The notes under the pieces: generated by a model
Told to the model about the DNA's origin: nothing
The model's input: only the letters and a program-made list of their open reading frames with translations
Databases searched by the model: none
Translations under genes and position numbers: made by a program
Source: a virus
Taxonomy: Duplodnaviria; Caudoviricetes
Strand: one strand, 5' to 3'
Length of the DNA: 64,000 bases
Virus record (IMG/VR): IMGVR_UViG_3300037067_006298
Location: 12,667-76,666 of that record
Part shown: one piece after another, positions 1 through 64,000 of the stretch
Numbering within the stretch: the first letter of the stretch is position 1
Layout of the letters: the number at the start of each line of letters is the position of its first letter

Positions 1-945
1 TGCTTCCCTGTCGTCAGCAAGACGAATGATACCTTTAACCGGAAACGAACATAGGTTCTGATAGCACTCATCAACTCCCGTTTTGCCAAGTGCTTGAAGT
101 TTCTTGTCCTCTTTATTGACTCCCTTATAAACCTCATTGATATCCTTATAACCTACCGGATATTGTATGTATTTGCATTTTTCCTTACCGAGTATGAGTG
201 CAATATGATTACGCAACTTAATGCCTGGTGCATCTCCATCTGTTGAAAGAATAAACAATTCAACATCCGCTAATACACTCTGTACGTATTTATTAGTCAG
301 ATAATCAAATTCATGCTCAAATTTAGTTGCCTCAACACTTGGAGCACCGGAAGGAACACTTATGATATTTTTGTATTCGCATTGTTCCCATGTAAGGGCA
401 TCCACGTGTCCCTCGGTAATCGTTACTACCTTTTTTTCTCCTTCGACAAAATTTAGTTTATCAATTCCCCAAGGCAGACTCATTGTACCATATTCTTTTT
501 TGAGATTCCACCACTTAGGAGAGTCCTGTCCTTTTTTCCACCGAATATCAAGATATTTAACATCAACAAGAGTTTGACTCATATATGTAGGGAATCCGAG
601 TATCGGCTTACCTGCCATTGTAAATTCGTAAACCCGATGACTTAATGGACGTTTTATATCAATACCACGACCATCCCAATATTCACGAACCTCCTTAGAG
701 TATGTTTCTGCAATTTGCTTTGGCATACGGGACTTTTCTTGCACCTGAGCGAATCGCTCCATGCTTCCTAAATTGCCTTGAAAATTACAGTGATGGCATT
801 TATACCATTGATTATCAGGCTCATTGTTGTACGTTAGGCATCTGACATCTTTGTGATGTTGACGTTTATCATTACACTGAGGACAGATAGTTGTACCCCT
901 TACCTTGGTAGGGTCAATTTTAATATTCAGTTCATCAAATGTCAT
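1..945 (-). CDS. Primase(-helicase), T7 gp4/Twinkle-like; N-terminal zinc finger plus TOPRIM; truncated by the window edge
   Basis: Not in the ORF track. My translation from ATG 945 (overlapping the TGA of the upstream ORF) is open to base 1: MTFDELNIKIDPTKVRGTTICPQCNDKRQHH...WYKCHHCNF (Zn finger), VTITEGHVDALTW and ILSTDGDAPG (TOPRIM acidic motifs). Confidence 0.8.
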   Translation of the reverse strand, partial: MTFDELNIKIDPTKVRGTTICPQCNDKRQHHKDVRCLTYNNEPDNQWYKCHHCNFQGNLGSMERFAQVQEKSRMPKQIAETYSKEVREYWDGRGIDIKRPLSHRVYEFTMAGKPILGFPTYMSQTLVDVKYLDIRWKKGQDSPKWWNLKKEYGTMSLPWGIDKLNFVEGEKKVVTITEGHVDALTWEQCEYKNIISVPSGAPSVEATKFEHEFDYLTNKYVQSVLADVELFILSTDGDAPGIKLRNHIALILGKEKCKYIQYPVGYKDINEVYKGVNKEDKKLQALGKTGVDECYQNLCSFPVKGIIRLADDREA

Positions 946-1277
946 TTGGTTCTTTCGCTAAAAGCATGAAAAAGAACTACTGATTCCCCTATATGTTTAG
1001 GATCTTCTAATATAGGATTAATGGTTTGGATAATTAAAAAAGGAACATAATCTACTTTATTGACAACTATCCATGTTTCATCTTTTATTAAAATCCCATC
1101 ATTAAGAAATATACCTTCTGGTTTATCTACGCTAATTAAAGCCTCAAAATAATATTTAATAGGAGGAATGGGTTTGCTTCTTATTATGTATGTAAACTTT
1201 TGAAATTTTGAAAGCGGTTTCGTAGCAATCTTTTGATTAGTAGTCCACCATTTTAGAATATTAATTGTTAATGTCAT
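942..1277 (-). CDS. Hypothetical protein
   Basis: 111-aa ORF coupled by start/stop overlaps to both neighbours. Confidence 0.6.
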   Translation of the reverse strand: MTLTINILKWWTTNQKIATKPLSKFQKFTYIIRSKPIPPIKYYFEALISVDKPEGIFLNDGILIKDETWIVVNKVDYVPFLIIQTINPILEDPKHIGESVVLFHAFSERTK

Positions 1278-1600
1278 GCTTTCAGAAATTTCTCTGCTTT
1301 CTCGTTACGTACAACGAACTTGGGCCCTTCGTTCAATTCGTCCCTGAAAGGGAAGCAGAAGTCCAGTTCTGTATTGTAGTCATCACCGGACAACGAAGGT
1401 CTTGTTTTGTTTGTGATACTGGATACCGCCAGTTGCGTTAATTGTGCAAATTGATTCACGGTAAACATATTATACCGCATCATTGCTTTGATTTTTTCAA
1501 CGTCAAACCCTGTCCTTTTAGACAGTGATTCAATGAGTTCCGGTTCCGTCTTTACGAACTTGCACTCGATTCCTTTTATAAGTCCAAATTTACCTTCCAT
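1274..1600 (-). CDS. Hypothetical protein, possible HTH
   Basis: 108 aa, directly downstream of a consensus promoter; FTVNQFAQLTQLAVSSITNK is HTH-like. Confidence 0.55.
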   Translation of the reverse strand: MEGKFGLIKGIECKFVKTEPELIESLSKRTGFDVEKIKAMMRYNMFTVNQFAQLTQLAVSSITNKTRPSLSGDDYNTELDFCFPFRDELNEGPKFVVRNEKAEKFLKA

Positions 1601-1622
1601 AATTGCAATTAAATTTATTTGT

Positions 1623-1654
1623 CAAATATATTAACAAATATTATAACACACAAA
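1623..1654 (-). promoter_or_regulatory. Bacteroidota sigma70-type promoter
   Basis: Minus strand TTTG-N20-TATATTTG matches the -33/-7 consensus, just upstream of ATG 1600. Confidence 0.75.
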
Positions 1655-1683
1655 TATTTTTAACAAATTTATTCGTTTAACTG

Positions 1684-1714
1684 AAAATAAAAAGAGCCTT
1701 ATTGCTAAGACTCT
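1684..1714 (-). terminator. Intrinsic terminator ending the late/lysis operon
   Basis: Minus strand AGAGTCTTA-GCAA-TAAGGCTCT hairpin followed by TTTTATTTT. Confidence 0.7.
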
Positions 1715-1739
1715 CATTTTACGCATGGATGATGTGTTT

Positions 1740-2438
1740 TTACAAAACAAAGACTGCGAGTATAATTACCACGCTTGTAGATACTGCCGAAGTAAATCTC
1801 CAAAAGTTTTTTCGGTGTTTCTCCTTGTCTCTCTGTTTCTCTGTATCTTTTATGATCTTATCGTTGTCCTGATTGATCTTCTGACAGTCTGCAAGGTTTT
1901 CTTTCTGTAATCCTATTACCGTCTTTAATCCTGCTTCTATACTGTCTTTTTCAGTTAGATTTAACTTACAGGTGGCAAGTGCTTCTTTATATACAGGGAT
2001 GATTTTCTCTGAACTTCTTGCAACAAGATAATCTGTATGAATGTATTTTATTTGTAATTCATTAAACAAGAATTTAAGTACTCCCGGGTAGTTATAAGCC
2101 ATTTTCTGCAAGAACTGGTACGAACTGTCTGCCGTTATCCCGTTTAGTTGTGAAAGTGCCTCGTTTAAGTCCTGAGAGATGCCTGAGATTATCTTGTCCT
2201 TCTTGACAACTATCTTATCCAGACTATCCGATCTTCGCTCCTGTGCCTCTAATTTGCCCTCTGTGACCTTTATTTTGTCATCTCTCATGGCGACCTGTGT
2301 CTGTAAAGAAGTTTTGTCATATTTTAAGGTGGCAACTTCCGCTTTGAATTTTTTGACTGCCTTCCCTCCGAATAATCCAAACAACCCGATTATTACAATC
2401 AATGCAATAATCAATCCGTTTTTTATTTTATCCTCCAT
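1740..2438 (-). CDS. Spanin-like coiled-coil membrane protein
   Basis: Hydrophobic N- and C-terminal segments flank a long coiled coil; last gene of the holin/endolysin cassette. Confidence 0.5.
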   Translation of the reverse strand: MEDKIKNGLIIALIVIIGLFGLFGGKAVKKFKAEVATLKYDKTSLQTQVAMRDDKIKVTEGKLEAQERRSDSLDKIVVKKDKIISGISQDLNEALSQLNGITADSSYQFLQKMAYNYPGVLKFLFNELQIKYIHTDYLVARSSEKIIPVYKEALATCKLNLTEKDSIEAGLKTVIGLQKENLADCQKINQDNDKIIKDTEKQRDKEKHRKNFWRFTSAVSTSVVIILAVFVL

Positions 2439-2665
2439 GGCTGCGTTGTTTCTGCGGTAAATTTAGTTCCACCTTTGAATAATGTTATTAGCAATGTAGT
2501 AATAGCCATTGACCAAATAGTAAACTCAGGAGAGACAGGTTGAATAGCAACAAAGAAGATATTCAATGCCGGGAGTGCCGTGTATAGCAAGTAATCTGCT
2601 ATCATTTTCCATTTTTTGTTTGACGGTTTTTTTAGATTTGAAATTTTTAATGCTTCCATAATCAT
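2423..2665 (-). CDS. Putative holin
   Basis: 80 aa, two hydrophobic segments, basic N-terminus, adjacent to the endolysin. Confidence 0.55.
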   Translation of the reverse strand: MIMEALKISNLKKPSNKKWKMIADYLLYTALPALNIFFVAIQPVSPEFTIWSMAITTLLITLFKGGTKFTAETTQPWRIK

Positions 2666-2677
2666 AGTTTATTAAGT

Positions 2678-3175
2678 TTACGATAATTGCGGTAAATTTA
2701 CGAATCGTGCTTTGATTGTATATCCATCTGCGATCTTTTCTTCCACGACCTTACGTAGTTCTGCTTTCAATGACCCCTGTATGGTATCCATATCAATAAT
2801 ATTTGCAGCAACTATCACGCATCCTGCCGTATCTTTGTGTGTTTGTCCTCCGTGTGTAAGGCAAGTAGTCCATTTAAGAGGTGGAATAATAATGGTATCC
2901 TTATCTGATTCAGTATGAAAAATGATTGTTTTGCCATAATGAGCATCTTCATACAAAGAAACAAGGCATTCTAATCCTCCCGGCAATGCTGTCTCCCCAT
3001 ATACTTTAATATTTCCCGGGCGACAAGTATCCTCAAGAGTGTTTCCAAAATACTGTTTTATTGGTTGTGGCGGATTTGTAACCAAGATATTATCATAGAG
3101 GAAACTCATCCTTCCAAGTGAAGTCTGTGCGGTGTAATGATACCGTTCTATTAATATCAAGAAAATCTTTTCCAT
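2678..3175 (-). CDS. DUF5675-like putative endolysin (L,D-transpeptidase-like)
   Basis: LIER...TSLG...TLED...KVYGETALP and HGGQTHKDTAGCVIVA His/Cys motif. Confidence 0.7.
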   Translation of the reverse strand: MEKIFLILIERYHYTAQTSLGRMSFLYDNILVTNPPQPIKQYFGNTLEDTCRPGNIKVYGETALPGGLECLVSLYEDAHYGKTIIFHTESDKDTIIIPPLKWTTCLTHGGQTHKDTAGCVIVAANIIDMDTIQGSLKAELRKVVEEKIADGYTIKARFVNLPQLS

Positions 3176-6100
3176 TATTGTTTGGTTTTACGAAATTCCC
3201 TGTCTGCGAGCATCCGTGCCCTGAGTGCTGCATCGTTAGCCATGTCCTGCAATCTACTGACTTCTTTTATCCCTGATGGGGTATCTACCTTTTCCCTGCG
3301 TGAGATACGTCCTCCCATTTCATCCATACCTTCCTGATTCAAGAGATCACGACTGTCAAGTATCCTAATGTATTCAGACCAGTAAATATTAGAATATGCT
3401 TTCTTTTCTTCATCAGTCAATGCCTTTCCTTGCCAGTATTTTGGGATCTCTGGTCTTTTAATTAAGTTATTCTTTTTGAGTAAAGAATATTCTTCAGGGT
3501 AATTTTTCTGAAGATCAATCCCGTCCAATACATTAAACCTTTGATTTTTTCCTGATTCAATGTTCATGTAATTATCCTGCAGGTATTGGTCATTCGGATA
3601 CCATTTCTTATACACCTCGGTCAATCTTTCTATTTCCTGATATACGGGTATCTGTTCTTCAAGAGACTTGCCAATACTCTTGTCTCTTAACTTAACTGCT
3701 GCCTTATATATGCTTTCCTGTGCTTCTGGACTCAATTCCTTGTCCTCTGCCTCTTTGATTGTTTTGTAGAATACACTCTGAGCGTCACCCATCTTTGTTG
3801 CTAATGATGCGTATTTACTTGTCAGGTAGTTAAGGTTTCGTTCAACATAATTCTTTATTTCCGGCTTATCGAACTGCTGAATCTTTATGACATTATTTAT
3901 TATAGCATCAAACCATGTTCTCTTTCTTCCATAATAATCGAGTTGCCCTGTGGCTCCTGCAATAACATCACGAGTTCCTTTGTAAAATGGCATTTGACTC
4001 CTGAGAGCATAATTGATTACATTCCATACTTTTATTTCTGTTGGAGTGTTCGGGTCTGTAAATGCCGTTTTTTTAGGATCTGAAATTGACATTCCTCTGA
4101 AATCCTTATCTGCAATAACAGAACCAAGCCAACCCCATGTAGCATCTGCAAATGCTGGTAATGGGAACATCTTTCCTTCTTCTTTCTGCTGGAACTGGAT
4201 TGGCATGAATTTACTCAATTCAGATAACTCCATTTCGCTATCCCCTCGATTATACAGATATAACGGTGAAAGATAACGAGCAACATTCACTTCTCGTTTC
4301 CCTACCTTAAAACTCAACGGGATATCTACAAATGGGATGCGTGGGACTCCCTTTCTCTGTTCTCTTATCATCTGTTCTTCTTCCGTCTCTCCTGATAATG
4401 CACTCGATAAATTACCAAGCATCTTAATCATCATAACAGTACCTATCGTGGTAAGAGGAGTGGTTAACATATTATTCACCAGGATTCGTTGAAGGTCTGC
4501 TTGAAATTTAACAAAAGTTGGACCAAACAATGGAATCTTTGATGCTATATCCCATGTCTTTCCTACCGTGGCATAGTTCTGGAAAGCATCATATCCACGC
4601 CTAATCGCTTGTTCGTGAGTCAATCCCTGTCTTCTATAAATCTGATATGCAGATATTTTTGCAAGATTATCAGCACCCACGTATGCTTTAGTCGCAAACT
4701 CATCAAATTTTCCAAATGCCCCCTGTTCTGGATTTAATATATCTAACGGCTTTAACTCTCCCGTCATTGCTACTGGCCCTATGTAACCTGCCTTTAATAG
4801 ACTTTCATAAAGGGCAGGATTCCTTTTGGAGATATTACGATTATCATACATTCCTTTTATAAACATAAATGGATTAATGCCATTTATTGTTGCAAAGAAC
4901 ACGTTACCTGTAATATTACCTGTTTGAACAAAAGGATTGTAAACCGTTCGGTATTTTTTATAGAACTGATTAAGTTTTGTTCGGTCAAGCATTTTAACTG
5001 CATCGTAAGTGGTATTCACCAATGCGTTCTGATAAAAGAATCCAGTAAAGTCTTCTACGATATGGTTTGCTACAACCTTATTTCTGAAAGGTCCCCACGC
5101 ATACGATGATCCCATTCGCCTGAATCCTTTTGGAATTTCTGCATTTTTAGGAAGTGTCAATACATATTCAGGATGATTAGTAATTACGGCATCCATATAT
5201 TGCTTTATTGCCACATTCTGAATAGTCTGCATGATTCGCTTGGCTACAATATAAGTTGGATCTTTTATTGCATGTTCTCGTCTCCATTCATCTGATTTTA
5301 CAACATCCTTGCTTTCAGTATATTGTTCGGAAGTAATTTCTCCATTATCTCGTGCCTCTTTTAATGCTTCGATACTATCGTATTCATGTCCATTAATTTC
5401 AACAACCCCATTAAGTTCCTTCCTTGCCTTGTAGATGTCTGCTGCTATCTTGCTTGTATATGAATCATTACCTCTCTCAGCAAATTCTCTTATTGCAGGA
5501 TCAGAAAGTATGTCCATCTCAAACTTATCATACATTCTGGCAATATAGTTTGAACTGCCTGTAACGTCCTTGAATTTTAGATAGGTTTTTGTAGGGATTA
5601 ATCCATTCGCATAGGTTATCTCGTGCCCCCATGTCATCCATTCTTTTAAAGCAAAATAAAGATTTTTTTCTGCTAATCCTAAATCTCCATATGTCAATGG
5701 ATTTTCTGTTGGTTTCGTTGCGAGTGTTGGATCGAGTACTGACCATACTCTTACGAGTGAATCCCAATCGCCTTTTACCATTGCTCTCCAACTATCTAAC
5801 AAGTTACGAGCCTTGTATTTTCCGTATTCTCTTGCACCTGACATTTCGAGTTTCCCTATTTGTCCGGGGATTCCTGATCCGTGCATGTCTTTCTGTGTTC
5901 TTAATAATCCATTATAAAGATTAGTTAGAACTTTTGTTGACCACCTGAGTTCGTCAGATTGGCTTGTCACTCCTTTTTTTAATTGTTTTGCAATAGTATT
6001 TGCAAGTGCGGTTCTTACAGGATCAAGCACCTTCCATTGAGCCGTTCCTGCTTTACTCCAAAGATCAGGGAATAGTTTCATGTGTAATTCGCTATTCTTA

Positions 6101-9100
6101 TCATCTATGTCCTTTTTGATCTGATCTTCTATGTCATTGGCTCCTCTATCAATACGATTAGTAATATCCTTTACATTATTTTCAGCATTATTTCTGAGTC
6201 CTTCTTCAAATTTCCCTACATCTTCACGTAACTGCTTCGACTCTTCAAATGTGATCTCTCCCTTGTCAAGAGCATCCAATACTTGATCTATCTCAGTGTA
6301 TGTCTTGTCTTTGAACTTAATGCCTTGTGGTGTTGGTTCGGCTTTCTTTTCAGCGATAGGTGCTTCTATTACAGAAGGTGTCCCTGCCTTTACCTCTTTT
6401 GCATAATAGTATTCCTTCAGAAGTTTCTCCGATGCCTTGGCAATATCACCTCTTCCATCCATTAACTTCTTGCCACTCATGTCAAAGAACTGATAGACTC
6501 CTTTTTTTTGTACTACCTTGACCACGGGTTGCCCGTTTTTATTCTGCAACCAAAAGCCTTCCGGATTCTTTACTGCACTCCATCCGTATTTTGATACTGC
6601 ATCATTGAGAACATTAGCCTCGGCGACTCTCTCTGCTCTTTTTTCAGCGACTCTTTTTTTTGCTTCTTCCGATGATATGGATTGTCTTCTTTGCAACTCA
6701 TCATTTATAGAGGTGTATCTGTCGTGTTCTGTCTGAGTTAACGTACCAATACCTGAATTACTCCCAGTTAGCGGAGTATTGCTATTGATGATATTTTGTT
6801 CTCGTTCCTTAATTAGTTTACTGATAGCATCGCTTTCGGTATTCAATTCCACATCAGACATTTCGGCAATTGGTTTCCCCTTGACAGGTTCTTTAAATCC
6901 CAAAGTCTGTTGTTTCAAAATTTCTCCGATCTTGGATTCTCTCTCTTTATTGAGTGCATCAATCTCTTTCGTGAGTTGTGCCTGTCTTTCTTCAAAAGGT
7001 TTCCTTACTGCCTCCAATGACACGTTAAATCCCTGTTCTTCTCTCTTTATTATCTCATCCTTTTCGATAGGTGTCATGTCGCCGAATATCCCATTGCGTT
7101 CATTAGCCTTCTTTATTGCACGGTCAATCTGATTAGGGATGCTTTCAAGTTCTTTCTGCTTATCGACAATCTTAGTGTCGTATTCCTTGTCAATAACCTC
7201 TATTTGCCTTTGTTTAACAGGGTCGGTTGTTCTGACAGGTTTTTCTTCACCTTTTGCAATAACTGGTTTTTGTACTGCTTCTGCGCTTCCTGGTAACTGA
7301 TTTTCTTCTCCCTTGCTAATTGGAGGATTTGGTTCGTTGTTGACTGGTTTTTCATTAGATATAGGTTCGTTCTTTAATTCTTGTTCTTTTCTTGCTTTTA
7401 TTTCAAGTTTCTTTTTTGCAGTCCATTCAGATATTGCACGGACTTCATCAATCCCGGGCCACGATGTTGTTTCTCTATCAAACCATCCGGTGTTGATTTC
7501 TCCTTGTTCGTTAATTGCCACCTTGTCAAGGTGGTCAAATAGTTCTTGTTTGTTCTTATAAGTAACTCCTTCTACAACTAACTCTTTCGGAGTTCCTTCA
7601 TCTTTTCCACGTGCTTCTTGGCCTTCAGGTAACTTATTGCTGCTGCCTCGATTGACTGCTTGCGCACCGGCTTCTTCGTCTGCCCATGCTTGTTCTGATT
7701 TAAGTCTGTCTTTGTACTCATCTTCAAAGTGTTTTTTATAGTCCTGTAACTCTGATTTATCAATTAATCCTGATTCAACTGCTTTGTCAAGTTGTTCTAA
7801 TCCGAATCCTCCATTTTCTTCAACAAAAGCATTGAATTTTTTATCATTAATCTGAGTAGTTAGTTCTTTTGCGGGTATTTCTATTTCCGGTTGCGCTTCT
7901 CCCCTGAACTTCATTGCACCTGTCTTATACATATCTCCAAGTGCATCAACTACTCTCTGGGTGTTCTGATTAGTCTTTCCTGCAAGCAAGTCATCTACTG
8001 CCTTATCTAATGCTTCCCCATATACCGGAATGTCTAATCCGTACAGGTGTTCTTTCGCTTTCAGTAAGGTTGCGGTAAACTTCTTTTGTTCTACATCGGG
8101 TATATCATCAAGTTTCTGGTATTCTCCTTTTGTCGCAGTTCTTTTTATATTCTTGCCATTGCTATTAATAATAGTCAAGTCAGTTCCTTCCATCTTCATC
8201 TGATGTCCTGATTCTGGAAGTAATCCCTGTATTTGGCGCATCACGGCTGCACGTTTCTTATTGTATGACTTTGGAATAGAATTATATTCATCCCTGAGAT
8301 CGGCAAGTCTATCATTCAATCTGGCTTTCTTTGCTTCCGGTGTTTCTTTTGGTGCTTCTGTGGGTTTCCATTTAGAAAGCATCTCGTCCCTTTTTGCTGC
8401 AACCACTTCTTTCGTGCTACCTTCTGGTACTAACATCTGAGTTCTTGCACCATTTGGAGTTGTTACATCATAAGCATCCCATTTTTTACCCTCACCGTAA
8501 TCCTGTGTCCCTGCGGGATTAATTCCAAGTTCCTTCCCTATTTCTTCAGGAGTTTGTGCTTTTACTTCTTCTTTTGGTGTAATTTCATTTTCTTTTTCCT
8601 TTGCTACTGATTCTGGTACTTTTAATTCTCCAATATTTAATGAAGTTGTACCCTTGTCTTTTACTTCATATTTTTCCAAAGGTGTACTAAAAATGTCTAT
8701 ACGTGCTTTCTTTGCCTCCTTAATCTGGTTCTCTAATGCTTCAATCTTTGCTGCTTTAACGTCTGGTTCAATGTCGGTTTTTTCATTCCAATAACCAAGT
8801 TCATTTTCCAGACTCTTTATGTTTTCAGAGATAGGTTGAGATTCGAGTATTCTCGGATCAACCATATTTACAGTATTGTTAATCTTATTTGTCCAAATCT
8901 TCTTTTCTCTGGCAGACAATGTCTGGTCTGAATTGATATTCTCGATAAATGCTTTTGGATTTTTAAGTATTTGATTTGTCGTGAAGGCAATATCAATGGT
9001 ATTATCAACTATGTTTTTTTGCCACAATAACTTATCCTTCTGTTCTCCCTCGTATTTCTTTGATTTCTCATAGAGTTCATTCGATTCCTTTCTTAATTTG

Positions 9101-10668
9101 AATGGATCAATTTTCTGTGAAGCAACCATGCGGATATTATTATCTGTGGCAGTCATCCAGTTTAGCATTGCCTTTTTTTGCATACCTGCCTTAATCGCTT
9201 CGGGTGCTCCAAGTGCTGAAAATGCAAGTCCTTCCAGTAATCCTTGTTTTGCACTACCCCCCTGTGCTGCGGTTATCCCTCCAAATCCGAGTGAATTTGC
9301 AAGAACTTCTGCGGATTTTGATGTCCACATACCGGCACCAATACTTTTACTGATTTCTCCAATCTCTTTGGCCCAAACACCGAGTCCATTATAAACCATA
9401 CCCTGTGCTGCTGTCTCTAAGCTGGTGGGTACTATTTCTTTTAACTTCTTCCCTTGCTTTGCTTCTTCGATATAAGTCTTTGTTCCAAGATATGCAGGAA
9501 ATTTAATCATGCCCTGCAACCCATATTTAGCGAGCAATGGGGCTTTCATTTCTGGCAGCATACTCATTCCTATCAGATCTGGAATAAACGCACCGGTGCT
9601 TTCCAATGCACGTCCCCATTCATTATTTGGAGTACGTGTCTTTACTGCACTGTCAAGCCATTTGGCTGCACCTTCATATCCTTCTTTCATTATGGAAGAC
9701 TGATTGCCGTACATGCCATTATCAATAGCGGAAGCAACTTGTTCCATGTATTTCTGAGTAGTTTCAGAATCGTATCCTTTTAATTTGGCACCAACTTTAA
9801 CACCTGTCATTGCTGCCTCTTTCTTCATTTGCTCCGGGACTTCATTTAGGATATAACCAATATCCCGAATCATATTAGCAGTACCCTTATAAATTCCATT
9901 TATTACTGCCCCTGTATAAGATTCTCTGTACTGCGGTGTTGGTTTATAGAGTCCTGCATCTTCCAATTTCTTATCAAAGTCAATTTTCTCATCAACGTCA
10001 ATAAGTCTATCGGTATTAACATCAGGTTTTAACCCAACAACATCAGGTGTGACTCCTCTTTTTTTCAAATAATCATCAACGGTAAAAAGATATGGTTCCC
10101 TAACATCAAGTTTTGCAAGGGTTTTATCAACTGGAGTTGTGGTTTCTTCCGGTTTCTTTTCCTTTATTTCTTTTAAGGAAGGGACTTCTTTTACCTCTTT
10201 TGGTTTCCCAATAGTTTCCGGTTCTCCCATTTGACGTGGATTAATTCCGGTTTGTTCAGAAATATCTTCTACCTCTTTGCCCAAAGGGATACCCAATGCT
10301 TTAGAAACATCAGTCCAATGAGGATATTGAAGTGTCTCGGGATTATCTATCTGTTCTGGATTTGCTTCTTTGGAAGTATTGCTTTCCAGTTTCGGAATGT
10401 CACCTGCTACTTTTGAAAAAATGTCTCCAAGAATTTTTGAACTCGGCAAACCATATTCTGAAACGTCTTTTTTTTTTAATCCAAGATCAGAGACAAAGGT
10501 TTCGTAATCCGGCATCTCATATTTATCTGCCACCAAAGCATCATAAAAGGTTTTTGATTTTGCGGGATCTTTTAATGTCTGTTCAAATGTAGCATAGTCA
10601 GGTACTCCATAATTGGACTTTACCAGACTCTCGTGAAATGCCTCTAATTTCGGATTGTTATTTTCCAT
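3175..10668 (-). CDS. Giant internal virion/ejected cargo protein (2497 aa)
   Basis: Position after the tail genes; helical, charged composition; duplicated N-terminal PDYxTF motif; C-terminal region resembles large polyvalent virion proteins. Confidence 0.6.
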   Translation of the reverse strand: MENNNPKLEAFHESLVKSNYGVPDYATFEQTLKDPAKSKTFYDALVADKYEMPDYETFVSDLGLKKKDVSEYGLPSSKILGDIFSKVAGDIPKLESNTSKEANPEQIDNPETLQYPHWTDVSKALGIPLGKEVEDISEQTGINPRQMGEPETIGKPKEVKEVPSLKEIKEKKPEETTTPVDKTLAKLDVREPYLFTVDDYLKKRGVTPDVVGLKPDVNTDRLIDVDEKIDFDKKLEDAGLYKPTPQYRESYTGAVINGIYKGTANMIRDIGYILNEVPEQMKKEAAMTGVKVGAKLKGYDSETTQKYMEQVASAIDNGMYGNQSSIMKEGYEGAAKWLDSAVKTRTPNNEWGRALESTGAFIPDLIGMSMLPEMKAPLLAKYGLQGMIKFPAYLGTKTYIEEAKQGKKLKEIVPTSLETAAQGMVYNGLGVWAKEIGEISKSIGAGMWTSKSAEVLANSLGFGGITAAQGGSAKQGLLEGLAFSALGAPEAIKAGMQKKAMLNWMTATDNNIRMVASQKIDPFKLRKESNELYEKSKKYEGEQKDKLLWQKNIVDNTIDIAFTTNQILKNPKAFIENINSDQTLSAREKKIWTNKINNTVNMVDPRILESQPISENIKSLENELGYWNEKTDIEPDVKAAKIEALENQIKEAKKARIDIFSTPLEKYEVKDKGTTSLNIGELKVPESVAKEKENEITPKEEVKAQTPEEIGKELGINPAGTQDYGEGKKWDAYDVTTPNGARTQMLVPEGSTKEVVAAKRDEMLSKWKPTEAPKETPEAKKARLNDRLADLRDEYNSIPKSYNKKRAAVMRQIQGLLPESGHQMKMEGTDLTIINSNGKNIKRTATKGEYQKLDDIPDVEQKKFTATLLKAKEHLYGLDIPVYGEALDKAVDDLLAGKTNQNTQRVVDALGDMYKTGAMKFRGEAQPEIEIPAKELTTQINDKKFNAFVEENGGFGLEQLDKAVESGLIDKSELQDYKKHFEDEYKDRLKSEQAWADEEAGAQAVNRGSSNKLPEGQEARGKDEGTPKELVVEGVTYKNKQELFDHLDKVAINEQGEINTGWFDRETTSWPGIDEVRAISEWTAKKKLEIKARKEQELKNEPISNEKPVNNEPNPPISKGEENQLPGSAEAVQKPVIAKGEEKPVRTTDPVKQRQIEVIDKEYDTKIVDKQKELESIPNQIDRAIKKANERNGIFGDMTPIEKDEIIKREEQGFNVSLEAVRKPFEERQAQLTKEIDALNKERESKIGEILKQQTLGFKEPVKGKPIAEMSDVELNTESDAISKLIKEREQNIINSNTPLTGSNSGIGTLTQTEHDRYTSINDELQRRQSISSEEAKKRVAEKRAERVAEANVLNDAVSKYGWSAVKNPEGFWLQNKNGQPVVKVVQKKGVYQFFDMSGKKLMDGRGDIAKASEKLLKEYYYAKEVKAGTPSVIEAPIAEKKAEPTPQGIKFKDKTYTEIDQVLDALDKGEITFEESKQLREDVGKFEEGLRNNAENNVKDITNRIDRGANDIEDQIKKDIDDKNSELHMKLFPDLWSKAGTAQWKVLDPVRTALANTIAKQLKKGVTSQSDELRWSTKVLTNLYNGLLRTQKDMHGSGIPGQIGKLEMSGAREYGKYKARNLLDSWRAMVKGDWDSLVRVWSVLDPTLATKPTENPLTYGDLGLAEKNLYFALKEWMTWGHEITYANGLIPTKTYLKFKDVTGSSNYIARMYDKFEMDILSDPAIREFAERGNDSYTSKIAADIYKARKELNGVVEINGHEYDSIEALKEARDNGEITSEQYTESKDVVKSDEWRREHAIKDPTYIVAKRIMQTIQNVAIKQYMDAVITNHPEYVLTLPKNAEIPKGFRRMGSSYAWGPFRNKVVANHIVEDFTGFFYQNALVNTTYDAVKMLDRTKLNQFYKKYRTVYNPFVQTGNITGNVFFATINGINPFMFIKGMYDNRNISKRNPALYESLLKAGYIGPVAMTGELKPLDILNPEQGAFGKFDEFATKAYVGADNLAKISAYQIYRRQGLTHEQAIRRGYDAFQNYATVGKTWDIASKIPLFGPTFVKFQADLQRILVNNMLTTPLTTIGTVMMIKMLGNLSSALSGETEEEQMIREQRKGVPRIPFVDIPLSFKVGKREVNVARYLSPLYLYNRGDSEMELSELSKFMPIQFQQKEEGKMFPLPAFADATWGWLGSVIADKDFRGMSISDPKKTAFTDPNTPTEIKVWNVINYALRSQMPFYKGTRDVIAGATGQLDYYGRKRTWFDAIINNVIKIQQFDKPEIKNYVERNLNYLTSKYASLATKMGDAQSVFYKTIKEAEDKELSPEAQESIYKAAVKLRDKSIGKSLEEQIPVYQEIERLTEVYKKWYPNDQYLQDNYMNIESGKNQRFNVLDGIDLQKNYPEEYSLLKKNNLIKRPEIPKYWQGKALTDEEKKAYSNIYWSEYIRILDSRDLLNQEGMDEMGGRISRREKVDTPSGIKEVSRLQDMANDAALRARMLADREFRKTKQ

Positions 10669-10670
10669 CT

Positions 10671-12044
10671 CTATTTAGATTTTGGAATATATGGTTTTGT
10701 TGGTTTGCTCCAAAAGTTAGTCGGCAATGGAAGTTTCTTTGGAGTTACTGTTTCTTCTTTTGGCAGAATGTCTTTCAATGTCTTCATCTTCCCATCTACC
10801 TTTATTGGAAGTTTCTCTGCATCTGGTACATTTTTACGAGGAACTGCAAAGGTGGTGTTATTCTGTACCCATGGGTTCTGTGCTGCCTGTCCTGAACGGA
10901 AAATAAGCATATCTGTCTTAGGATCATAGAACCTCAGTTCAGCTTCAACGTCATCACCTCCTTTTATTTCATGCCATCCATCATCTCCCTTTGCAGGGTT
11001 AGGGTCTGAGTCATGTTGATAACCTCCTGCTGTTGGAACTTTAAACGTTTTGGTTGCAGTAAAGTCATATCTCTCGTTGTAATTTCTGCCTCCATAGATA
11101 TTATCGTTCTTATGAAGTTCTCCCGGCGTGACTTTTGCCTGAGTACCAAGAAAGTTAAAGTTCAATCCTCCACCACCACCTGTTCCTTTTACTTTATCAC
11201 TAAACTTTTGTGCCTGTTCAGGAAGTGAACTATCTATAAAGTATTCTTCAGGTGTTGCCATTGCAAGTGTTGAGTTTGGATCTTCTTTTTTGATACGTTC
11301 ATGGTTTAAGGTAATTGATCTTTTTACAGATTCATCGGCTTCCTGATACATCTGTTTAGCTGTTGCTCTTGCTTCGGCTATTTTCTCTGGAGTCCATACG
11401 GTTTCCTGTTTTTGCCTTGTAACTCCTGTTTCATCAGTATAATCAACAGTTCGTGTATCGAGTACTGGCATCCTTTGTTTATTCTTTTGTACATACTCGT
11501 ACATATCGGTCAACTTTGGTTTTTCTACAAGTATCTTATTAAGATTAAGGTTCCGTGCTATTATCTCGTTATTATTTAACTCTTTTTGAATATTGTCCAT
11601 GGTAGCACCAATCTCGAACTGTTCAGGATTTTGTTTAACCATTTGAGTAATTAAATCAATTGCCTCTTTATTTCTTCCCCAAGTATCAACTTTCTGTTTT
11701 AGTTTTGCATGTGCATCAGTAATGGCTTTAGACATCATAACTTCATCAGATGTTCTTGGATTCATAAGATTCATACCTTTTCTACTCAGGTCTGAAAAGG
11801 TATTTAAAACCTTATCCTGATCTTCCATTATCTCCTTGAATCCTTTCTGATCCTCCCATCCTTTAAGGTCAACCATTAATTTATCCAATCCCTCGGCAGT
11901 ATTCTTTTGGATTTGCTCTTGACGTTGTTTTTCCTGTTGGTATTTAGCAAGATTATGCCTTCTCGTGAACTCAATGGGATCATGTGATGATTCTCCAAGA
12001 AAGGGAGCTGCCTGAAAAGCTGGATCTATTGAACCTTTTGCCAT
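10671..12044 (-). CDS. Putative internal virion/ejection protein
   Basis: 457 aa, helical, lies between the pilot-like and giant cargo genes. Confidence 0.5.
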   Translation of the reverse strand: MAKGSIDPAFQAAPFLGESSHDPIEFTRRHNLAKYQQEKQRQEQIQKNTAEGLDKLMVDLKGWEDQKGFKEIMEDQDKVLNTFSDLSRKGMNLMNPRTSDEVMMSKAITDAHAKLKQKVDTWGRNKEAIDLITQMVKQNPEQFEIGATMDNIQKELNNNEIIARNLNLNKILVEKPKLTDMYEYVQKNKQRMPVLDTRTVDYTDETGVTRQKQETVWTPEKIAEARATAKQMYQEADESVKRSITLNHERIKKEDPNSTLAMATPEEYFIDSSLPEQAQKFSDKVKGTGGGGGLNFNFLGTQAKVTPGELHKNDNIYGGRNYNERYDFTATKTFKVPTAGGYQHDSDPNPAKGDDGWHEIKGGDDVEAELRFYDPKTDMLIFRSGQAAQNPWVQNNTTFAVPRKNVPDAEKLPIKVDGKMKTLKDILPKEETVTPKKLPLPTNFWSKPTKPYIPKSK

Positions 12045-12119
12045 GGTATCTATTATTAAAAATCAGAATATCGCCATAATTCTTTTTTGACTTCTTCTAT
12101 ATTTATATTGATGTTATAA

Positions 12120-12836
12120 TTAATCACCTGTATCTCCTACTCCGGTACTTTTCCCTCTTACAGAATTTAATATTTTAGTTGCTTTAGCAATTTCTTCTGG
12201 CGTATATGTCGCAGCACCAACAGTTGATCCTCCGTTTAATAAAGAGGAATTAAAATCAGGAGAGATTAATTCTGCTGTCGATCCAAATGCGTTCTTTACT
12301 CCTGCAAATATATTCTGAGTCCCGGAATTTCTTAACTGTGATGCCATTGCTGCTGCCTGTTGATACGGTTGTGCCTTATTGTAATCCCATACCCTGTTTT
12401 CTTCACCGGCTTTTACTCCAAGTGCGTTCATGTATTCTCCCTTTGAACTTTGGACTTGCTGTGCGGTTAGTTTTGCCAAGTCTCCAAATGAGTTTTGTTC
12501 CCTTCCGACCATTTCTCCAAGTGCACCATAAGCCTCTGCGCCTGATCCGAGTTCTGATGCCTGTCTCAATCCTGCTGCGGTGGCTCCTTTGATCTCATTA
12601 CGATACATTTCACCGCCAGGGATATCCTGATTAAGGGTTTGCCCATAGGCATAATTAGTAAGTTTGTTCACACTTGGAGCAATCTCTGCAACAGGTCTCT
12701 TGTATTGTTCTTCGAGTGCATTTGCCTTCTTTAATTGAGATGCGCCCGTAATACCTTGATATATCGAGGGCACTAAATTAAGTACCTGAGAAATAATTGC
12801 TGCTGTCCCTAACATGGCTTTAAATATTACGTTCAC
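12120..12836 (-). CDS. Putative DNA ejection/pilot protein
   Basis: Ala/Gly/Gln-rich with a hydrophobic N-terminus (MLGTAAIISQVLNLVPSIYQGITG), immediately after the muzzle gene. Confidence 0.55.
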   Translation of the reverse strand: MNVIFKAMLGTAAIISQVLNLVPSIYQGITGASQLKKANALEEQYKRPVAEIAPSVNKLTNYAYGQTLNQDIPGGEMYRNEIKGATAAGLRQASELGSGAEAYGALGEMVGREQNSFGDLAKLTAQQVQSSKGEYMNALGVKAGEENRVWDYNKAQPYQQAAAMASQLRNSGTQNIFAGVKNAFGSTAELISPDFNSSLLNGGSTVGAATYTPEEIAKATKILNSVRGKSTGVGDTGD

Positions 12837-15462
12837 TTAATGTTGAAAATATCACAACCGAATCAACTCTTACTTTTTCTGTGTGTTCATCAGTAGTAAG
12901 TTTTACAAAACAATATCTTCCTCTCATCTCTCGTCCATTTAACTTCTTACTTATTGTAGATGCAAATACACCTTTTGAGTTCTCGTCCCGCATTATCTTT
13001 CCATAATAAATTCCTTCCCTTCGATCAAATATAGGGATATTGGTTTCCATTATCTCATTAACTGCTGATGCTTCTTCTGGAATATAGGTAGATTTAGTAA
13101 CGGATTCCAATAAGTGATCTGCGATAACGGCAATGGCATTGAACACTTTATTTTTAGATGGTTCCATATTAGAAACAACTTCAAATTCTGCTTCGGTATC
13201 CGTTCCTGCCCACGATAAGAAATCCTGTCCTTCGTCTATGTTCATAATCCACAATTTCTGATTATACAAATGTGCGAAAAAATTCCCTAAGTGAAGGTAA
13301 CTTTCCGTGATTTGATCTATCTCAGAAATATAACGTCCTTTTTTCTCACTGAAAATGATACCCTTAACAGTACTTCCGATACGGAACGTGATCCATACTT
13401 CTTCAAAATCGTTATTTGCTCCAATATTCACAACCAGAGATGAACGGCTACCGTCTGAATGAATCCATTTAGATAAGTCCTTGAACCATCTTGACATCTT
13501 ATATTCTGCTCCCGATAGTGATATTTGCCCATTTGGAGCAGATCGGATAAATGCACCCTGTGAGTTATCCCAATAATACAGATTCCTCCCATTAACCGTG
13601 ACACTATCTGGGTGTTGGCACCCATAATCTGTCTCCATAGGTCTTTGTTCTGCAAGGAACTTATCTGTGAGAGTGAATTGTTCTGTGCCATCAGGATTAA
13701 AGGTCTGTATCCGGTTAATGTAAATAGATGTCTCTTTATACATCTGGATAACCTTCAATGTGAATCCTACTTCCCTTAATCCTGTTATGTCTCCATTCTT
13801 CTTGGGAAGATCCATGAAGTCATCATAGGTGAAGTGTGCGATATTATTTGTCCGGGTTCCAGTTATAAGGAATCCACCATGTCTTATCCTTTCGTCAAGT
13901 ACCGTCTGTCTCTGGCTCAAATCATCCAAGAACGGGAATCCTTGTGATGTGAGTTTATTGGAGATAATCTGATCTTTCCACCAATCACTCGGGAATATAC
14001 TATCTGCCCAGAAAGGATAAATAATATTTGTTGAATGCTTATAATTTAATCTTATTAATTTATAACAATCGTGTGCTGTATTATTAACTTCAGCAGGGGT
14101 AATTACAATTCCTTCGGCAGAAAAAGTTTGATCTATATTCCCTTTATGATAACTATTTCCATTTGCATCTGTCGCAATATCAAATACCATTCCAGTACCA
14201 TAAGGTGTTGTTATCCCTAATCCTTTTCGTGGACGATAAACTTCAACTATTATATTTGTTGCACCCTCAAATATAGTAGGATGTTCTGCTGCCTGAACTA
14301 TTAACCAATCTCCGCCCACTGCTTCTTCATCATATTGCGTCCCCGTGGCTTCAATCTCGTAGTCATAAACGAAGTCGCTTCCGATAGCCTGTCCGTAACC
14401 GGTTCCTGCATCAATAGTCCCTACGAGTCTTAAACGATCTCCTTCTTCCCATGAGTATGCGGGTACTTTCCATCTATTATTTTTGTTTTGAGTCCATTCA
14501 AACGTATCCGTGATATTTATAGAATACCGATTATTTCCTAGTCCGTAAATATTATCTGCTCGTATTTGCATGAAATAGTCCATTGAGATATTTCCATAAT
14601 AAACTATCTCATACGTTTCCGCCCATGATGGAGGTTTGTGAGATATCTTGAATTTAATAGCAACTCTTTCTTCTAATTTAGGACCACCTGATTCTGAATA
14701 GAAAGGGATATTGATGTTCATTAAATTTGTTTTCATAACTGAACATTGTCTCCCTGCCCTATCCTTGTAAACAATGGCATATCCATGTGTAGCACCACAT
14801 TTAAGATTATTAAAAGTTAAAGTGTATCCTTTTGGATATATAGATGCTTCATACACATAACCACTCATTGCCATATCTGGAAGAAAGAATAAAAAGATAG
14901 AATAATCTTGTTCAATTATTTGCTCCCACATATAGATTTGATTAGAAGGAGAACCTGCGACTACATCTATTCCTCCTCCTGTTAATGATGATTCTAGTCC
15001 TGCTTTTACATCAGTTAATGAATCCCCGATTCCTGGCACATAAGAACCAGAATACGATTCTCCTGCTGTGTTATTAATACTGACGTAATAAGTCGCTCCT
15101 TCATATATCTGATCGGGAATAACAAGTACTAATACAACTTTTATAGTAGCATGGACACGTCCTCCACTCATAGGCACGAGCGTTCTTTCAGTCTCATAAG
15201 CATATAAAGCTAATCGTAATTGTGGATTAGTGCTCCCAATATCAATATATGTTATCTCACTGGATACCTGAATATCATCCACAACATCATAACCCTCGGT
15301 TATTTTTCCAAATACAAGTGCATTGCCTCCTACTAACTCCATCTGTCCTGCTATGATAGGGATATAAGTGAAGGGTTCTGCAACTATACTTGCATCTATT
15401 ATCTCTTTTACCCTGTCATTGTAAAAGGATAAATTATAATCCGAGTTATGACCTATTACCAT
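12820..15462 (-). CDS. Tail muzzle/nozzle (tubular protein B-like), C-terminal fragment
   Basis: LSFYND...EPFTYIPIIAGQMELVGGNALVFGKITEGYD, LKCGATHGYAIVYKDRAGRQCSV, GCQHPDS, LYYWDNSQGAFIR, LNGREMRGRY; these match my recollection of the middle and C-terminal blocks of crAss-like muzzle proteins. Confidence 0.7.
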   Translation of the reverse strand: MVIGHNSDYNLSFYNDRVKEIIDASIVAEPFTYIPIIAGQMELVGGNALVFGKITEGYDVVDDIQVSSEITYIDIGSTNPQLRLALYAYETERTLVPMSGGRVHATIKVVLVLVIPDQIYEGATYYVSINNTAGESYSGSYVPGIGDSLTDVKAGLESSLTGGGIDVVAGSPSNQIYMWEQIIEQDYSIFLFFLPDMAMSGYVYEASIYPKGYTLTFNNLKCGATHGYAIVYKDRAGRQCSVMKTNLMNINIPFYSESGGPKLEERVAIKFKISHKPPSWAETYEIVYYGNISMDYFMQIRADNIYGLGNNRYSINITDTFEWTQNKNNRWKVPAYSWEEGDRLRLVGTIDAGTGYGQAIGSDFVYDYEIEATGTQYDEEAVGGDWLIVQAAEHPTIFEGATNIIVEVYRPRKGLGITTPYGTGMVFDIATDANGNSYHKGNIDQTFSAEGIVITPAEVNNTAHDCYKLIRLNYKHSTNIIYPFWADSIFPSDWWKDQIISNKLTSQGFPFLDDLSQRQTVLDERIRHGGFLITGTRTNNIAHFTYDDFMDLPKKNGDITGLREVGFTLKVIQMYKETSIYINRIQTFNPDGTEQFTLTDKFLAEQRPMETDYGCQHPDSVTVNGRNLYYWDNSQGAFIRSAPNGQISLSGAEYKMSRWFKDLSKWIHSDGSRSSLVVNIGANNDFEEVWITFRIGSTVKGIIFSEKKGRYISEIDQITESYLHLGNFFAHLYNQKLWIMNIDEGQDFLSWAGTDTEAEFEVVSNMEPSKNKVFNAIAVIADHLLESVTKSTYIPEEASAVNEIMETNIPIFDRREGIYYGKIMRDENSKGVFASTISKKLNGREMRGRYCFVKLTTDEHTEKVRVDSVVIFSTLSERNI

Positions 15463-15471
15463 CTCGATAAA

Positions 15472-15888
15472 TTAACTTATATGAATAATACCAAGTGCGT
15501 TCCATTGGATTGTACTTGTTCCATTGGAAACTATCTGGTTGGTCAAAAAGTCAATTTGTGCCCGTATTGGAGACGTTGCCGGATTTGTTGTGTCTTTATA
15601 CAAGATACCATACCGGTAATTAAGGCTTGTGTTCGGGCCAATCACTTTATCTGTGGCATCAAGATAATAATTATTACCATCAGCCGTAGATGCTTTCCCT
15701 GCTATTGCGACACCTCCTGCGGTATATGCTCCCGATGCTGCAACTTCGTTTGCGGAGACAGATGAGACATACTGTTGTGTCCCGGCATTAGGAACATGAG
15801 TACTGGTAAGTAACATGAGTTTCCATGTTTCTGCCACCCATACGTCAATAATCTCTTTTTTTACGAATTTAGGAATTAAACTTGCCAT
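15472..15888 (-). CDS. Small virion structural protein (tail-associated family)
   Basis: KLMLLTSTHVP...ANEVAASGAYTAGG...ILYKD...IDF...TIQWNALGII pattern seen in tail-region genes of other phages. Confidence 0.55.
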   Translation of the reverse strand: MASLIPKFVKKEIIDVWVAETWKLMLLTSTHVPNAGTQQYVSSVSANEVAASGAYTAGGVAIAGKASTADGNNYYLDATDKVIGPNTSLNYRYGILYKDTTNPATSPIRAQIDFLTNQIVSNGTSTIQWNALGIIHIS

Positions 15889-15892
15889 AATT

Positions 15893-18361
15893 TTAAATAT
15901 AAATAGTTGCTAAATCAATTACTACAATATCACCTGCCAATAAAGTAACATCAAGAACAATAGTCCCATTATAATAGTCATACATAGCAGATACACTACT
16001 TCTTCCCTGTACCACTCCATTTACTTTTGCTCTCCAATATAGTGTAAATGGGTTTGATCTTCCTGTTACCGGATCAAAATAAACAGACATATAAACATTT
16101 TTACTTCCACTCGTAGATGAGGCGTGTCCTATTGACATTACTAATCCTGCGGGTTCAGTAGAATCCACTTCTACCGTACAATCAATAGCAGTCCCAACCG
16201 GAGGAGTACCTGTTGCCTGTTCTACAAAAACAGAAACAGTGTCTCCTAATGGGCCTAATCCTGCTACTACGGTTCCAAATGTAATTGCCTCTGACGGTTT
16301 TGCGCTTCCTGTATTTTCAGCAGTTGGGAATACATACAAAGTATCTCCTGTATTAAAATACATCCCAACTACTAATTCGTATGTGCCTCTCATTATGGTT
16401 ATCCATGACGGCTTCGATACAAGATACCCGTTATAAGGTAAACAAGTGATTATTACATCTTGTTTTGATGAAAGTCCATATTCTGCTGCCGTCCATATCA
16501 TGTGTACTAATGATGCTTCTATGCTCGATAGAATAGTAACGGGCAGTAGTGCCGAAATGACTGTATTTACATAATCAGAAGCACTTTTTGAAATATCTTC
16601 AGTAGATAAATACACGTCAACGGTTTCTCCTGCGCTAATATTCCTGCCAAGAGATATGGTTTTTGTATTATTTGTGCTATTTACAACTGTAAAACTACCA
16701 TACCCATACGGGAGCACTCCAATATTTGCCCTCCAAAACATAGTAAACGATATTCCAGAACCATAGTCAGAATTATCTACCCTGAATGAAAGATTAACGA
16801 CATTACTTGCGCTCATTGCATTAGCCAAGGCATTAGATATTGTCATATCAGGGTCAACTACATCGGGGTCTTTCTGGAGGGTACAGGTTATTGCGACTGG
16901 TACAGGTTCTGTTGCTCCGGTTTGTTGTACAAGGATAGAGGTACTATCTCCATAAGTATTTGACATTACAATATATCCCGTTCGAGCAACACCTACTACG
17001 GTGTTTTCTGTTGATGGAAACGCATAAATTATTTCTCCGTCAACCATTGTCATCCCGGCAGACATTACACTTCCCTCAGAACCTCCTCCGTTTCTTTCTA
17101 TTGTAAGCCACGAAGGAAAAGATGTTAAGTATAATGTTGTTGGAGCACAATCAATTGTAATTGATGATTTATTCGCATACCCATAGGCAGTGGCTCCCCA
17201 GTTCATTGCAGGAATGGATGAGACATAAGATAATACTACTGTTGGGAGAAGGGGTGTAATATTCATATTAACCACTGCACTACTTGGATTATTTACTGAT
17301 ATAACGGTCGGTGCGGGTAACGTCAAAGACATTGTGATATTTTCAGCATTGGTAGTTACTGATATTTCCTCTGCCCTCTCTTGTTCACTGAATTTGTCAA
17401 TAGTCTCAATAAGATACCATTTTGAAGGATCGTCACTGCTTCTACCAATGACTTCTATTGCTCTGACTTCTTCCCCCCCTGAGTTGACGGTTATCTTTAA
17501 CTTATTATTGAGTGATATTTGCTCATTTGCAAGTCCTGTGGCAGTTTCTTCTTCTGCCTGTGGCACCGGAACAATACTTGCCGGGGAAAATGTGCTCTTT
17601 CTCCAATCCATGTAAACATACCGATATGCAACTTGAAATAATGTCTGCCTTAAATTATTTATCTTACGATTATCGTCTGATTGATATGTTACTATCGGAG
17701 GATGAGATGGGGGGGTTGGTTCAAAATAGAAATTCTTAACATTCATTGAATAATACGCATCTTCAATCAGGCATTTTAGGTCTAACCAATTTGCACCAGA
17801 ATCACTTTTTGGCTCATTGCCATAATTAGAATGAACAAGACTCTTATAGTATTTATTCCCATTAGAGACAATCTGGTCTACCCCATAACTTACTGTGGTA
17901 CTCCATTCAACTGTTGTGGGATATTGACCATAACCAATTTTAAGTGCAAATGATTTCTTTGCCCTCTCAATATCCATCTGGTAAATCGGATTCTTATTGT
18001 CTGTCCATATTAATCTTCCGTGTACTACTCGAGGATTGTATATTTTGAAAAGAGGATCAAATCCGATGTTATTATTCTTGTCATAATAAACAACTGTCTG
18101 GACACGAGTGTCAATATTTATTTCAATTATCCATGATGCCTGATAAAAGGTATCAATATAGAATACATAAAGATTCCTGTTTTCTGGATCAATACATTTC
18201 CCATTTAAAAGGATATTGGTGTATTTAGAATCTTCTTTAGAATTAATTACAGTTCCGTCAGAGATAAGCCTTACTGATCTCCAATGAGATTTTAATGCAA
18301 CTGTCTTAGTGGCAACTGCACTGTTATAGGATAAGGATAATATTTTGGCTGTTGTACTCAT
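15893..18361 (-). CDS. Muzzle middle fragment with a CBM5/12-like insert, fused to duplicated BACON/Ig-like domains
   Basis: GKCIDPENRNLYVF, RLIWTDNKNPIYQMDI, FQVAYRYVYMDWRKSTFSPAS muzzle blocks; WSTTVSYGVDQIV...YKSL...EP...W module; two roughly 225-aa Thr/Val/Ser-rich repeats. Confidence 0.65.
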   Translation of the reverse strand: MSTTAKILSLSYNSAVATKTVALKSHWRSVRLISDGTVINSKEDSKYTNILLNGKCIDPENRNLYVFYIDTFYQASWIIEINIDTRVQTVVYYDKNNNIGFDPLFKIYNPRVVHGRLIWTDNKNPIYQMDIERAKKSFALKIGYGQYPTTVEWSTTVSYGVDQIVSNGNKYYKSLVHSNYGNEPKSDSGANWLDLKCLIEDAYYSMNVKNFYFEPTPPSHPPIVTYQSDDNRKINNLRQTLFQVAYRYVYMDWRKSTFSPASIVPVPQAEEETATGLANEQISLNNKLKITVNSGGEEVRAIEVIGRSSDDPSKWYLIETIDKFSEQERAEEISVTTNAENITMSLTLPAPTVISVNNPSSAVVNMNITPLLPTVVLSYVSSIPAMNWGATAYGYANKSSITIDCAPTTLYLTSFPSWLTIERNGGGSEGSVMSAGMTMVDGEIIYAFPSTENTVVGVARTGYIVMSNTYGDSTSILVQQTGATEPVPVAITCTLQKDPDVVDPDMTISNALANAMSASNVVNLSFRVDNSDYGSGISFTMFWRANIGVLPYGYGSFTVVNSTNNTKTISLGRNISAGETVDVYLSTEDISKSASDYVNTVISALLPVTILSSIEASLVHMIWTAAEYGLSSKQDVIITCLPYNGYLVSKPSWITIMRGTYELVVGMYFNTGDTLYVFPTAENTGSAKPSEAITFGTVVAGLGPLGDTVSVFVEQATGTPPVGTAIDCTVEVDSTEPAGLVMSIGHASSTSGSKNVYMSVYFDPVTGRSNPFTLYWRAKVNGVVQGRSSVSAMYDYYNGTIVLDVTLLAGDIVVIDLATIYI

Positions 18362-18364
18362 AAT

Positions 18365-20332
18365 TTAAGGGATATCACGCATACATCTTACTGCCCATCC
18401 CCATTTTTTATTCGCAGTATTAGTATTAAAATAAATTTGATTATAATATGCAAATTTACCTAAAGCACTTATCGAACTACTTTCTGTTGCACTCCAATAA
18501 TCTCCTTCATCGTTTATCTTTTGAAACACTCCAGTAGAATTTAGTCTCTGTCCCGAACCTAATAAACTAAAATTATATTCATCAGTTGCTCCTGTATTAG
18601 GTGTTGTCCAATGGGTTGTTCCCACCTCTTTTAATTTACCACCTGCAACTGCACTACCCCCTAAAAATGTTATAAGTGTATCAAAATCTGTTTGGCTCGG
18701 TATTCTCCATCCCGCAGGTGCAAGTCCGTGAACGTTATCTACTGCATACCAATTATACAATGCTCCATAAGGTGTTTTGTTTACTATGTCATTATTATAC
18801 CAACAGTATGCGCCAGTAACTACATAAATAGTAGACTTTAAATCATAGGTAGGATATGTAGACCATACACCAGATACACTATGCCCCATCATACCTCCTG
18901 AATATACATCCCCGGTTTGAAAAGCGAGTGATATACAATTGTTTTGATCATGTGTAATAACGTCTTCGTATGACACGACAAAACAATACGTTCCCGCAGC
19001 AAGATCAATATTATTAAAAAGAAATATAGCCCCCGCTGATATATCACCCGGTGTTGCGATATTTAAAGAGTCTGCTATCTTTACTGAAGGGAGGTCTCCT
19101 ACTGAAGTATAAATACTAAGTCTAATATTAAAGTTAGGGGAACCACCTAAAGACCCAGATAATTCGATACCGCTTACCGTGCTATTTCCTACTGTAAAAC
19201 TCTGAGATATAGGGTTCTCAACCGGGGATGCCCATGAACTTATATTACCGTTACTTGTAGAACTAATAACGAGATTACTCCCTGCATTAGTCCACTGGGT
19301 ATTATCGGTTATATTTAATATTGGTGTTCCATCGGCATATTTAGTAGTCTTTAAATTCTCAACCAACCATTGTTGATTCCCGATGGTTACATAGGTATAA
19401 GCATTCCCATCCGCATCAACAACTCCATCAAGTGTTTTTATTGTTTGTATATTAGAATTATCTCCTGTCCCTACTTCATTATATCCTCTTACACGATAGT
19501 AGTAATTAGTAAATGGACTTAACCCAATAATGCTATAAGTTAATACATTGCCTACATCAAGGTTATTATATCCTGCAACCAACGAAGTAAACAAGGCATC
19601 AGTAGCCACATCCAAATAATATCCAGTTGCGCCTCCTGCAATACTCCAGTTTGTTACAAATGTAGTTACGGTAATTTCACTTCCATTTAATGCTACAGGT
19701 GCTTCCGGCACTCCATCGTCCTGTAACCACAAAAGACAATTATTTCCAAGTAATTCAAATAACAAATCAAATTTACCTCCCGGGACTGCCGTAAACGCTG
19801 ACAAGTCATCTGCTCCTGTATTAGGTGTTGTCCATAACTCAGTACCGACATTCTTCATCTTCCCTCCTGCGATCATCACTCCACCAAGATATGTTAATAA
19901 GGTGTCAATATCTGCCTCTGTTGGTACTCTCCATCCTGCCGGACAAAAGGTTGATGACATTATCTGATCATGCGTATATAGTCGTCCGTAAATAGGTGCG
20001 TTATCCTCGTCATCATCATAGACTTTTGAACCAGGATAATTAACATCATAGTTCTTTTTCATCCATGTCTGAGTCCCGATAACAATTTCATCATAGCCAG
20101 AATAGACAAATTGCCCTCCAATAGATGTACCATAATATGTAATAGTTGAATCAGGTGAAATTAATATCCCTATCTCTCCTTGCAATGTTTCAAGTATCCC
20201 TTCCCCGTGTTGTTCGGAAGACCCTCCTGTACGAATGTTCAATGCTCCAACATAGTCACCCTCAGGTAAATTTGCGGGGTTATCGTCTGAATTTAACCCA
20301 CCAAAAAATCGTTTTTCTGATTTTATTTTCAT
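18365..20332 (-). CDS. Muzzle N-terminal fragment fused to FISUMP (Fib_succ_major) x2 and FN3 domains
   Basis: FFGGLNSDDNPANLPEGDYVGALNIR N-terminus; IGTQTWMKKN, YGRLYT, CPAGWRVPT, YGALYNWYAV, WAVRCMRD FISUMP motifs; GLSPFTNYYYRVRGYN FN3 motif. Confidence 0.7.
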   Translation of the reverse strand: MKIKSEKRFFGGLNSDDNPANLPEGDYVGALNIRTGGSSEQHGEGILETLQGEIGILISPDSTITYYGTSIGGQFVYSGYDEIVIGTQTWMKKNYDVNYPGSKVYDDDEDNAPIYGRLYTHDQIMSSTFCPAGWRVPTEADIDTLLTYLGGVMIAGGKMKNVGTELWTTPNTGADDLSAFTAVPGGKFDLLFELLGNNCLLWLQDDGVPEAPVALNGSEITVTTFVTNWSIAGGATGYYLDVATDALFTSLVAGYNNLDVGNVLTYSIIGLSPFTNYYYRVRGYNEVGTGDNSNIQTIKTLDGVVDADGNAYTYVTIGNQQWLVENLKTTKYADGTPILNITDNTQWTNAGSNLVISSTSNGNISSWASPVENPISQSFTVGNSTVSGIELSGSLGGSPNFNIRLSIYTSVGDLPSVKIADSLNIATPGDISAGAIFLFNNIDLAAGTYCFVVSYEDVITHDQNNCISLAFQTGDVYSGGMMGHSVSGVWSTYPTYDLKSTIYVVTGAYCWYNNDIVNKTPYGALYNWYAVDNVHGLAPAGWRIPSQTDFDTLITFLGGSAVAGGKLKEVGTTHWTTPNTGATDEYNFSLLGSGQRLNSTGVFQKINDEGDYWSATESSSISALGKFAYYNQIYFNTNTANKKWGWAVRCMRDIP

Positions 20333-21114
20333 CTCTTGGGGGCCTGATGTGTCGTACTATAAAACATTTGAAGATATTCACTTGCTGTAAATGAATTACT
20401 AAACGATCTTAATGCCTCGATCTGTTGATCATACTCTCTTTTAAGTCGTTCTTTTGCGTTATTTGATATACGTGGATCATTCTCGTCTCGTTGCCATAGA
20501 ACGTATGCCCTGAGTGCAGCAACACACTCACGAGGTATCATGGATGATCCGTCTGTCTTTAATCCGGTTGAGATATATTCCATCACTATCTCAGATCGAG
20601 GGGAAGAACCAGAGAACACCAGTTGTCTGTTTTCTCTATCTACCCTGAAATAACAATCGTCAATGCCTCCGGGAAGGCCATACAGCCCTCCTACGAAAAC
20701 ACCATTCCGGTAATGATCACTGAAGAAGATGATGCTGGAAACCAAATCCGCTCCTATTGCTGCACCATAATAATTACCAATCAATTCCCCTGTGTCATCA
20801 AATGTTCTTGGAAACAATATGTTATCATTATGAGATATGACTCTCAGTTGACCATTATAAGGATACCCTATTTTTATGTAATCAACAAAGTCGGATGGTA
20901 ATTGAACTGTCTTCGCTGCGCTCATGTGTAAATACACCACCTCGGAACCAACATCCAAGTGATACATGGCAAGGTCTTCCGAAAATCCTTCAATAGCTAT
21001 CTGTACAAGCCTCTTATACTGAACAAGAGAATAGTCATTAAGTCTGTTTAGCACGGACATTATGACATAACGAATTGTTACTAAGCCACCTGTTTTCGGA
21101 GATATATTTGACAT
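20329..21114 (-). CDS. Tail ring/adaptor protein, paralog 1
   Basis: Clearly paralogous to the adjacent ORF (PKTxGLVTIR...LPxDFxDxxKxGYP...IVxEYISTG); located in the tail module. Confidence 0.65.
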   Translation of the reverse strand: MSNISPKTGGLVTIRYVIMSVLNRLNDYSLVQYKRLVQIAIEGFSEDLAMYHLDVGSEVVYLHMSAAKTVQLPSDFVDYIKIGYPYNGQLRVISHNDNILFPRTFDDTGELIGNYYGAAIGADLVSSIIFFSDHYRNGVFVGGLYGLPGGIDDCYFRVDRENRQLVFSGSSPRSEIVMEYISTGLKTDGSSMIPRECVAALRAYVLWQRDENDPRISNNAKERLKREYDQQIEALRSFSNSFTASEYLQMFYSTTHQAPKR

Positions 21115-21135
21115 CTTATGAGGATATTAGTTTTC

Positions 21136-21972
21136 CTATGAGGTTTTCTTTGCGGACTGATGGCTTGTGGTATAAAGCATTTTCTTATACTCCTCCATTG
21201 CCAGTGCATTTTTGAAACTACGAAGCGATTCAACGGCATCCTTGTATTCTGCTTTACGTCTTGTTCTTTCACTTTCCGGCACTTTCATGTCGTGTTCTAC
21301 CATCTGCCACAAGATATATGCACGAAGGGGGATAATAGTCTCTCTTGGCACCATAGAACTACCATCTGACTTCATCCCTGTTGAGATATACTCCAATACA
21401 ATTTCTGATCTCGGTGTGTTTCCTGAAAATACTATCTGCCTATTTTCCCTGTCAATGCGATAATAAGCCTGATCAACTCCTCCGGGTAATCCAAATAACC
21501 CTCCAATAAACTGTCCGTTACGAAAATGATCGCTAAAGAAAATTTGATTTGGATCTTCGGTGTCTGCCACGAATACTCCTCCGATTACTGCGCCATAAGT
21601 TGTATTCCCAATTGCAGTTCCGGTGTCTGCAACAAATATTCCTCCGATAGTACTCCCATAAAATGTTCTTGGTAACAGGATATTATCATTGCGTGTAATA
21701 AGCCTTATTTTCCCATCAAGAGGATAACCTACTTTAACAAAATCAATAAAGTCGGCAGGCAGCGGAACCGTCTTCGCTGCGCTCATGTGTAGATATACCA
21801 CTTCAAGTCCTTCTTCGGAATGAAATAAACGAAGTTCCTCGATGCCTTCAATGGCAATTTCGACTAATCGCTTGTATTGTCTCATGGAATAGTCCTGCAC
21901 CCTGTTTAAGACTTGCATTACTATATGTCTGATTGTTACCAGACCGCTTGTTTTCGGGTTCTCTACACTCAT
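21136..21972 (-). CDS. Tail ring/adaptor protein, paralog 2
   Basis: Tandem paralog with an internal duplication of YGxxIGGxFVADT. Confidence 0.65.
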   Translation of the reverse strand: MSVENPKTSGLVTIRHIVMQVLNRVQDYSMRQYKRLVEIAIEGIEELRLFHSEEGLEVVYLHMSAAKTVPLPADFIDFVKVGYPLDGKIRLITRNDNILLPRTFYGSTIGGIFVADTGTAIGNTTYGAVIGGVFVADTEDPNQIFFSDHFRNGQFIGGLFGLPGGVDQAYYRIDRENRQIVFSGNTPRSEIVLEYISTGMKSDGSSMVPRETIIPLRAYILWQMVEHDMKVPESERTRRKAEYKDAVESLRSFKNALAMEEYKKMLYTTSHQSAKKTS

Positions 21973-21977
21973 GGTAA

Positions 21978-22634
21978 TTACGAATTAACTACATTACTTG
22001 GAAGGTTTGGTACAGGGATGCGTTTACCCATCAAATCAATAACCTGCCTGATTATATCATCCTCCATTGCTGAAGGCATTGCTATCTCATCAAAGTCATC
22101 CAACTGATCAAGAGGAACTACCATCATAACATCCAATGCAGTGATCAAAGATGTTATCGGAAGTTTACTGAGTCTTAAAATTGTACTTGCCTCTCCTGCG
22201 CCTACATTTACGTTACTTCTCTGTACGTTGTACGTAGGTGTACTATCCATAGTATTAACATCCAATTCTGCAAATATCACGGCAGAAGTGTTTTCTACTG
22301 GCGCAAACACGTTTCCATTGTTATTGTGATCACACACCTGTCTCACCCCCATGTTATTCGGAAGTTGAGACGGAGCAAATGGCAGTAGTGCATATCCGGT
22401 AGTCCCCGGAGCAACCTGTCCTGTTACTGCACACTCATATATCTTACACCACGCATCCAATTGACTATAATCGCTGGATTTTAATCCATTTTGATAAGTG
22501 TCATATACCGCCCTGTTAAATACAGAGTTAAGATGAACCTTTATAATCTCGGGATGATAGATGCCCCTTTGATCTCCGGCGGAATCACTTGCAAAGAAGT
22601 AAGCAACCGCATCTATGATGTTAATCTTTTTCAT
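21978..22634 (-). CDS. Putative ring/neck protein
   Basis: 218 aa in the ring-gene cluster; helical N- and C-termini around a beta-rich middle. Confidence 0.5.
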   Translation of the reverse strand: MKKINIIDAVAYFFASDSAGDQRGIYHPEIIKVHLNSVFNRAVYDTYQNGLKSSDYSQLDAWCKIYECAVTGQVAPGTTGYALLPFAPSQLPNNMGVRQVCDHNNNGNVFAPVENTSAVIFAELDVNTMDSTPTYNVQRSNVNVGAGEASTILRLSKLPITSLITALDVMMVVPLDQLDDFDEIAMPSAMEDDIIRQVIDLMGKRIPVPNLPSNVVNS

Positions 22635-22776
22635 TTCTTTTCTTTTTTATAATACGTTCTGGCAACTTTAATCCTCTTGATGAACTGTCAAATTCCTTAA
22701 CTGTCCTATGTGAAATCTTCCCTTGTTTTTCAAGTATGTGAAATTTCTTACGTTGTGATTCGCTGACATAAGGCAT
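22621..22776 (-). CDS. Small basic phage protein (51 aa)
   Basis: Below the track cutoff; MPYVSESQRKKFHILEKQGKISHRTVKEFDSSSRGLKLPERIIKKK fills the gap between the flanking genes. Confidence 0.6.
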   Translation of the reverse strand: MPYVSESQRKKFHILEKQGKISHRTVKEFDSSSRGLKLPERIIKKKRNEKD

Positions 22777-22778
22777 TT

Positions 22779-23477
22779 CTATCCCTCCTTTAACTTTGTT
22801 TCGGCATACTGTACCAATTCTGCTTCACGCAAATTTACACCTATTAGACTTAATATCATCTTGGTCAATGTAAAATGTTCGTCTTTAGTCCATTCAAATT
22901 CAGTAGAAGTAGTGGGTGCATAAGTTATCCCCCCATCCCATTCTGTATAAGAGAACACCGGCTCAATAGGAAATCTGTAATATGAAAAATCAACAGCAAG
23001 TATTGTTATTGGTCTTATGTGAATCCCATCATTACGTATTACTGCAACCGGATTCATTGTTGTCGGTTGCTTGGTGTAGTTTCCTTCTCTTGCCGTGAAT
23101 GCGGATTCTCTTAGTATCTCTACTATTCTGGGAAATGAAGTTGCAATACTATTTATAGTTTTGGAGTAATTATAAGCCAATGAGTCTGCGTGTGCATAAT
23201 TAGAAGGAAAAGGCAATACTCCATTTGTAACAGACTGTGATAATAACAGTGTTTTAAATGCCTTCATGTCATCAACATTCTTCAATGATATATCGGCATA
23301 TTCACTTGGGATAGGCTTCCCTGGTTGATATTCTTCGGGTAATCCGTACTTCTGTCGAAATAGGTCAATATTCACTACTTTGATAAGTTCATTGAACCGT
23401 ACAGGAGTGATTATGTTACCCGAAAAGTCCTTATTGACTATCAGCTCTATCAGATTATATATTTCACCTAAAGTCAT
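22779..23477 (-). CDS. Head-tail adaptor/ring protein
   Basis: MTLGEIYNLIELIVNKDFSGNIITPVRFNELI N-terminus resembles crAss-like ring proteins. Confidence 0.6.
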   Translation of the reverse strand: MTLGEIYNLIELIVNKDFSGNIITPVRFNELIKVVNIDLFRQKYGLPEEYQPGKPIPSEYADISLKNVDDMKAFKTLLLSQSVTNGVLPFPSNYAHADSLAYNYSKTINSIATSFPRIVEILRESAFTAREGNYTKQPTTMNPVAVIRNDGIHIRPITILAVDFSYYRFPIEPVFSYTEWDGGITYAPTTSTEFEWTKDEHFTLTKMILSLIGVNLREAELVQYAETKLKEG

Positions 23478-23480
23478 CTC

Positions 23481-23753
23481 TTATTTTATTAATTTCATTG
23501 AATCTATTTTTACAGTATCAATCTGAACGGATTTGCATCCTCCACGTGTTATCGGTGAAATACCATGTTCTCTCATTTTCTTATAAAACTTTTGATGTTC
23601 TTTATTATCCTGATATTCCTTAAATTTATCATTAGTAATGATAGTCACTACCAAAATAACCAATACACCAAGAACGTATTTAAATATCTTCATAAGATTC
23701 TTCTCATTCATATCATTGTAATTTTCCCAACAATATCTTAACATTCCCATCAA
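23481..23753 (-). CDS. Small membrane protein
   Basis: One TM segment (YVLGVLVILVVTIIT). Confidence 0.5.
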   Translation of the reverse strand: MMGMLRYCWENYNDMNEKNLMKIFKYVLGVLVILVVTIITNDKFKEYQDNKEHQKFYKKMREHGISPITRGGCKSVQIDTVKIDSMKLIK

Positions 23754-24099
23754 CTGATTCTATGAGTTTAACCATTTGTTTATTTGTTTCGGCAGATTCA
23801 TCAGAATGCATTTTTAGTGCTTCCATAATTTTATCATCCTGATCATCTACATACTTATACGTAGGTCTTATATTAAACTCATGGGATATACGTTCATCTT
23901 CCATCTTCTTTTGTTTCCCTTCTTCTTTTTCCATGATTAATTTTTGTGTTAAAAGAAATATTATTATTGATACACATACTGATATTATTACTGGTTCCTG
24001 CTCTCCAAAAATTCTTTGTGTAAGAAAAAATACAATTATTGCTATTGCAATTGAAATGATGAGTGTACACCAGATCGAGTTTAGGAATTTTTTAGGCAT
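23713..24099 (-). CDS. Membrane protein with coiled-coil tail (holin-like)
   Basis: Two hydrophobic segments followed by a charged helix. Confidence 0.45.
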   Translation of the reverse strand: MPKKFLNSIWCTLIISIAIAIIVFFLTQRIFGEQEPVIISVCVSIIIFLLTQKLIMEKEEGKQKKMEDERISHEFNIRPTYKYVDDQDDKIMEALKMHSDESAETNKQMVKLIESVDGNVKILLGKLQ

Positions 24100-24481
24100 G
24101 ACGTTTTTTTATTAAATATAAACAATAAAATAAACTAAATATCAAAAGAAAAACCAACACTATACTCCATAAATCAATCCATATTTCTTTTGAAAATAAA
24201 TAAATAGATGAGAAACAACTAATATGATATATTATTTTAATTCCGAGATAAACTAATAACCCTCCAAAAAACCATTTTATAAAACCAGTTGCAAAAAGAA
24301 ATATAACAGTACAAAGGGTTAGCGTGAGTCCCTCTTCGGAGATTGCCCACACTACACCCCATTGTTTTTCTGTCAATCCTAAATAGCCTTCGTGAGATAA
24401 ATGATATAAACTGATCGCTATTGTAAATAACAAACAACTTGAAACGGTCAATATCTCTATCAAATCAAACTTTCGTGCCAT
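24092..24481 (-). CDS. Polytopic membrane protein
   Basis: About four hydrophobic segments in 129 aa. Confidence 0.55.
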   Translation of the reverse strand: MARKFDLIEILTVSSCLLFTIAISLYHLSHEGYLGLTEKQWGVVWAISEEGLTLTLCTVIFLFATGFIKWFFGGLLVYLGIKIIYHISCFSSIYLFSKEIWIDLWSIVLVFLLIFSLFYCLYLIKKRHA

Positions 24482-24683
24482 ATTTCTTATTCCATACTGT
24501 TAATTTATGAACATAATGAACATACCTAAATGGATATGTAATATTAGCAACCAAAATTTTTCCAGGAGGATCAGGCGGTTTTGGAGGTGGAGGAATAACC
24601 GGACTCATAATTTTAAGTTTTAAGTTAATATTTCAAATCGTCACAAATATCAATAGTAAAGTGTATAGTGTTTTCATAATTAA

Positions 24684-26531
24684 TTATGTTAATGCAATTG
24701 TAGGTTCTGGTTCTGCACACTGTCTCTTGATAAAATCGTCAAGATAATATGTGGTATATTTATTTGCTGCATTGCTTTCATTTGCATAAAATAATATTTC
24801 GTCCCACGTAACAGCCGGAGCAGAATTAGTGCATAATGCAACTCCATCAATTTTAATTGTTGTACCAGTTGACAAAAATATAATTTCAACTTCATGCCAT
24901 CCTGTTGTTACTGCAATTGTTGAATTTACCCATCCCCCATTAACATAATATCTCCAACTTGGACTCGTTATTATGGTGGCAGATACAGCAAGAACCCTTG
25001 TTAAAGCAAGTCTTATTTCTTCCATCATAAGGGTAGTTCCAGAAATAGTTAAACTTGTTATATATACCCAACATTTTATAGAATGTCTATTATCGTTAAA
25101 TACTTTTGACATTGACGCAATCTTGGCTGTTCCTGTTTCTCCAGAATATAATTTGACACTATTTACACCGCTTCTTTTTTCCACAGTACTTAATGCAACT
25201 GTTGCATTCCCTGTAAGTGTTGTTTTCCAATTTACTAAAGGAGATCCTGTATTATAAGTTAAATCGCTTGTTACAACTCTTGTATCCCAGTTTGCACCAT
25301 TTTTATATGAAAAATAAATATAAAGCAATCCATTAAATAAAAACATTTTTGCACAAGCCCTTCCGTCTTGCATAATCCAAACCTCATCTGTTAGTTGAAA
25401 TCCTGAAATAGGATTATTACTTTTTAAAGCATTTGTTGCCCAATCAGCCCCATAAACCCAACCCTCCGAAGATTCGATTAACATCCAATATTCACCATTA
25501 ATAAATTGTACCGAAGGAGCAGCAAAATATAAATGACCAAAATCAACATTGTTAAATACTTCAATCGCTGTTGCTGCTGCCAGTCCGTCAATGGTATCCG
25601 CAACCTTAACCCATATTTCACGAGTTGTTTTTACAGGATAATTCCCACGATTCCAATAGAGATAATATTTTCCATCATTGGGATTTTTAAAAATTGACGA
25701 ACCGTTGTTGTAATATCCCGCCTGTGCAGCAACGACAGTAACTTCATCAGAAAAATTAATGCCATCAACAGAAGTTCTTTTCACGATATAAAAATCAGCT
25801 CCTGCATCTGCATAGTCCATATCATAAAATAATGTGAAAACGCCATTTTCATAAATGCAATTAGGCCATCGAGTAGATGCCATAATAGGATTGTCAGCAT
25901 ACTTTATCCAACCATCTGTCAATGAATTACTTCTTGCTAATCCTATTCCTTCATTCTGCGTACCGCAATAATACATCCAATATTTATAACCATCCAAATT
26001 AGCTTCAACCACACATGCTGTGTGTGTATCACCAGTTTCCCATGCTTCGGAAGCACTTAATACCTGAACTTCTGTTCCTAATTTTAAAAATGAGTTATTA
26101 AAATCAAATGAATCAAAGAACTCAAAAGTATTTCCTCCATCAGAATAAGCAGAAGTTATTTGTGAATTTCCATACCATAGATTTATAACTTTAATTGAAT
26201 TTGCAGCAATCGAAGGAATTTTAACCCATATTATACTATCCCCAGAAGTGTTCCATGTTTCAATCCAATAATTAAGGAAATCATTTATGCCCACTCCTCC
26301 GGTATCCATAAAACGAATATCATAACCATTTGCATTACATCTTGAATAATCAAAATTTGCAGTAGTCAAAGTAATTTTAACCTGATAATTAGTTAATGCT
26401 CCTCCTGAAGAATTATCAATAGTAATTATTGTATTACGTGACTTCCAGTAACTCTTCCAAGAAGAGGAAGAAGCACCGATTCTTGGCTTTTTAAATCCAA
26501 ATGGTTTTATGCCTATCTGTTGAACACCCAT
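24684..26531 (-). CDS. DUF2341 + five-bladed glycosidase-like propeller + lectin-like domain; putative virion spike
   Basis: LTNYQVKITL...DIRFMD...YWIETWN...IWVKIP...LWYGN (DUF2341); WMYYCG...IGLARS...WIKYADNPIM propeller blades; beta-rich C-terminus. Confidence 0.65.
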   Translation of the reverse strand: MGVQQIGIKPFGFKKPRIGASSSSWKSYWKSRNTIITIDNSSGGALTNYQVKITLTTANFDYSRCNANGYDIRFMDTGGVGINDFLNYWIETWNTSGDSIIWVKIPSIAANSIKVINLWYGNSQITSAYSDGGNTFEFFDSFDFNNSFLKLGTEVQVLSASEAWETGDTHTACVVEANLDGYKYWMYYCGTQNEGIGLARSNSLTDGWIKYADNPIMASTRWPNCIYENGVFTLFYDMDYADAGADFYIVKRTSVDGINFSDEVTVVAAQAGYYNNGSSIFKNPNDGKYYLYWNRGNYPVKTTREIWVKVADTIDGLAAATAIEVFNNVDFGHLYFAAPSVQFINGEYWMLIESSEGWVYGADWATNALKSNNPISGFQLTDEVWIMQDGRACAKMFLFNGLLYIYFSYKNGANWDTRVVTSDLTYNTGSPLVNWKTTLTGNATVALSTVEKRSGVNSVKLYSGETGTAKIASMSKVFNDNRHSIKCWVYITSLTISGTTLMMEEIRLALTRVLAVSATIITSPSWRYYVNGGWVNSTIAVTTGWHEVEIIFLSTGTTIKIDGVALCTNSAPAVTWDEILFYANESNAANKYTTYYLDDFIKRQCAEPEPTIALT

Positions 26532-26543
26532 GGTTAATGAATT

Positions 26544-26870
26544 TTATTTCAGAAACCATACTTTAAACGTACACCCGGTAGTTGGCACTAACGTGGTAAA
26601 TCTCCCTTCAAACGGGATATATTGAGGATATGTGTAGGCTAATTTATTTGCTGCCACATTTGTTGATGTTCCAGTCTTGCCTGCCCTGCCCATGGTTGTT
26701 TCTTCTTGCATGGCGGTAAATGTGCCTCCATTCTCATCCATGCTCATGAAAGCTGCAACTATTTTACCGGTGAAATCATGACTGGCTAAGGTAATTATAT
26801 CCCAGACATCAGGAGTTCCGGCACCACCATTTCCAAGTGCCAGATCGTTTACTGTAGCGTTATATCCCAT
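26544..26870 (-). CDS. Small virion protein
   Basis: 108 aa, beta-rich, in the structural operon. Confidence 0.5.
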   Translation of the reverse strand: MGYNATVNDLALGNGGAGTPDVWDIITLASHDFTGKIVAAFMSMDENGGTFTAMQEETTMGRAGKTGTSTNVAANKLAYTYPQYIPFEGRFTTLVPTTGCTFKVWFLK

Positions 26871-26937
26871 GACTTTAAATATTATATTACAAACGGACTA
26901 AATACGATAATTGATTCAAAGTTACAACTATTTGACA

Positions 26938-26971
26938 AAAGAAAGCCCGGACTTCGTTAAAAAATCCGGGC
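26938..26971 (-). terminator. Intrinsic terminator
   Basis: GCCCGGA-loop-TCCGGGC followed by TTTCTTT on the minus strand. Confidence 0.7.
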
Positions 26972-27011
26972 GACATGAAAAGAGTAAAACTACGCAACGA
27001 AAAATGGAATA

Positions 27012-27959
27012 CTATTCGTCTTCGTCTTTATCTAGTTTAGCTTCTTTTTTCTTCCCTGCGTTGGGGTTGTTTGTCAATAACACGGCTTGTACGTCTTCCC
27101 TAAATCCTTCATTCCCCTGATAATACTCATACAAGGCTTCATTAGGACTTTTAGTTACAGGTATCTTGCATACCTCGGTAATACCTTCTTTTGTCTTCCA
27201 TATCCATCTTTTTACCTTCCCGGTGTTCTCGTACACGAGTAATCCAAGGTCCATGGTTTTTGTAATAGACACACGTGTTTTTATTTCTTCTTCGGCATTT
27301 ACCATGCGGAAAAATTCATCTGGACCTGTTTTTGTTTCATTGATCTTGGTTTCAAGTTGCCATTGTACCTGAGCAAGTGTGTATTCGTCAATGCCGGGGA
27401 TGAAATATGCTTTCGCAACTTCACGTAATTTGGCTTCTGGTAATCCGAAGTCCTCTCCGTAAAGCAATCCTTCAATTTTTGTCTGAAGTCTTTTCCTTGT
27501 TGCCCTCTTTTCTGCTTCTGTCACGAGGTCTTCAAACATAAACTTAGGTGTATTTGACTGCACAAGGTTCTTGTTCTCTTTGAGTTCTTCTTCGCTTATG
27601 AGACGATATTCAGACTTTCTCAAAAGGAAATAAATGAGTTCAATGTCATTGCGTTTCAGCCACCTTGAACCAAAAAGCAGGAATTTCTTTGGGGTGTACT
27701 TCTTAATGTTCTTCTCATCAACCGTGACATTTTCTGCATACCTCCATACCTCTGTGCCGTTTGGGGTCTTAACAAGTGCTTTCAGATCAAAAGAAATTGA
27801 TCTTGGTTGGTCTGGTTTACGGTTGTGTTTCAACCTGCTTGGTACAATCCTACTTGGAGGATATGTTACCTTAACTGGAAATTTGCCATGAAAAAAGGCT
27901 TCAACAGCCTCGATTTCTTTTGCCGATAACTTATACGGCTCATCATTCTTGTATAACAT
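27012..27959 (-). CDS. Conserved capsid-associated protein downstream of the MCP
   Basis: Likely start at ATG 27959 (MLYKNDEPY); the track ORF extends 49 codons upstream into the MCP gene in another frame. Confidence 0.55.
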   Translation of the reverse strand: MLYKNDEPYKLSAKEIEAVEAFFHGKFPVKVTYPPSRIVPSRLKHNRKPDQPRSISFDLKALVKTPNGTEVWRYAENVTVDEKNIKKYTPKKFLLFGSRWLKRNDIELIYFLLRKSEYRLISEEELKENKNLVQSNTPKFMFEDLVTEAEKRATRKRLQTKIEGLLYGEDFGLPEAKLREVAKAYFIPGIDEYTLAQVQWQLETKINETKTGPDEFFRMVNAEEEIKTRVSITKTMDLGLLVYENTGKVKRWIWKTKEGITEVCKIPVTKSPNEALYEYYQGNEGFREDVQAVLLTNNPNAGKKKEAKLDKDEDE

Positions 27960-27982
27960 AATTATTAAGATTAAAGAAGATA

Positions 27983-28002
27983 AGGGGAAGTTCCCTTCCC
28001 CC
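27983..28002 (-). terminator. Hairpin after the MCP gene (terminator or mRNA stabiliser)
   Basis: AGGGGAAG-GGAA-CTTCCCCT perfect 8-bp stem followed by TATCTTCTTT. Confidence 0.5.
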
Positions 28003-28020
28003 TCCTCTGTGGTTACAATA

Positions 28021-29394
28021 CTATTTTGCTTCCAAAAGAACCATCTGGTTGCCTCCCCTGTGATGTGCTCCAAGATGTGTTCTCTGGTATGTGTTGCGAT
28101 TATCAATATCGGTCACTTTCAGACCTTCTCCTGCGCCACCTACCTGCCAAACTTCCATTCTCCGTGAATACTTGCCAAGAGCACGATAGCGAACACCAAT
28201 GCTATCAATCATCTTGCCGGATTTTGGATCTTTTCTCTGGTTGAGTGGAAGGAATACTCCCATCTTAGGTGCGGTAGAACCTGCAACTCCATCAGTCTGC
28301 GGGTTATTGAATCCACCCATTCTCTTGAACATAAATGTTCTCTCTGATTTGGTCAGATAGGTGAAGTTCACTGATGCACTAAGAGCCTCGTTGGAGTGGA
28401 ACAATGCCTCGTTTGTTGCCTGTTTTGCAAAATTGATATTAGTGTTTGCAAAATAAGTTTTGAGTGCATTCTCAATATCCTGATGGAGTGATATTCCTAA
28501 CAGTCCGAGGATATTATTTCCTGCAAACTCTCTGTCAAGAGTATTTGCCATTTCGTCAAACTCATCAACGGTAAATGCTCCGTCAACACAAGCCTGTTCG
28601 TTCCCTATTCGTCTGATATAAGGAATAAGTCCTTCTGTGGTTTTGATAGGACGGCCTGTTATAGGGTCTGTTATGACGTTTGTTGACCGTTTTCCCCAAA
28701 GGAGAGCACCATCAATCTTCAGTGCCATACGGTAGTCAATTTCAAGTTGTCCCTTGTAATAATATGCAGGGAGTGACTGTCCTTCGCTGGTAATTGTTAC
28801 CCATGACTGATTGACCATTTCTGATCCGGTAACACCAATGGATTCCTTGATTATCTGTGCATCATTGTCGTATTCCCATGTGCCGGATAATGCACCGGTT
28901 GGCTGTCCTGATCCTTCCGAAAATGCACTTGTCCTTATTGCAAGAGTATCTCCTGCGGAAAGTGCGGGGAATTGGTCTGTTATCTCATTAAGTCTTACCG
29001 TTACAACTGGTGCTGCCGGAACTGTGACATCAATATCAATAACTGATCCCATAGCCTCATTTGAGAACTTCAAAATATCCCATTTCCTGAGATAGAAATT
29101 GTTGTTTGCATCAAGGTCAACGGTATCGAGTGTGAATATGATGTTTGCGCCAACTGCGGGTTGTGCTACGTTGGCCCTAACATGAACAACTTCGTGAATA
29201 TTATTATCCTCAAAGTGTCCGTAAGTGTCGAGTGCTACCGGTTGTTCAAATCCCATTGATCTGAGTAACTGGAAGTAAGATGCGCCCTGATCTCCCCGTC
29301 TGCTAAACAGGGTGTTCAAAATCTCTGGCTTGTGAAGGTCAAAGTTTGAAATGATGTCTGAGGCATATATTTGAGCAATAGCTTCTGGTCCCAT
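28021..29394 (-). CDS. Major capsid protein (crAss-like/phi14:2-like)
   Basis: KPEILNTLFSRRGDQGASYFQLLRSMG N-terminus, TTEGLIPYI; 457 aa; synteny portal-scaffold-MCP. Confidence 0.8.
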   Translation of the reverse strand: MGPEAIAQIYASDIISNFDLHKPEILNTLFSRRGDQGASYFQLLRSMGFEQPVALDTYGHFEDNNIHEVVHVRANVAQPAVGANIIFTLDTVDLDANNNFYLRKWDILKFSNEAMGSVIDIDVTVPAAPVVTVRLNEITDQFPALSAGDTLAIRTSAFSEGSGQPTGALSGTWEYDNDAQIIKESIGVTGSEMVNQSWVTITSEGQSLPAYYYKGQLEIDYRMALKIDGALLWGKRSTNVITDPITGRPIKTTEGLIPYIRRIGNEQACVDGAFTVDEFDEMANTLDREFAGNNILGLLGISLHQDIENALKTYFANTNINFAKQATNEALFHSNEALSASVNFTYLTKSERTFMFKRMGGFNNPQTDGVAGSTAPKMGVFLPLNQRKDPKSGKMIDSIGVRYRALGKYSRRMEVWQVGGAGEGLKVTDIDNRNTYQRTHLGAHHRGGNQMVLLEAK

Positions 29395-29465
29395 GATTTT
29401 AGTTTTTTAAAAAATGAATACTATTTAAGAATACATTGCCTCTTGTAATTACTGTTTCAAAAAAA

Positions 29466-30686
29466 TTATCTTCCTGTTTCCAATTCGTATGCCTTCTTAC
29501 GTTGCTCCTCTTCTGTTGATACTTTAGGTACAGCAGGTGGATTGTCGTTGTTCTTAGGCGATGGATTGTGGTAAAATTTCAGTAAATCATTTTCGATAAT
29601 AGTTCTCGCACGTTCAAATATGGCGTGGTAGATTTCTGACCGATTTGAGTTCTGAATGTCATCGAACATTGCTTGTGCTACCATCCTGACGTTTGCTTCA
29701 TTAACTTCCAATTGGTTGCTAACTACATAATCAAGAGCGTTTTTTAGCACGGCCTTCTTAGACTCCTCCGGTAATACGAAGTTGACAATAGGTTCTGTTC
29801 CTCCTTTTAAGGTTATCGGAATAGTTGAAAATTCCGCACCCATTTTTTCATTTACCGTTGTCCATGCAGTTTTTTGTTTTTCTTCAACCTCTGGTGTCCA
29901 TTTGGACTGAGGTGAGGCATCTTCTTTTGGAATCTCTGGCATTTTGATCTTCTCTTTCAGAGTTCTTAACCTTTCTCTGGCCTTCGCTCCATCGGAACTT
30001 ACACCAATAAGATTAGTGTCGTGGTCAAAAATGAGTTTATCCAACTCCTCCTGAGTAAGTTCTCCAGACTCTACCCTTTTGGGGTCAATAAGCGAGGAAT
30101 CCACATTATACTTCTTCTCGAAGTATTTGCGTACCTGTGGTTCCTTTCCTGCGAATGCCGGGTTCTCAATGATATGTTGCATGACCAACGCATCCATGTC
30201 ACTCATGTTTGCTAAATCAGTGCTGTTAATCTTATTGAAAACGATGGCGTCTTTAATACCTGTCTCACGTGCAAACTCATTAAACTTCGCAATGTCGTCA
30301 CTTGCAAAGGCGTGTTTTGGTTTTTTCGCTAATGAATCTGTAAGTTCCTGAGTCTTCTGTCTCAGAGTCGTCAGTTCCTTAAATGCTTCAGGTATTGCTT
30401 TTTTGGCATCATCAACCGTCTTAAACTGATCACCGAATATCTCATTCAGTATGCCAGTGCGGATGGCCTCGATGTCGGGTACAATATCTTTTATGGGTTC
30501 TGTTTTGGAAGTATTTACAACGGGTTCGGTTTTAACCGGTTCAGTCTTTCCTGTATCGGGTACAACCGGTTCCTCCGTTATCCCGTTTAGTTTATTGATT
30601 TGTGTTGCTATTGATGCTGTGTCCACACCCTCAATTGACATGAGTGCGTCCATTTCTGAATCACCGCCTGCTTGTTTCTTTGCCAT
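29466..30686 (-). CDS. Putative scaffold/capsid assembly protein
   Basis: Acidic, helical, lies between portal and MCP. Confidence 0.55.
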   Translation of the reverse strand: MAKKQAGGDSEMDALMSIEGVDTASIATQINKLNGITEEPVVPDTGKTEPVKTEPVVNTSKTEPIKDIVPDIEAIRTGILNEIFGDQFKTVDDAKKAIPEAFKELTTLRQKTQELTDSLAKKPKHAFASDDIAKFNEFARETGIKDAIVFNKINSTDLANMSDMDALVMQHIIENPAFAGKEPQVRKYFEKKYNVDSSLIDPKRVESGELTQEELDKLIFDHDTNLIGVSSDGAKARERLRTLKEKIKMPEIPKEDASPQSKWTPEVEEKQKTAWTTVNEKMGAEFSTIPITLKGGTEPIVNFVLPEESKKAVLKNALDYVVSNQLEVNEANVRMVAQAMFDDIQNSNRSEIYHAIFERARTIIENDLLKFYHNPSPKNNDNPPAVPKVSTEEEQRKKAYELETGR

Positions 30687-30726
30687 AGTTAGTTGTTATT
30701 TGGTTTTACAAATTTATGAAAATTCC

Positions 30727-33018
30727 TTATGCCGATACCGGAACTTGATTTTTTGCCGTGTCCTGAACAATACTTAAACTGGATTGAAGACCAAGTTTTT
30801 CCATATCTCTTGAATGTTGAAGTTGGGCATATTTCTCATCAATAGCTTTTTTGGCTTCATATAGTTTGATTTGTTCGTCTGTTTTGACTTTTTCCTCGTT
30901 CTCTAATAATTGATTTTTGAGTTGAATTGCTTCTTGTTCTCGTTGTTTATCTAAGTTCATATTGGCTTCTTGTAGTTTTTGTTGCTTCTCTTTGTTCTTT
31001 TTTGTTTTATAATTCAAAAATGCTTCAGCATATTTTAAACTACCAGACTCCAAAAGTCTTTCTATCATCAAAAAGTCAGCCAACTCAATTCCAATTATTC
31101 CATCCCTGTCCGGTGACATTGCCTTTGTCGCTGCATTAAGAATACTTACTTTCCTCTCTCTCGTGGGTTTCGCTTCATATTTGATGAAGTAATTCGCATC
31201 TACGGTATCTGCACCAACGCTTATGACCTGTACCCCGATATTGCCTATTACTGGCATATATCCTGTATAGGCTTCTTTGTCGTGTTTTATAAGCAATTGC
31301 AGTCTCAGGGATATATTCTTTGCAGTTTGTTCTTTTAAGGTTATATAAGCTCCATAAATTGAGCGTAAGGCATTATTTGTTGCTGCCATTGCGATTTCCG
31401 ATCCTCCTACTGACTGTTCAGGATTTGGAGTTGTTGCATCCGCTATTTGATTTATACCCGTGAGGTCACGAATAGCATTGGTATTAAATTCAAATATCGT
31501 GATGAACTCTCCAAGTTGCGCTCCGATGCCTCCCTTTAACTCTTCGATTGGATTACGTCCACTCGGGGTGTTCATTACTCCCTTATGAGTAGTTGCCTTC
31601 CAAATCAAATTACCGGTCTGTCTCTGTATTTTCAGAATTTCAAGAGGTTCCATCTTGTTCTTCCCAAGAGTCATGTTCTGTAAAGAGGTAAATTCGATAG
31701 CGATTCCGGGAGGTGATGCCATTGCAATAGCATTTTGCAACTTACAATAAGTTAGGGCTATCTGATGTAGGTGAGATTCTGAAAGACTTACAAGCGATCT
31801 GTAAGGTAGTTTATAAAGATGATACGATAATTCCACTTCTTTCTTACCCGGACGTGGCACGTCAAACTGTAATCCAAAATCGTACACGTGATCTGTGCCT
31901 ACTATCCATTTGCATTTATAAACAACTTTGATATCAAACTTCTCAGTCTTTTTCTTATCTGTGTTATGAACTTTTCCCCATTCCTCATCATAGGTTAATT
32001 CAGTTCCGTATTGCGTTGTGCGAGTAGTACGGTAACGACTATCTATTGAAAACCACTCACTATCCATTACATCAACAAGGAATCCATCATAAGTGCCTGA
32101 ATGAGTATCCGTGCTGTATGAGTAAGTACTCAAATCAGGATTACCGTTCATCCCTTCGTATTCCTTTGCTAATGCGAGGAGTTCTTCTTCTTTTATTTCA
32201 GGATTGAATTTACGGAGATCAGAAATAAGTACCTGAATCAACTCTCCCGCATATTCCATGTTTTTGTGATCAACCGATTTTGAGTATTGCCCGACAAAAA
32301 CTGCGGGGTCAACGTATCTTACTTTTACTTTTTTGGTGTACTGATCGGTATAGTCTTTTGTTGCTGCACAATTTATCACGCAAAGGTCTCTGATTATTTG
32401 TCTCTTTATCTCTTTCCATTCAGAGATATAAAACGTGTAATCAAGCCCCTGTTCAATCTCAATTTCCTTTGCGAGTTTAAATCCTCCGGCTCCTTCGTAT
32501 AGATTTAGTTCCTCCATACTTTCAGGAACATATTCTCCTGTGCGGTCGATGCCCATAGATTGATCTATGTAATTGAGGATTTCTTTGAACTTCATCCGGT
32601 ACTGCATATCCAATTTTGCAGATTCTTTTTCTTCCGTACTCGAAGGGTCAACTGCTGTTGCTACTACCTGGTGATCGGTTTGTTCCAACATCCCCTCTAC
32701 TACCCTTAAAAATTTTGGCATGACAGAGAATACATCCCAGTTGATATTCATGTAACCTGTCATCTTTGCATTGGGGTCTGCTACTTCGAGTAGTATTTTC
32801 TGATATTGACGTGGATCTTGTTTTCCGTCTGCTAATTCTCTTAATGAAGCAAATTCACTTACGGTAGAAAATGGTATTGCGCTTTTGCCTGTCTTCCATC
32901 TTGAATACATGGCTTCGCACCACTTCTTTCCCCATTCTTCATTTTTCTCTTTTGGATTAATGTCATCCTTTGGAAACGGATAACCTCCTTTGGTGTATTT
33001 TTCGAGCGAAACTGGCAT
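30727..33018 (-). CDS. Portal protein
   Basis: 763 aa after terL; INWDVFSVMPKFLRVVEG, KVRYVDPA, VVYKCKWIVGT blocks resemble crAss-like portals. Confidence 0.8.
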   Translation of the reverse strand: MPVSLEKYTKGGYPFPKDDINPKEKNEEWGKKWCEAMYSRWKTGKSAIPFSTVSEFASLRELADGKQDPRQYQKILLEVADPNAKMTGYMNINWDVFSVMPKFLRVVEGMLEQTDHQVVATAVDPSSTEEKESAKLDMQYRMKFKEILNYIDQSMGIDRTGEYVPESMEELNLYEGAGGFKLAKEIEIEQGLDYTFYISEWKEIKRQIIRDLCVINCAATKDYTDQYTKKVKVRYVDPAVFVGQYSKSVDHKNMEYAGELIQVLISDLRKFNPEIKEEELLALAKEYEGMNGNPDLSTYSYSTDTHSGTYDGFLVDVMDSEWFSIDSRYRTTRTTQYGTELTYDEEWGKVHNTDKKKTEKFDIKVVYKCKWIVGTDHVYDFGLQFDVPRPGKKEVELSYHLYKLPYRSLVSLSESHLHQIALTYCKLQNAIAMASPPGIAIEFTSLQNMTLGKNKMEPLEILKIQRQTGNLIWKATTHKGVMNTPSGRNPIEELKGGIGAQLGEFITIFEFNTNAIRDLTGINQIADATTPNPEQSVGGSEIAMAATNNALRSIYGAYITLKEQTAKNISLRLQLLIKHDKEAYTGYMPVIGNIGVQVISVGADTVDANYFIKYEAKPTRERKVSILNAATKAMSPDRDGIIGIELADFLMIERLLESGSLKYAEAFLNYKTKKNKEKQQKLQEANMNLDKQREQEAIQLKNQLLENEEKVKTDEQIKLYEAKKAIDEKYAQLQHSRDMEKLGLQSSLSIVQDTAKNQVPVSA

Positions 33019-33056
33019 TTATCAAAAGATTTTCAACAAAGTTAATGTTTTATCTC

Positions 33057-35279
33057 TTAACTATAAGTCCTTTTCTGAAAGAAGTTGTCAAGCACATATT
33101 CCTTCTCGTTCAATTCTTCTATCTCATCATAAACTCCACGAGTCCCAAGTAATGCATATCCCCCTGCTGTGAATAAGTCATAATTAGTCATGTCTTCAGG
33201 ACCATCAATATCCCTGCACTCTTCAAGAACTTCAATATGAGTTTCAATATCCGCCTCGTTCTCAATCCATGTCATGTACTCAGTAAAAATGTCCTGTTTT
33301 ACTTTGTTTGCAGTAGTCCCGGGAGTTTTGTTTATCTCGAAAGTTTTAGGATCAATCTTAAAAAGTAGATATTCCGAATATCCTCTTTCTACAAAATAAT
33401 CCCAAAGTAACGGAACGTCTATTTCAGGGAACATCTTTACTCCATAATACACGCACATCATAAGCATATCTTCTGCATAGATATTTTTATCAAAAGTTCT
33501 CTGTGCATAGGTGCAGACAAATTTCCGTTTCATTGAAAAATCTCCGTCTCTGATTTTTCCTTTCCTTACAACGGCTCCTCCTCCTTTTGACTTTCTATTT
33601 CCCTCTGTGATATTGAATTTGAATGGGTCTCCTCCTGCTACTCCCCAATGCGTGTTTGCGGGTTCAATTAATCCATCATCATTCCTGATCCACTTATTAG
33701 ATTCACTATCATTTAATTGTTGACTGAGACGAAATTTGCCTTGCGGATTGGCAACAAAAATAACTTTGGAATCCCTGAGATTGTCTTTCCATGCAAAATT
33801 ACCTACCGCAATATCCTGTCGTGCAAAAGTCAGATTGTCAATATAGTTTTCAACTTTGTTCATATTGAACCCTGATGACTTTGATGCGGTTCTGAAACAT
33901 TCTGCAAATCGGATAGGGTATAGTCTTATGTTTTCCGATAATTTCTCTTGGTCTAACTCATACCCTTTTCGTATGTTAAGCAAATACTCGTGTGCTCCTA
34001 TTTTTCTTCCGATGTATTCCGCTTGCATTTTATTTGGTGTTCCCTTTATACTCATCCCGTACGGGTCAATGAATCCCTGTAATCCATCGTCTGCCGGAAT
34101 AAATAAGTTTGCAAGGCCTGACTTAGTTTGTCCGTTCGGGTTTCGTTCATAATACTTACTCATGTTGCACTGGTCTTTAAATGCCTTCCCTCCTCCTTTT
34201 TCCATCTCTCCTACGGTGGAAGTCTTAATGGTGAATCCGATTATATCACCTCCCATTACAAGGCATTCCTTGACTACTGCGTGTCGATCCCAACAAGAAA
34301 GTCCCTTTTTAAGTTTTCCCACCTCGTCATCATGATGAAAATATAGTTTGTCACCATCATAAGCTGACGGGTCTGCCATTTCATAATTAATACCTGATTC
34401 AAGTCCCAAGTCTGACTTTGATAATGCTCCTTTTGAAGATAGTCTGGTCGCCGGAGGTGAAAATGAAAGTTCTGTTTTCGGAGACGTTGAACCCTCGTAA
34501 CTTGGTTTAAAGAAGAAAGGCAATTTCTTCCATGGCGCAACAAGGTGTCTCAGGAAGCATTTACGAGCCTGAACATCATTCATAGACTGAATCCCTCCGA
34601 AAGCTCCCATCGTTCTGCTTATAATCTCGTAGTTGATACATTCAGCCTTGTACGTTGCTCCTTCCCTACGGTGTTTTGCATAATTGAACCCAAAGAATAG
34701 TCTTCTTCCGAAGTCAACCCATTCATATTTTCCGTCTTTGTCTCTTATGGCTTTCCCTTCTGCATCTACTCTTGGTGCCTTTGTTTCGGTGTATATTTTT
34801 CTGGCGAACAAAAAGAATCTTCGATCTCTGTCTCTGTATTTTGGTAATCCTACATCAATAAACCACCATCCGCAATAGAAGTAATGCCACCCGTCAATGT
34901 ATGTTGGTACTCCATTATTGTAGAACCAATATCCCTGAAGCCTTCGTCTCCATTGTAGGTCAATAAACTCTATCTCTTCAGAATAAATATCCTTGTGTTC
35001 CTCCAATTGTTCCCATATCTCATCCAAAGTCTCGTGCTTTGATTGGAGTTCCTTTAATCTCTTTGGTAATTTAGGTGGGTGCCACATCTGTTCCTTTGCC
35101 GGAAGTCCAAAATTATCAATAAGATGAGGTTCTGGAGGCACTGGTAATTCAATCTCTATCGGGAACAAATCTTTATCATCGGTATTGACAAACACACTCT
35201 TCTCTGCATCCTGATATTGTGACAATATTTGAGGATCAACTTCTTTATAATATCTCTTTAAGAGTGCAAGGTGGTTCAT
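33057..35279 (-). CDS. terL: Terminase large subunit
   Basis: AKHRREGAT (Walker A-like), LYFHHDDEVGK (Walker B), VAGGDPF nuclease Asp and C-terminal YDLFTAGG. Confidence 0.9.
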   Translation of the reverse strand: MNHLALLKRYYKEVDPQILSQYQDAEKSVFVNTDDKDLFPIEIELPVPPEPHLIDNFGLPAKEQMWHPPKLPKRLKELQSKHETLDEIWEQLEEHKDIYSEEIEFIDLQWRRRLQGYWFYNNGVPTYIDGWHYFYCGWWFIDVGLPKYRDRDRRFFLFARKIYTETKAPRVDAEGKAIRDKDGKYEWVDFGRRLFFGFNYAKHRREGATYKAECINYEIISRTMGAFGGIQSMNDVQARKCFLRHLVAPWKKLPFFFKPSYEGSTSPKTELSFSPPATRLSSKGALSKSDLGLESGINYEMADPSAYDGDKLYFHHDDEVGKLKKGLSCWDRHAVVKECLVMGGDIIGFTIKTSTVGEMEKGGGKAFKDQCNMSKYYERNPNGQTKSGLANLFIPADDGLQGFIDPYGMSIKGTPNKMQAEYIGRKIGAHEYLLNIRKGYELDQEKLSENIRLYPIRFAECFRTASKSSGFNMNKVENYIDNLTFARQDIAVGNFAWKDNLRDSKVIFVANPQGKFRLSQQLNDSESNKWIRNDDGLIEPANTHWGVAGGDPFKFNITEGNRKSKGGGAVVRKGKIRDGDFSMKRKFVCTYAQRTFDKNIYAEDMLMMCVYYGVKMFPEIDVPLLWDYFVERGYSEYLLFKIDPKTFEINKTPGTTANKVKQDIFTEYMTWIENEADIETHIEVLEECRDIDGPEDMTNYDLFTAGGYALLGTRGVYDEIEELNEKEYVLDNFFQKRTYS

Positions 35280-36121
35280 CTTGGAAATGTATTCTTAATT
35301 ACTTGTTCATAATTAATCGAGAATAAACTTTGCATTTTATGTTCTTCTATTGATAATTTGCTGATCCACCAATAAAACGCTTCATAAGGATCGTTAAAAA
35401 ACTTACTTATGCTTTTTCCCGCATTAATATTCTTTTCAATGGAATTAACTGTTGTTGTTACAAATCGTGGAAACATTTTATATTCTCTCATCCTTTGAGG
35501 TTGTTGTCCTAAAGGACACCCGATACATCCAAGACGATGAAATCCTTTATCATAAAAATCTGAATATGCAAGATTGTTCTTATGAATGTATGCCCATATA
35601 TCTTTAGTCGTCCAGTGCATAATAGGATATACGTGAATCTTATCCTTTATCCTTGTGTCGCAAACTTCCGGTTCTTTAAGTGCTAATAACCGCCTCCCTC
35701 TCTTTGATATTTTTTTTGATGTTTTCCCTCTTTTAGCCCAACTTATTTCTTCTTCCCTTGACTCATCAATTCTTAATCCTTCGTAAGTTTTTGCGCCCTT
35801 ACCGACATATTCTTTTAGATGTTGACAACAAAATCTGTTCTGCCGTGTTGGTAGTCCATATTTTTCAATCAATTCCCAAAAAGAATAACGAGGTTGAATG
35901 ATTTGTACATCAGGAAAATTATTTCTGATAAACGAAATATGCCCGGGAGGATCAATAGTTGTATTTTGATAACTATATGTAAAAGCAAGTCCCGTCTTTC
36001 TGGCTAATTCTTTTAAGACAACACTATCCTTACCTCCCGAAAACTGAACAATATTTTCACGTCTTGGGTCATAAAGACCAATCAGTATTTTGATACTCTG
36101 TTTTTCTAAATCTGTATTCAT
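35276..36121 (-). CDS. PAPS reductase-family (PP-loop) protein
   Basis: QFSGGKDSVVL PP-loop, RFCCQHLKE, GLRIDES, RLGCIGCP. Confidence 0.85.
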   Translation of the reverse strand: MNTDLEKQSIKILIGLYDPRRENIVQFSGGKDSVVLKELARKTGLAFTYSYQNTTIDPPGHISFIRNNFPDVQIIQPRYSFWELIEKYGLPTRQNRFCCQHLKEYVGKGAKTYEGLRIDESREEEISWAKRGKTSKKISKRGRRLLALKEPEVCDTRIKDKIHVYPIMHWTTKDIWAYIHKNNLAYSDFYDKGFHRLGCIGCPLGQQPQRMREYKMFPRFVTTTVNSIEKNINAGKSISKFFNDPYEAFYWWISKLSIEEHKMQSLFSINYEQVIKNTFPR

Positions 36122-37434
36122 CTTCCTCGTAATGTGTATCCTTCCTCGTCATGGTGACAAGTAAGTGTTTTAATAAAATATCCTTTTCTACCTGTCTGCT
36201 TCATTTCTTCGGTAAGTCTTATCCAAAGGTCTGCATCTCCCGGATTCGGTGTCCCTGTGGCCTCAAATACATCCCTATAACGTAATTTAGTGTCCGAATA
36301 CTTCACGCAAGAACTTGATGCTATCATTCCTCCCGGAACCGGATAAAACTCTTCTACTTCGTTATTAAGTGGCTTATATGGCAAGTGGACAGTATTGTAA
36401 CTTGATGCCGTGCAGACAAAAAATGGATTTTTTTCTTCAATAACCCGATTAATGAGTTCCAAATGATTGTTTCCCCATGAGTCATCGTGGTCTAAATGGC
36501 AGATATACTCAATACCATCTTTCAAAGCATGATCTATTCCTGTAATGAAAGCCGTCAATCCTCCGCTACACCACAACTTCATGTCTCCAAATTTATACTT
36601 CTCCCTTTCTACTGAATGTGGCAAGTTGATGCACGTTACATTTGGGTATGGTGTTATTATTGTTTTCAGTTCCATGTCGTTATCATAATGATCTCCTATA
36701 ACATAGACCTGAAAGTTCTTAAATGTCTGAGAATGGATGCTTGCGAGTGCCCGTCTGAGGTATGCAGGAGTCTTCCCGTCTGGTCTCTGATAGGTTGCGA
36801 TAACAACTCCTATCTTTGCTATGTTTTTTTTAAGAATGAAGCAATTACTTTCCGTAACAGTTAATGGAAATGCACCTATCTCATTTTTCATACACCCAAT
36901 AACTTCATATCTATTGCCCATACATGAGACTATGCGATCAATTGCAGGTTTTACTTCGGGACTGAACTGACTATCCATGTAATCATCAAAAACAATATAT
37001 CCTCCCGGTTTCACCATCCCTGAGTACATCTCAAAGTCCTGAGTTACATCAGTAAATGAGTGTCCTCCATCAATGAATAATATATCTATGCCTCCATGAA
37101 TACTATTTCTTATCCTGTTGACTATATTTACGTCATGTGAACTCCCCTGTATGTACTCAAACTTATTTCCGGGATAATTATGTCTTAAAACATTTGCGTA
37201 TGCGATATTTGGGCTTATTGGAGTTCCTGTATCAATGGAAAATACATTAGTCTTAGGTCTTTGAGTCATAAGACATGCGCTCGCTCCCGCATAACACCCG
37301 ATTTCTACATAATTTATTTCACCTTCATACATACTGGCAATGTCATAAAGAACATGAAAGTGATGATGAAATGTTTTTACGGTCTTGCTAATCTCTGCAA
37401 GTAGATCGAGTGACTTTTGAGAATGAATTATCAT
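36118..37434 (-). CDS. Class I SAM methyltransferase (Methyltransf_24-like) fused to a GT2-like glycosyltransferase
   Basis: VEIGCYAGAS, IDILFIDGGHS, GGYIVFDDY; then GVVIATYQR, ICHLDHDDSW (DxD). Confidence 0.8.
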   Translation of the reverse strand: MIIHSQKSLDLLAEISKTVKTFHHHFHVLYDIASMYEGEINYVEIGCYAGASACLMTQRPKTNVFSIDTGTPISPNIAYANVLRHNYPGNKFEYIQGSSHDVNIVNRIRNSIHGGIDILFIDGGHSFTDVTQDFEMYSGMVKPGGYIVFDDYMDSQFSPEVKPAIDRIVSCMGNRYEVIGCMKNEIGAFPLTVTESNCFILKKNIAKIGVVIATYQRPDGKTPAYLRRALASIHSQTFKNFQVYVIGDHYDNDMELKTIITPYPNVTCINLPHSVEREKYKFGDMKLWCSGGLTAFITGIDHALKDGIEYICHLDHDDSWGNNHLELINRVIEEKNPFFVCTASSYNTVHLPYKPLNNEVEEFYPVPGGMIASSSCVKYSDTKLRYRDVFEATGTPNPGDADLWIRLTEEMKQTGRKGYFIKTLTCHHDEEGYTLRGR

Positions 37435-38159
37435 ATAAATTGTAATATTGTTTGTGATTTAAAATTAGCAAATCTCTTTTCTTCTTTATCAAAATAAGAT
37501 TTATCTATCTCAAAACCAATAAAGTTAATTTCTGATTTATATGCAGCTATTCTATTAGAACCACTTCCCAGATGAGTATCAATAACCCACATCCCACTTT
37601 CCCCAAATTCTTTATACATCAAATCATAAATTAATACAGGTTTTTGAGTTGGATGTATTCTTTTTTCATTGAGTTTTTTGTTTCCTTGTTGTATCATTGG
37701 TTCTTTTAAACTTTTGGCTTGCATCATTCCCGCCCAAAGAAGTGGTACTGTTATTTCATAATCAATAAAACTACAATAAGCAACTTCATATCTATTAAAA
37801 CTTACTCCATCGGCGACTCCTTTGTCCCATCTAATCCTTCCGTTTCCTAACCCTGTCCAATTTACAAATTCAACTCCAAAAATTATTTGATGTCTACTGA
37901 TTCTTAAAAGTTCATCAAAGTATTCCTGTCCCGGGACTTCTTTATCCCAATCTTTTAATTCATAAGGTACTTTATTTCTATTTCCATTCAATCTTGTTCC
38001 ATTCTTCTGCTTTACGGTTGTGTTCATTTCTTTTAAAAATGGCATGTTTGCAACATCTTTCCCATAAGGTATGTCACAAACAGCAATATCAAATTGTTTG
38101 TCTTTAAAAGAATATATTTTATTTCTATAATCTTCATTATAGACTATACTGGTTAACAT
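37431..38159 (-). CDS. N6A/N4C DNA methyltransferase (beta class) with a DIPY variant motif
   Basis: IAVCDIPYG (motif IV), IHPTQKP, DTHLGSGS (motif I). Confidence 0.8.
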   Translation of the reverse strand: MLTSIVYNEDYRNKIYSFKDKQFDIAVCDIPYGKDVANMPFLKEMNTTVKQKNGTRLNGNRNKVPYELKDWDKEVPGQEYFDELLRISRHQIIFGVEFVNWTGLGNGRIRWDKGVADGVSFNRYEVAYCSFIDYEITVPLLWAGMMQAKSLKEPMIQQGNKKLNEKRIHPTQKPVLIYDLMYKEFGESGMWVIDTHLGSGSNRIAAYKSEINFIGFEIDKSYFDKEEKRFANFKSQTILQFI

Positions 38160-38857
38160 ATTATTGTTTTGTAATTACAGGTTTTTGTTTGATTGAAAAT
38201 ATTGGGATTGTTTTTTCTAAACTCATAATACGGATGCCCTTTCTGGTAGTAATCCCACGTCAGATGATATGCCTTTGCACCCTTTGTTTTTACCCATCTT
38301 AATCCCTTAGATGCACATGCCATACGAAAATCATCATCTATTGAACGGGGTGCATTAAAGAGAATGTCAAGGTCTTTATTTTGAAGTGTCATCAAATGTG
38401 CTCCACTATCACACCAGATATAATCTTTGGTTACTTGTTTTGCTCTCGGAATCCAATCGGAAGGTTTTGCAATATGATGTGGAAAATTGCTCATATTCAA
38501 ATCTACCGTGCATACCCCTACTTCCGGGTGTTGAAGTATCTGCCAAATCTCCTGAAATGTATTTGCCGTATTATTTACAAGCAAGTCTGCATCAGTAAAA
38601 GTGATATAAGGATATTGTCTTATTAATGGTTGAAAGTCTCTCAGGAATATCTTAACTGCGTTATCCGCTATATTTTCCTCGAACTGAATATATCCTTTTA
38701 GTCTTTGTTGAATTAAAAATGCCTCTATCTGTGGACTGTTTGGACTCTTGTTTTCAACAATGAAGTAATCCTTGTTGTCCATGTACATACTCTCGAAACA
38801 CTTTGCAATATGTTCGTGGTTATTATAACACCATAATATGCAAAGATGATTATTCAT
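38153..38857 (-). CDS. Glycosyltransferase, GT-A fold
   Basis: ILWCYNN, YITFTDADLL (DxD). Confidence 0.6.
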   Translation of the reverse strand: MNNHLCILWCYNNHEHIAKCFESMYMDNKDYFIVENKSPNSPQIEAFLIQQRLKGYIQFEENIADNAVKIFLRDFQPLIRQYPYITFTDADLLVNNTANTFQEIWQILQHPEVGVCTVDLNMSNFPHHIAKPSDWIPRAKQVTKDYIWCDSGAHLMTLQNKDLDILFNAPRSIDDDFRMACASKGLRWVKTKGAKAYHLTWDYYQKGHPYYEFRKNNPNIFNQTKTCNYKTIIC

Positions 38858-39492
38858 TTACGATGATAATTTGGCACGATAACCCTGTCTGTGTTGTTAC
38901 ACGTCAGAAGTTCATTGCTTCCAATATTCACGTCAACTGTTACTCCCGCATGCACGGCACTATCGTTTCCGATATTTATGTGAGGTACCACCGATGATCT
39001 TATGCCAAAGAAGTTCCGATCTCCTATTGTGCAATGTCCGCATACGATTGTTGCGGATAATATATTATGATTTCCTACGGTGCAGTCATGCCCGATGTCG
39101 CACCAGGGAGTAAGGTAATTGAAGTCACCAAGTTTCACATTTGCCCCGATTAGCGACCATGCTCCTACAATGTTTCCCTCTCCCTTTATCTCTGACTGAA
39201 CAATACAAGATGAATGGATGACATTTGGAAATTTGGCTCCCTTTGCCTTCATTATAGCAACTACCTTTTGCCGGAAGTCAATATGTGTCATCCCAAGAAC
39301 AAATACATCATCTGGCCCCGGACGATAATTGTCGATAGTTCCAAGTATGGGATACTTCTGAAGATTGTCGTACTGCTTGTAGTATTTCCCGATGTTCTCA
39401 GGATATTCCAAGAATCCCAAGATGCCTTCAGGAAACAAACTCATTATTTCTGATACGGCACCACCTGTGCCAATTATGATTATATTATTCAT
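38854..39492 (-). CDS. NeuD/PglD-like sugar acyltransferase (left-handed beta-helix)
   Basis: Start MNNIIIIGTGG at 39492, coupled to the degT-like stop; hexapeptide repeats IGHDCTVG, IGDRNFFG. Confidence 0.85.
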   Translation of the reverse strand: MNNIIIIGTGGAVSEIMSLFPEGILGFLEYPENIGKYYKQYDNLQKYPILGTIDNYRPGPDDVFVLGMTHIDFRQKVVAIMKAKGAKFPNVIHSSCIVQSEIKGEGNIVGAWSLIGANVKLGDFNYLTPWCDIGHDCTVGNHNILSATIVCGHCTIGDRNFFGIRSSVVPHINIGNDSAVHAGVTVDVNIGSNELLTCNNTDRVIVPNYHRK

Positions 39493-40129
39493 GTTGTGTA
39501 TAAATTTTGTGTTTACTGAGGTCGGGGTACGGTAACTCGATGTCCGGCATTTGTTTTTTTGTACCATTAACGTTATAAAACTTCGCCATATTGAGAAGTC
39601 CAAGAGATGCAATCATTGGATTCATGTAAAAGTTATAACCAATCATCTTAAAAGAATCCTGAACAAGATAACCGCACTCCTCTCTTCCTGAGAAACGAGC
39701 CTTTTTAAACCACACATAAGCATCATAATTATCAGTTAAAATACACCCTCCCTTCCCCAGATTCAAGTGCTTATAAGCTCCTGTGAATGAACAACACATA
39801 TAGGTATCTGGTAAGTACATATCCCCTGTGAATCTGAGTGCGGAATCCCATACTTTGCTTCCAAGTAACGGATACGCTCCTTTCAAATATCCATCTACAC
39901 TTCCTGTTGGTTTATAGAACTTTACATTTCCTCCTGCATGTATGATTTCGCACGGAATTGACGGATAGGTATAGCAAGGTATAACGATATCCTTCCCTTT
40001 GATGTTATCATACATCAACGCAAGGAATATAGCATTGCTTTGATTATCTACCGTTACACAATATGGTGCTCCGGTGTATTTGCATATTTCCTCCTCAAAA
40101 GCCCTTGTTACTTCATGCACGTTGTTCAT
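39485..40129 (-). CDS. Short DegT/DnrJ/EryC1/StrS-family PLP aminotransferase
   Basis: FEEEICKYTGAPYCVTVDN, WDSA (PLP Asp), SFTGAYK (PLP Lys), GGCILTD; only 214 aa. Confidence 0.8.
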   Translation of the reverse strand: MNNVHEVTRAFEEEICKYTGAPYCVTVDNQSNAIFLALMYDNIKGKDIVIPCYTYPSIPCEIIHAGGNVKFYKPTGSVDGYLKGAYPLLGSKVWDSALRFTGDMYLPDTYMCCSFTGAYKHLNLGKGGCILTDNYDAYVWFKKARFSGREECGYLVQDSFKMIGYNFYMNPMIASLGLLNMAKFYNVNGTKKQMPDIELPYPDLSKHKIYTQHE

Positions 40130-40349
40130 AGCATTTCTTTATTTCGTTTTCGATTAACTTAAAACTTATCAAATTTCCTACTGCCTCGTCCGGGATTATT
40201 ATGTCAAACTCCCTTTCCAGAAATACAATCATCTGTACGTGATGTATGGAATCCCAATTTGAGGTATTATCCATATTGGACTGATCGGTTATTTTCTCAA
40301 TAGGCATCTCGAATACCCTTGCCATAACCTTTTTTATTCTCTCATTCAT
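40113..40349 (-). CDS. Acyl carrier protein
   Basis: 78 aa, acidic; WDSIHHVQMIVFLEREF phosphopantetheine Ser motif. Confidence 0.9.
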   Translation of the reverse strand: MNERIKKVMARVFEMPIEKITDQSNMDNTSNWDSIHHVQMIVFLEREFDIIIPDEAVGNLISFKLIENEIKKCYEQRA

Positions 40350-41316
40350 AACGGAAGTATTTTGCTGCGTGTGGTTTGTAGTCGTTACTATTTATTGTGA
40401 ATATACTTTTATCATCTGTAAAGTTAAATCCAAGTTTCGGATAAAAGTCTGCCACCTGTCCATTTTTTGATGTCGGGACATAAATACCTAAAACTAATGT
40501 ATCTGATTTTCGTTTCTTGTAGTCTTTCATTATCTTGTCTATAAAGGCATATTCAATGCCTCTGCCAAGTATCCGACAACTTAACAAGAATATATCTATA
40601 ACTCCATGATATATTGCACATACTCCTGTCAATCCATTATCTCCAAACTTATCCTTTACCGACAAGGTATATACATATCCAGACGCCATGAATCTCTTTA
40701 TATTATCCTCATTACAACGATGGGATGTCAAGTTGAATTGATTTGTCTTTTGAGTAAGTTCCACAATACGTGGGATGTGTTTCGATTCATTGACCTCTAT
40801 TTTGAGCACCATGTCAAGAGATGCAAGGTATTCATTGATGTCCGTGAATTGTTCCTTTGCTTTCGCTCTCTGGTAGTTCTCCTTGTACTGTTGGGTCTTT
40901 GTGAAATTTCCTTTGAGGTCAAAATTATCCAAAACAACTCTCGTTAACTCTTGGGGAGTGATTGTCATTACTTCCGGCAACTGTTTCTTTACAAGTTCCC
41001 TTTCAAATTCAGAATCATCTACAAATACTATCGCATCCAACCCGACATTAAGTTCTTCTGCAATCTCTTTCAGATTCGATGCCTTGTCGTTCCAATTAAT
41101 GCGTTTTACAGAGATATATTTCTCGGTCAATAACTGATCTTTCATTGCCTCTATCACGTCTGTTTCATTGTTCTTGCTACACAATCCAATGATTACACCA
41201 TGATTTGCAAAGAATATAATATCTTGCTGCAGGTCGGTGTCGTGTTTTATTTCTTCTTCTCCAACAATCCCTTTCCATAGGGTGTTATCGCAATCAAAGA
41301 TTATTGCTTTTTTCAT
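40342..41316 (-). CDS. fkbH: FkbH-like glyceryl-ACP synthase (HAD-IIIC + GNAT)
   Basis: IIFDCDNTLWKG, LCSKN, VFVDDSEFER, KTNQFNLT, DKFGDNG, FLLSCRILGRGIE. Confidence 0.9.
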   Translation of the reverse strand: MKKAIIFDCDNTLWKGIVGEEEIKHDTDLQQDIIFFANHGVIIGLCSKNNETDVIEAMKDQLLTEKYISVKRINWNDKASNLKEIAEELNVGLDAIVFVDDSEFERELVKKQLPEVMTITPQELTRVVLDNFDLKGNFTKTQQYKENYQRAKAKEQFTDINEYLASLDMVLKIEVNESKHIPRIVELTQKTNQFNLTSHRCNEDNIKRFMASGYVYTLSVKDKFGDNGLTGVCAIYHGVIDIFLLSCRILGRGIEYAFIDKIMKDYKKRKSDTLVLGIYVPTSKNGQVADFYPKLGFNFTDDKSIFTINSNDYKPHAAKYFRYE

Positions 41317-41705
41317 TCCTTACATTTTACTAATGAAGTACTACTTAATACCATTACTCCGTGTTGATTATGTATGTTTATTCCAAGTTTTATCTGATTA
41401 AACTTTGGCATTTTATCCATTACTTGAGCCTCTATGGTTAACTCATCGTTCACATAGACAGGACTCAAAAAAGACATATTCTGTCTTACCCAAATTGCTC
41501 CATCTCCCGGCAAATGCATTCCTATCATTGTAGAAATAAAAGATGCCACTAACATACCGTGAACAATAGCATTTTCTCCAAAGTGTATAGAATTAGTATC
41601 GCCTGTAATTGCTACAAATGTATAGACGTCAGAGGCGTATATAGCAACTTTTTTGGACATTTTTTGTCCAATTTTAATTTCTTCGTACTTCATAGCATCC
41701 TCCAT
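41313..41705 (-). CDS. MaoC-like (R)-specific enoyl hydratase/dehydratase
   Basis: FVAITGDTNSIH, IVHGML, LPGDG hotdog-fold motifs. Confidence 0.85.
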   Translation of the reverse strand: MEDAMKYEEIKIGQKMSKKVAIYASDVYTFVAITGDTNSIHFGENAIVHGMLVASFISTMIGMHLPGDGAIWVRQNMSFLSPVYVNDELTIEAQVMDKMPKFNQIKLGINIHNQHGVMVLSSTSLVKCKE

Positions 41706-42646
41706 AGATTTGCTCCAAAATTGAATCCTGCTCCAACACCTACAAGCATAAGTAAATCGCCTGACTTTATGAGTTTTTTATTTACAGCCTCATCAAGTGC
41801 TATTCCAATACTTGCTGCACCGGTGTTTCCTATCTCGTCAACATTGATGTATGACTTCTCTCGAGGTATTCTCATCTTGTCAAGGATATACTCATTAAGC
41901 ACCTTGTTTGCCTGATGAAAGATAAAAAAATCAATCTCACCAATGCTAAGATTTTCCTCTTTGAGAAGTTCTTTTATTGAATATGGCATATTGGTTACTG
42001 CCATCGTCCAAGTCTTGTGTCCTTCGTGTTCAATTAGTCCTCCTTTTTTTAATCGGGTGTCCTCGTAATAGGTTGAATCGGTACAAAAGAATGAATTGAT
42101 ATGCCCAATGCCGTACGGTGTCCTTCCAAGCAATATCCCTGATGCTCCATCACTGAAAAATGGTGCCGAATATTTATCTGTCTTGTCAGTTAGTCTCGAT
42201 AGTATCTCTACTCCGATGACAATGGCATATTTTATCTTCTGGTTTCTTCGCATGGTATCTACTGCAATATCGGATGCAGTAATGAGTCCGGTGCATACTC
42301 CGTTTACATCTATTACTTCACAATGTTTTGGACCTCCTATTGCCTGATGTATCTTTGCAGACATTGGAGGAAACACATAATCCTGACTGAAAGAGGCAAT
42401 CATAATGAGTCCTATTTCTTTCGGGTCTATGTGTGGAAATCCGTCTTTGAGTAATAACTTCTTTGCCACGATAGTTGCCATAGAAGATGCCGTCTCTCCC
42501 TCTGATACATAATACCTGCGTTTTATGCCAAGTTTTGACATTATCCATTCCTCTGTCATTCCGGGAACATTCTGACATACTTCCTTATTGGTGTTGATGT
42601 TGTTGGGCAAATAACTTGCCGTTTTGATTATTCCTATTCCGTTCAT
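41690..42646 (-). CDS. fabH: 3-oxoacyl-ACP synthase III
   Basis: DVNGVCTG (Cys), FHQAN (His), GNTGAASI (Asn): full catalytic triad. Confidence 0.9.
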   Translation of the reverse strand: MNGIGIIKTASYLPNNINTNKEVCQNVPGMTEEWIMSKLGIKRRYYVSEGETASSMATIVAKKLLLKDGFPHIDPKEIGLIMIASFSQDYVFPPMSAKIHQAIGGPKHCEVIDVNGVCTGLITASDIAVDTMRRNQKIKYAIVIGVEILSRLTDKTDKYSAPFFSDGASGILLGRTPYGIGHINSFFCTDSTYYEDTRLKKGGLIEHEGHKTWTMAVTNMPYSIKELLKEENLSIGEIDFFIFHQANKVLNEYILDKMRIPREKSYINVDEIGNTGAASIGIALDEAVNKKLIKSGDLLMLVGVGAGFNFGANLWRML

Positions 42647-42650
42647 ATTA

Positions 42651-43160
42651 TTATTTTAAAAGTTCAATATTCTCATAAATATTACCAATAACAAACGGAG
42701 AATAAAATTTTTGAATATCCGAATCAAAACATCTCGATAAAAGTCCCCATCTATTAAATTTATTTTTACAATAAAATGCCCCGTCCTCAAAATAAACAGT
42801 CATCGGGCCATTTTCCTTAGACATTGCGATTAAAATATCCCCTTCGTATATTTCTTTGCCATTCTTGTCTTTCAACCCTGTAAATTCAACTACTTCGTAT
42901 TCGTCTGAATAATTAAGAGACCTTGTTGCTAAATCATCAATTGGAAGTAATCCAATTATTTGACCGTCAATAGTAAAAAATACACATTTGCCTTGAATGC
43001 GATTACATTCTTTACCGTCTTCGGAAAATTCAAATTTGTTATCAAAAAACTGGTTAGGTTTTCCATTAGTGTAAACTCCTTTCTGCCAATCATACGGATA
43101 TACTTTTAAGAAAGCTCCAGTTTCTTTATGCCATAATTTAAACCTATGTTCTCGTTTCAT
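42651..43160 (-). CDS. YopX-family phage protein
   Basis: EFTGLKDKNGKEIYEGDIL...VIGNIYENIELL. Confidence 0.85.
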   Translation of the reverse strand: MKREHRFKLWHKETGAFLKVYPYDWQKGVYTNGKPNQFFDNKFEFSEDGKECNRIQGKCVFFTIDGQIIGLLPIDDLATRSLNYSDEYEVVEFTGLKDKNGKEIYEGDILIAMSKENGPMTVYFEDGAFYCKNKFNRWGLLSRCFDSDIQKFYSPFVIGNIYENIELLK

Positions 43161-43861
43161 TTATGAAGTCCTCCAAGATAAATTGTTTGCGAAGTAATAT
43201 AACCTGATTTTTCTGAGCAAAAGAAGTCAATGACATTAGTTATGTCGTCAATGGTTGCTTTGCGTGGTATTGGGAATGTCTTAACTAACGCATCCACCGT
43301 CTCCGGCTTGTGTTGTGCAAGCATATCCGTATCAATAGCCGATATTGCAAGGGTGTTACAAGTTATGTTCTGACGTGCATACTCTTTTGCAAGGATATTT
43401 GTCATAGTTTTCAGTCCGGCTTTGCAAGCTGCATACACACTGTCTCCCATTGCCTCGCACACATCCGCAATTGAACCGATGTTTATTATTCTGCCATAAG
43501 GGATGTCGTACATGAGTTTTGATGCCTCCCTGCACACCAAAAACGGTGCGAGTAAATCCACCATTATCATTTGATATGCATCAAATCCAGGCATTTTCTG
43601 TGAGAATCTGGAAGACATAATGGCTGCATTGTTGATACAAATATCAATTTCTGAGGTAAGTGCTTTTATCTCAGAAAATACTTTTTCTATTTCTATTGGC
43701 ATTGATAAATTAACTGCATAATGACGATAATTTATGTCATCCTGAACTTCACTTCCACTTATGCCTATTACTTTTGCATTATGGGCAAGGAAATGTTCTG
43801 CAATACTTCTTCCAACACCTCTACTTGTTCCTGTTATTAAAACTGTTTTTTCGTTGTACAT
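43157..43861 (-). CDS. fabG: SDR oxidoreductase, 3-oxoacyl-ACP reductase-like
   Basis: TGTSRGVG, INNAA, YAACK. Confidence 0.85.
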   Translation of the reverse strand: MYNEKTVLITGTSRGVGRSIAEHFLAHNAKVIGISGSEVQDDINYRHYAVNLSMPIEIEKVFSEIKALTSEIDICINNAAIMSSRFSQKMPGFDAYQMIMVDLLAPFLVCREASKLMYDIPYGRIINIGSIADVCEAMGDSVYAACKAGLKTMTNILAKEYARQNITCNTLAISAIDTDMLAQHKPETVDALVKTFPIPRKATIDDITNVIDFFCSEKSGYITSQTIYLGGLHK

Positions 43862-43863
43862 AA

Positions 43864-44073
43864 TTATTGATTTAGAATATTTGGGAACACTGAAATTAAT
43901 TCACCTATTCTCGGATGGTTTTCAGGATACATCCATCCTTTCGGTAGTGGATTTTTTGCCCTGAACTCCCATTTGTTTTTTTCTTTTACAAGTTCTGTAA
44001 TAACTGATAAAAAAACTTCTTCCCTTTTTGTCTTTGCTTTCATGTCATTTGTATTTAATGGGAAATATTGCAT
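43864..44073 (-). CDS. Hypothetical protein
   Basis: Small ORF filling the gap in the operon; likely start MKAKTKRE. Confidence 0.45.
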   Translation of the reverse strand: MQYFPLNTNDMKAKTKREEVFLSVITELVKEKNKWEFRAKNPLPKGWMYPENHPRIGELISVFPNILNQ

Positions 44074-44665
44074 CTCCCGGCTCCACGTGAGGTGCTGAAT
44101 AAAAATTTGGTTTGCCCATATATATCCATTGTTCTGCTAAAAAACGATTAGTATGATTGAGTTCACTTATTGGAGGACATCTATTGATATACTCCCTTCG
44201 GAACCACCAGAAATTACCAGAGAAATGATTTGGGGACTTCAGATAACCAATGGAGGACACATCATAACCATTCTCTACCCTATCTCTATGTTCCTGATAG
44301 CGATTTATCAGTTGCTCATTCATCATTGATCTCCAATGATTTATAGGTACTTCAAATGGTCTGGTTACTGCTTTGGTGTGGAAATATAATCCTACATACT
44401 GTGAGTCATCTGCCTCGATTAGCCTGAGTGTAGGAAACTCGTAGTCCTCTGGTCTGTTTGAGTAATATTTGATTTTTAACTTCGGGTACACGTTAACAAA
44501 ATACTTTTCAAGAAAGGCTTTCTGGTCTGGCGCACCAATGCACCCAATGTTTATTTCCTCACATTCGTCATAAAGTCCTGACGTAAGTAATATGCGCATT
44601 TGATCTGTAATTACCGTGTACCAATGCGATACCATCCAAATATGCCAAAACACTTTTGCTGTCAT
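44045..44665 (-). CDS. Putative glycosyltransferase-like protein (viral family)
   Basis: LYFHTKAVT...HWRSMM...HFSGNFWW...AEQWI pattern, recalled from viral glycan clusters. Confidence 0.5.
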   Translation of the reverse strand: MTAKVFWHIWMVSHWYTVITDQMRILLTSGLYDECEEINIGCIGAPDQKAFLEKYFVNVYPKLKIKYYSNRPEDYEFPTLRLIEADDSQYVGLYFHTKAVTRPFEVPINHWRSMMNEQLINRYQEHRDRVENGYDVSSIGYLKSPNHFSGNFWWFRREYINRCPPISELNHTNRFLAEQWIYMGKPNFYSAPHVEPGDAIFPIKYK

Positions 44666-45354
44666 TTGTTTTCTTCTTTAAATGCTGGTTCTCCGTTCTG
44701 TGCCCTCTTTGCAAAGTCCTCCGGTCTGAGTGCAATTCTTTCGTCCTCCAAGCAACGAAGCATTTCGTCTTTCAGATAGGGATTTGAGTCTTGGTTGAGC
44801 ATTTCCAAAAGATTCTCTTCCAAATTATCCCTTAGTTCTGCAAGTTTAGAAATGCTTTTTGTTTCTCCTGACTGTATTTCGAGCATGAGATTGCAATAGG
44901 CAGTCTCAATACTGATTTGATATGCGTACTTGTACGACCTATGGAGCATAACATATTGGCAAATCTTCTGATTAACCACCTTATTTTTCCCCTTTAGAAA
45001 ATCTTCAACTACCGGTTCAAACACTCCTCCTCCTTCTACTTTGAAATCACAATCGTGTGCTACTTCAATTTTCCTCTTTAGTACATCAGAATATTTTCTG
45101 CGATATGGAGAATGAGCATCATACATACATAACACGTATTGCATCACCTTGGTATTGTCAAGACTTTCTCCCGGATTTGCTCTGAACTCTTTTATTTTTC
45201 CAAGGTCCTTGTAGAATTTAAGAATATCCGTACCGTCTGGTACTTTTGTCGGATCGAATCTCATTTGAGAATACTCCTTCGGATGGAACTGCCCTTTCAT
45301 AATATCCAATTTATATACGGTTTGCCTTCGTAATTTCTGTCCCATACAAACCAT
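44662..45354 (-). CDS. Possible terminase small subunit
   Basis: Helical protein with a YVLCMYDAHSPY motif at the head of the packaging operon; assignment mostly positional. Confidence 0.35.
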   Translation of the reverse strand: MVCMGQKLRRQTVYKLDIMKGQFHPKEYSQMRFDPTKVPDGTDILKFYKDLGKIKEFRANPGESLDNTKVMQYVLCMYDAHSPYRRKYSDVLKRKIEVAHDCDFKVEGGGVFEPVVEDFLKGKNKVVNQKICQYVMLHRSYKYAYQISIETAYCNLMLEIQSGETKSISKLAELRDNLEENLLEMLNQDSNPYLKDEMLRCLEDERIALRPEDFAKRAQNGEPAFKEENK

Positions 45355-45884
45355 GCAAACGGAATCATACCTCCGTTCTTGTGAGTGCCTGCATGTATCC
45401 CAAAATTTACACGCTTACTGAATTGATAAACGCATTTCAGGGGAAATTTCTTATCCTGAAACATCTCATATCTCTTTGCTCCTTCAAGGAAGGCGGTTTT
45501 CAGAAACATTGCTATTTTAATCTGAGAATATTGTTTTGCTTGAAAAACAAATTCCAATGCAAGGTCGAATGGAGGATTTGTTATTATGTTATCCACGGCA
45601 GGGAATGGTGCCGAAAATACTGAGTTATCATTTAAGAAATCTATATCCGGAACACCGTATCCATAGTTGTTAAGGTCCGAACTTTTGACATCATATCCTT
45701 GTTCAATAAGAACTTTTGATATATCTCCCATGCCACAGGCAGGTTCCCATACACTCCCCTCAAATTTTTCATGTAGCAATAATGCTTTTGTTGCACTTGG
45801 AGGTGTCGGATAAAAATCTGCCTTGGATCTTCCAAGCCGACTATTATCGCCTGCTATCTTTCTAGCTGTATCTACTGAACTCAT
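45297..45884 (-). CDS. Amino (N6A-type) DNA methyltransferase
   Basis: DFYPTP, WEPACGMG (motif I), IITNPPF (motif IV). Confidence 0.8.
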   Translation of the reverse strand: MSSVDTARKIAGDNSRLGRSKADFYPTPPSATKALLLHEKFEGSVWEPACGMGDISKVLIEQGYDVKSSDLNNYGYGVPDIDFLNDNSVFSAPFPAVDNIITNPPFDLALEFVFQAKQYSQIKIAMFLKTAFLEGAKRYEMFQDKKFPLKCVYQFSKRVNFGIHAGTHKNGGMIPFAWFVWDRNYEGKPYINWIL

Positions 45885-46582
45885 ATTTTGGCAAGTAAAT
45901 TGCGTCTCTGAACTCTGAATAACTTCACCCCGTTGTTGATCTTCTGATGCATATCGTATTGCAAAGGAATATCATGGGTCTTTCTGATGACCACTACATC
46001 ACCCACCGCTACATCAACACCCCTGTCGCTCTGAAATTCATCAACATAAGCTCTATTGGGTGTTCCAAGGTATTTTATCTTGCCGTACGTCACCTGATTG
46101 CTGATCTTCCGTCCCAGAACTACTAACTCCATTCCAAGTGCCTTCATTCGTTCTCTCTCACGTGTTATTGCGGGATCTTCAACCGGCTCAATCAGGCAAA
46201 ATCCATTTACAGGTATCACTTGCTCTCCACGTACTATTGCATACACGTTGTCATAACTCACGAAGATATACTTGTCCTCACCTTCCAGAATATACCTTTT
46301 GTTCCGTGGATTAAGTGCGTTGATAACGGATAAATAATACAAGATTACTTTGTCGTGCATCCTAAGTTCCATGTCGCATAACCACGGCATGTCAAGGTTT
46401 GGCTTACCAGAATATTTCAAGTGCGAAGGCAATCCCCATATCTCCCCTGTTACAACTGCGTTCTTCTCTGCTTCAAAAGTATTATCCAAATAAAGTTCAC
46501 AACCGTTCTTCAATTTTATTGAGGTATTGTCGGGATCAAGTTTGATAAAGACAAAATTATTTAAACAGACTTTTGGTTTCAT
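45881..46582 (-). CDS. GroES-like co-chaperonin with two repeats
   Basis: NNFVFIK...VVTGEI and PVNGFCLIEP...GKIKYLG...GDVVVI GroES-like repeats. Confidence 0.6.
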   Translation of the reverse strand: MKPKVCLNNFVFIKLDPDNTSIKLKNGCELYLDNTFEAEKNAVVTGEIWGLPSHLKYSGKPNLDMPWLCDMELRMHDKVILYYLSVINALNPRNKRYILEGEDKYIFVSYDNVYAIVRGEQVIPVNGFCLIEPVEDPAITRERERMKALGMELVVLGRKISNQVTYGKIKYLGTPNRAYVDEFQSDRGVDVAVGDVVVIRKTHDIPLQYDMHQKINNGVKLFRVQRRNLLAKI

Positions 46583-46941
46583 TGCTTGACCTCCTTCTTT
46601 TTATCTGCCATTTCCTGATAGTTTTTATTTTTAAGGCAGATAAGTTTTCCATTAATCTCCTCAAACCGAATATATCCTTTCTTTTCCAATACACGGTATC
46701 TTTCTGCCGTTGCTCTCTTGTCGGCACGACTACTAAATTTCCATGCAGGATATTCAATGGTCTTTTCTACATTGATGCGTTGTCCATGATAATGGATTAC
46801 CATGTAATTATCAAAAACCTGTTCTCCTTTTGTTCTTATGGGTTCTGCTTTCGGTGGTTTGGAAACTGGTTTCGTCCACAACCACAACTTAATCCATGCA
46901 AGGATATTCCGAATTGCCGTTAAAACTTTTTCTTTTGTCAT
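46579..46941 (-). CDS. Hypothetical protein
   Basis: First ORF of the long coupled operon. Confidence 0.55.
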   Translation of the reverse strand: MTKEKVLTAIRNILAWIKLWLWTKPVSKPPKAEPIRTKGEQVFDNYMVIHYHGQRINVEKTIEYPAWKFSSRADKRATAERYRVLEKKGYIRFEEINGKLICLKNKNYQEMADKKKEVKQ

Positions 46942-46968
46942 AGTCTGTCAAAATTAATTCTTAAAATT

Positions 46969-47065
46969 CAAAATAGCAAGCCCCAGGTAACACGTGCCCG
47001 GGGCGAACTAACTATGAAAAACAAGAAAACAGTTACCTGATCGGCGGTCAGGCGATTCAAAGGTA
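46969..47065 (-). promoter_or_regulatory. -7 promoter element plus structured leader of the late operon
   Basis: TACCTTTG at 47065-47058; hairpins CCTGA/TCAGG and GCCCCGG/CTGGGGC; alternative CAGGTAAC/GTTACCTG pairing. Confidence 0.55.
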
Positions 47066-47095
47066 ATCTATTTTTGTTTCTTATTTTCACAATAT

Positions 47096-47542
47096 TCAAT
47101 TTGATGAGTTTCTGTATCTGAATTTAGTAAAGTGAATAACTGCCATTGGTTCTTTGGGATAATTTTTAAACCAATCAATAAAATCTTCAATTGATAAACC
47201 ATCATTCTCTGCAATTTCTTTTGTTTTCACATCAGAATCAATATCATCAATGAACCAACCAAGCGGAGTTAATTCAATTTTTTGAATACCAACTTCATCT
47301 TTTAAGCAGGCAAATATTTCTCGTTGCTTACTTCTGTATGGCTTGTCTTCCCATTCTCTTAGGGATAATTTTGCAATTCCTTTATTCACTTCATCAATCC
47401 GTTTTTCCCATAGAGCATAATTTGCTCGAATAGTATGTTTCTTTTCATCCGTACAAAGATGTTCAATAAACTTAGTTTCTCTTCCTTTTTTGGGGTGAGT
47501 TGCCGGGAATACTTTAGAAACAATTATCACGTATGTTTTCAT
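47096..47542 (-). CDS. Conserved Bacteroidota-phage protein (possibly ASCH-like)
   Basis: SKVFPATHP...KKHTIR...LSLREW...KPYRSKQ...AENDGLSIEDFIDWF. Confidence 0.55.
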   Translation of the reverse strand: MKTYVIIVSKVFPATHPKKGRETKFIEHLCTDEKKHTIRANYALWEKRIDEVNKGIAKLSLREWEDKPYRSKQREIFACLKDEVGIQKIELTPLGWFIDDIDSDVKTKEIAENDGLSIEDFIDWFKNYPKEPMAVIHFTKFRYRNSSN

Positions 47543-47564
47543 GTTTTAAAAGTTAGGTTGGTTA

Positions 47565-47888
47565 TTATCCAAATACACTATCTTCGTTGTTTTGTTTTAA
47601 TGCCAATTTATTTTTATCCATAAAATCTCTCACGTCCCATATTGCAATAGGTTGAATCTGCAACGATCTTGCCCAGTGTCTTGCCACCTCTTCTGTTACT
47701 GGATTTATTGCATATACCGCACCGTGTCCAAGCAGTCTTGTAAATGGAGGGTTTTTGTCGGTTTCAGGAACATCTACCCTTAGCATGTTTGTTCCTGCAA
47801 TATTTTGTTCACTACATCTTCCGGCAATTTGACTGTGCCCAAATAATTCTACTATTGCCCATGATTCAAATTTTTCTGGTGTTTCCAT
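47565..47888 (-). CDS. Conserved phage hypothetical protein
   Basis: WAIVELFGHSQIAG...MLRVDVPE...AVYAINPVTEE. Confidence 0.6.
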   Translation of the reverse strand: METPEKFESWAIVELFGHSQIAGRCSEQNIAGTNMLRVDVPETDKNPPFTRLLGHGAVYAINPVTEEVARHWARSLQIQPIAIWDVRDFMDKNKLALKQNNEDSVFG

Positions 47889-47903
47889 TTTATAAATTTT
47901 AGG

Positions 47904-48314
47904 TTAGTTATTATCTTCCTCTGAATATTTGTCAAGAAAACTTAAATCTTCTTCGTTCTTGGGAACGTTTGCAAAATCTATATCATGATAACCTTTTGGA
48001 TTTTCTTCCTGAATTGGGATGTCAGATACTCCATCCGGTCTCATGTATGATATAAAATCACTTATTTGAGGTGGGTATTTATTGGTATCTATGATATGAT
48101 TGATCGTTTTTTCAAATTCTAAATCAGAAAACTTGTAAAACAACAATCTTTCGAGAAGTATATCATAAAAACCCTCAGATAGCATTGGATATACTATTTT
48201 TATTCTCGCAACATTAACGATAGTTCTTTCAGGTGTTAATATTGAAGTGTTTAGAGATAACTCTTGTGAGTCCTTCTTGACTAATTCCTGTTTGTTTCCT
48301 TTTTGAGTTTCCAT
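47904..48314 (-). CDS. G39P-like helicase loader/inhibitor
   Basis: IVYPML...HIIDTNKYPPQISDF, directly after the initiator. Confidence 0.55.
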   Translation of the reverse strand: METQKGNKQELVKKDSQELSLNTSILTPERTIVNVARIKIVYPMLSEGFYDILLERLLFYKFSDLEFEKTINHIIDTNKYPPQISDFISYMRPDGVSDIPIQEENPKGYHDIDFANVPKNEEDLSFLDKYSEEDNN

Positions 48315-49071
48315 TTTTGAAATATGTTTTAAGTTCGTTATATTTATTTGCGATTAAAGATAGGCTCATGTTTTCTCTTTTCCACTTATCATCAATATTC
48401 ACACAGGCATTAAAAATAATTCTTAGATCGTTTATTGTTTTTTCTTCATCTGAATCAGGTGAATTTACTTTGTACTCTTTAAGAATCATTCCTGTAAATT
48501 CTCTTTCCCTTTCCCTGTTTAATATTTTATAATCTCCATATTCCTGAACAAAGGTTTCAATTATCTGATCTAAAAAATCTGAATTTTCCCCCATGGATTT
48601 AATTCTTTCTTCTTCTTCATTCTTGTTATTCTTATCATTCTTGTTATTATCAGGGGGGGGATGGTTTTCGATTGGTTGCTCAATGGTTTCTTCTATGGTT
48701 TCTTCTGTGGTTGCTTCGTAGTTTTTTGGGTTCTGATAGTAATCATATTTACAGATAGTTATCATAACACCTCCAAGTTGCTTCACTGTGGTTATTCGTT
48801 TGGTGTCTCGTAAGAATTTCATAGCACTCTTCGTAGCATTTTCGTTGTAAGTCTCTTTTCTCCATCCTACAAACCACTTAGTTCCTTCTCTTATATCCTC
48901 ATAAGATCGAAACAATTGCCCTCTTTTAATTACATGTCCGTTATACTTATTCTCTTTTGAATTTGCCTCCCTAAGTAGGTATGCCCAAATTTCCCTTATA
49001 CACGGAGAAGCAACAGATATGTCACTTTCCTGAATGATGCGGGGTTGTAATATGTATCCTCCCTTAATCAT
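48229..49071 (-). CDS. Phage replication initiator (lambda O/replisome organiser-like)
   Basis: GGYILQPR...IWAYLLREAN...IKRGQL...MITICKYDYYQ wHTH block followed by a repeat-rich linker; likely start 49071. Confidence 0.75.
   Translation of the reverse strand: MIKGGYILQPRIIQESDISVASPCIREIWAYLLREANSKENKYNGHVIKRGQLFRSYEDIREGTKWFVGWRKETYNENATKSAMKFLRDTKRITTVKQLGGVMITICKYDYYQNPKNYEATTEETIEETIEQPIENHPPPDNNKNDKNNKNEEEERIKSMGENSDFLDQIIETFVQEYGDYKILNREREREFTGMILKEYKVNSPDSDEEKTINDLRIIFNACVNIDDKWKRENMSLSLIANKYNELKTYFKNGNSKRKQTGISQEGLTRVISKHFNINT
48601..48720. repeat. Iteron-like repeats, candidate replication origin inside the initiator gene
   Basis: TGGTT-cored repeats at 48662, 48673, 48684, 48696 and 48708 (11-12 bp period); TCATTCTTGTTATT x2; G8 run at 48653-48660. 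Confidence 0.6.
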
Positions 49072-49196
49072 TGTATGTTTACAAATAAAAGCCCCTTGAC
49101 AAAACAAAAAAACAGGTAGGATCTTGCGAGGGAACCTTTCCTGTTTATCGTCTGCCAAGGGGCAGTATCTACATTAAAATATAAATTCTTATTCAT
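49068..49196 (-). CDS. 42-aa leader ORF coupled to the initiator
   Basis: MNKNLYFNVDTAPW...VNIQ*; its TGA overlaps the initiator ATG; preceded by GCGAGGAA. Confidence 0.5.
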   Translation of the reverse strand: MNKNLYFNVDTAPWQTINRKGSLARSYLFFCFVKGLLFVNIQ

Positions 49197-49217
49197 TTCC
49201 TCGCTTTTAATACAGAA

Positions 49218-49248
49218 CAAATGTATAACTCTTTTTGAATAAATCAAA
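49218..49248 (-). promoter_or_regulatory. Bacteroidota-type promoter of the replication operon
   Basis: TTTG-N19-TACATTTG. Confidence 0.7.
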
Positions 49249-49289
49249 TTTTATTTTTTAAATAAAAAGAAGCAGTCGATGGTTAATAA

Positions 49290-49610
49290 TTACTTGAATC
49301 GTGCAAAAAACGTATCAATGGTCTTTCCTTCGTGCATGACGTAACAATCTGCACAGGGTAATATCCATAAAAGTTGCTTCGGCGTGTCACTTTCCCCGTA
49401 AATAAATACCCTTGACATTGAATATGTCTGTGTACTATTTGGGGTTTCTGGCAAGTCGCTGGAACCTATTACGGCATCGTTTGGTGTTAACGCAAACTTA
49501 GATTGATGATCACTACTTTCAGTTTCTTTGTGTTGGATTCTTTCACCATAAAATAGGTGCGTTTCGTGTTGACCGTCAATATCGGTCGTGATTACTTTTA
49601 ATGTTAACAT
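49290..49610 (-). CDS. Hypothetical protein
   Basis: 106 aa, flanked by 11-bp inverted repeats. Confidence 0.6.
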   Translation of the reverse strand: MLTLKVITTDIDGQHETHLFYGERIQHKETESSDHQSKFALTPNDAVIGSSDLPETPNSTQTYSMSRVFIYGESDTPKQLLWILPCADCYVMHEGKTIDTFFARFK

Positions 49611-49666
49611 GATTTCTAATTTTTAAGTTTCTACTAATACTGTTTCTATTTTCTGACTGCTTCTTA

Positions 49667-50533
49667 TTATATTTTATTTTTCATACAGAACTCGTCTATC
49701 CGATTAAAAAGTTCGATATCTTCATCGTGTAGTCTCATCCGAACACGAGCCATATTGCCCCTATCCGTCTTTGTTGTGCCCCAATAATGGGTGTATTTTC
49801 GCTTGAAATTCTGTCCTGCTTTTATCGCATCACGGTTAATAACCTTGACCTCTGATCTTAGATTATGCGCCTTAATAAGTGATGCAGCGAAGTATTGTTC
49901 GTGGAATAAGTTCTGGTGTATTATGACTGACCCGTACTTCTTAAAGAACAACTTTTGGTTCTCCGGTGCGAAGATATACTCCTCACTACACCTCCTCCAC
50001 TCCTGAAAGAACTCCAAGTCATGCCCTCCACAGATGCCACAGTTATATGCGAAGTCATGTATCGGATTATCAACAATAATTTGTGGTTTTACGGGTGCTT
50101 TATCGAAGCACGGACGGAGTAGGTTGTAGTAATGATACCCGACTTTATCCATCGGCTCCCAGCTCTGGAAGCACAACCGGGCTTTAAGTATCTTCGGAGC
50201 GAGTGCATCCCAAAGAAACACGTCATTGTCAATATGTACAAACGGTTCTTTTTGTTCACAGTAAGCGAGTAGTTTCCCGTATGCCCAAAAGAACCGGGAC
50301 ACGGATTTCATCTCGTTTAGCTTATTGGAATAACTTGTAATTGGAAGTCCAAGAGGTTTGATCACATCAACACCCCAATCAGAAGAAATAAACTGCACCT
50401 CCTTAAAGTGTCGGGAGGCGCAGAGTATTGAGAGTGCAGTGGTAAAAAGAAAATCACTGTATTTGTTGAACCCACATCTATTGCCGAAGTCTTCATCTGG
50501 GTTAAAATATGAGAGAACTGCTTTCTTTATCAT
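49667..50533 (-). CDS. DUF6734-like putative glycosyltransferase (GT-A)
   Basis: FWAYGKLLAYCEQKEPFVHIDNDVFLW (DxD), YNCGICGG, EQYF. Confidence 0.65.
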   Translation of the reverse strand: MIKKAVLSYFNPDEDFGNRCGFNKYSDFLFTTALSILCASRHFKEVQFISSDWGVDVIKPLGLPITSYSNKLNEMKSVSRFFWAYGKLLAYCEQKEPFVHIDNDVFLWDALAPKILKARLCFQSWEPMDKVGYHYYNLLRPCFDKAPVKPQIIVDNPIHDFAYNCGICGGHDLEFFQEWRRCSEEYIFAPENQKLFFKKYGSVIIHQNLFHEQYFAASLIKAHNLRSEVKVINRDAIKAGQNFKRKYTHYWGTTKTDRGNMARVRMRLHDEDIELFNRIDEFCMKNKI

Positions 50534-50554
50534 AGTTGCGATGGATTTATTTAA

Positions 50555-50782
50555 CTAAACCCACCCATGTCCAATTGCATCCCCATAAGAGGTGTAGTCG
50601 GTTGTTCCGGTACATAATATGGACTTGGCTGCTGCAAACCTCCAATTCCATTCACTGAGACTACAAGTGGTTACGCACTCGTGAATATTGTGCCATTGGT
50701 CTCCCTCTTTCGGCCCAGATGTAGCATTTTCTACATTTACTCGAGCGTTGAGTTTGATCCTGGCCTTTACATTTGTTGCCAT
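50555..50782 (-). CDS. 75-aa Cys/Trp/Thr-rich peptide
   Basis: Has its own promoter; first gene of a unit with the DUF6734-like enzyme. Confidence 0.55.
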   Translation of the reverse strand: MATNVKARIKLNARVNVENATSGPKEGDQWHNIHECVTTCSLSEWNWRFAAAKSILCTGTTDYTSYGDAIGHGWV

Positions 50783-50823
50783 GATAAAAAATTTAAGTTA
50801 AAGAACTATGATTATTACAAAGG

Positions 50824-50860
50824 CAAAGTTATGAAATGCTTTTCGATAAAGCAAAAGCAT
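50824..50860 (-). promoter_or_regulatory. Promoter with overlapping palindromic operator
   Basis: TTTG(50855-52)-N20-TAACTTTG(50831-24); ATGCTTTT-N9-AAAAGCAT at 50836-50860. Confidence 0.65.
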
Positions 50861-50868
50861 AATAAATG

Positions 50869-51444
50869 TCATGTATGTAAAATATTTCCATATTGTTCTG
50901 CTAAAGCGGCAGCTATGCCTGGATATGTTTTAGATCTTAGTTTTCGCCTATCAGGAGAGGGAGGCATTTTCCAGACACGATGTTCTCTGCCTTCAACTAT
51001 ATTAGTCGGTTTTAATAAAGGTAGTCCACAAAGCCAAAGCCATGTTTCTTTTGTTTCTCCGTGTCCGAATTGCCAAGGTTGAATAACCTGGGATTTTTTA
51101 CCGATATATCTTTGCATTATTGTTTTTGGTTGTTCAAGACAAACCATTTCACAAACATAACAAGCCTCCTGCCAGGCATCCTTGCAAAGTTGAATACCAT
51201 CTATCCTTAATTGACTATTCCAATACCAGCGATTACCGCAAATGGCAGTATAGGTACATGGCGGATGGAGTATAATTAAGTCCCATTCTTTCAATCGTAC
51301 TGCTCTGAAAAAATCCATTTTAAGATGCCATTCAGGATGACCCCCAGAACAATCTTCTAAGTCATTGGAATAAGCTTCATGTCCTTTATTTCTAAAGGCA
51401 ATACAAACGGCCTGACTTTCTTCAAATCCGATTAGAACTTTCAT
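50869..51444 (-). CDS. Short C5-cytosine methyltransferase-like protein
   Basis: DLIILHPPCT catalytic PC motif, LEQP, QPWQFGHGETK, RSKTYPGIA. Confidence 0.7.
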   Translation of the reverse strand: MKVLIGFEESQAVCIAFRNKGHEAYSNDLEDCSGGHPEWHLKMDFFRAVRLKEWDLIILHPPCTYTAICGNRWYWNSQLRIDGIQLCKDAWQEACYVCEMVCLEQPKTIMQRYIGKKSQVIQPWQFGHGETKETWLWLCGLPLLKPTNIVEGREHRVWKMPPSPDRRKLRSKTYPGIAAALAEQYGNILHT

Positions 51445-51860
51445 TCTTTCTTCCTTAATAACGCAAACACATCTTTGTTTTTATTGTCATCCAATGGCAG
51501 TAGTGCAATACCAAAGGTGTATGATCGTGGTTTTACCGAACCCGCCGGGTGTCCTTCTCCCTTGTTCCATGTTGCATCTATCACGTGTTGTGAAAGCCCT
51601 ACGTTATTAAACCCACACCGATCATGTGTAGTTCTTCGTAATTGCCATCCCTCAGTATCTTTAAACACCCCAAAATCAGCAGGGTGTTTGGGATCTCGGC
51701 AGAAATTAATAACGCAATACCCGGTTTTCTTATCGTGTAATTGCAGGTGTGTTATTGCAGCACGGTTGAACTCCACCAGTCCGGTAGAAGTAAATCTTAC
51801 TGATGGTTTCCTTCGCATGGAATCTAGAAAACTCTCTCCACTTAACTTTTCCATTTCCAT
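51441..51860 (-). CDS. Hypothetical protein
   Basis: 139-aa coupled ORF. Confidence 0.55.
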   Translation of the reverse strand: MEMEKLSGESFLDSMRRKPSVRFTSTGLVEFNRAAITHLQLHDKKTGYCVINFCRDPKHPADFGVFKDTEGWQLRRTTHDRCGFNNVGLSQHVIDATWNKGEGHPAGSVKPRSYTFGIALLPLDDNKNKDVFALLRKKE

Positions 51861-51863
51861 GGC

Positions 51864-52700
51864 TTATTCTGTTAAAAAAACATCAGAAGAGAATCCCGAG
51901 GCTCCCCTATGACCTCCACCACCACGGCTTTTGCATATTTCAGAACAATCAATAAGTCCGTTGTCATTGTATAGACTGTACATCCACTTCCCTTTCTGAT
52001 ACCAACAACATGCAAAACCATCATATCCGTCTTTATGATAATCAATGCCAAAATTGATAGGATTGAATCGTTCTTGGTTGACCATTGCAAATTTATAGGT
52101 ATCAAACATCACAGGGTATCTCTTTGCATAAGTCTGCCGTGCCTCGGTACACAGATATCTATAAATGGATACTCCCGCTTCATGAATTTCTTCAATTACG
52201 GGATTACGAAGCGAAGGAATTTCTTCTTGCATATAAAGAGACAAGTATTTAAACGCATCATCTGGATTTGAAATACGTTGTCTGGCACCATACTGAAATT
52301 GCAGTACTTTAAGTTCTTCGTCTGTTCCTTTGTGTCCAAAACAATCATAACGACCAAGTAATCGTACAATTTCTGGCATCGGTTTATCAGGAAAAAAGAA
52401 CTGCCATGTTAATTCACATGCAGCAAACTTATCGCCTCTAATACCGTTTGCTCTTAAATTAAGATTTTCTTTTATAGCAGATATATGATGATCTATCCAT
52501 ATAAGTTTAGTTCCATCATATTGATTCATAATATCCTTTGGAAAGGAAATATCAACCATTATAATAATTTCAGCATCAACAATACTGGGAATTGGTTGTC
52601 CATAGTCCCATCCGATGAGTTTTACATCAGGATATTTTAGTTTAACGATGGCAGCAGACATCCATCCATCTAAATCTCTTGAATGATAAATACAAATCAT
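51864..52700 (-). CDS. DHH/DHHA1 phosphoesterase
   Basis: YHSRDLDG, MVDISF, WIDHH, GGGGHRGASGF. Confidence 0.9.
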   Translation of the reverse strand: MICIYHSRDLDGWMSAAIVKLKYPDVKLIGWDYGQPIPSIVDAEIIIMVDISFPKDIMNQYDGTKLIWIDHHISAIKENLNLRANGIRGDKFAACELTWQFFFPDKPMPEIVRLLGRYDCFGHKGTDEELKVLQFQYGARQRISNPDDAFKYLSLYMQEEIPSLRNPVIEEIHEAGVSIYRYLCTEARQTYAKRYPVMFDTYKFAMVNQERFNPINFGIDYHKDGYDGFACCWYQKGKWMYSLYNDNGLIDCSEICKSRGGGGHRGASGFSSDVFLTE

Positions 52701-52710
52701 AGTTTTAAAT

Positions 52711-52935
52711 TTATTTGGTTAGTAATTCCATTAGTTTTTCTTCAAGCCATTGCACGTAATCCAAATCAGGATAATCCATAAATCCAGTTTCTTTTATGTC
52801 TCGCATCACTCTTGGTGGTAAGTCTGGATCGACTATAACATCGCCGAATCTTCCGATTCTCGCAAACACACTGGTTTCACAAGGTTTTTCTGCTGTTTCC
52901 GCTTTATACTTCATCTGCAACTCAGTTCTGTTCAT
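52711..52935 (-). CDS. Hypothetical protein
   Basis: 74-aa ORF in the operon. Confidence 0.55.
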   Translation of the reverse strand: MNRTELQMKYKAETAEKPCETSVFARIGRFGDVIVDPDLPPRVMRDIKETGFMDYPDLDYVQWLEEKLMELLTK

Positions 52936-52937
52936 GG

Positions 52938-53261
52938 TTATTCCAGTTTAGGAAGTATAGAACTTTGCTCAGAATCATAAATGCCACAATCCAAATCCGG
53001 CATAGCATCATTTTTGTCCGACGCCACGTTCTCAAGAGGGCCATCCACATTCACCACAGTTGGCTGCATCACCGTCATCTTCGGCATCACATCGCCCTTA
53101 ATCGTCTCAATAAGCCTGCTTCTTTCTCTTATCTGGTCTCCAGAAGCTCTTCTTATTATGTTTCCAGCATCATCCTTTGCCCCGCATCTCAGGTCTGTAT
53201 AGCATACCATCACATAACAGACCCCGTTTACATCAAATTTACACTTCTTCTCGTTTCCCAT
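52938..53261 (-). CDS. Hypothetical protein with Cys-rich N-terminus
   Basis: CKFDVNGVCYVMVCYTDLRC. Confidence 0.5.
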   Translation of the reverse strand: MGNEKKCKFDVNGVCYVMVCYTDLRCGAKDDAGNIIRRASGDQIRERSRLIETIKGDVMPKMTVMQPTVVNVDGPLENVASDKNDAMPDLDCGIYDSEQSSILPKLE

Positions 53262-53286
53262 AGTTTATCTATTATTAAATTAAACC

Positions 53287-53610
53287 TCAATAATCACTCC
53301 TTCCTTTTCCAGACAGGTACTTAACAAAGCTCTCCATGCCTCCCCTTCCCCTTCTCGTTATACTCTGACGGCCTTTCTCAATATCTCCCGTGTGTAACTT
53401 CATTATTACCACATCTTCGTTCTCGTAGTAGCTAAAGCCCTTCCTCGTGAATATGCCCATCAATAAACTCTCGCTTATCCCCGTCCTCTTACTCAATATC
53501 CTCTTATTGGTACATCCCCCTACCTTAATACGGTTATCCTTCTCTCCTAATTTCTTAAAATAGTAAACAAATAACTCCTTCCCCGTTAGTCTTATCCTCT
53601 CTTGTCCCAT
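53287..53610 (-). CDS. Hypothetical basic protein
   Basis: 107 aa; first gene of the leftward block. Confidence 0.5.
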   Translation of the reverse strand: MGQERIRLTGKELFVYYFKKLGEKDNRIKVGGCTNKRILSKRTGISESLLMGIFTRKGFSYYENEDVVIMKLHTGDIEKGRQSITRRGRGGMESFVKYLSGKGRSDY

Positions 53611-53993
53611 CTTTTTCCCGTACTTTTATCTTATTAAAAACTATTCTATGTCCACTAAATAGCAGATCGTATTTTGTCCTTTGTGTTCTATGTGCTGTAA
53701 AATTAAACCTTCTAATTCTAATTTCCTAATAAATTGTCTAATTTCTTCCCCAAAGGTAAGTGAGTATGTCCTTGCAGTCAATATACATATTTTACGATCG
53801 CCGGACAATTCCAAAATCGAAATCCCGAACCCGCCCCCCTATCTTTCATTTGCGGTCCTTTTTATGGTCCTGCCGAAAAGCGTTTTTCCCTCATCCCTGC
53901 AAATAAAGCGGTTTGCAGAACTGATCTGATAGGGTAGGGGATGAGTCATGTAACCCCAGATAACGAGCCTTTAAAATGCCTGTTTTACATTCT

Positions 53994-54021
53994 ATTTGAC
54001 ATAATAATAATTATAGGACGA
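53994..54021 (-). other. dif-like XerCD recombination site
   Basis: Minus strand TCGTCCTATAA-TTATTA-TTATGTCAAAT has the 11-6-11 layout; the XerD arm differs by one base from E. coli TTATGTTAAAT. Confidence 0.7.
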
Positions 54022-54035
54022 TTGGAGCTGGTTGT

Positions 54036-54124
54036 AATGAGTAAAAAAACTACTCATTTGCATAACCCTTTGAAACGCCCATGAATTGCGGATTTGATGC
54101 GATAATGAGTAAGTTTATTACTCA
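54036..54124. promoter_or_regulatory. Two palindromic boxes TGAGTA-N7-TACTCA
   Basis: AATGAGTA-N7-TACTCATT at 54036-54058 and TGAGTA-N7-TACTCA at 54106-54124. Confidence 0.6.
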
Positions 54125-54204
54125 ATTATATACTATAACATTATGTAAAACTAATTAGTTGTATTGTTATTTGATGTAATTTTGTGGTTTTAAGGCACTG
54201 ACGT

Positions 54205-54831
54205 TTGAAAATTTGGTTAAATGCTGTACATATGAGAACAAAAAACGCAAGCACAACGAGTTTAAGCGGGGTTTTTAGCCCTGATCTGTCCCTCTCCTCC
54301 TCTTCTCTTCCTTCTTTACCTAAGTCATTAAATAGCTTATATAATAATTTAGATACTTTTAATAAGGGTGTATTTGTTAAACTCTATCACTATTTATGGG
54401 GTCTTGTGAACTGGAAGACTATTAAACGGGGTGAATATGTTAGTTATTACTGGCTGTTGTATGGTCAGATGGTTCGGGCGGATCTCTCCCCTTATGCCTT
54501 TGCCCTACTGTCTTATATTTATTATATGACTGATCAGGGATCTAAGACTATACATTCAAATTTGATTTATTATAGTGGTGTTTTGCCTGGTTATAAAGCG
54601 TCATCTATTCAATGCATATTAACCAGGCTCGCAAGTTATGGATATATTACACGTCATACACGGGATTTAACAGGCTCCTGCCTTGCTGTGTCTCATGATC
54701 GACATCCTGTGTTTATTAAAATATCTCCTGAGGGGCTTAAATTGATTGAGGGGATGAGTAAGAATATTAACAGGTTATTGCTTAATACTTCTCTCAATGA
54801 TCTGACAGGGGCAAATAAAAAACCCGGCTAA
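54205..54831 (+). CDS. Winged-HTH (MarR-like) DNA-binding protein; start uncertain
   Basis: LSPYAFALLSYI...SIQCILTRLASYGYITRH...VFIKISPEGLKLI. Confidence 0.55.
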   Translation: MKIWLNAVHMRTKNASTTSLSGVFSPDLSLSSSSLPSLPKSLNSLYNNLDTFNKGVFVKLYHYLWGLVNWKTIKRGEYVSYYWLLYGQMVRADLSPYAFALLSYIYYMTDQGSKTIHSNLIYYSGVLPGYKASSIQCILTRLASYGYITRHTRDLTGSCLAVSHDRHPVFIKISPEGLKLIEGMSKNINRLLLNTSLNDLTGANKKPG

Positions 54832-54841
54832 TATTGCCGGG
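54817..54841 (-). terminator. Intrinsic terminator
   Basis: CCCGGC-AATATTA-GCCGGG followed by TTTTTT on the minus strand. Confidence 0.75.
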
Positions 54842-54925
54842 CTCCTGCGTTTCATTCTCTGTCCCAATCGCATCATAGTGGAATTGAAATTTACCGGGTA
54901 CTTGCTATTTTGCTCTTTTTCCATT
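54817..54925 (-). ncRNA. Candidate small RNA of about 105 nt
   Basis: Bounded by a consensus promoter (54930-54961) and a terminator; any ORF from ATG 54924 would run through the terminator. Confidence 0.55.
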
Positions 54926-54929
54926 ATGA

Positions 54930-54961
54930 CAAATTTAGGTTATAAATAATTAACAAACAAA
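54930..54961 (-). promoter_or_regulatory. Bacteroidota-type promoter
   Basis: TTTG-N20-TAAATTTG. Confidence 0.75.
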
Positions 54962-55016
54962 TCTTTTTTAAATTAGCAAAGGGCTTTGATGCCATCGCTG
55001 CCCCGACCTGCTAAGA

Positions 55017-55202
55017 TTAATGTGTCTGCATGTAGTTAACCTGCCATGCATAAAATTTTTGCTTATCTTCATAAGATAGATTATTCATTGCGCAGTTCAT
55101 TATCTTTGCTTTCGTTGCGCTTGTTTTTGCTTTTCTGTAGCGGTTTTTGTAATCATTTAAAGTTTTCATTTTCTTAGCAGTTAAATTAATTATTAAATTC
55201 AA
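55017..55202 (-). CDS. Hypothetical protein
   Basis: Small basic ORF. Confidence 0.5.
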   Translation of the reverse strand: MNLIINLTAKKMKTLNDYKNRYRKAKTSATKAKIMNCAMNNLSYEDKQKFYAWQVNYMQTH

Positions 55203-55413
55203 ATACTCTCAGTCCTGCGCCCTCTTCGCTCTCCTCGTTACTGTTGCTTAATATGAGGTGCTTTAACCTCCGAAAATGCGTTAAGGCTGCTATGTTCGTC
55301 TTATCTAACGGGGTGCGTCTTAAATTGACTCTTTGCGCCCTTATCTGATCAGTTACCAGATCAAGCAGTGTATTTGCCTGCTCGTTGCTTAGTATTATTA
55401 TATTTGCGCTCAT
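55186..55413 (-). CDS. Hypothetical protein
   Basis: 75-aa ORF. Confidence 0.55.
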   Translation of the reverse strand: MSANIIILSNEQANTLLDLVTDQIRAQRVNLRRTPLDKTNIAALTHFRRLKHLILSNSNEESEEGAGLRVFEFNN

Positions 55414-55424
55414 AACTCTTTGTT

Positions 55425-55538
55425 TTACAGGGTTAAGGCATTACAAGCCATCATAATAATAACTATAACGGCGCAGATCAATATAAAATTAATCCTTTGC
55501 GTCCGGTCCTCTCTTGTTGTTAACTGTGTGTTTTTCAT
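55425..55538 (-). CDS. 37-aa membrane peptide, possible lipoprotein
   Basis: MKNTQLTTREDRTQRINFILICAVIVIIMMACNALTL*; first ORF behind the promoter at 55583-55614. Confidence 0.5.
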   Translation of the reverse strand: MKNTQLTTREDRTQRINFILICAVIVIIMMACNALTL

Positions 55539-55582
55539 CTCTTTGCGTGTTTTTGGTTAAACATTTGATTAATTAATAAGTA

Positions 55583-55614
55583 CAAATTTACACCTTATAT
55601 TATATATAAACAAA
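55583..55614 (-). promoter_or_regulatory. Bacteroidota-type promoter
   Basis: TTTG-N20-TAAATTTG; shares the flanking AAAAAGATTTGTTT with the 54930 promoter. Confidence 0.75.
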
Positions 55615-55724
55615 TCTTTTAACATATTTATTTTACATTTTAGTTAAATATTTTTGTTAATTTATTTGTTTATGTCATTTGGATGGTGTTACTTTGTCTT
55701 GTTAACCAATAAAACACACATATT

Positions 55725-56114
55725 ATGACAGACTACAAAGCACAAGCGAACAAATTCGCACAGAAAAACGGGGTAAAGCTCTCATTTATTGGCGATCCTG
55801 AGTATAAAAAACATTTTGCAGACGACAAGCAATATAGATATGTTTTTAAATGCAAATTGACAAGGGGGCGCAAATCTTATACTTTCGATTTTGGGCAGTC
55901 TATTAATGTAGGGGCAGAGGCCCCCAATATGTATGATATTCTTGCCTGTATTCAAAAATATGACTGTGGTGACTTTGAAAATTTCTGTTCTGAATTTGGT
56001 TACGATGAGGACAGCCGGACAGCAGAACGCATTTACTTTGCAGTATGCAAAGAGTTTGCAGCCGTTGAGCGTCTGTTTTCTGATGTACTTGAAGAACTAC
56101 AGGAAATTAATTAA
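55725..56114 (+). CDS. Early hypothetical protein
   Basis: 129-aa first rightward ORF, phage-like composition. Confidence 0.65.
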   Translation: MTDYKAQANKFAQKNGVKLSFIGDPEYKKHFADDKQYRYVFKCKLTRGRKSYTFDFGQSINVGAEAPNMYDILACIQKYDCGDFENFCSEFGYDEDSRTAERIYFAVCKEFAAVERLFSDVLEELQEIN

Positions 56115-56195
56115 CTGGTGCTAAGCCATTGCGGAGAATGCCCGCAACCCTGCCGGACCTCTGGCGGGGCCGTTCAAACCAAAAAACACGCAAAA

Positions 56196-56558
56196 ATGAG
56201 AACAAAATTATTTATCTATTCGATTACAGATCGTAAGGTTTCACGGACCTACGGCGGTACAACTTATAAATTCAATGTTTATGAAGTTGTAAACAATGAT
56301 CTTAAATTCATAACAGAAGGAAGCGCATGTAATAGAGGGCATAAGGGCGAAGATTCCGAGGCTTTTGGCTCACTCCTGAAGGAAAGACCAGAGATCAAAA
56401 AGCTACTTATCAGAAACGCAAATAGGACTTTAAAAACTGAGCCTGAAAATTATTATGCTAAAACAATATTAAACGATATTGACAACTCTGGCGGTTATTA
56501 CTCACATCATTTTGAATTGTTTGGGGTGAGATTAAAAAGAGTTGGCGCAGGCGTTTAA
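56196..56558 (+). CDS. Early hypothetical protein
   Basis: Likely start MRTKLFIY at 56196; the upstream extension in the track covers GC-rich hairpins. Confidence 0.6.
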   Translation: MRTKLFIYSITDRKVSRTYGGTTYKFNVYEVVNNDLKFITEGSACNRGHKGEDSEAFGSLLKERPEIKKLLIRNANRTLKTEPENYYAKTILNDIDNSGGYYSHHFELFGVRLKRVGAGV

Positions 56559-56974
56559 AATAGTGTTTATTGGTTTTCTGGTTAACATTGTGCCGGCTCC
56601 GCTCTTCTCTGGGGCCGGTACATTAACCAGAATTAACCCTAGTTATTAACTTTAAAATTCAATGCTATGACAATTTTATACATTTTCTTATACGTTTTTG
56701 TGGCCTCGTGCCTCGTTATGATCTTCCTCCCGTCTGTCAAACCTTTTAAATCGGTTAAAAAGTGTTAGCAAAATACTATTATAAGGAGTTAGATAACTCT
56801 ATCTTGGTCCCTCGCTCATCCCTCGTTAAAATTGTGGAGAATGGCAAAAAGACCTATTTAATAAGGCTTTTACATTACTGCCGAGGGCATGAGCCGGGAC
56901 AGGTTATACGAGTCAGAAAACGAAGCGTAAGGCTATAATATTACAATTGGATAAACTGGGAAAATTTAGAAACC

Positions 56975-57220
56975 ATGAATAAATTAATTTCTTATACCTC
57001 CGAACAATTACAGGGCAAGTTTATCGCATGCTCTGTCATCCTTGATCCTCCTTCCTTGGGTGCAGTAATCCATGCAGAAGGACCATGTAAAGGACTGCCT
57101 GTACTTTATCATTCAATAAATGATGCAAAAAGTGATTCATTTTTTGATGATGAATGGGATCACATAATTCCGGCACAAAAATATTATGAACGGATAAAAA
57201 CAAATAATTTCAAATTTTAA
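56975..57220 (+). CDS. Early hypothetical protein
   Basis: 81-aa ORF. Confidence 0.55.
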   Translation: MNKLISYTSEQLQGKFIACSVILDPPSLGAVIHAEGPCKGLPVLYHSINDAKSDSFFDDEWDHIIPAQKYYERIKTNNFKF

Positions 57221-57242
57221 AAACCATAAAAAAGCATAATTT

Positions 57243-58352
57243 ATGAAAAAACTCGAAACAATTACGCCCGAACAAGAAGCGTTAATCCCCATTGTCAGGA
57301 AAGAATGGGAAGATTTGTTTTATAAAAGCGGGGGAATCATTGATAAACCACTCTTTGAAAAACAAATAGCATGGCTTTATAAAACTTGTCTGCAGAAAGA
57401 AGCTCCTTATATATGGTATTGCGAATCTCCATTAATGTGTCAATTAGTAATAAATATTCTCAATCTCAGGGACAATCTCGGGGACAATCTCAGGGACAAT
57501 CTCAGGGACAATCTCAGGGACAATCTCTGGGCCAATCTCGGGGCCAATCTCTGGGCCAATCTCGGGGACAATCTCGGGGACAATCTCGGGGCCAATCTCT
57601 GGGCCAATCTCGGGGACAATCTCGGGGACAATCTCAGGGACAATCTCAGGACCAATCTCGGGGCCAATCTCAAATTAGACTACAATCCTCCTTCTTTTTG
57701 GGGTAATATCTCAGATTATGGGTGGGTTGCATTTTATGATTATATTCAAAAACTTAATTATTTTGAATACGATTATGACGATTTTAATAATTTCAAAGCA
57801 TTATTAAGGTCAAAGGTTTATGATTTTATTGCCTTCCCTTCTGTTGTTTTTGTTTCTTCCTGCCCTTTTGAAGTACATCAAGAAACAAACAAAAGACTTC
57901 ATAATACTGAAGGTCCTGCAATAAGATTTAAAGATGGATATGACGTATATGCGATCCATGGGCGTATATTACCATCGTGGATATGGGAGAAGAAAGATAC
58001 AATAACAAAGGAAATGTTTATTGGTGAAAAAAACTCTGAGATAAGGGCTGCAATGTATTCGATACTTGGAGAAAAGAGGGTAATGGATATATTAGGAGTC
58101 ATTGAGATTGACAAAAAATTAGTTCAGCATCAAAATGACGAAATAGAAGTAATAAAACTTTTTAAGACAAAAGAACTTGTACAAATCACTGATAATTTGG
58201 CTAATTACTTGGCATGGGTTAAATTTACTTGCCCGTCTACCGGAACAGATTATCTTATTGCTTGTGAACCTCATTATACTGATGCAAAAGAGGCTGCTGC
58301 ATCATTAAGTATATTTAAAAAAGAAGAGTATTCATTTAATTTCAGAACTTAA
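57243..58352 (+). CDS. DUF6745-like protein with tetrapeptide repeats
   Basis: IWYCESPL N-block, NLxx repeats, RLHNTEGPAIRFKDGY...HGRILP, EKNSEIRAAM, CPSTG. Confidence 0.7.
   Translation: MKKLETITPEQEALIPIVRKEWEDLFYKSGGIIDKPLFEKQIAWLYKTCLQKEAPYIWYCESPLMCQLVINILNLRDNLGDNLRDNLRDNLRDNLWANLGANLWANLGDNLGDNLGANLWANLGDNLGDNLRDNLRTNLGANLKLDYNPPSFWGNISDYGWVAFYDYIQKLNYFEYDYDDFNNFKALLRSKVYDFIAFPSVVFVSSCPFEVHQETNKRLHNTEGPAIRFKDGYDVYAIHGRILPSWIWEKKDTITKEMFIGEKNSEIRAAMYSILGEKRVMDILGVIEIDKKLVQHQNDEIEVIKLFKTKELVQITDNLANYLAWVKFTCPSTGTDYLIACEPHYTDAKEAAASLSIFKKEEYSFNFRT
57461..57671 (+). repeat. 12-bp tandem repeat, 17 full units
   Basis: CAATCTC[A/G/T]GGG[A/C] consensus (one unit CAATCTCAGGAC), encoding NLRD/NLGD/NLWA/NLGA. 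Confidence 0.95.
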
Positions 58353-58364
58353 ATTTTAAAAATT

Positions 58365-58739
58365 ATGACAAAGAAAACAAACATCAAAGGGCATCATGGA
58401 GACGTTCAATTTTTAATGATTGAAAAACTCCCAGAAAATGCAAAGAAAATTGAGAACAGACCCCTTGCTTACGGAGAAACATCAGGCCACGTTCATGTTC
58501 TCACGGGACAAGTGGATATGTTCGAGATTGAGGGTAAAATGTATGCAGTTGTTGGTAATGATGGAGCAAGACTTCAGCACGTAATGGAGAATAATCTTAC
58601 TCCTGAGTGCATGACTGAAGTAAAAGAACTTCCTGTTGCTGACCATAAGAGCATCTTACTTCCTCCTGGCCCTTATGAATTTGGGATTCAAAAACAATAT
58701 AATCCCTTTGAGAAGGTGTTTGAACAGGTAAGAGATTAA
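58365..58739 (+). CDS. His-rich partner protein of DUF6745
   Basis: HHGDV...LAYGETSGHVH...LQH...DHKSILLPPGPY...QKQY. Confidence 0.65.
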   Translation: MTKKTNIKGHHGDVQFLMIEKLPENAKKIENRPLAYGETSGHVHVLTGQVDMFEIEGKMYAVVGNDGARLQHVMENNLTPECMTEVKELPVADHKSILLPPGPYEFGIQKQYNPFEKVFEQVRD

Positions 58740-58805
58740 AGGTTAACTGATGAGTTTTTACGAAACGAAACCGGTTTATTACCGGTCTTAACCAAAGAGT
58801 AAAAC

Positions 58806-59099
58806 ATGAAAGCAATACGTAAATTTCTATGGTTCCATTTCGAGTGGAGTTTTGCGCTCCTTAATCGGGAAGAAACAATCCTCCATTACCTCGCCTCTGA
58901 TTCTCGCTTTAAAGAGGACAAATTTCGTCCTTATGATTACTTCTATTCAATTTTTATAGGAGATAAATTTGAGGGATATATTGCTAAACTATGCAATGAA
59001 TGGGTTATTTGTATAGGGAAGGATGCAATTATTGGTGACTTGAAGGGCATTAAGTCAGTACGTGACATAAAGAGAATAATGAAAAAATACCCGAAATGA
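58806..59099 (+). CDS. Hypothetical protein
   Basis: 97 aa. Confidence 0.5.
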   Translation: MKAIRKFLWFHFEWSFALLNREETILHYLASDSRFKEDKFRPYDYFYSIFIGDKFEGYIAKLCNEWVICIGKDAIIGDLKGIKSVRDIKRIMKKYPK

Positions 59100-59446
59100 A
59101 AAAAGAAATCTATTTACAGACTCAGAGCATGATAAGTTCTGCCATATCCTCTATTAAACAAGTGGGATGGGTGTCGCTTAATATGGACAATATGAAAATA
59201 GTTGTCGATGCTTATAATGGCTTTCCTGCCCTCAATCAACCCCGGGAAGACTCTCTTATTACGATTGTAGATGACAAGATGGTGTATGAATGTACGCCAG
59301 AACAATTATTGACAATGATAGAGTTCTTTTGTGCCTACCACGTCAACGCAGACCAGATCGTGCATTATAAGAACCGTAACCATGCTATCCTGCCAGATCG
59401 CTTTAAAAACGCCTTAAAACTCAATAAAAAGGGCTTAGAACTTTGA
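59096..59446 (+). CDS. Hypothetical protein
   Basis: ATGA-coupled to the previous ORF. Confidence 0.55.
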   Translation: MKKEIYLQTQSMISSAISSIKQVGWVSLNMDNMKIVVDAYNGFPALNQPREDSLITIVDDKMVYECTPEQLLTMIEFFCAYHVNADQIVHYKNRNHAILPDRFKNALKLNKKGLEL

Positions 59447-59474
59447 TTTTTACAGAAATTGTATATTTGTAGCC

Positions 59475-59921
59475 ATGAATAAATATGAAGAACATGGGAG
59501 AAAAATGGAGGATGCTGCTTTAAAGAAATATCGCACATCCCTTAAAGTTATATATAATGACGATTGTGCCATTATTGACTTTCTCTCCGACCTGCAACAC
59601 CGGGCAGTCATTAAGCATCTTCAAGAAGCAATGATAAGAGTTCCTTATTCCGGCTGCGTTCTTCATAATTGTCCGGAAGATAGTATGGTGGTGGTTATTC
59701 TCTGGAACTCTCCTTTTGGATTTAATGATGGTGACAATAAACTCATCCTGTATGCAGATAATACTCTCTTGGGGCTAATCAGATACTTTAAAAAGCTATT
59801 AGACAACACCTCAAAAGATACCGGAGAAATATACGATGCTCTGGAAGACATCACACGCCTACTCTATTGGAGATGGGGCGAAGAAGAAGATAATGATACC
59901 CAGTTAAATTTCATGGGTTGA
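59475..59921 (+). CDS. Hypothetical protein
   Basis: 148 aa, followed by a terminator. Confidence 0.55.
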   Translation: MNKYEEHGRKMEDAALKKYRTSLKVIYNDDCAIIDFLSDLQHRAVIKHLQEAMIRVPYSGCVLHNCPEDSMVVVILWNSPFGFNDGDNKLILYADNTLLGLIRYFKKLLDNTSKDTGEIYDALEDITRLLYWRWGEEEDNDTQLNFMG

Positions 59922-59922
59922 T

Positions 59923-59966
59923 GATCGGGCGGGGTTTAATGTGTGTTTTCCCCGCTCGGTCTTTTT
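59923..59966 (+). terminator. Intrinsic terminator
   Basis: GATCGGGCGGG...CCCGCTCGGTC followed by TTTTTT. Confidence 0.7.
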
Positions 59967-59996
59967 TATAAAACACATCTCACAAAATTAAACACA

Positions 59997-60416
59997 ATGA
60001 AAAGTATGAAAATCTTAATACTCTTATCAATCCTGACCTTCCGTGCCTATGCTCCTGCGCATCAGGAGATATGTGTCGTGAAGTATGCGCCAATTCAGCC
60101 TTATGAGGCTATTTGGCAAGCAATCTGTCAGGCTGAAAGTAATGGCAATCCTTTTGCTATTGGAGATAAAAACTTACCAAGTCATTCTTATGGCATTGTA
60201 CAAATAAGGCAATCCAGACTCGATGACTTTTATAAGCAAACAGGTATCAGATATTCAGTTAACGATATGTTTGATACGGTGAAGTCAAAAAACGTATTCA
60301 TGTTCTATGCTTCAGGAGATAATGAAGCTATTGCACGTTGTTGGAATGGGGGACCAGACGGAATGAATAAAAGATCAACAAAATCGTACTATCTTAAAAT
60401 TAAACATTCTCTATGA
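59997..60416 (+). CDS. Lytic transglycosylase/lysozyme-like protein with N-terminal signal
   Basis: ICQAESNG (catalytic Glu), YGIVQI, ARCWNGGP. Confidence 0.75.
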   Translation: MKSMKILILLSILTFRAYAPAHQEICVVKYAPIQPYEAIWQAICQAESNGNPFAIGDKNLPSHSYGIVQIRQSRLDDFYKQTGIRYSVNDMFDTVKSKNVFMFYASGDNEAIARCWNGGPDGMNKRSTKSYYLKIKHSL

Positions 60417-60561
60417 AGAAATCACCTCACCCAAAGCCAATAACCGAAGATCCCGATCTATTTGACGGAGCAAAAGCAATTGGTTGCTTATTCTTGGGAG
60501 TAGCAATACTCGCATTGATCCTATATTTTGGTAATCTATTTATAACTAATTTACGATAACT

Positions 60562-60798
60562 ATGAAAAAACCAGATCAATTTTACATCAGGGCTTGTTTC
60601 CCTATGTTCATTATTTTCTGCATTGTATTAATAATGGGATATTCTAAACACAAATTCCCTCTGTTTCTAGAGATAATAACTTTAATCTTTTTAGTGTGTG
60701 TCGCTCCCACTATTTTGCGTTCTGCTAAAATATGGATAAAATCTATTCATATTTCTTTCAAATGGTATGATGATAATGATTTATATTTAAAGAAATGA
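60562..60798 (+). CDS. Small membrane protein
   Basis: Two hydrophobic segments. Confidence 0.45.
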   Translation: MKKPDQFYIRACFPMFIIFCIVLIMGYSKHKFPLFLEIITLIFLVCVAPTILRSAKIWIKSIHISFKWYDDNDLYLKK

Positions 60799-61079
60799 TA
60801 GACCATTGGAACGCACGCAAAAAGAAAGTCTCTCCATCTCCTTTAAAGGAAATGAAGAACGTAAAGATTGACTTCCGCACGACAATAATAGTCTCTGCTG
60901 ACATCCCGGATGATGTAGCAAGGGAAAGATACCTCGCACGTATAAACAAAGGGGTACGTGATCGCTATGTGCCTCTTGTAGAAGAAATGCCAAAGGAAAT
61001 AGTAAAAGAGATGCCTATGGGATCTCTTGAAGAAGTTGCTGCACTCATTGATGATTCAAATTTGCCAGAAACAGAATGA
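60795..61079 (+). CDS. Hypothetical protein
   Basis: Coupled ORF. Confidence 0.55.
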   Translation: MIDHWNARKKKVSPSPLKEMKNVKIDFRTTIIVSADIPDDVARERYLARINKGVRDRYVPLVEEMPKEIVKEMPMGSLEEVAALIDDSNLPETE

Positions 61080-61232
61080 TAAAAGACAAAAGATTATTCG
61101 CATTTCTAAAAGATAGGAAGATATTTACAGGAGGTCATAAGACTTTACGTGAATATATGGATGCAAAAGAAGTAAAAACAGAACACAATGATCGTGCTCG
61201 TAAAGGACACAAAAAAGCTAAGCATAAATAAA

Positions 61233-61263
61233 TTTGTTATTATATTTATTTGTTTTATCTTTG
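61233..61263 (+). promoter_or_regulatory. Bacteroidota-type promoter
   Basis: TTTG-N19-TATCTTTG. Confidence 0.7.
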
Positions 61264-61293
61264 AAGTCTTATAAGTAATTAAAAACGGCAATA

Positions 61294-61707
61294 TTGCCAC
61301 AAAACAACAAAATGAAAATGCGCATGAAAAAAATGCTTATCCTTGCTCTGATCGGACTATTTTATATAGGGATCAGTGCAATGGTGCCACCTCAGAAGGT
61401 GGTTGTTGATAACGATGTTGGCTATTCGTTAGTAGCGAATCAGAACACATCAGTAATAACAATTCCGTCCATCCAGAGTCCGGTAATTGCCGGTGAAGTG
61501 TCTTACCTAATAGTCAGAGGGGTCAGCGTACCTGATAAGGGACTGATTAGTTCTGATGCTATAATTTACAATGACCAGGAAAGTTTCACATGTAATAAGT
61601 ATTATTCAATTGAACGGATTGATTTAAAATTACCCACATTGATAGGTTTTAAATCCGAAATCGACAAATACCCCTTCGCCTCTAACCTTGGGCTTAGAAA
61701 GAGTTGA
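61294..61707 (+). CDS. Exported protein with signal peptide
   Basis: MKKMLILALIGLFYIGISA; has its own promoter and terminator. Confidence 0.6.
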   Translation: MPQNNKMKMRMKKMLILALIGLFYIGISAMVPPQKVVVDNDVGYSLVANQNTSVITIPSIQSPVIAGEVSYLIVRGVSVPDKGLISSDAIIYNDQESFTCNKYYSIERIDLKLPTLIGFKSEIDKYPFASNLGLRKS

Positions 61708-61730
61708 GCGAATACGTATTTAAAATACAA

Positions 61731-61764
61731 AAGGGCATCACATTAAATGGTGCCCTTCTTTTTT
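61731..61764 (+). terminator. Intrinsic terminator
   Basis: AAGGGCATC...GGTGCCCTT followed by CTTTTTT. Confidence 0.7.
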
Positions 61765-61821
61765 GTAGCAAGTGAGACTATTTGCCTCGTCCCTTACCCT
61801 TCCCTTTACATCTCCTGAAAT

Positions 61822-61847
61822 AAAAAAGCCCTGTATCTCACAAGGCT
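61822..61847 (-). terminator. Intrinsic terminator of the convergent block
   Basis: AGCCTTGT-GAGAT-ACAGGGCT followed by TTTTT on the minus strand. Confidence 0.65.
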
Positions 61848-61862
61848 CATTTTCTTTATTGT

Positions 61863-63062
61863 TTATTTCATTTTAGATCGCATCCACTTGACAAATTTTA
61901 ATATTTGAGGGAAAGTAAAAAAAGATATTTTATTTGTCCCTTCATAAATAAAACTTGAATTTTTATTGAAATATTTTTCTATTTCTTCATCTGTTATGTC
62001 CTTTACGGGCTGATCTTTCATGTATTTCATTGCTCGCATCCATCCTATATTAATGTCTGTCTGATGTTTAGAGATAGGGTCTGGATAAGGTAGGTTTGTT
62101 ATATCCTTTACAGTAGCAGCGTGAAATTGATCGTGATAACGTTTACAAACCTCTGTTATCATTTCTCCTGAAATATCAAAGCATTTATTAAATTCCTTGA
62201 CAGTCTTACAGCCATATACCTCGAGTAGTATTTCTTCCGCCGATTTCAAGGACTGTTCCTTGTCTTTCATTGATTGCTTAATATTTTCTAATGTCTCATC
62301 AAAGCATTTTTTGTTATGCCTGTCTATCACGTCGAATCCGATAACTTCTTCTTTTTTGCATTTGAATGATTCCCTTGCATTAGTGATGTATTGAGGCTCC
62401 TTCCCTATTTGGGTTGATTGTGGGTTTAATTTATCTCTAATTGATTTCAATGATTGTTCTTCTTCATACTTCCCGCAACAAGTATCAGGCATTACGGATG
62501 GATTAGTGGTTGTAGTAAATGTCTGTATGTCTTCAATTTTTTCACCAGATAATTTAATATAATTCATAAGCATTGAGTAGCAATTTTTATAGAGTTGAAG
62601 TATTTCTTCTTTTGGAAGTTTCAGCCATTCCTCATCTGTTAAGTCTCGTATCTGAATTAAATTAACACTTATTCCTTCCTTCTTAATCTGTTCTTTCAAC
62701 TGAGAAACATATTTTTCCATAGCACGTTCAGCATCTTTTATGGTTATATAATGCAATCCATCATCAGTTCTGCGTTCATAGCCTTTTAAAATAGATGCTT
62801 TTATTTTCGATTTTATAAGTTCATCTGTTTTTGTCATGGGATTGAATTTTTGGATTGGATTAAATAAATTACAAACACCCAAATTACTAACCTCATCTAC
62901 CCTCCATTGATCATCATGCAAATAAACACATGTCAAATCATCTTCTATGCATGTTTGTCTTGAAAATGAACATAATTGACAACATTTTATTACCTGTTCT
63001 TGATATCCATTTTTAATTTTAATTTTTTCTGCAATTTTTTTCGCCTTTTCGAGTGTTTTCAT
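61863..63062 (-). CDS. Mosaic hypothetical protein
   Basis: Cys-rich N-terminal module; repeated EQSLKS and VKDIT junction peptides. Confidence 0.55.
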   Translation of the reverse strand: MKTLEKAKKIAEKIKIKNGYQEQVIKCCQLCSFSRQTCIEDDLTCVYLHDDQWRVDEVSNLGVCNLFNPIQKFNPMTKTDELIKSKIKASILKGYERRTDDGLHYITIKDAERAMEKYVSQLKEQIKKEGISVNLIQIRDLTDEEWLKLPKEEILQLYKNCYSMLMNYIKLSGEKIEDIQTFTTTTNPSVMPDTCCGKYEEEQSLKSIRDKLNPQSTQIGKEPQYITNARESFKCKKEEVIGFDVIDRHNKKCFDETLENIKQSMKDKEQSLKSAEEILLEVYGCKTVKEFNKCFDISGEMITEVCKRYHDQFHAATVKDITNLPYPDPISKHQTDINIGWMRAMKYMKDQPVKDITDEEIEKYFNKNSSFIYEGTNKISFFTFPQILKFVKWMRSKMK

Positions 63063-63124
63063 CGTTATTTAATTTTTAGTTCAAATTCTTATTAAATTAA
63101 TTATTTACTTGGCAGTGAATAACT

Positions 63125-63484
63125 TTAAAGTGTTGGTTTTCCTTTTGAGGGTTCTTTTATGCGTTTATATAATTCATCGCATATCTTTTTTGAGTCTTTA
63201 AGACTGCCTCCAAATGTCTCAAAATGAAGTTTAATAGCCGCTAATCTTAGTCCCTTTTCAAGGAGTATATTGATTGCAGAATAGTTTAGTTCGTTTATGG
63301 GAAGGACAACTTCGCTATCTTCTTCCTTTTCTAACTCGGATAACTCAGATTGTTTTTCTTCGATGTGTTTCATAAAATTACTTATACGCTCTGATTCGCC
63401 GGAATATCTTCTAAAGTAAGAAATAGTTATCCCCATTACATCAATCAATTCCTTTTGCTTTTCGTATGCTAATTTGTAGTTCAT
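63125..63484 (-). CDS. Hypothetical protein with L7/L12-CTD-like C-terminus
   Basis: LAAIKLHFETFGGSLKDSKKICD. Confidence 0.5.
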   Translation of the reverse strand: MNYKLAYEKQKELIDVMGITISYFRRYSGESERISNFMKHIEEKQSELSELEKEEDSEVVLPINELNYSAINILLEKGLRLAAIKLHFETFGGSLKDSKKICDELYKRIKEPSKGKPTL

Positions 63485-63485
63485 C

Positions 63486-63725
63486 TTATTTGTTTTTTAC
63501 GTTATCCCACCAGTACTGGAAAAGATCACTAAGAGTTGTAAATTCAACATCCTCGTATATAGTTCTCCATTTTAAGATTTCTTTATATACAGAATATTTG
63601 CCATCAAATTTTTCGGTATTTTCTTCTTTCCACTCTATAAACTCAAATACCATAGAGGTTATTTTATGAGCGTGAATCACGTTATAACTTCCGCTTTCGA
63701 TTATTTTCAAAACTTGCTGTTCCAT
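63486..63725 (-). CDS. Hypothetical protein
   Basis: Preceded by the conserved ATTAAATAACTACAC leader. Confidence 0.55.
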   Translation of the reverse strand: MEQQVLKIIESGSYNVIHAHKITSMVFEFIEWKEENTEKFDGKYSVYKEILKWRTIYEDVEFTTLSDLFQYWWDNVKNK

Positions 63726-63736
63726 AGTGTAGTTAT

Positions 63737-63982
63737 TTAATCAATTTCCCCTTCGTTTGTAACTTCAACTTTAGTATTATAGATATTGCAAACATTGCCT
63801 TCTATTAATGTTTCATAATAGTCAAATTCAGCATCAGCATTTATTTCTGTCAATTTTTCTGAATTAAAAGATATTCCAGAAGCTTTTTTATAAAACTCTT
63901 TAATTGCTTCTTCTTTATTTTCTGCCTGAACTGATATTGTTACTGTTCCGGCAAATGGCATTTGTACTGTATAATTTCTCAT
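63737..63982 (-). CDS. Hypothetical protein
   Basis: Preceded by the same leader motif. Confidence 0.55.
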   Translation of the reverse strand: MRNYTVQMPFAGTVTISVQAENKEEAIKEFYKKASGISFNSEKLTEINADAEFDYYETLIEGNVCNIYNTKVEVTNEGEID

Positions 63983-64000
63983 TGTGTAGTTATTTAATTA

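What the first reader, a model, noticed from the sequence alone, without database searches (positions are those of the whole stretch)
12820..20332. Tail muzzle gene split into three ORFs, with the first two pieces extended by adhesion domains
Seen: the three sequence blocks I recognise from single-chain crAss-like muzzle proteins are collinear but in separate ORFs. The first roughly 55 aa (GGLNSD...DYVGALNIR) start ORF 20332; the next roughly 300 aa (GKCID...WTDNKNP...FQVAYRY...LIETIDK) are in ORF 18361; the rest (SFYND...IP..AGQ...GYD onward) is ORF 15462. By my boundary estimates each break holds about 1.9 kb of foreign coding sequence: FISUMP/FN3 domains in the first, BACON/Ig-like domains plus a separate 138-aa gene in the second. 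I found no direct repeats or intron/homing-endonuclease signatures at the junctions. ORFs 20332 and 18361 are in frame across a single TAA-ATT-ATG. Inference: a beta-propeller assembled in trans from three chains, each new terminus displaying receptor-binding domains at the tail tip; alternatively an unknown recoding or splicing event rejoins them.
Basis: partly seen in the sequence, partly recalled or inferred. Interest (0 to 1): 0.8.

Follow-up and report, generated by a model that had tools for sequence, protein, structure and literature searches.

The report
Phage tail muzzle split into three genes
In a complete 76.7-kb environmental phage genome, the large tail-tip "muzzle" protein that relatives make as one chain is encoded as three separate genes plus a small tail-protein gene, and the first two pieces carry swappable sugar-binding-type domains, so the tail tip itself seems to serve as the mount for host-recognition modules.

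Summary
ORFs 18365-20332 (A, 655 aa), 15893-18361 (B, 822 aa) and 12820-15462 (C, 880 aa), all on the minus strand, tile without gaps onto single-chain muzzle proteins. A 1-57, B ~41-329 and C 2-880 match residues 1-57, 58-341 and 343-1195 of the nearest unsplit relative. That relative's model has the crAss001 muzzle as its top PDB match. The complete genome holds no other muzzle gene. The same four-gene layout (A, B, a 138-aa gene, C) recurs in all nine related loci (seven distinct phage types; one has A and B fused) and in more than 100 protein clusters. On a tree the split forms are one derived clade.

New here: the A/B boundary lies inside a nested FISUMP domain, not in muzzle sequence. 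Chain A holds about the first two-thirds and B residues 5-36 supply the missing last strands, in all seven genomes tested.

Read-through or splicing is unlikely. The frame relation is not conserved, and no intron RNA, intein or tRNA was found.

The nearest precedent is the two-piece nozzle of Pseudomonas phage A1002. This scan's other note on this stretch is the same finding.

The parts
18365..20332 (-). Gene A (P0001, 655 aa): muzzle N-terminal segment followed by FISUMP / FN3 / FISUMP modules
   Evidence: ORF list and translation. Pfam Fib_succ_major 166.7 bits, fn3 23.4 bits. More than 100 protein clusters share the N-terminal 190 aa but have variable C-termini.
20162..20332 (-). A residues 1-57: the N-terminal segment of the muzzle (by alignment, the start of crAss001 gp44)
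   Evidence: hhalign against the single-chain alignment: residues 1-57 match 1-57, prob 98.9%, E 1e-17, 44% identity. Against crAss001 gp44, residues 1-59 match 1-58, prob 58%. tblastn of P0132 1-51 hits here at E 1.3e-10.
19700..20083 (-). A residues ~84-211: FISUMP-a, a FISUMP domain lacking its last ~35-50 profile positions
   Evidence: Pfam profile positions 2-134 of 187. It covers positions 13-130 of a full-domain HMM in all 7 genomes.
19448..19702 (-). A residues 211-295: FN3-like domain
   Evidence: Pfam fn3 23.4 bits, below the cut-off of 25. phmmer against solved FN3 domains gives E 6e-6.
18377..19390 (-). A residues 315-652: second FISUMP domain (FISUMP-b), interrupted by a nested insert of about 155 aa (residues 349-504)
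   Evidence: Pfam profile 1-34 at residues 315-348 and profile 33-187 at residues 505-652.
15893..18361 (-). Gene B (P0002, 822 aa)
   Evidence: In 26 of the 32 closest representative clusters the query's first residues align at, or within a few residues of, the hit's own N-terminus. The other six are truncated fragments, the fused form P0122 and P0129. C-termini vary and lengths run 301-1219 aa.
18254..18349 (-). B residues 5-36: the missing C-terminal strands of FISUMP-a
   Evidence: hhalign to the last 32 residues of a complete FISUMP domain, prob 76-83%, E 1e-5 to 2e-5, exactly contiguous with where FISUMP-a stops. An in-silico join gives one full domain, adding 13-22 bits over FISUMP-a alone, against 0-3 bits for shuffled controls, in 7 of 7 genomes.
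17375..18241 (-). B residues ~41-329: muzzle residues 58-341 (first propeller strands plus a beta-rich domain that may correspond to crAss001 IG1)
   Evidence: HMM against P0132 71-338, iE 2e-69. hhalign of B 200-329 to 213-341, E 3e-49. phrog_14478 profile 167-282. hhalign to gp44 68-347, prob 98%.
15896..17374 (-). B residues 330-822: extension made of two tandem units of about 235 aa, each with a BACON-like motif
   Evidence: Self-comparison 34% identity, E 3e-27. No Pfam or PDB sequence hit. All Atlas structural neighbours carry BACON, but at TM 0.24-0.33, which is weak.
15472..15888 (-). 138-aa gene (P0004): small beta-protein whose fold resembles small phage tail and fibre subunits. It is present wherever break 2 is split and is not adjacent to the muzzle gene in two single-chain relatives.
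   Evidence: phrog_644. Conserved in L001-L008 and L011. Not adjacent in L012 and L013. Model pLDDT 62. VIA Z-scores: 8.5 Bxb1 tail tip, 8.3 KP1 baseplate, 7.2 Sf14 neck, 7.2 GP4 fibre I, 5.4 phage 7-7-1 tail fibre.
12820..15462 (-). Gene C (P0003, 880 aa): muzzle residues 343 to the end (remaining propeller strands, the large variable distal domain and the C-terminal domain)
   Evidence: HMM against P0132 349-1195, iE 3e-206. hhalign of C 2-91 to 343-431, E 8e-25. Pfam crAss_MUZ_C 24.1 bits, below the cut-off of 27. phrog_14478 profile 966-1213.
20329..21972 (-). Context: two paralogous virion structural genes (likely tail-barrel ring proteins) directly upstream, as gp43 precedes gp44 in crAss001
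   Evidence: Both hit phrog_13977. crAss001 gene order is.

Best explanation
This is a real, clade-wide gene fission of a crAss-type tail muzzle (podophage nozzle) protein.

Likely history (inferred):
- An ancestral single chain of about 1200 aa took in foreign coding sequence at two loops, corresponding to residues 57/58 and 341/343 of the nearest unsplit relative.
- At the first site a FISUMP domain was inserted in-chain. A second, variable cassette (FN3, further FISUMP, Lcl_C/DUF1566 or LRR modules) then landed inside that FISUMP domain. In most genomes this cassette carries the stop and start codons that separate genes A and B.
- At the second site the insert is a tandem BACON-like extension ending in a stop, a free-standing 138-aa tail-protein gene, and a new start codon.

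Likely mechanism (inferred, not shown):
- The three products assemble non-covalently into one muzzle subunit, and, as in crAss001, into a hexamer.
- A 1-57 supplies the N-terminal segment, B ~41-329 the first propeller strands and the adjoining beta-rich domain, and C everything else.
- A and B are additionally clasped by complementation of the split FISUMP domain. A holds about the first two-thirds and B residues 5-36 hold the last strands.
- The variable C-terminal modules of A and B then project from the muzzle as exchangeable host-surface-binding modules, anchored because they are part of the muzzle fold itself.
For: Shown:
1. Seamless collinear tiling of A, B and C on single-chain relatives and on crAss001 gp44 at profile level.
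2. The nearest single-chain relative, P0132, folds with pLDDT 88.5. Its top PDB matches are the crAss001 muzzle chains 7qol_P and 7qok_A (E 3.6e-34), followed by SU10, A4, VP1, P22, GP4 and T7 nozzles. Both breaks fall between predicted strands of that model.
3. The genome is complete (76,666 bp, terminal repeats, CheckV 100%). P0132 matches only these three places, in order, so no other muzzle gene exists.
4. The four-gene layout recurs in all nine related loci, which are seven distinct phage types at 49-76% identity (L001-L003 are near-identical, and L011 has A and B fused). It also recurs in 89 C-like clusters, about 26 B-like clusters and more than 100 A-like clusters.
5. The same sequence occurs in landfill (2018) and groundwater (2022) metagenomes. 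A variant strain about 98% identical differs by substitutions only across both junctions.
6. On a tree of the B-homologous region, split forms are one clade (SH-aLRT 98), sister to a single-chain clade (99) and nested among single chains (97).
7. The conserved parts are exactly the muzzle-derived parts plus the two FISUMP halves. The C-termini are variable.
8. FISUMP complementarity: A covers HMM positions 13-130 and B covers 133-167. The joined score rises by 13-22 bits over A alone in 7 of 7 genomes, against 0-3 bits for shuffled controls.
9. A natural fused A+B protein (P0122, locus L011) reads straight through the same junction.

Precedent: phage A1002 builds its nozzle and seven-bladed propeller from two proteins, and small fibre genes lie between the two nozzle genes (PMC13730344).
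Against: - No physical evidence of assembly. The complex predictor was unavailable, and there are no virion proteomics or expression data.
- The match of B 5-36 to the FISUMP C-terminus is short (32 residues, prob 76-83%). An alternative local alignment places B 27-40 on muzzle residues 44-57.
- The mapping of breaks to crAss001 domains is indirect, because the middle of the sequence alignment to gp44 is unreliable and model coordinates could not be inspected.
- A binding function for FISUMP, FN3 and BACON-like modules is inferred from family knowledge, not tested.
- The Pfam crAss_MUZ_C hit on C is below the curated cut-off (24.1 against 27).
Confidence: 0.8

Rival explanations
1. The pieces are rejoined at expression, by stop-codon read-through or frameshifting across the A/B and B/C junctions, by RNA splicing, or by protein splicing, so the virion carries one chain.
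For: - A and B are in frame across a single TAA-ATT-ATG.
- The 138-aa gene and C are also in frame.
- A natural fused A+B protein exists (P0122), so a fused product is tolerated.
Against: - The frame relation is not conserved. A and B are out of frame or overlapping in L004, L005, L007 and L008. The 138-aa gene and C are out of frame in L001 (coordinates).
- Joining B to C would have to skip a conserved, independently folded 138-aa gene that exists free-standing in unrelated phages.
- No Rfam intron family was found, and no intein or homing-endonuclease domain appeared in Pfam.
- There is no tRNA in the window.
- All stops are TAA.
- The inserted sequences encode conserved domains rather than intron-like sequence.
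Confidence: 0.04
2. Only C forms the functional muzzle ring. A and B are now independent fibre-like proteins that keep vestigial muzzle segments merely as docking peptides, possibly in sub-stoichiometric amounts, so no complete single-chain-equivalent fold is rebuilt.
For: - C holds about 70% of the muzzle, including the C-terminal domain.
- Conserved N-terminal anchors with variable C-termini are typical of receptor-binding proteins.
- In A1002 the second nozzle protein also acts as a fibre scaffold.
Against: - The muzzle-derived parts of A and B are as well conserved as C across the clade, with many invariant positions.
- They retain 39-49% identity to the unsplit relative with no residue lost at either joint. 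That fits retained structural roles better than vestigial ones.
- B carries about 290 residues of muzzle sequence (first propeller strands plus the adjoining beta-rich domain), far more than a docking peptide.
Confidence: 0.12
3. The stops are assembly or sequencing errors, or the genes are decaying pseudogene fragments.
For: None found.
Against: - The same architecture occurs in nine related loci (seven distinct phage types), in more than 100 protein clusters and in several metagenomes from different studies.
- The ORFs are long, intact and conserved.
- The genome is complete and has no alternative muzzle gene.
Confidence: 0.01

Closest known systems
crAss001 tail muzzle protein gp44 (PDB 7QOK/7QOL; Pfam crAss_MUZ PF25731 and crAss_MUZ_C PF25729; Bayfield et al. 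2023, PMC10172136)
   Same: - Homologous at profile level along the whole length.
- The nearest unsplit relative has it as its top structural match (E 3.6e-34).
- Same genomic position, after the ring-protein genes and before the large downstream genes.
- The paper notes length variation by insertions.
   Different: - gp44 is one 1371-aa chain. Here the same sequence is spread over three genes.
- Each of the two breaks holds about 1.9 kb of foreign coding sequence, and break 2 includes an extra gene.
- The insertions reported for crassviruses lie in the crass and IG2 domains, not at these two sites.
- The phage is not a close crassvirus. Its TerL is 28-32% identical to Flavobacterium, Cellulophaga and Maribacter podophages.
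Split nozzle of Pseudomonas podophage A1002 (nozzle-rope gp39 plus nozzle-base gp42; PLoS Biol 2026, PMC13730344)
   Same: - A nozzle and seven-bladed propeller built from more than one polypeptide.
- One piece carries a long extension used for fibre attachment.
- Small fibre genes (gp40, gp41) lie between the two nozzle genes, as the 138-aa gene lies between B and C.
- Those fibres are likened to GP4 fibre I, which is among the fold matches of the 138-aa protein.
   Different: - A1002 has two pieces, not three.
- In A1002 the upstream gene carries the C-terminal-type platform and propeller parts, so the pieces are not simply collinear. Here the tiling is strictly collinear and seamless.
- No split FISUMP clasp is described there.
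- Homology between the two systems was not tested.
Single-chain muzzle homologues of uncultured relatives (P0130-P0144, about 1190-1280 aa) and of Maribacter phage Panino
   Same: - 36-43% identical to the fragments.
- Same flanking genes.
- The Panino homologue spans residues 8-400 in one piece.
   Different: - Unsplit.
- No adjacent 138-aa gene in the two loci examined.
- P0137 has an in-chain Lcl_C-like insertion at a different loop.
Receptor-binding proteins with a conserved N-terminal anchor and exchangeable C-terminal modules (general phage principle; for example the Klebsiella podophage tailspikes in PMC12692247)
   Same: Conserved N-terminus, hypervariable C-terminal domain combinations, and evidence of strain-level module replacement.
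   Different: Here the anchor is not a separate docking domain. It is a piece of the nozzle fold itself, plus half of a split FISUMP domain.

Membership tests
crAss-type tail muzzle (gp44-like; PF25731/PF25729) | Sequence match to the crAss_MUZ_C C-terminal domain model | tested here: inconclusive
   C residues 751-826 score 24.1 bits against a cut-off of 27. gp44 itself scores 97.3 bits. Several C homologues carry precomputed PF25729 or PF25731 hits.
crAss-type tail muzzle (gp44-like; PF25731/PF25729) | Whole-length fold similarity to the solved crAss001 muzzle | tested here: met
   Tested on the nearest unsplit relative, P0132: 7qol_P and 7qok_A are the top hits (E 3.6e-34, prob 1.0, TM 0.48). 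The window's fragments tile P0132 seamlessly. The window's own chains were not folded.
crAss-type tail muzzle (gp44-like; PF25731/PF25729) | Encoded directly after the tail-barrel ring-protein genes in the structural module | tested here: met
   phrog_13977 paralogues lie at 20329-21972, and TerL, portal and MCP lie upstream.
crAss-type tail muzzle (gp44-like; PF25731/PF25729) | One polypeptide per subunit | tested here: not met
   There are three ORFs separated by stops, conserved across the clade.
crAss-type tail muzzle (gp44-like; PF25731/PF25729) | Hexameric assembly closing the tail | not testable with these tools
Podophage nozzle proteins (T7 gp12, P22 gp10, SU10, VP1, GP4) | Platform/ring-joining domain plus seven-bladed beta-propeller fold | tested here: met
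   For P0132, Foldseek gives prob 1.0 and E 4.5e-15 to 7e-8 against nozzle chains of SU10, A4, Pa223, VP1, P22, E1004, GP4 and T7. Blades were not counted from coordinates.
Split (multi-chain) nozzle as in phage A1002 | Nozzle fold divided between separately encoded proteins, with small fibre genes between them | tested here: inconclusive
   Division into separate genes is met. The intervening 138-aa protein resembles small tail and fibre subunits only at Z 5.4-8.5, from a model with pLDDT 62. Homology to A1002 gp39-gp42 was not tested.
FISUMP / Fib_succ_major (PF09603, TIGR02145) | Pfam model above the gathering score | tested here: met
   166.7 bits against 33.9, in three stretches.
Fibronectin type III (PF00041) | Pfam model above the gathering score | tested here: inconclusive
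   23.4 bits against 25. phmmer against solved FN3 domains gives E 6e-6.
BACON (PF13004/PF19190) | Pfam model match in B 330-822 | tested here: not met
   No Pfam family at E up to 0.1 and no PDB sequence match. The only support is weak Atlas structural neighbours at TM 0.24-0.33 and a motif-level resemblance.
Group I/II intron, intein or homing-endonuclease insertion | Intron RNA model, intein or HNH/LAGLIDADG domains, or flanking repeats at the junctions | tested here: not met
   Rfam gives only two sub-threshold chance hits. No such Pfam domains were found. No flanking direct repeats were found.

The most novel reading that the evidence does not exclude
The two halves of a split FISUMP domain, about two-thirds on chain A and the last strands at the start of chain B, act as a non-covalent clasp that re-links the muzzle pieces. 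The gap between the halves is a dedicated landing site where receptor-binding cassettes are exchanged by recombination between the two conserved flanks. The muzzle would then be a plug-in scaffold for host-range modules, held together by fold complementation rather than by a docking domain.
Probability: 0.4. Interest if true: 0.75.

Novelty: new variant of a known kind. Interest (0 to 1): 0.62.

Why it matters
The muzzle or nozzle is the gate through which podophage DNA and cargo proteins leave the virion. It has been treated as one conserved chain in crAss-type phages.

A widespread environmental lineage encodes it in three pieces, with variable glycan-binding-type modules grafted onto two of them. 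This suggests a route by which a conserved tail-tip protein became the mount for host-recognition domains. Together with phage A1002, it makes multi-chain nozzles a recurring solution rather than a one-off.

It offers natural examples of fold complementation, in the propeller and in the FISUMP domain, that could be tested directly. It also warns annotators that 'FISUMP domain protein' genes next to a shortened muzzle gene are parts of the muzzle.

Tried and rejected
- megablast and tblastn of the region and of C against the phage collection found nothing.
- phmmer of B, C, P0096, P0097 and the B extension against PDB sequences found no muzzle match. Sequence is too diverged, and only the fold search worked.
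- Pfam on the 138-aa family gave nothing, including nothing for Gp80 PF23140. Foldseek on its model gave no hit at E <= 0.001.
- I first took P0137 to be an intermediate for break 1. I rejected that because its Lcl_C-like insert sits at a different loop, around residue 112.
- A possible duplication of the muzzle hairpin 44-57 in both A and B was not supported by direct A-against-B comparison (prob 0.2%). B's N-terminus is better explained as FISUMP strands.
- The global alignment of P0132 to gp44 is unreliable between about residues 150 and 870, so it was not used for domain mapping.
- No RNA holder was listed among the sequencing runs. Contigs show no credible joined form, only one skip at depth 2.
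- Literature searches for a split crAss muzzle, or for FISUMP in Crassvirales, found nothing.
Full report
**What is there.** On the minus strand lie four tightly packed ORFs:
- A: 18365-20332, 655 aa.
- B: 15893-18361, 822 aa.
- A 138-aa gene: 15472-15888.
- C: 12820-15462, 880 aa.

The A/B junction reads TAA-ATT-ATG in frame. The B stop and the start of the 138-aa gene are 4 nt apart. The stop of the 138-aa gene and the C start are 9 nt apart. TerL, portal, the major capsid protein and two paralogous structural (ring-type) genes lie upstream, and a 2497-aa ORF lies downstream. This is the order seen around crAss001 gp44.

The window belongs to a complete 76,666-bp virus record with terminal repeats. 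Its closest cultured relatives by TerL are Flavobacterium, Cellulophaga and Maribacter podophages, at 28-32% identity. The sequence occurs in landfill and groundwater metagenomes.

**The fragments are one muzzle.** PHROG 14478, a 1474-position virion protein profile, hits B at profile 167-282 and C at profile 966-1213. An exhaustive search with B 1-350 returned two kinds of protein:
- Close relatives at 52% identity or more. In 26 of 32 the query's first residues align at, or within a few residues of, the hit's own N-terminus. The other six are truncated fragments, the fused form P0122 and P0129.
- Chains of about 1200 aa, at 36-43% identity, with the match at about residues 70-340.

HMMs of the three fragment families hit such a chain, P0132, at 1-51, 71-338 and 349-1195 (iE 4e-11, 2e-69, 3e-206). 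With larger alignments the joints are exact:
- A 1-57 matches P0132 1-57 (prob 98.9%).
- B 200-329 matches 213-341.
- C 2-91 matches 343-431.

P0132 folds confidently (pLDDT 88.5). Its best PDB matches are the crAss001 muzzle chains (E 3.6e-34), followed by the nozzle proteins of other podophages. In that model both breaks fall between strands: E54-56 and E68-75 for the first, E323-334 and E350-354 for the second. Profile alignment to gp44 is collinear too: A 1-59 to 1-58, B 54-327 to 68-347, C 217-872 to 547-1368. gp44 carries Pfam crAss_MUZ and crAss_MUZ_C. C reaches crAss_MUZ_C only below the cut-off.

**The split is real, conserved and derived.**
- Nine related loci (L001-L008 from IMG/VR and L011), representing seven distinct phage types at 49-76% identity, keep the order A, B, 138-aa gene, C. 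L001-L003 are near-identical. In L011, A and B are fused into P0122.
- Database searches return 89 C-like clusters, about 26 B-like clusters and more than 100 A-like clusters.
- The muzzle-derived N-terminal parts are conserved, while the C-termini of A and B vary. They combine FISUMP, FN3, Lcl_C/DUF1566 and LRR modules, and lengths run 362-1107 aa for A and 301-1219 aa for B.
- The complete genome has no other muzzle-like sequence.
- On a tree of the B-homologous region, split forms are one clade (SH-aLRT 98), sister to a single-chain clade (99) and nested among single chains (97).
- One natural protein, P0122 in locus L011, is A fused to B through the same junction. It is followed by a 139-aa gene and a C-like gene. 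It nests among split forms, so it is either a re-fusion or a retained ancestral state.
- A and B are in frame in the window, L001 and L006, but out of frame or overlapping in L004, L005, L007 and L008. Read-through is therefore not a conserved mechanism.
- No intron RNA model, intein, endonuclease domain, flanking repeat or tRNA was found.

**What the inserts are.** In A, the layout after muzzle residues 1-57 and a conserved linker is as follows:
- FISUMP-a, residues ~84-211, which covers Pfam profile positions 2-134 of 187 only.
- An FN3-like domain, residues 211-295.
- A second FISUMP domain, itself interrupted by a nested insert of about 155 aa.

B begins with 40 conserved residues that are not muzzle sequence. 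Residues 5-36 align to the last 32 residues of a complete FISUMP domain, exactly where FISUMP-a stops. I built an HMM from complete FISUMP domains, leaving out the window's own row. With it, FISUMP-a covers positions 13-130 and B's N-terminus covers 133-167. Joining the two in silico gives one continuous domain. The score rises by 13-22 bits over FISUMP-a alone, against 0-3 bits for shuffled controls, in all seven genomes tested.

The A/B gene boundary and the variable cassette therefore sit inside a FISUMP domain that had itself been inserted into the muzzle loop. This explains why conservation in A runs on to about residue 205, and why B's first 40 residues are conserved.

B's C-terminal extension (330-822) is a tandem duplication of a unit of about 235 aa (34% identity, E 3e-27). 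BACON likeness has only weak support.

**The 138-aa gene.**
- It accompanies the second split in every split genome examined.
- It is not adjacent to the muzzle gene in two unsplit relatives.
- It has free-standing homologues in Gordonia and Caulobacter phages and in the satellite MiniFlayer.
- Its moderate-confidence model (pLDDT 62) resembles small tail and fibre subunits: Bxb1 tail tip Z 8.5, KP1 baseplate 8.3, Sf14 neck 7.2, GP4 fibre I 7.2 and phage 7-7-1 fibre 5.4, then a drop to about 4.3.
- The Atlas feature search also pointed weakly to GP4 fibre I (0.87).

Its role is not established.

**How it most likely works (inference).** A, B and C assemble in trans into one muzzle subunit. B and C share the propeller. 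A adds the N-terminal segment, and the split FISUMP domain clasps A to B. The variable modules on A and B are displayed from the muzzle as host-surface-binding domains. The 138-aa protein is probably an accessory tail or fibre subunit.

A variant strain about 98% identical, from the same kinds of habitat, keeps both junctions but becomes unlike the window upstream of position 18390, inside A's C-terminal module. That fits cassette exchange.

**Comparison with known systems.** crAss001 gp44 is the homologous single chain (PMC10172136). The only multi-chain nozzle I found described is that of Pseudomonas phage A1002. There two proteins complete the propeller, one acts as a fibre scaffold, and small fibre genes lie between the two nozzle genes (PMC13730344). 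The present case differs in four ways: it has three pieces, the tiling is strictly collinear and seamless, a nested split FISUMP domain is involved, and it spans a large uncultured clade. No paper on a split crAss-type muzzle was found.

**Limits.**
- Model coordinates could not be inspected, so the three-dimensional placement of the break loops is inferred.
- The binding function of the added domains rests on family knowledge only.

Noticed in passing
window 18390 and upstream (C-terminal module of gene A): Contigs of a strain about 98% identical, from groundwater and landfill runs, match through B and both junctions but run on unlike the window upstream of 18390. This suggests strain-level replacement of A's C-terminal module.
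   Followed up: partly
window 18836-19288 (A residues ~349-499): The second FISUMP domain of A is interrupted by a nested insert of about 155 aa with no family match, between Pfam profile positions about 34 and 33.
   Followed up: partly
L012:546-4760 (P0137): A single-chain muzzle relative carries an in-chain Lcl_C/DUF1566-like insertion at a different loop, around residue 112. The same lineage therefore accepted adhesin-type domains independently at another site.
   Followed up: partly
L011:2247-4832 (P0122): A natural fused A+B protein (861 aa) reads through the junction that is a stop/start in the window. It is followed by a 139-aa gene and an 887-aa C-like gene, giving a two-piece version of the muzzle.
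   Followed up: yes
window 15472-15888; L014, L015, L016: Homologues of the 138-aa protein (27-39% identity) are free-standing in Gordonia, Rhodococcus and Caulobacter phages. In the satellite phage MiniFlayer the homologue sits directly after the major capsid protein gene.
   Followed up: partly
L007:10001-13030 compared with window 12820-15462: The N-terminal half of C, the distal variable domain, is much more diverged (44% identity) than the C-terminal half (76%). Many C homologues of about 1000-1065 aa share only the C-terminal ~56% of C with the window.
   Followed up: no
window 24684-26531: A 615-aa ORF with a DUF2341 domain (62 bits) lies in the structural module and may be a fibre or surface protein.
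   Followed up: no
window 3175-10668: A 2497-aa ORF lies downstream of the muzzle genes, in the position of the giant cargo or RNA-polymerase-like genes of crAss-type phages. It was not analysed.
   Followed up: no

Follow-up and report, generated by a model that had tools for sequence, protein, structure and literature searches.

In Bacillus anthracis, the anthrose genes antABCD encode an enoyl-CoA hydratase, a glycosyltransferase (GT), a DegT aminotransferase and a hexapeptide N-acyltransferase, and their product, a 2-O-methyl, N-(hydroxyacyl) 4-amino-4,6-dideoxyhexose, caps a protein-bound glycan (BclA). For polyketide loading modules of the DH-KR-FkbH-ACP type (ACP, acyl carrier protein), the proposed product is lactyl-ACP. 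Some mycobacteriophages glycosylate capsid and tail-tube proteins. Their GT genes adjoin structural genes (PMC11256854). In chlorovirus PBCV-1, the capsid glycan is the target of A064R, a GT-GT-methyltransferase fusion; Mimivirus produces 2-O-methyl-N-acetyl-viosamine (PMC9614988, which also quotes the structure of anthrose). Campylobacter jejuni flagellin bears an N-(2,3-di-O-methylglyceroyl) sugar (PMC3068675), and the flagellin glycosylation locus of this species contains an FkbH-domain gene, cj1302 (PMC7099621). Going beyond both of these papers, we infer that cj1302 may be linked to the glyceroyl group.

Here we describe a phage gene cluster found in a window of 64,000 nucleotides (positions 12,667 to 76,666 of IMG/VR record IMGVR_UViG_3300037067_006298). 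Across its phage lineage, the glycan island to which the cluster belongs is hypervariable and recombining, and the cluster is one of its alleles. Our main reading, to which we assign a probability of about 0.5, is that the allele directs synthesis of an N-acyl amino-deoxyhexose with an ACP-derived acyl group, and of a short methylated glycan whose acceptor is most likely virion proteins. A literature search found no published description of a phage pathway of this kind, and an earlier note on this DNA likewise knew of none that had been characterised.

A biosynthetic cluster within the packaging operon of a crAss-like phage

The genome is a complete 76.7-kb virus record with terminal repeats (DTR; CheckV 100%). 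The phage is crAss-like, from a lineage with genomes of about 75 kb, and is apparently lytic; no integrase was found in the genome. The cluster lies on the minus strand, from 44665 to 36118, within the DNA-packaging operon, in the order GT-A (DUF8361), FabG, FabH, MaoC, FkbH, ACP, mini-DegT, PglD/NeuD-like, GT2-like and methyltransferase-GT2 fusion (Table 1). Start/stop overlaps of 4 to 17 nt link the genes from 44665 down to the start of the large terminase gene (TerL) at 35279, and this chain is interrupted only by two few-base spacers, which flank the 69-aa ORF and the YopX gene. GC content is even across the region.

Table 1. Genes of the island and its borders, numbered by position in the window
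Feature	Position	Strand	Evidence
Conserved 212-aa protein, left island border, TerS candidate	44662-45300	-	position only
GT-A-fold glycosyltransferase-like protein (DUF8361), 206 aa	44045-44665	-	predicted fold
69-aa ORF, varies between relatives	43864-44073	-	no family match
FabG-like SDR ketoreductase	43157-43861	-	adh_short_C2 7e-36
YopX-family phage protein	42651-43160	-	PF09643 2.8e-16
FabH (KAS III) condensing enzyme	41690-42646	-	both KAS III domains; NF006829 236 bits
MaoC-type (R)-hydratase/dehydratase	41313-41705	-	PF01575 1.3e-12
FkbH-family HAD-IIIC enzyme	40342-41316	-	TIGR01686 239.7 bits (cut-off 146.65)
Dedicated acyl carrier protein	40113-40349	-	PP-binding 1e-3 (weak); ACP NCBIfam ~1e-9
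Miniature DegT-family PLP enzyme, 214 aa	39485-40129	-	PF01041 61.5 bits
NeuD/PglD-like hexapeptide N-acyltransferase, 212 aa from internal ATG	38854-39492	-	TIGR03570 2.4e-31; hexapep matches
GT2-like glycosyltransferase candidate, 234 aa	38153-38857	-	Atlas feature score 0.98 to GT2-bearing clusters
N6/N4 DNA methyltransferase	37431-38159	-	PF01555 2.8e-11
Sugar-O-methyltransferase-like (Methyltransf_24/CmcI) + GT2 domain fusion	36118-37434	-	PF13578 5.4e-16; PF04989 7.9e-9; PF00535 2.3e-8
PAPS-reductase-family gene, between cluster and TerL	35276-36121	-	PF01507 3.7e-21; phrog_424
Large terminase (TerL), right island border	33057-35279	-	phrog_6681 2.5e-73
Portal protein	30727-33018	-	phrog_6547 1.7e-70

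Family profile matches and structure comparisons located every gene that the earlier note had named, on the minus strand and at the positions in Table 1, and the continuous overlaps that it had described into TerL are likewise present. Its placement of the cluster between terS and terL holds on the TerL side, through the phrog_6681 match. For the 212-aa protein at the other border, Pfam, PHROG and the PDB gave no match; in relatives its gene regularly stands immediately ahead of TerL, and this position makes it a candidate TerS. The ORF is open to 45354, and the start is probably M19, since the Atlas entry begins at residue 19.

Acyl-chain, amino-sugar and glycosyltransferase genes

All frames in the cluster are open, and the catalytic motifs, which the earlier note had judged intact where it could check them, are conserved in relatives at 55 to 80% identity. 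The FabG-like reductase (TIGR01830, 153 bits) keeps its YAACK motif in 7 phage homologues, and MaoC its GDxNxxH motif in 6. In FabH, the catalytic Cys-His-Asn residues are intact and align with those of 2ebd, and HQAN is conserved in homologues. The FkbH-family enzyme, a predicted glyceryl-ACP loader, shares D-x-D-N-T-L-W and an invariant S-C-R cysteine with 27 homologues. The ACP has a conserved DS(I/L) serine motif, and its gene directly follows that of FkbH in every locus compared. All family matches of the ACP, PP-binding and NCBIfam alike, fall under their cut-offs, and the PglD-like and FabG matches also miss the NCBIfam equivalog cut-offs. For the PglD-like protein, in which the IGHDC motif is conserved, the TIGR03570 score is 108.9 bits against a cut-off of 160.8.

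The DegT-family protein is predicted to be a sugar aminotransferase. The PLP lysine is kept (the Lys of SFTGAYK aligns with that of 8vr3), but the protein is a miniature form, in which the N-terminus and the C-terminal domain are missing, as is a segment in the middle. Without about 40% of a normal DegT it may not be an aminotransferase; it belongs to a large family of 206- to 223-aa proteins.

The "two or three GTs" that the earlier note listed apart from the methyltransferase-GT2 fusion correspond to the 206-aa GT-A-fold protein and the 234-aa GT2-like protein. The AF2 model of the first (pLDDT 90) matched the GlcNAc-T domain of heparosan synthase, ArnC, GtrB and DPMS with VIA Z scores of 12 to 14, and Atlas gave a TM score of 0.92 to a viral DUF8361 cluster; a homologue has a weak PF27674 match. 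Elsewhere, the DUF8361 GT-A domain occurs in fusions, with GT17 in giant viruses and with GT34 in phages. The 234-aa protein, a GT2-like candidate by language-model similarity, has no Pfam, NCBIfam or PHROG match and a poor AF2 model (pLDDT 44); its gene is kept in L003, L005, L009 and L027. No TM segments were predicted in any island protein.

Searches of all 76.7 kb of the genome turned up neither a PPTase nor an NDP-sugar dehydratase, which extends to the complete record what the earlier note had seen in the window. The dependence of the pathway on a host PPTase and a host 4,6-dehydratase is supported. Because relatives encode the 4,6-dehydratase that is absent here, the kind of sugar pathway is fixed.

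Hypervariability of the island among related phages

TerL has 78 related loci in IMG/VR. In 18 related loci, which have no island, the 212-aa gene abuts or overlaps TerL (gap of -34 to +6 nt). About 20 others have 0.9 to 8.6 kb between the two genes, and L002 and L045 have 12.4 kb. Nearly all genes in these intervals belong to sugar pathways, in sets that differ between loci: GT2, GT10, GT11, GT25, RmlD, a PseB/CapD-type 4,6-dehydratase, FdtA, GNAT, sugar C- and O-methyltransferases and a B12-radical-SAM enzyme. The DUF8361 GT-A gene opens nearly every variant, and relatives carry up to 7 or 8 GTs, including the fucosyltransferase families GT10 and GT11. Islands of at least 3 kb all fall within one TerL clade (support 100/99), in which island types are intermixed, and island type does not track the TerL tree.

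Independent assemblies of IMG/VR, NCBI, Logan and ENA data all contain the cluster joined to TerL (L003-L006, L009, L027, L104 and L105), and the recurrence of FkbH-type clusters beside TerL in at least 8 independent assemblies bears out the earlier note in treating this as a genuine phage cluster of ACP-dependent acyl, amino-sugar and GT genes. One FkbH variant is present on at least 24 contigs. A 152-kb virus-like contig also carries the acyl cassette, and a capsule-type locus of Bacteroidales has it in an extended version; amino-sugar and GT genes accompany it in all phage and bacterial loci compared.

Three genes are recent passengers. The YopX gene, which is outside the pathway, is missing from the same position in L003, L005, L009 and L104. 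The N6/N4 DNA methylase is missing between the GT2-like and methyltransferase-GT2 genes in L027 (TerL 96% identical), L003, L005 and L009, and the PAPS-reductase-family gene is missing in L027 and every other FkbH-type relative. The stop of the methyltransferase-GT2 fusion overlaps the TerL start in L003, L004, L005, L006, L009, L027 and L104. At the position of the 69-aa ORF, L005 has an 87-aa gene and L003 has nothing.

The earlier note had not listed these three passengers, and the hypervariable nature of the island is the main point absent from it.

Proposed pathway and acceptor

From the gene identities, motifs, conservation and island structure and mobility described above, we infer substrates, an order of steps, an acyl structure and an acceptor as follows. 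A host PPTase would prime the phage ACP, and FkbH would load a glycerate-derived C3 unit, which MaoC, the FabG-like reductase and FabH would tailor and possibly extend to a short hydroxy-acyl-ACP; glyceroyl, lactyl and C5 hydroxy-acyl groups are all possible. A host 4,6-dehydratase would supply an NDP-4-keto-6-deoxyhexose for amination by mini-DegT, and the PglD-like transferase would move the acyl group from the ACP to the sugar amine. A short methylated glycan would then be assembled by three soluble transferases of GT-A type, together with the O-methyltransferase domain of the fusion, and one or more virion proteins would be glycosylated in the cytoplasm during assembly.

Gene packing suggests that the island is expressed late. 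Virion proteins are the most likely acceptor, because the island is in a late operon with TerL, its proteins are soluble and its variation is serotype-like; the evidence leans away from DNA. Against this reading, the portal, a 406-aa protein, the putative MCP and a 364-aa protein showed no difference in length or Ser/Thr content between island-bearing and island-free phages.

The phage might instead remodel the host envelope, with a modified NDP-sugar used by peripheral GTs on undecaprenyl-linked O-antigen, capsule or protein-glycan intermediates, which could block superinfection or stop progeny from sticking to debris. The nearest bacterial counterpart of the cassette does belong to a capsule-type locus, where an initiating Bac_transf gene is its neighbour, and island diversity resembles that of O-antigens and capsules. 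Many GTs for lipid-linked acceptors are soluble or peripheral and often lack TM segments, so solubility is compatible with such a target. We nevertheless consider this unlikely: there is no phosphoglycosyltransferase to start a glycan, no flippase, polymerase or ligase and no Gtr-type membrane protein, island proteins have no predicted TM segments, a late packaging operon leaves little time for envelope rebuilding, and the absence of an integrase means that there is no setting for lysogenic conversion.

Attachment of the acyl-amino-sugar or glycan to phage DNA before packaging, evading restriction or CRISPR, is more doubtful. The island is immediately upstream of TerL, and three DNA methylase genes and the PAPS-reductase gene (DndC-type family) in or near it would fit a DNA-protection hot spot, but the closest relatives lack the methylase and the PAPS reductase. 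Homologues of thymidylate synthase/hydroxymethylase are missing from the whole genome, as is TGT/DpdA, so the phage lacks the known routes to DNA bases that bear sugars. The 7 or 8 GTs of relatives also imply oligosaccharides larger than any known DNA modification, and the giant-virus fusion partners of DUF8361 are protein/glycan GT families.

The core of the tetronate cassette consists of FkbH, an ACP of its own and a FabH-like enzyme, and the product could be a free, possibly glycosylated, polyketide-like metabolite. This tetronate reading, raised in the earlier note, is very improbable: the island ORFs include no PKS, other acyl supplier or further tetronate gene, FabH resembles a canonical KAS III, FabG-FabH-FkbH-ACP stands beside PglD and DegT in the Bacteroidales locus, and in phages and bacteria alike the cassette always comes with genes for amino sugars and GTs. 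That the cluster is an assembly chimera or decaying cargo is scarcely credible even for a metagenomic genome, since completeness with terminal repeats shows that it is not a host chimera, GC content is uniform, the same junctions recur across independent assemblies, and frames and motifs are maintained.

Comparison with known systems

Like the phage DNA sugar hypermodification systems (T-even glucosyl-hmC; thymidine hypermodification in ViI, M6 and related phages), the island places phage transferases by DNA-metabolism and packaging genes. Unlike them, it comes with no hydroxymethylase/thymidylate-synthase homologue or TGT, and it has multiple GT-A enzymes instead of GT-B DNA glucosyltransferases. 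With the FkbH/OzmB loaders (methoxymalonyl-ACP, tetronates and DH-KR-FkbH-ACP modules) it shares an FkbH domain and a dedicated ACP, and its MaoC and FabG, encoded by genes of their own, correspond to the DH and KR partners in polyketide loading modules. Here, however, there is no PKS, and the predicted product has an amide link to a sugar.

Giant-virus virion glycosylation resembles the island in its soluble virus-encoded GTs, amino-sugar enzymes and GT-methyltransferase fusions. Its products include methylated 4-amino-4,6-dideoxyhexoses (PMC9614988), and the Mimivirus pathways are those of viosamine and bacillosamine. Unlike in this phage, no ACP-dependent acyl-chain module was found in the literature for PBCV-1, Mimivirus or mycobacteriophages. 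The known virion-glycosylating viruses have eukaryotes or Actinobacteria as hosts, and we know of no similar hypervariable island placed between packaging genes; in this phage, virion glycosylation is a prediction from the genes.

The anthrose pathway is bacterial and takes its acyl donor from metabolism as a CoA thioester, whereas the viral pathway is predicted to use a dedicated ACP with FkbH and FabH. In the Bacteroidales locus (L007/L008), Bac_transf-PglD-ACP-FabG-FabH-FkbH-ACP-DegT lie among capsule-type GTs, and the phage likewise has FkbH followed by a small ACP, with FabG, FabH, a PglD-type acyltransferase and DegT. The phage FkbH is short (324 aa, about 45% identical to the bacterial 525-aa form), there is one ACP rather than two, MaoC stands where the Bacteroidales locus has glyoxalase and MBL genes, DegT is miniature, and Bac_transf and other membrane genes are absent. 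Unlike the bacterial surface-glycan loci, the phage cassette lies in a lytic phage, inside the packaging operon.

Genome context and gene content of the island

The window spans bases 12667-76666 of its source record, a 76,666-bp virus with direct terminal repeats and a CheckV completeness of 100%. GC content (0.33-0.42) is even along the window, with no step at the island, and the minus strand carries all genes from ~47 kb down to 1 kb of the window. No intergenic gap occurs between ~46.9 kb and TerL, and adjacent island genes overlap by 4 to 17 nt almost throughout. The earlier note had described an ACP-dependent acyl-aminosugar/glycan cluster between a putative terS and terL, and every gene that it named is present at 36118-44665 (see the table). 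Counts from a scan of 32.5-47.5 kb for sigma-70 promoters and terminators, which does not cover Bacteroidota promoters, were no higher than those from shuffles.

Genes in and around the island (window coordinates; rows below TerS candidate to portal follow transcription order)
Feature	Coordinates	Strand	Evidence or position
DNA methyltransferase	50869-51444		upstream of island
DUF6734 protein	49667-50533		139 bits
DNA methyltransferase	45297-45884		upstream of island
212-aa protein, TerS candidate	44662-45300	-	conserved position beside TerL
206-aa protein (DUF8361, GT-A fold)	44045-44665	-	first in transcription order
69-aa ORF	43864-44073	-	second
FabG-like SDR	43157-43861	-	TIGR01830, 153 bits (equivalog cut-off 297.75); YxxxK
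YopX	42651-43160	-	between FabG-like SDR and FabH
FabH	41690-42646	-	PF08545 + PF08541
MaoC	41313-41705	-	GDxNxxH motif
FkbH	40342-41316	-	TIGR01686, 239.7 bits (cut-off 146.65)
ACP	40113-40349	-	DS serine motif
DegT-like, 214 aa (mini-DegT)	39485-40129	-	PF01041, 61.5 bits (gathering cut-off 19.8)
NeuD/PglD-like hexapeptide transferase	38854-39492	-	TIGR03570, 108.9 bits (cut-off 160.8)
234-aa protein, GT2-like candidate	38153-38857	-	language-model feature score
N6/N4 DNA methylase	37431-38159	-	between 234-aa gene and MT-GT2 fusion
Methyltransf_24/CmcI + GT2 fusion	36118-37434	-	upstream of PAPS-reductase-family gene
PAPS-reductase-family gene	35276-36121	-	between fusion gene and TerL
TerL	33057-35279	-	phrog_6681, 2.5e-73
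Portal	30727-33018	-	phrog_6547

The 212-aa protein has no match in Pfam, PHROGs, Atlas features or the PDB (22-row profile); it is its conserved position that suggests a TerS. Virion structural genes lie downstream of TerL and the portal gene and include a weak SU10-type MCP match and a weak match to the crAss muzzle C-terminal profile (crAss_MUZ_C, 24.1 bits versus a cut-off of 27). The closest cultured TerL relatives, at 28-32% identity, are podophages of the Flavobacteriia Flavobacterium, Cellulophaga, Maribacter and Tenacibaculum. A search of the genome for tyrosine integrases found none, which makes lysogenic conversion unlikely. Two genes, at 18365-20332 and 24684-26531, encode a tail or virion protein with fn3 and Fib_succ_major (Fibrobacter succinogenes major paralogous) domains and a 615-aa Ser/Thr-rich protein with DUF2341. 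Either could act in host binding or as a decoration protein, and both are candidate glycan acceptors. The DUF6734 gene is kept upstream in many relatives, whether or not they have an island.

The 206-aa protein that opens the island was assigned to the GT-A fold by structure: its AF2 model (pLDDT 90) gave VIA Z scores of 12-14 to the GlcNAc-transferase domain of heparosan synthase, ArnC, GtrB and DPMS and an Atlas TM score of 0.92 to a viral DUF8361 cluster, while its sequence profile against the PDB returned only noise. Fusion proteins in the Atlas combine DUF8361 with GT17 in giant viruses and with GT34 in phages. The 234-aa protein scored 0.98 against GT2 clusters by language-model features, and its AF2 model, built from an alignment of four rows, is poor (pLDDT 44). 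Across up to eight phage homologues (55-80% identity), the ACP serine, MaoC GDxNxxH, SDR YxxxK, FkbH DxDxT, PglD IGHDC and mini-DegT lysine are all conserved.

The acyl module

FkbH enzymes place a glyceryl unit from 1,3-bisphosphoglycerate on a dedicated ACP, a reaction established in polyketide pathways, and lactyl-ACP is the proposed product of DH-KR-FkbH-ACP loading modules. Residues 2-301 of the island FkbH align to TIGR01686 positions 3-323 with a score above the cut-off, and the HAD motif I (DCDNTLW, DxDxT) is seen across 27 homologues together with an invariant C-terminal cysteine, C247 of an S-C-R motif. The DS-motif ACP adjoins FkbH, consistent with the predicted loading of a glyceryl unit from 1,3-bisphosphoglycerate. 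FabH belongs to the KAS III family, with both domains present and a Cys-His-Asn triad that aligns with that of the solved FabH 2ebd; against NF006829 it scores 236 bits, with a cut-off of 249. The FabG-like protein falls below the TIGR01830 equivalog cut-off and is a classical SDR rather than an assigned FabG. The tetronate-forming cassette suggested earlier for FkbH, ACP and FabH did not hold up: the trio is present, but the island ORFs contain no PKS or other beta-ketoacyl supplier and no further tetronate gene by Pfam. With these partners missing, we rejected that assignment; the neighbors are amino-sugar and GT genes.

The short, phage-type FkbH forms 66 protein clusters (49-87% identity) in a large protein collection, and one variant occurs on at least 24 contigs, mostly of ~72 kb. 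Large phage contigs and giant-virus contigs also carry FkbH-like domains that are more distant; those in L011 and L016-L021, at ~30% identity, lie inside very long ORFs, and the contigs concerned are large virus contigs or bear a giant-virus MAG label.

The amino-sugar module

The mini-DegT carries a lysine that aligns with the PLP lysine of 8vr3 and is common to eight phage homologues, and the preceding aspartate is also kept. It does not form the full two-domain DegT fold (~360-400 aa): ~30 residues at the N-terminus are missing, as are a segment in the middle and the whole C-terminal domain, together ~40% of a normal DegT. The family is stable in size: nearly all of the best 120 of 5,586 matches are 206-223 aa long (62-89% identity), and most of these 120 are encoded on short metagenome contigs, whereas a few come from contigs of 75-87 kb and a few are binned into Omnitrophota or Phycisphaerae MAGs. 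The mini-DegT could represent a PLP sugar aminotransferase of minimal form. The PglD-like protein aligns over its full length (residues 4-197 on TIGR03570 positions 2-197 of 202) with a score below the cut-off, and keeps the IGHDC motif. Extending to the whole genome what had been noted for the window, we found neither a PPTase nor an NDP-sugar dehydratase, and both must therefore come from the host. Beside the same mini-DegT, relatives have a gene for a Polysacc_synt_2 dehydratase, some with FdtA and some without it, and this fixes the pathway as an NDP-4-keto-6-deoxyhexose followed by an amino sugar.

In the pathway that we propose, FkbH would charge the ACP with a glyceryl unit, which MaoC, the SDR and FabH would go on to modify or lengthen; FabH may add a C2 unit. 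The PglD-like enzyme would move the resulting acyl group to the amino sugar, the genomic context favoring acyl-ACP over acetyl-CoA as donor. Assembly of a short methylated glycan would then fall to the three GT-A enzymes and the fused O-methyltransferase.

The island is hypervariable among related phages

A TerL search retrieved 78 related IMG/VR loci that share a backbone of a 233-aa gene, the 212-aa gene, TerL, the portal gene and a 406-aa gene. In 18 of them TerL adjoins the 212-aa gene or overlaps with it (-34 to +6 nt between them), and in ~20 an insert of 0.9-8.6 kb separates the two; the insert measures 9.4 kb in the window and 12.4 kb in L002/L045. Insert contents vary and consist almost wholly of sugar-pathway genes, with a DUF8361 GT-A leading nearly every island. 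They include GT2, GT10, GT11, GT25, RmlD, a PseB/CapD-type 4,6-dehydratase, FdtA and GNAT, together with FkbM and other methyltransferases, sugar C-methyltransferases and a B12-radical-SAM enzyme. Enzymes of the B12-binding radical-SAM and NDP-hexose C-methyltransferase (Methyltransf_14) types are found in three alleles (L055:6347-7552, L057:5303-6511 and L073:7475-8695) and point to C-methylated sugars.

The TerL tree places all islands of at least 3 kb in a single 19-row clade (support 100/99); 17 of its rows have an island, compared with none of 10 in the sister clade. Within the clade, the FkbH type requires at least two changes and the dehydratase/DegT type at least four, and this discordance indicates that cassettes have been exchanged. 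One allele has a GIY-YIG/NUMOD homing endonuclease at its left edge (L091:4706-5458), which may drive the exchange. At L052:758-2832, two island genes (a 195-aa GT2-like gene and DUF8361) lie upstream of a DUF6734 gene and not at the 212-aa/TerL junction, indicating that the island has moved.

The same gene order, with the MT-GT2 stop overlapping the TerL start, recurs in L003, L004, L005, L006, L009, L027, L104 and L105, which were assembled independently (sources IMG/VR, NCBI, Logan and ENA). The island is very unlikely to be a chimera. Within it or a short way upstream there are three DNA methyltransferase genes and one gene of the PAPS-reductase/DndC family. In the closest relative, L027 (TerL 96% identical), the MT-GT2 fusion comes directly after the GT2-like gene, and TerL directly after the fusion; the PAPS-reductase-family gene and the N6/N4 DNA methylase are absent, which marks both as recent passengers in this genome. 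YopX is absent from relatives too.

Target of the glycan

The most far-reaching interpretation, to which we give a probability of about 0.4, is that the island is a recombining "serotype locus" between the terminase genes of lytic crAss-like Bacteroidota phages that coats the virion with strain-specific O-methylated glycans, and that in this allele an amino sugar is N-acylated by a glycerate-derived chain on a phage ACP primed by a host PPTase. For the acceptor taken by itself, we put even odds on virion proteins. Three virus-encoded, soluble GT-A-type genes are co-located with the packaging genes and overlap onward into TerL. A virion target is favored by the packing of the island into the predicted late operon, by the solubility of its products (no membrane segment is predicted in any island protein), by the lack of lipid-carrier, flippase and polymerase genes in the island, and by the missing tyrosine integrase. 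The antigen-like variation of the island and the DUF8361 fusions to GT17 and GT34 argue in the same direction. Anthrose on BclA is a protein-linked N-acyl amino sugar. Others occur on C. jejuni flagellin (PMC3068675, PMC7099621), and virion glycosylation has precedents in chloroviruses and mimiviruses (PMC9614988) and in mycobacteriophages (PMC11256854). An acceptor signature was not apparent in four head proteins: the portal, 406-aa, putative MCP and 364-aa proteins are alike in length and Ser/Thr content with and without an island.

Modification of the host envelope, which we consider unlikely, would fit the capsule-type locus that is the bacterial counterpart of the cassette. Somewhat less likely still is modification of DNA, to which the methylases and DndC-family gene clustered at the island could point: the complete genome encodes no thymidylate-synthase-type hydroxymethylase (PF00303) and no TGT/DpdA (PF01702), and relatives hold too many GTs. 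A free metabolite is very improbable. Even with DNA or the host envelope as its target, the island would represent a phage-encoded modification of a new kind.

Comparison with known systems

Related cassettes occur elsewhere. A Bacteroidales-type contig carries, in order, Bac_transf, PglD, ACP, FabG, FabH, a glyoxalase-fold gene, a 525-aa FkbH (45% identical), ACP, an MBL-fold gene and DegT; its neighbors are acyltransferases, capsule-type GTs and a gene of the EpsG family. Unlike the phage island, this locus has a full DegT, the longer FkbH and two ACPs. A 152-kb contig (L106:6401-15771) combines FabG, FabH, a methyltransferase, MaoC, FkbH, ACP, GNAT, a full-length DegT, FdtA, GTs (GT2s) and DUF8361, and elsewhere has genes for a sigma factor and a thymidylate synthase as well as numerous small ORFs that lack annotation. 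An 837-aa polysaccharide-deacetylase protein follows its cassette. These two arrangements indicate that the acyl module is mobile and couples to different amino-sugar modules.

The FkbH, FabH, DegT and PglD families and virus-encoded glycosylation are known parts. In the literature we found no biochemical study of a bacterial FkbH/ACP glycan cassette, no description of an ACP-dependent acyl-amino-sugar pathway in a phage, no crAss-like phage ACP or aminotransferase genes or phage FkbH/ACP clusters, no account of such a pathway as part of a recombining glycan island set between packaging genes in a putatively crAss-like lineage, and no published miniature DegT family. The all-soluble, compact enzyme set offers a tractable entry to FkbH/ACP acyl cassettes, which are widespread in bacterial glycan loci, and would include in the mini-DegT a PLP sugar aminotransferase of minimal size.

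Giant viruses provide well-documented cases of virion glycosylation; in phages it is, to our knowledge, known only from some mycobacteriophages, with simple sugars. If the island decorates particles, abundant uncultured Bacteroidota phages would make complex, variable glycans with their own enzymes. Such glycans would hold acylated amino sugars, fucose-type sugars and C-methyl sugars and would matter for the stability and adhesion of phages, for immune recognition and for competition among phages. No earlier carrier-protein-dependent acyl-sugar pathway is known to decorate a virus particle, so this one would be the first, and it would also give the first sign that phage-particle glycans undergo antigenic variation as bacterial surfaces do.

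Follow-up and report, generated by a model that had tools for sequence, protein, structure and literature searches.

A phage-borne cassette of a solitary CRISPR repeat, a spacer-length segment and a promoter in the cargo slot of a crAss-like Bacteroidota phage

The phage locus and its transcription signals

The window analysed in this study covers 64,000 nucleotides, from base 12667 to the last base (76666) of an IMG/VR virus record. The record is complete, at 76,666 bp, and has terminal repeats of 127 bp. The carrier is a crAss-like Bacteroidota phage, and its TerL is closest to those of Flavobacterium, Cellulophaga and Maribacter phages (Flavobacteriia; 28-32% identity). Shine-Dalgarno motifs were not seen in the phage genes. 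Given this and the Bacteroidota affinities, its promoters are expected to be of the -33 TTTG / -7 TAnnTTTG type. On the minus strand, replication genes run from 53610 down to 47096 and are followed, after a 154-nt gap, by a methyltransferase gene, acyl/glycan genes, TerL, portal and the remaining genes. Two regions are of interest here: a short cassette next to a probable winged-helix (wHTH) regulator gene, and the late junction some 8 kb away (Table 1). Near and distant DNA searches of GenBank phages with both loci returned no match.

The wHTH gene product has a relative in a Prolixibacteraceae MAG (Bacteroidota). It gave weak wHTH profile matches over residues ~107-177 and could not be assigned to any Pfam, PHROG or PADLOC family. 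A palindrome, TGAGTA-N7-TACTCA, was considered as an operator common to several promoters and was rejected, as it occurs solely upstream of the wHTH gene and not at P1, P2, PR or the late junction.

Table 1. Features of the cassette region and of the late junction (window coordinates).
Feature	Position	Strand	Remarks
Probable winged-helix (wHTH) regulator gene	54232-54831	+	17 homologues, two named MarR-family by JGI
49-codon ORF	54775-54924	-	ATG 5 nt after -7 box; spans cassette
Intrinsic terminator	54817-54843	-	11-pair stem and U6; overlaps last wHTH codons
Window-specific insert, ~128 bp	54848-54975	.	Replaces TTTTTG of L006/L007; from alignment
Solitary CRISPR repeat	54861-54890	+	Putative crRNA sense, GTCCCAAT...GGAATTGAAAT; from identity to real array repeats
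Spacer-length segment, 35 nt	54891-54925	.	Flush with repeat; reaches expected P1 start
P1 promoter, Bacteroidota type	54930-54961	-	-33 TTTG at 54958-54961; -7 TAAATTTG at 54930-54937
Conserved hairpin-like module	54976-55016	-	Just after 50/61-aa cargo gene; right edge of insert
P2 promoter	55583-55614	-	Extended motif in common with P1 and PR
PR promoter	55664-55697	+	Extended motif in common with P1 and P2
Conserved late-junction element	46942-47065	-	-7 box TACCTTTG at 47058-47065
Hairpin 1 with U tract	47035-47053	-	In late-junction element
CATAGT	47011-47016	-	In late-junction element
Hairpin 2	46980-47004	-	In late-junction element
Matched site	46969-46990	-	Hairpin 2 3' arm (46980-46987) and CTTGCTATTTTG, including PL2 -33 TTG (46977-46979)
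PL2 -7 box TAATTTTG	46949-46956	-	7 nt before ATG at 46941

A preliminary description of this DNA had proposed that a consensus promoter and a U-tailed terminator delimit a short minus-strand RNA. Both signals were recovered, the promoter being of the Bacteroidota -33/-7 type rather than a sigma-70 promoter; a sigma-70 promoter scan did not list it. Read from 54961 to 54930 on the minus strand, P1 has the form TTTG-N20-TAAATTTG, with an expected start near 54925. The 76.7-kb genome contains eight full matches to the promoter consensus, P1 included, compared with 2.9 +/- 1.7 in Markov shuffles. The extended form, ATTTGTTT...TTTGT, occurs at three sites only, namely P1 and the divergent pair P2/PR (55583-55697), and the P2-type -33 block is also present in the related phages L006 and L009-L011.

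The terminator folds as an 11-pair stem followed by U6, and its hairpin is kept with compensatory sequence changes in five relatives (L003, L006/7, L009 and L025); it is older than the insert described below. A consensus terminator scan missed it, probably as the stem extension swallows the T run. In the plus direction the hairpin has no U tract. Taken together, these signals support the presence of a compact, ORF-free transcription unit, with a strong host-type promoter, a predicted body of ~77 nt and a strong terminator.

The cassette occupies an insert that is absent from L003, L006/7, L009-L011 and L025. In L006/L007, which have flanking proteins in common with the window at 93-100% identity, the wHTH gene and terminator are directly followed by sequence equivalent to the window from 54976. 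The insert consists of 13 nt, the repeat, the spacer-length segment and P1, and is compact, beginning at the -33 box and ending against the pre-existing terminator stem. A 78-kb contig from another sample (L026) is identical to the window over 36579-56150, insert included, and the insert is therefore not an assembly artefact; it is known from identical copies alone. The slot between terminator and P2 carries different small minus-strand genes in each phage. By sequence comparison, the cassette is accessory and not a core late-gene regulator, since it is missing from relatives with 93-100% identical flanking proteins and the cargo of its slot varies between phages.

The small ORFs of the slot belong to no PHROG, Pfam or PADLOC family and to no recognised Acr or defence family. 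The hairpin-like module at the right edge of the insert is shared with L006 and is also found in L030/L031, where a promoter and a methyltransferase gene come next. A linkage between the cassette and the neighbouring 50/61-aa gene was rejected on this ground, the promoter and methyltransferase gene standing there instead.

The solitary CRISPR repeat and its strand

When the 49-aa translation of the ORF that spans the cassette was searched with phmmer against 1.84 billion representative proteins, four matches were obtained, three of which are translated CRISPR arrays, while the fourth is likewise built of repeats. For two of the arrays the underlying DNA has 25 and 17 repeats, 30 nt each, with a period of 64-67, which gives spacers of 34-37 nt. 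The ORF was rejected as coding, as only the part that overlaps the wHTH gene is 'conserved' and the database matches are repeat-built. A small protein made from it is extremely unlikely: its ATG does lie 5 nt after the -7 box, but the frame continues past the terminator and into sequence antisense to the wHTH gene. What looks like a small RNA whose seed adjoins a hairpin can thus be a CRISPR fragment, exposed here by translating a non-coding stretch and searching proteins with it.

At the nucleotide level, 54861-54890 is identical to the repeat of L033 at 26/30 positions, of G219 at 25/30, of L032 at 24/30 and of G548 (the same repeat also occurring in G482 and G538) at 23/30, departing from every sampled repeat at 4-7 positions. 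A scan of the whole genome with the L032/L033 repeats gave this site as the sole outlier, and no second copy of the repeat was found, the next best site reaching 19/30; the sequence flanking the repeat reaches 13/30 at most by eye. The repeat starts 29 nt beyond the wHTH stop codon, on the same strand. It is partly palindromic, and when the P1 strand was folded an outer stem was predicted alike for the cassette and for the L032/L033 repeats, the energies being weak (-4.4 to -5.7 kcal/mol, z about -1). Relatives of the phage have no repeat of this type, and the complete 76.7-kb record has no Cas6 or RAMP-family genes. The preliminary description had also pointed to a 7-nt match, TCATAGT, on the 5' side of the junction hairpin. 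This identity is real (54873-54879 and 47011-47017) and does not hold as a second collinear match, since it lies inside the CRISPR repeat.

Among 251 genomes sampled from the phylum to which G001 (the L009 genome) belongs, six contained the repeat-family pattern, four of them with arrays of 12-72 copies. In G219 two arrays flank Cas6, a Cas2-domain protein and Cas10-Csm2-Csm3-Csm4-Csm5 (type III-A); in G482 the array comes after Cas6...Cas3...Cas1 (type I-B-like), and in G548 after Cas1. Judged from these neighbourhoods, the repeat family is Cas6-processed and used by type I-B-like and III-A loci of Bacteroidota. It is absent from G001 and G402, and the exact cassette repeat was not found, with up to 3 mismatches, in 401 genomes. 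An Rfam search at gathering-free thresholds matched terminator look-alikes only and no CRISPR-DR family, and the repeat sequence gave no match in a word search of the literature.

The strand that would give rise to crRNA is the one ending ATTGAAA(C/T), which appears to be the plus strand of the phage. This assignment follows from three observations on the real arrays (orientation was taken from G482, G548, L032, L042 and array 2 of G219). The arrays of G482 and G548 lie downstream of cas1 on the same strand; degenerate repeats stand at the far end in four of the five arrays with an identifiable degenerate end (G482, G538, L032 and G219 array 2, with G219 array 1 mixed); and the conserved end of the family reads ...GGAATTGAAAC, also written ...ATTGAAAC. 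We take this end to be the usual 8-nt tag of Cas6 systems. The plus strand has in order the wHTH gene, the hairpin, 19 nt, the repeat and a guide-like segment. P1 lies 35 nt from the repeat and drives the antisense strand, and the cassette has no recognisable promoter for the crRNA sense, which would be reached solely by read-through from the wHTH gene. With plus as the crRNA sense, the P1 RNA would be an anti-repeat, the reverse complement of spacer and repeat.

The spacer-length segment and the late junction

The late junction has a conserved plan, consisting of a -7 box (TAYCTTTG), hairpin 1 with its U tract, TTTTTCATAGT, hairpin 2 and a second -7 box. Its architecture is alike in L003, L009 and L016, the relatives with a readable late junction. 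In L016, 138 junction nt are 97.8% identical, next to a protein that is 65% identical; in L003 and L009 the plan is kept and the stem sequences differ. In four phage types the first late ATG is preceded, at a distance of 3-7 nt, by a conserved -7 box (TAATTTTG or TAAATTTG); late transcripts initiated there would lack the 22-nt target described below.

The segment of 35 nt beside the repeat has the normal spacer length for the arrays compared (34-37 nt). Its first 22 nt, plus-strand 54891-54912, had been reported to match the minus strand of 46969-46990 at 19/22 positions without gaps, and this holds exactly, as does the predicted pairing of 19 Watson-Crick pairs and one G-U, one of the three mismatched positions being G-U as RNA. 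The match starts immediately beside the repeat, with no base in between, as a spacer would. Counted as a guide, the segment matches the junction at positions 1-5 and 7-8, mismatches it at 6, 9 and 10, and agrees at 6/13 of positions 23-35.

The late junction was the top non-self ungapped complement of the 77-nt body genome-wide (score 41, next 33). Against shuffled controls, the complementarity alone is not significant at genome scale, with a score of 41 reached somewhere in the genome by 39/300 dinucleotide shuffles (P ~0.13); it becomes significant once the flush position is counted. A start flush with the repeat corresponds to about 1/64 placements, which together with P 0.13 gives a joint chance of roughly 0.002, so that an accidental match is unlikely. 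Thermodynamic scoring was less distinctive: RNAduplex ranked the late leader about 9th, and cofolding, which predicts invasion of hairpin 2, gave a ddG of -9.7 compared with -5.8 +/- 2.5 in shuffles, 16/200 of which were as good. The match to the late junction is probably not due to chance, and the 22-nt likeness is best read as a spacer-protospacer relation, as the placement and length of the segment suggest.

The closest approach to a near-perfect protospacer was the junction of this phage itself and that of L016 (19/22, then 6/13). Pattern scans of IMG/VR with the 22-mer, the junction architecture and the distal part of the spacer found none, and none of the spacers of the fetched arrays match the phage. 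A scan of genome contigs gave six matches, about the chance expectation. One match of 25/26, in L024, lies inside an ordinary chromosomal ORF of a MAG without such repeats and was set aside as chance. Two other origins were considered. That the segment is a captured CRISPR leader found no support, since none of the leaders at the four array ends compared resembles it. That the insert is an inverted partial copy of the junction was dismissed, as the gapped chain score of 37 (10/1000 shuffles) is exceeded by several unrelated genome tiles.

The preliminary description had named conservation of the match in related phages as one test. The cassette is absent from L003, L006/7, L009-11 and L025, and the junction is kept without it in L003, L009 and L016. 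In the L009 genome (G001) no copy of the junction 22-mer, with up to 3 mismatches, was found besides the junction itself, and an antisense scan of the 20.6-kb L003 and L009 loci against their own junctions gave no outlier.

Possible functions and comparison with known systems

It is most likely that the cassette is a device blocking or borrowing host CRISPR immunity, and not a classical late-gene regulator. We tentatively suggest, from its sequence, that the minus-strand P1 RNA acts as an RNA anti-CRISPR. An insert of ~128 bp would have introduced all three parts, namely repeat, spacer-length segment and strong host-type promoter, into the variable cargo slot, and the product most surely made would be a minus-strand P1 RNA of ~105-110 nt. 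This RNA is regarded as the selected product because the slot cargo lies entirely on the minus strand, P1 is the only recognisable promoter and the terminator is shared. The P1 RNA could pair with the repeats of host pre-crRNA or crRNA and cover the Cas6 cleavage site and the 8-nt tag; it might also be a decoy that binds Cas6, a route suggested by the partly palindromic repeat. The likeness to the junction would then be a historical trace, the unit descending from an array spacer that was taken from this phage group. The identity of the repeat, its solitary state, the lack of Cas6 and RAMP genes and the fitting host phylum argue for an anti-CRISPR, against which stand the nature of the P1 RNA as an anti-repeat, for which no precedent as an anti-CRISPR was found, and an identity to the sampled repeats of only 23-26/30. 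The absence of a phage-matching spacer from the fetched arrays, of a matching Rfam CRISPR-DR family and of a recognised Acr or defence family among the neighbouring small ORFs also counts against it.

Another possibility, which we consider somewhat unlikely, is that the plus strand yields a one-guide crRNA directing host type I-B Cascade (or III-A Csm) to the late-junction sequence. The wHTH transcript would read through the hairpin, which has no U tract in that direction, into the sense repeat, and host Cas6 would cut 8 nt before the repeat end to leave the tag AUUGAAAU and a guide starting with the 22-mer. Such a guide might attack sibling phages with a perfect match, as a mini-array weapon, or bind the partly matching junction of its own phage without cleavage, in the manner of CreA/Cracr repression, and the P1 antisense RNA would be its antagonist. 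In type I systems, guide positions 1-5 and 7-8 form the seed. The orientation of the repeat agrees with this possibility, as do the match from guide position 1, the matched seed with mismatches at 6, 9 and 10 and an unmatched distal part of 13 nt, and the overlap of the target with the PL2 -33 box; precedents exist in viral repeat-spacer units (PMC10651486) and crRNA-like repressors (bioRxiv 10.1101/2024.10.29.618823). However, the cassette has no promoter in the plus orientation and is crossed by convergent transcription from P1 and P2, the cargo genes of the slot all have minus-strand orientation, and the scans turned up no phage carrying a perfect protospacer; a type III effector, moreover, would need an RNA antisense to the late transcript as its target. 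A very improbable extension combines both strands: a one-repeat crRNA co-transcribed with the wHTH gene would park host I-B Cascade on the phage's own junction without cleavage, and the P1 RNA would release the block. If true, a host CRISPR effector would be the late-gene repressor of the phage (at the PL2 -33 box and hairpin 2), with an RNA off-switch.

The cassette could also be a non-functional relic, a fragment of a host array (repeat and spacer) gained by recombination, perhaps via spacer-protospacer homology, and persisting by drift beside a promoter left from a lost cargo gene. Its strain-specific occurrence in identical copies alone, which leaves no selection demonstrable, the nature of the slot as a recombination hotspot with reused junction modules, the 4-7 differences from every sampled repeat and the unexceptional gapped similarity of insert and junction genome-wide would all fit. 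Nevertheless, the insert is compact and complete from the -33 box to the terminator stem, P1 is among the best promoters of the genome, and phage genomes shed junk quickly; we therefore hold a relic to be unlikely. The preliminary description had instead seen a trans-acting RNA controlling the late operon in the manner of P1 C4 and P4 CI. A CRISPR-independent antisense RNA that acts on the late junction and alters termination or translation would have in its favour a promoter and terminator around a body with no conserved ORF, the rank of the junction as top ungapped complement with predicted invasion of hairpin 2, and a target that is conserved and structured. Against it, the cassette is missing from near-identical relatives, neither the L009 genome nor the 20.6-kb L003 locus has an antisense copy of its own junction, the genome-wide P is ~0.13, a CRISPR origin (a repeat plus a spacer-length segment) accounts for the body, and the target lies upstream of the conserved PL2 start. 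Antitermination by occlusion of the 3' arm, as had been suggested, would in addition be a poor mechanism, as the 5' arm is transcribed first and an RNA bound to the 3' arm would hardly forestall hairpin formation. A regulator of this kind is thus quite unlikely.

P1 C4 and P4 CI are core conserved immunity RNAs processed from the operon they control. The cassette resembles them in its predicted short RNA, complementary to a leader with terminator-like hairpins, and differs in its CRISPR origin, in being an insert confined to one strain and in lying 8 kb away from the site it matches. A partial parallel is also offered by tracrRNA, which is host-encoded and needed for crRNA maturation in type II systems. 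Like tracrRNA, the P1 RNA contains a CRISPR-repeat complement and could form a duplex with pre-crRNA repeats; unlike tracrRNA, it would be encoded by a phage, would confront Cas6-type systems and, if it acts at all, would inhibit them.

Closer relatives may be found among the Racrs, such as RacrIF1 (Camara-Wilpert et al. 2023, PMC10651486). Solitary repeat units are described in that study as often following a promoter closely, lacking cas genes and having anti-defence genes nearby, and the validated Racrs as repeat mimics (PMC10651486). The cassette is likewise a single intergenic repeat look-alike in an accessory locus of a phage without Cas6 or RAMP genes, with a promoter tens of bases away and the expected small-RNA size. 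It differs in that its promoter transcribes the reverse complement of the crRNA-sense repeat: a Racr would be expected to have a crRNA-sense promoter within 250 bp upstream, and P1 stands antisense at 35 nt. Furthermore, the tested Racrs belong to types I-F, I-E, I-C and V-A and the repeat here to a I-B/III-A family; the segment beside the repeat has its match in the genome of the phage itself; and the cassette is known from sequence alone.

Cracr and CreA-CreR elements (bioRxiv 10.1101/2024.10.29.618823) offer a second comparison. They too can be phage-borne, with complementarity limited to the PAM-proximal part, which would allow Cas effectors to bind without cutting (bioRxiv 10.1101/2024.10.29.618823). 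Those elements, however, are described as mini-arrays that match host cas or toxin promoters and have two (pseudo)repeats around a pseudo-spacer; the cassette has a single repeat and matches the late junction of its own phage. The Cracr survey listed no Bacteroidota (bioRxiv 10.1101/2024.10.29.618823). With the virus-borne mini-CRISPR arrays implicated in interviral conflict (ref. 14 in PMC10651486), the cassette has in common a repeat with a spacer-like segment related to its own lineage, and a carrier that differs from the perfect target; it departs from them in its single repeat, the promoter on the opposite strand and the lack of any perfect-protospacer sibling among the sequences scanned.

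Many solitary CRISPR repeats have been recorded in viruses (2,103 in one survey); the few that have been tested include none of type I-B or III. What is unusual here is that the promoter faces the anti-repeat strand and that the target indicated by the spacer-like segment is a conserved late junction of the phage itself. The cassette has clean boundaries, and metagenome samples of neighbouring accession numbers have yielded assemblies of natural variants that possess or lack it.

Variable segment beside the regulator gene

Between the terminator of the regulator gene and P2, a minus-strand promoter, lies a cargo slot whose small genes differ from phage to phage, as seen in the window and in four loci of related phages (L003, L006, L009 and L025). 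The encoded proteins measure 61 and 75 aa, 99 and 75 aa, 58 and 55 aa, 165 aa or 115 aa, and no known family was found for any of them across these five stretches. The slot resembles a hotspot for accessory or anti-defence genes. Immediately after P2 comes an ORF of 37 codons that includes a hydrophobic stretch. This ORF is conserved in L003 and L004, where it is called as 37 aa; it is absent from our ORF list, which covers ORFs of 40 aa or more.

Other contigs also carry the hairpin-like module that follows the 50/61-aa gene, and this module looks like a junction for module exchange. In L030 and L031, its U-rich tail also supplies the -33 box for the promoter that comes next, which drives a methyltransferase gene.

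Features of the window and their counterparts in other loci
Feature	Window position	Strand	Counterparts
Cargo slot	54832-55620	minus (genes)	L003, L006, L009, L025
37-codon ORF	55425-55538	minus	L003, L004
Hairpin-like module	54976-55016		L030:300-385; L031:300-386
TGAGTA-N7-TACTCA palindromes	54038-54056; 54106-54124
G+C-rich stretch	53790-53980
Late-junction element	46942-47065	minus	L016:1344-1481; L003:2571-2700; L009:2149-2300
Tandem 12-nt units	57425-57707
Gene containing the tandem units	57243-58352

Upstream of the regulator gene, which encodes a probable winged-helix protein, two perfect TGAGTA-N7-TACTCA palindromes are spaced 68 bp apart, and no other perfect copies occur within the window. 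They are likely operators of this gene. Transcription switches strands ahead of this gene across 600 nt of non-coding sequence, which also contains a G+C-rich stretch of ~190 nt, for which no Rfam match was found.

Late-junction element

The element in the gap ahead of the late genes has a -7 box at each end, the second of them close to an ATG. Between the boxes lie, in order, a 5' hairpin that carries a U tract, the sequence CATAGT and another hairpin. In L016, 138 nt of it are 97.8% conserved, with the adjoining protein just 65% identical and the upstream gene unrelated. L003 and L009 retain the plan of the element, but their stems have swapped sequences. The element may itself be a leader, or a gene for a small RNA.

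Outside match and repeated sequences

The best outside match to the spacer-like segment, 25/26 positions at its start, was found in a Flavobacteriales MAG (L024:7912-7937; G402:C26:15912-15937), inside a 380-aa chromosomal ORF with no family assigned. No repeats of the cassette's CRISPR repeat family were found in this MAG, and the match is probably due to chance (roughly 0.03).

About 24 tandem 12-nt units lie within a 369-aa gene of the window. The 216-kb metagenome contig C687J13896_1000012 carries three copies of a related gene (L012-L014) at intervals of 72,083 bp. This fits a related phage genome of roughly 72 kb repeated three times head to tail, as would be expected of a concatemer or if a genome that is circular or terminally redundant had been assembled.
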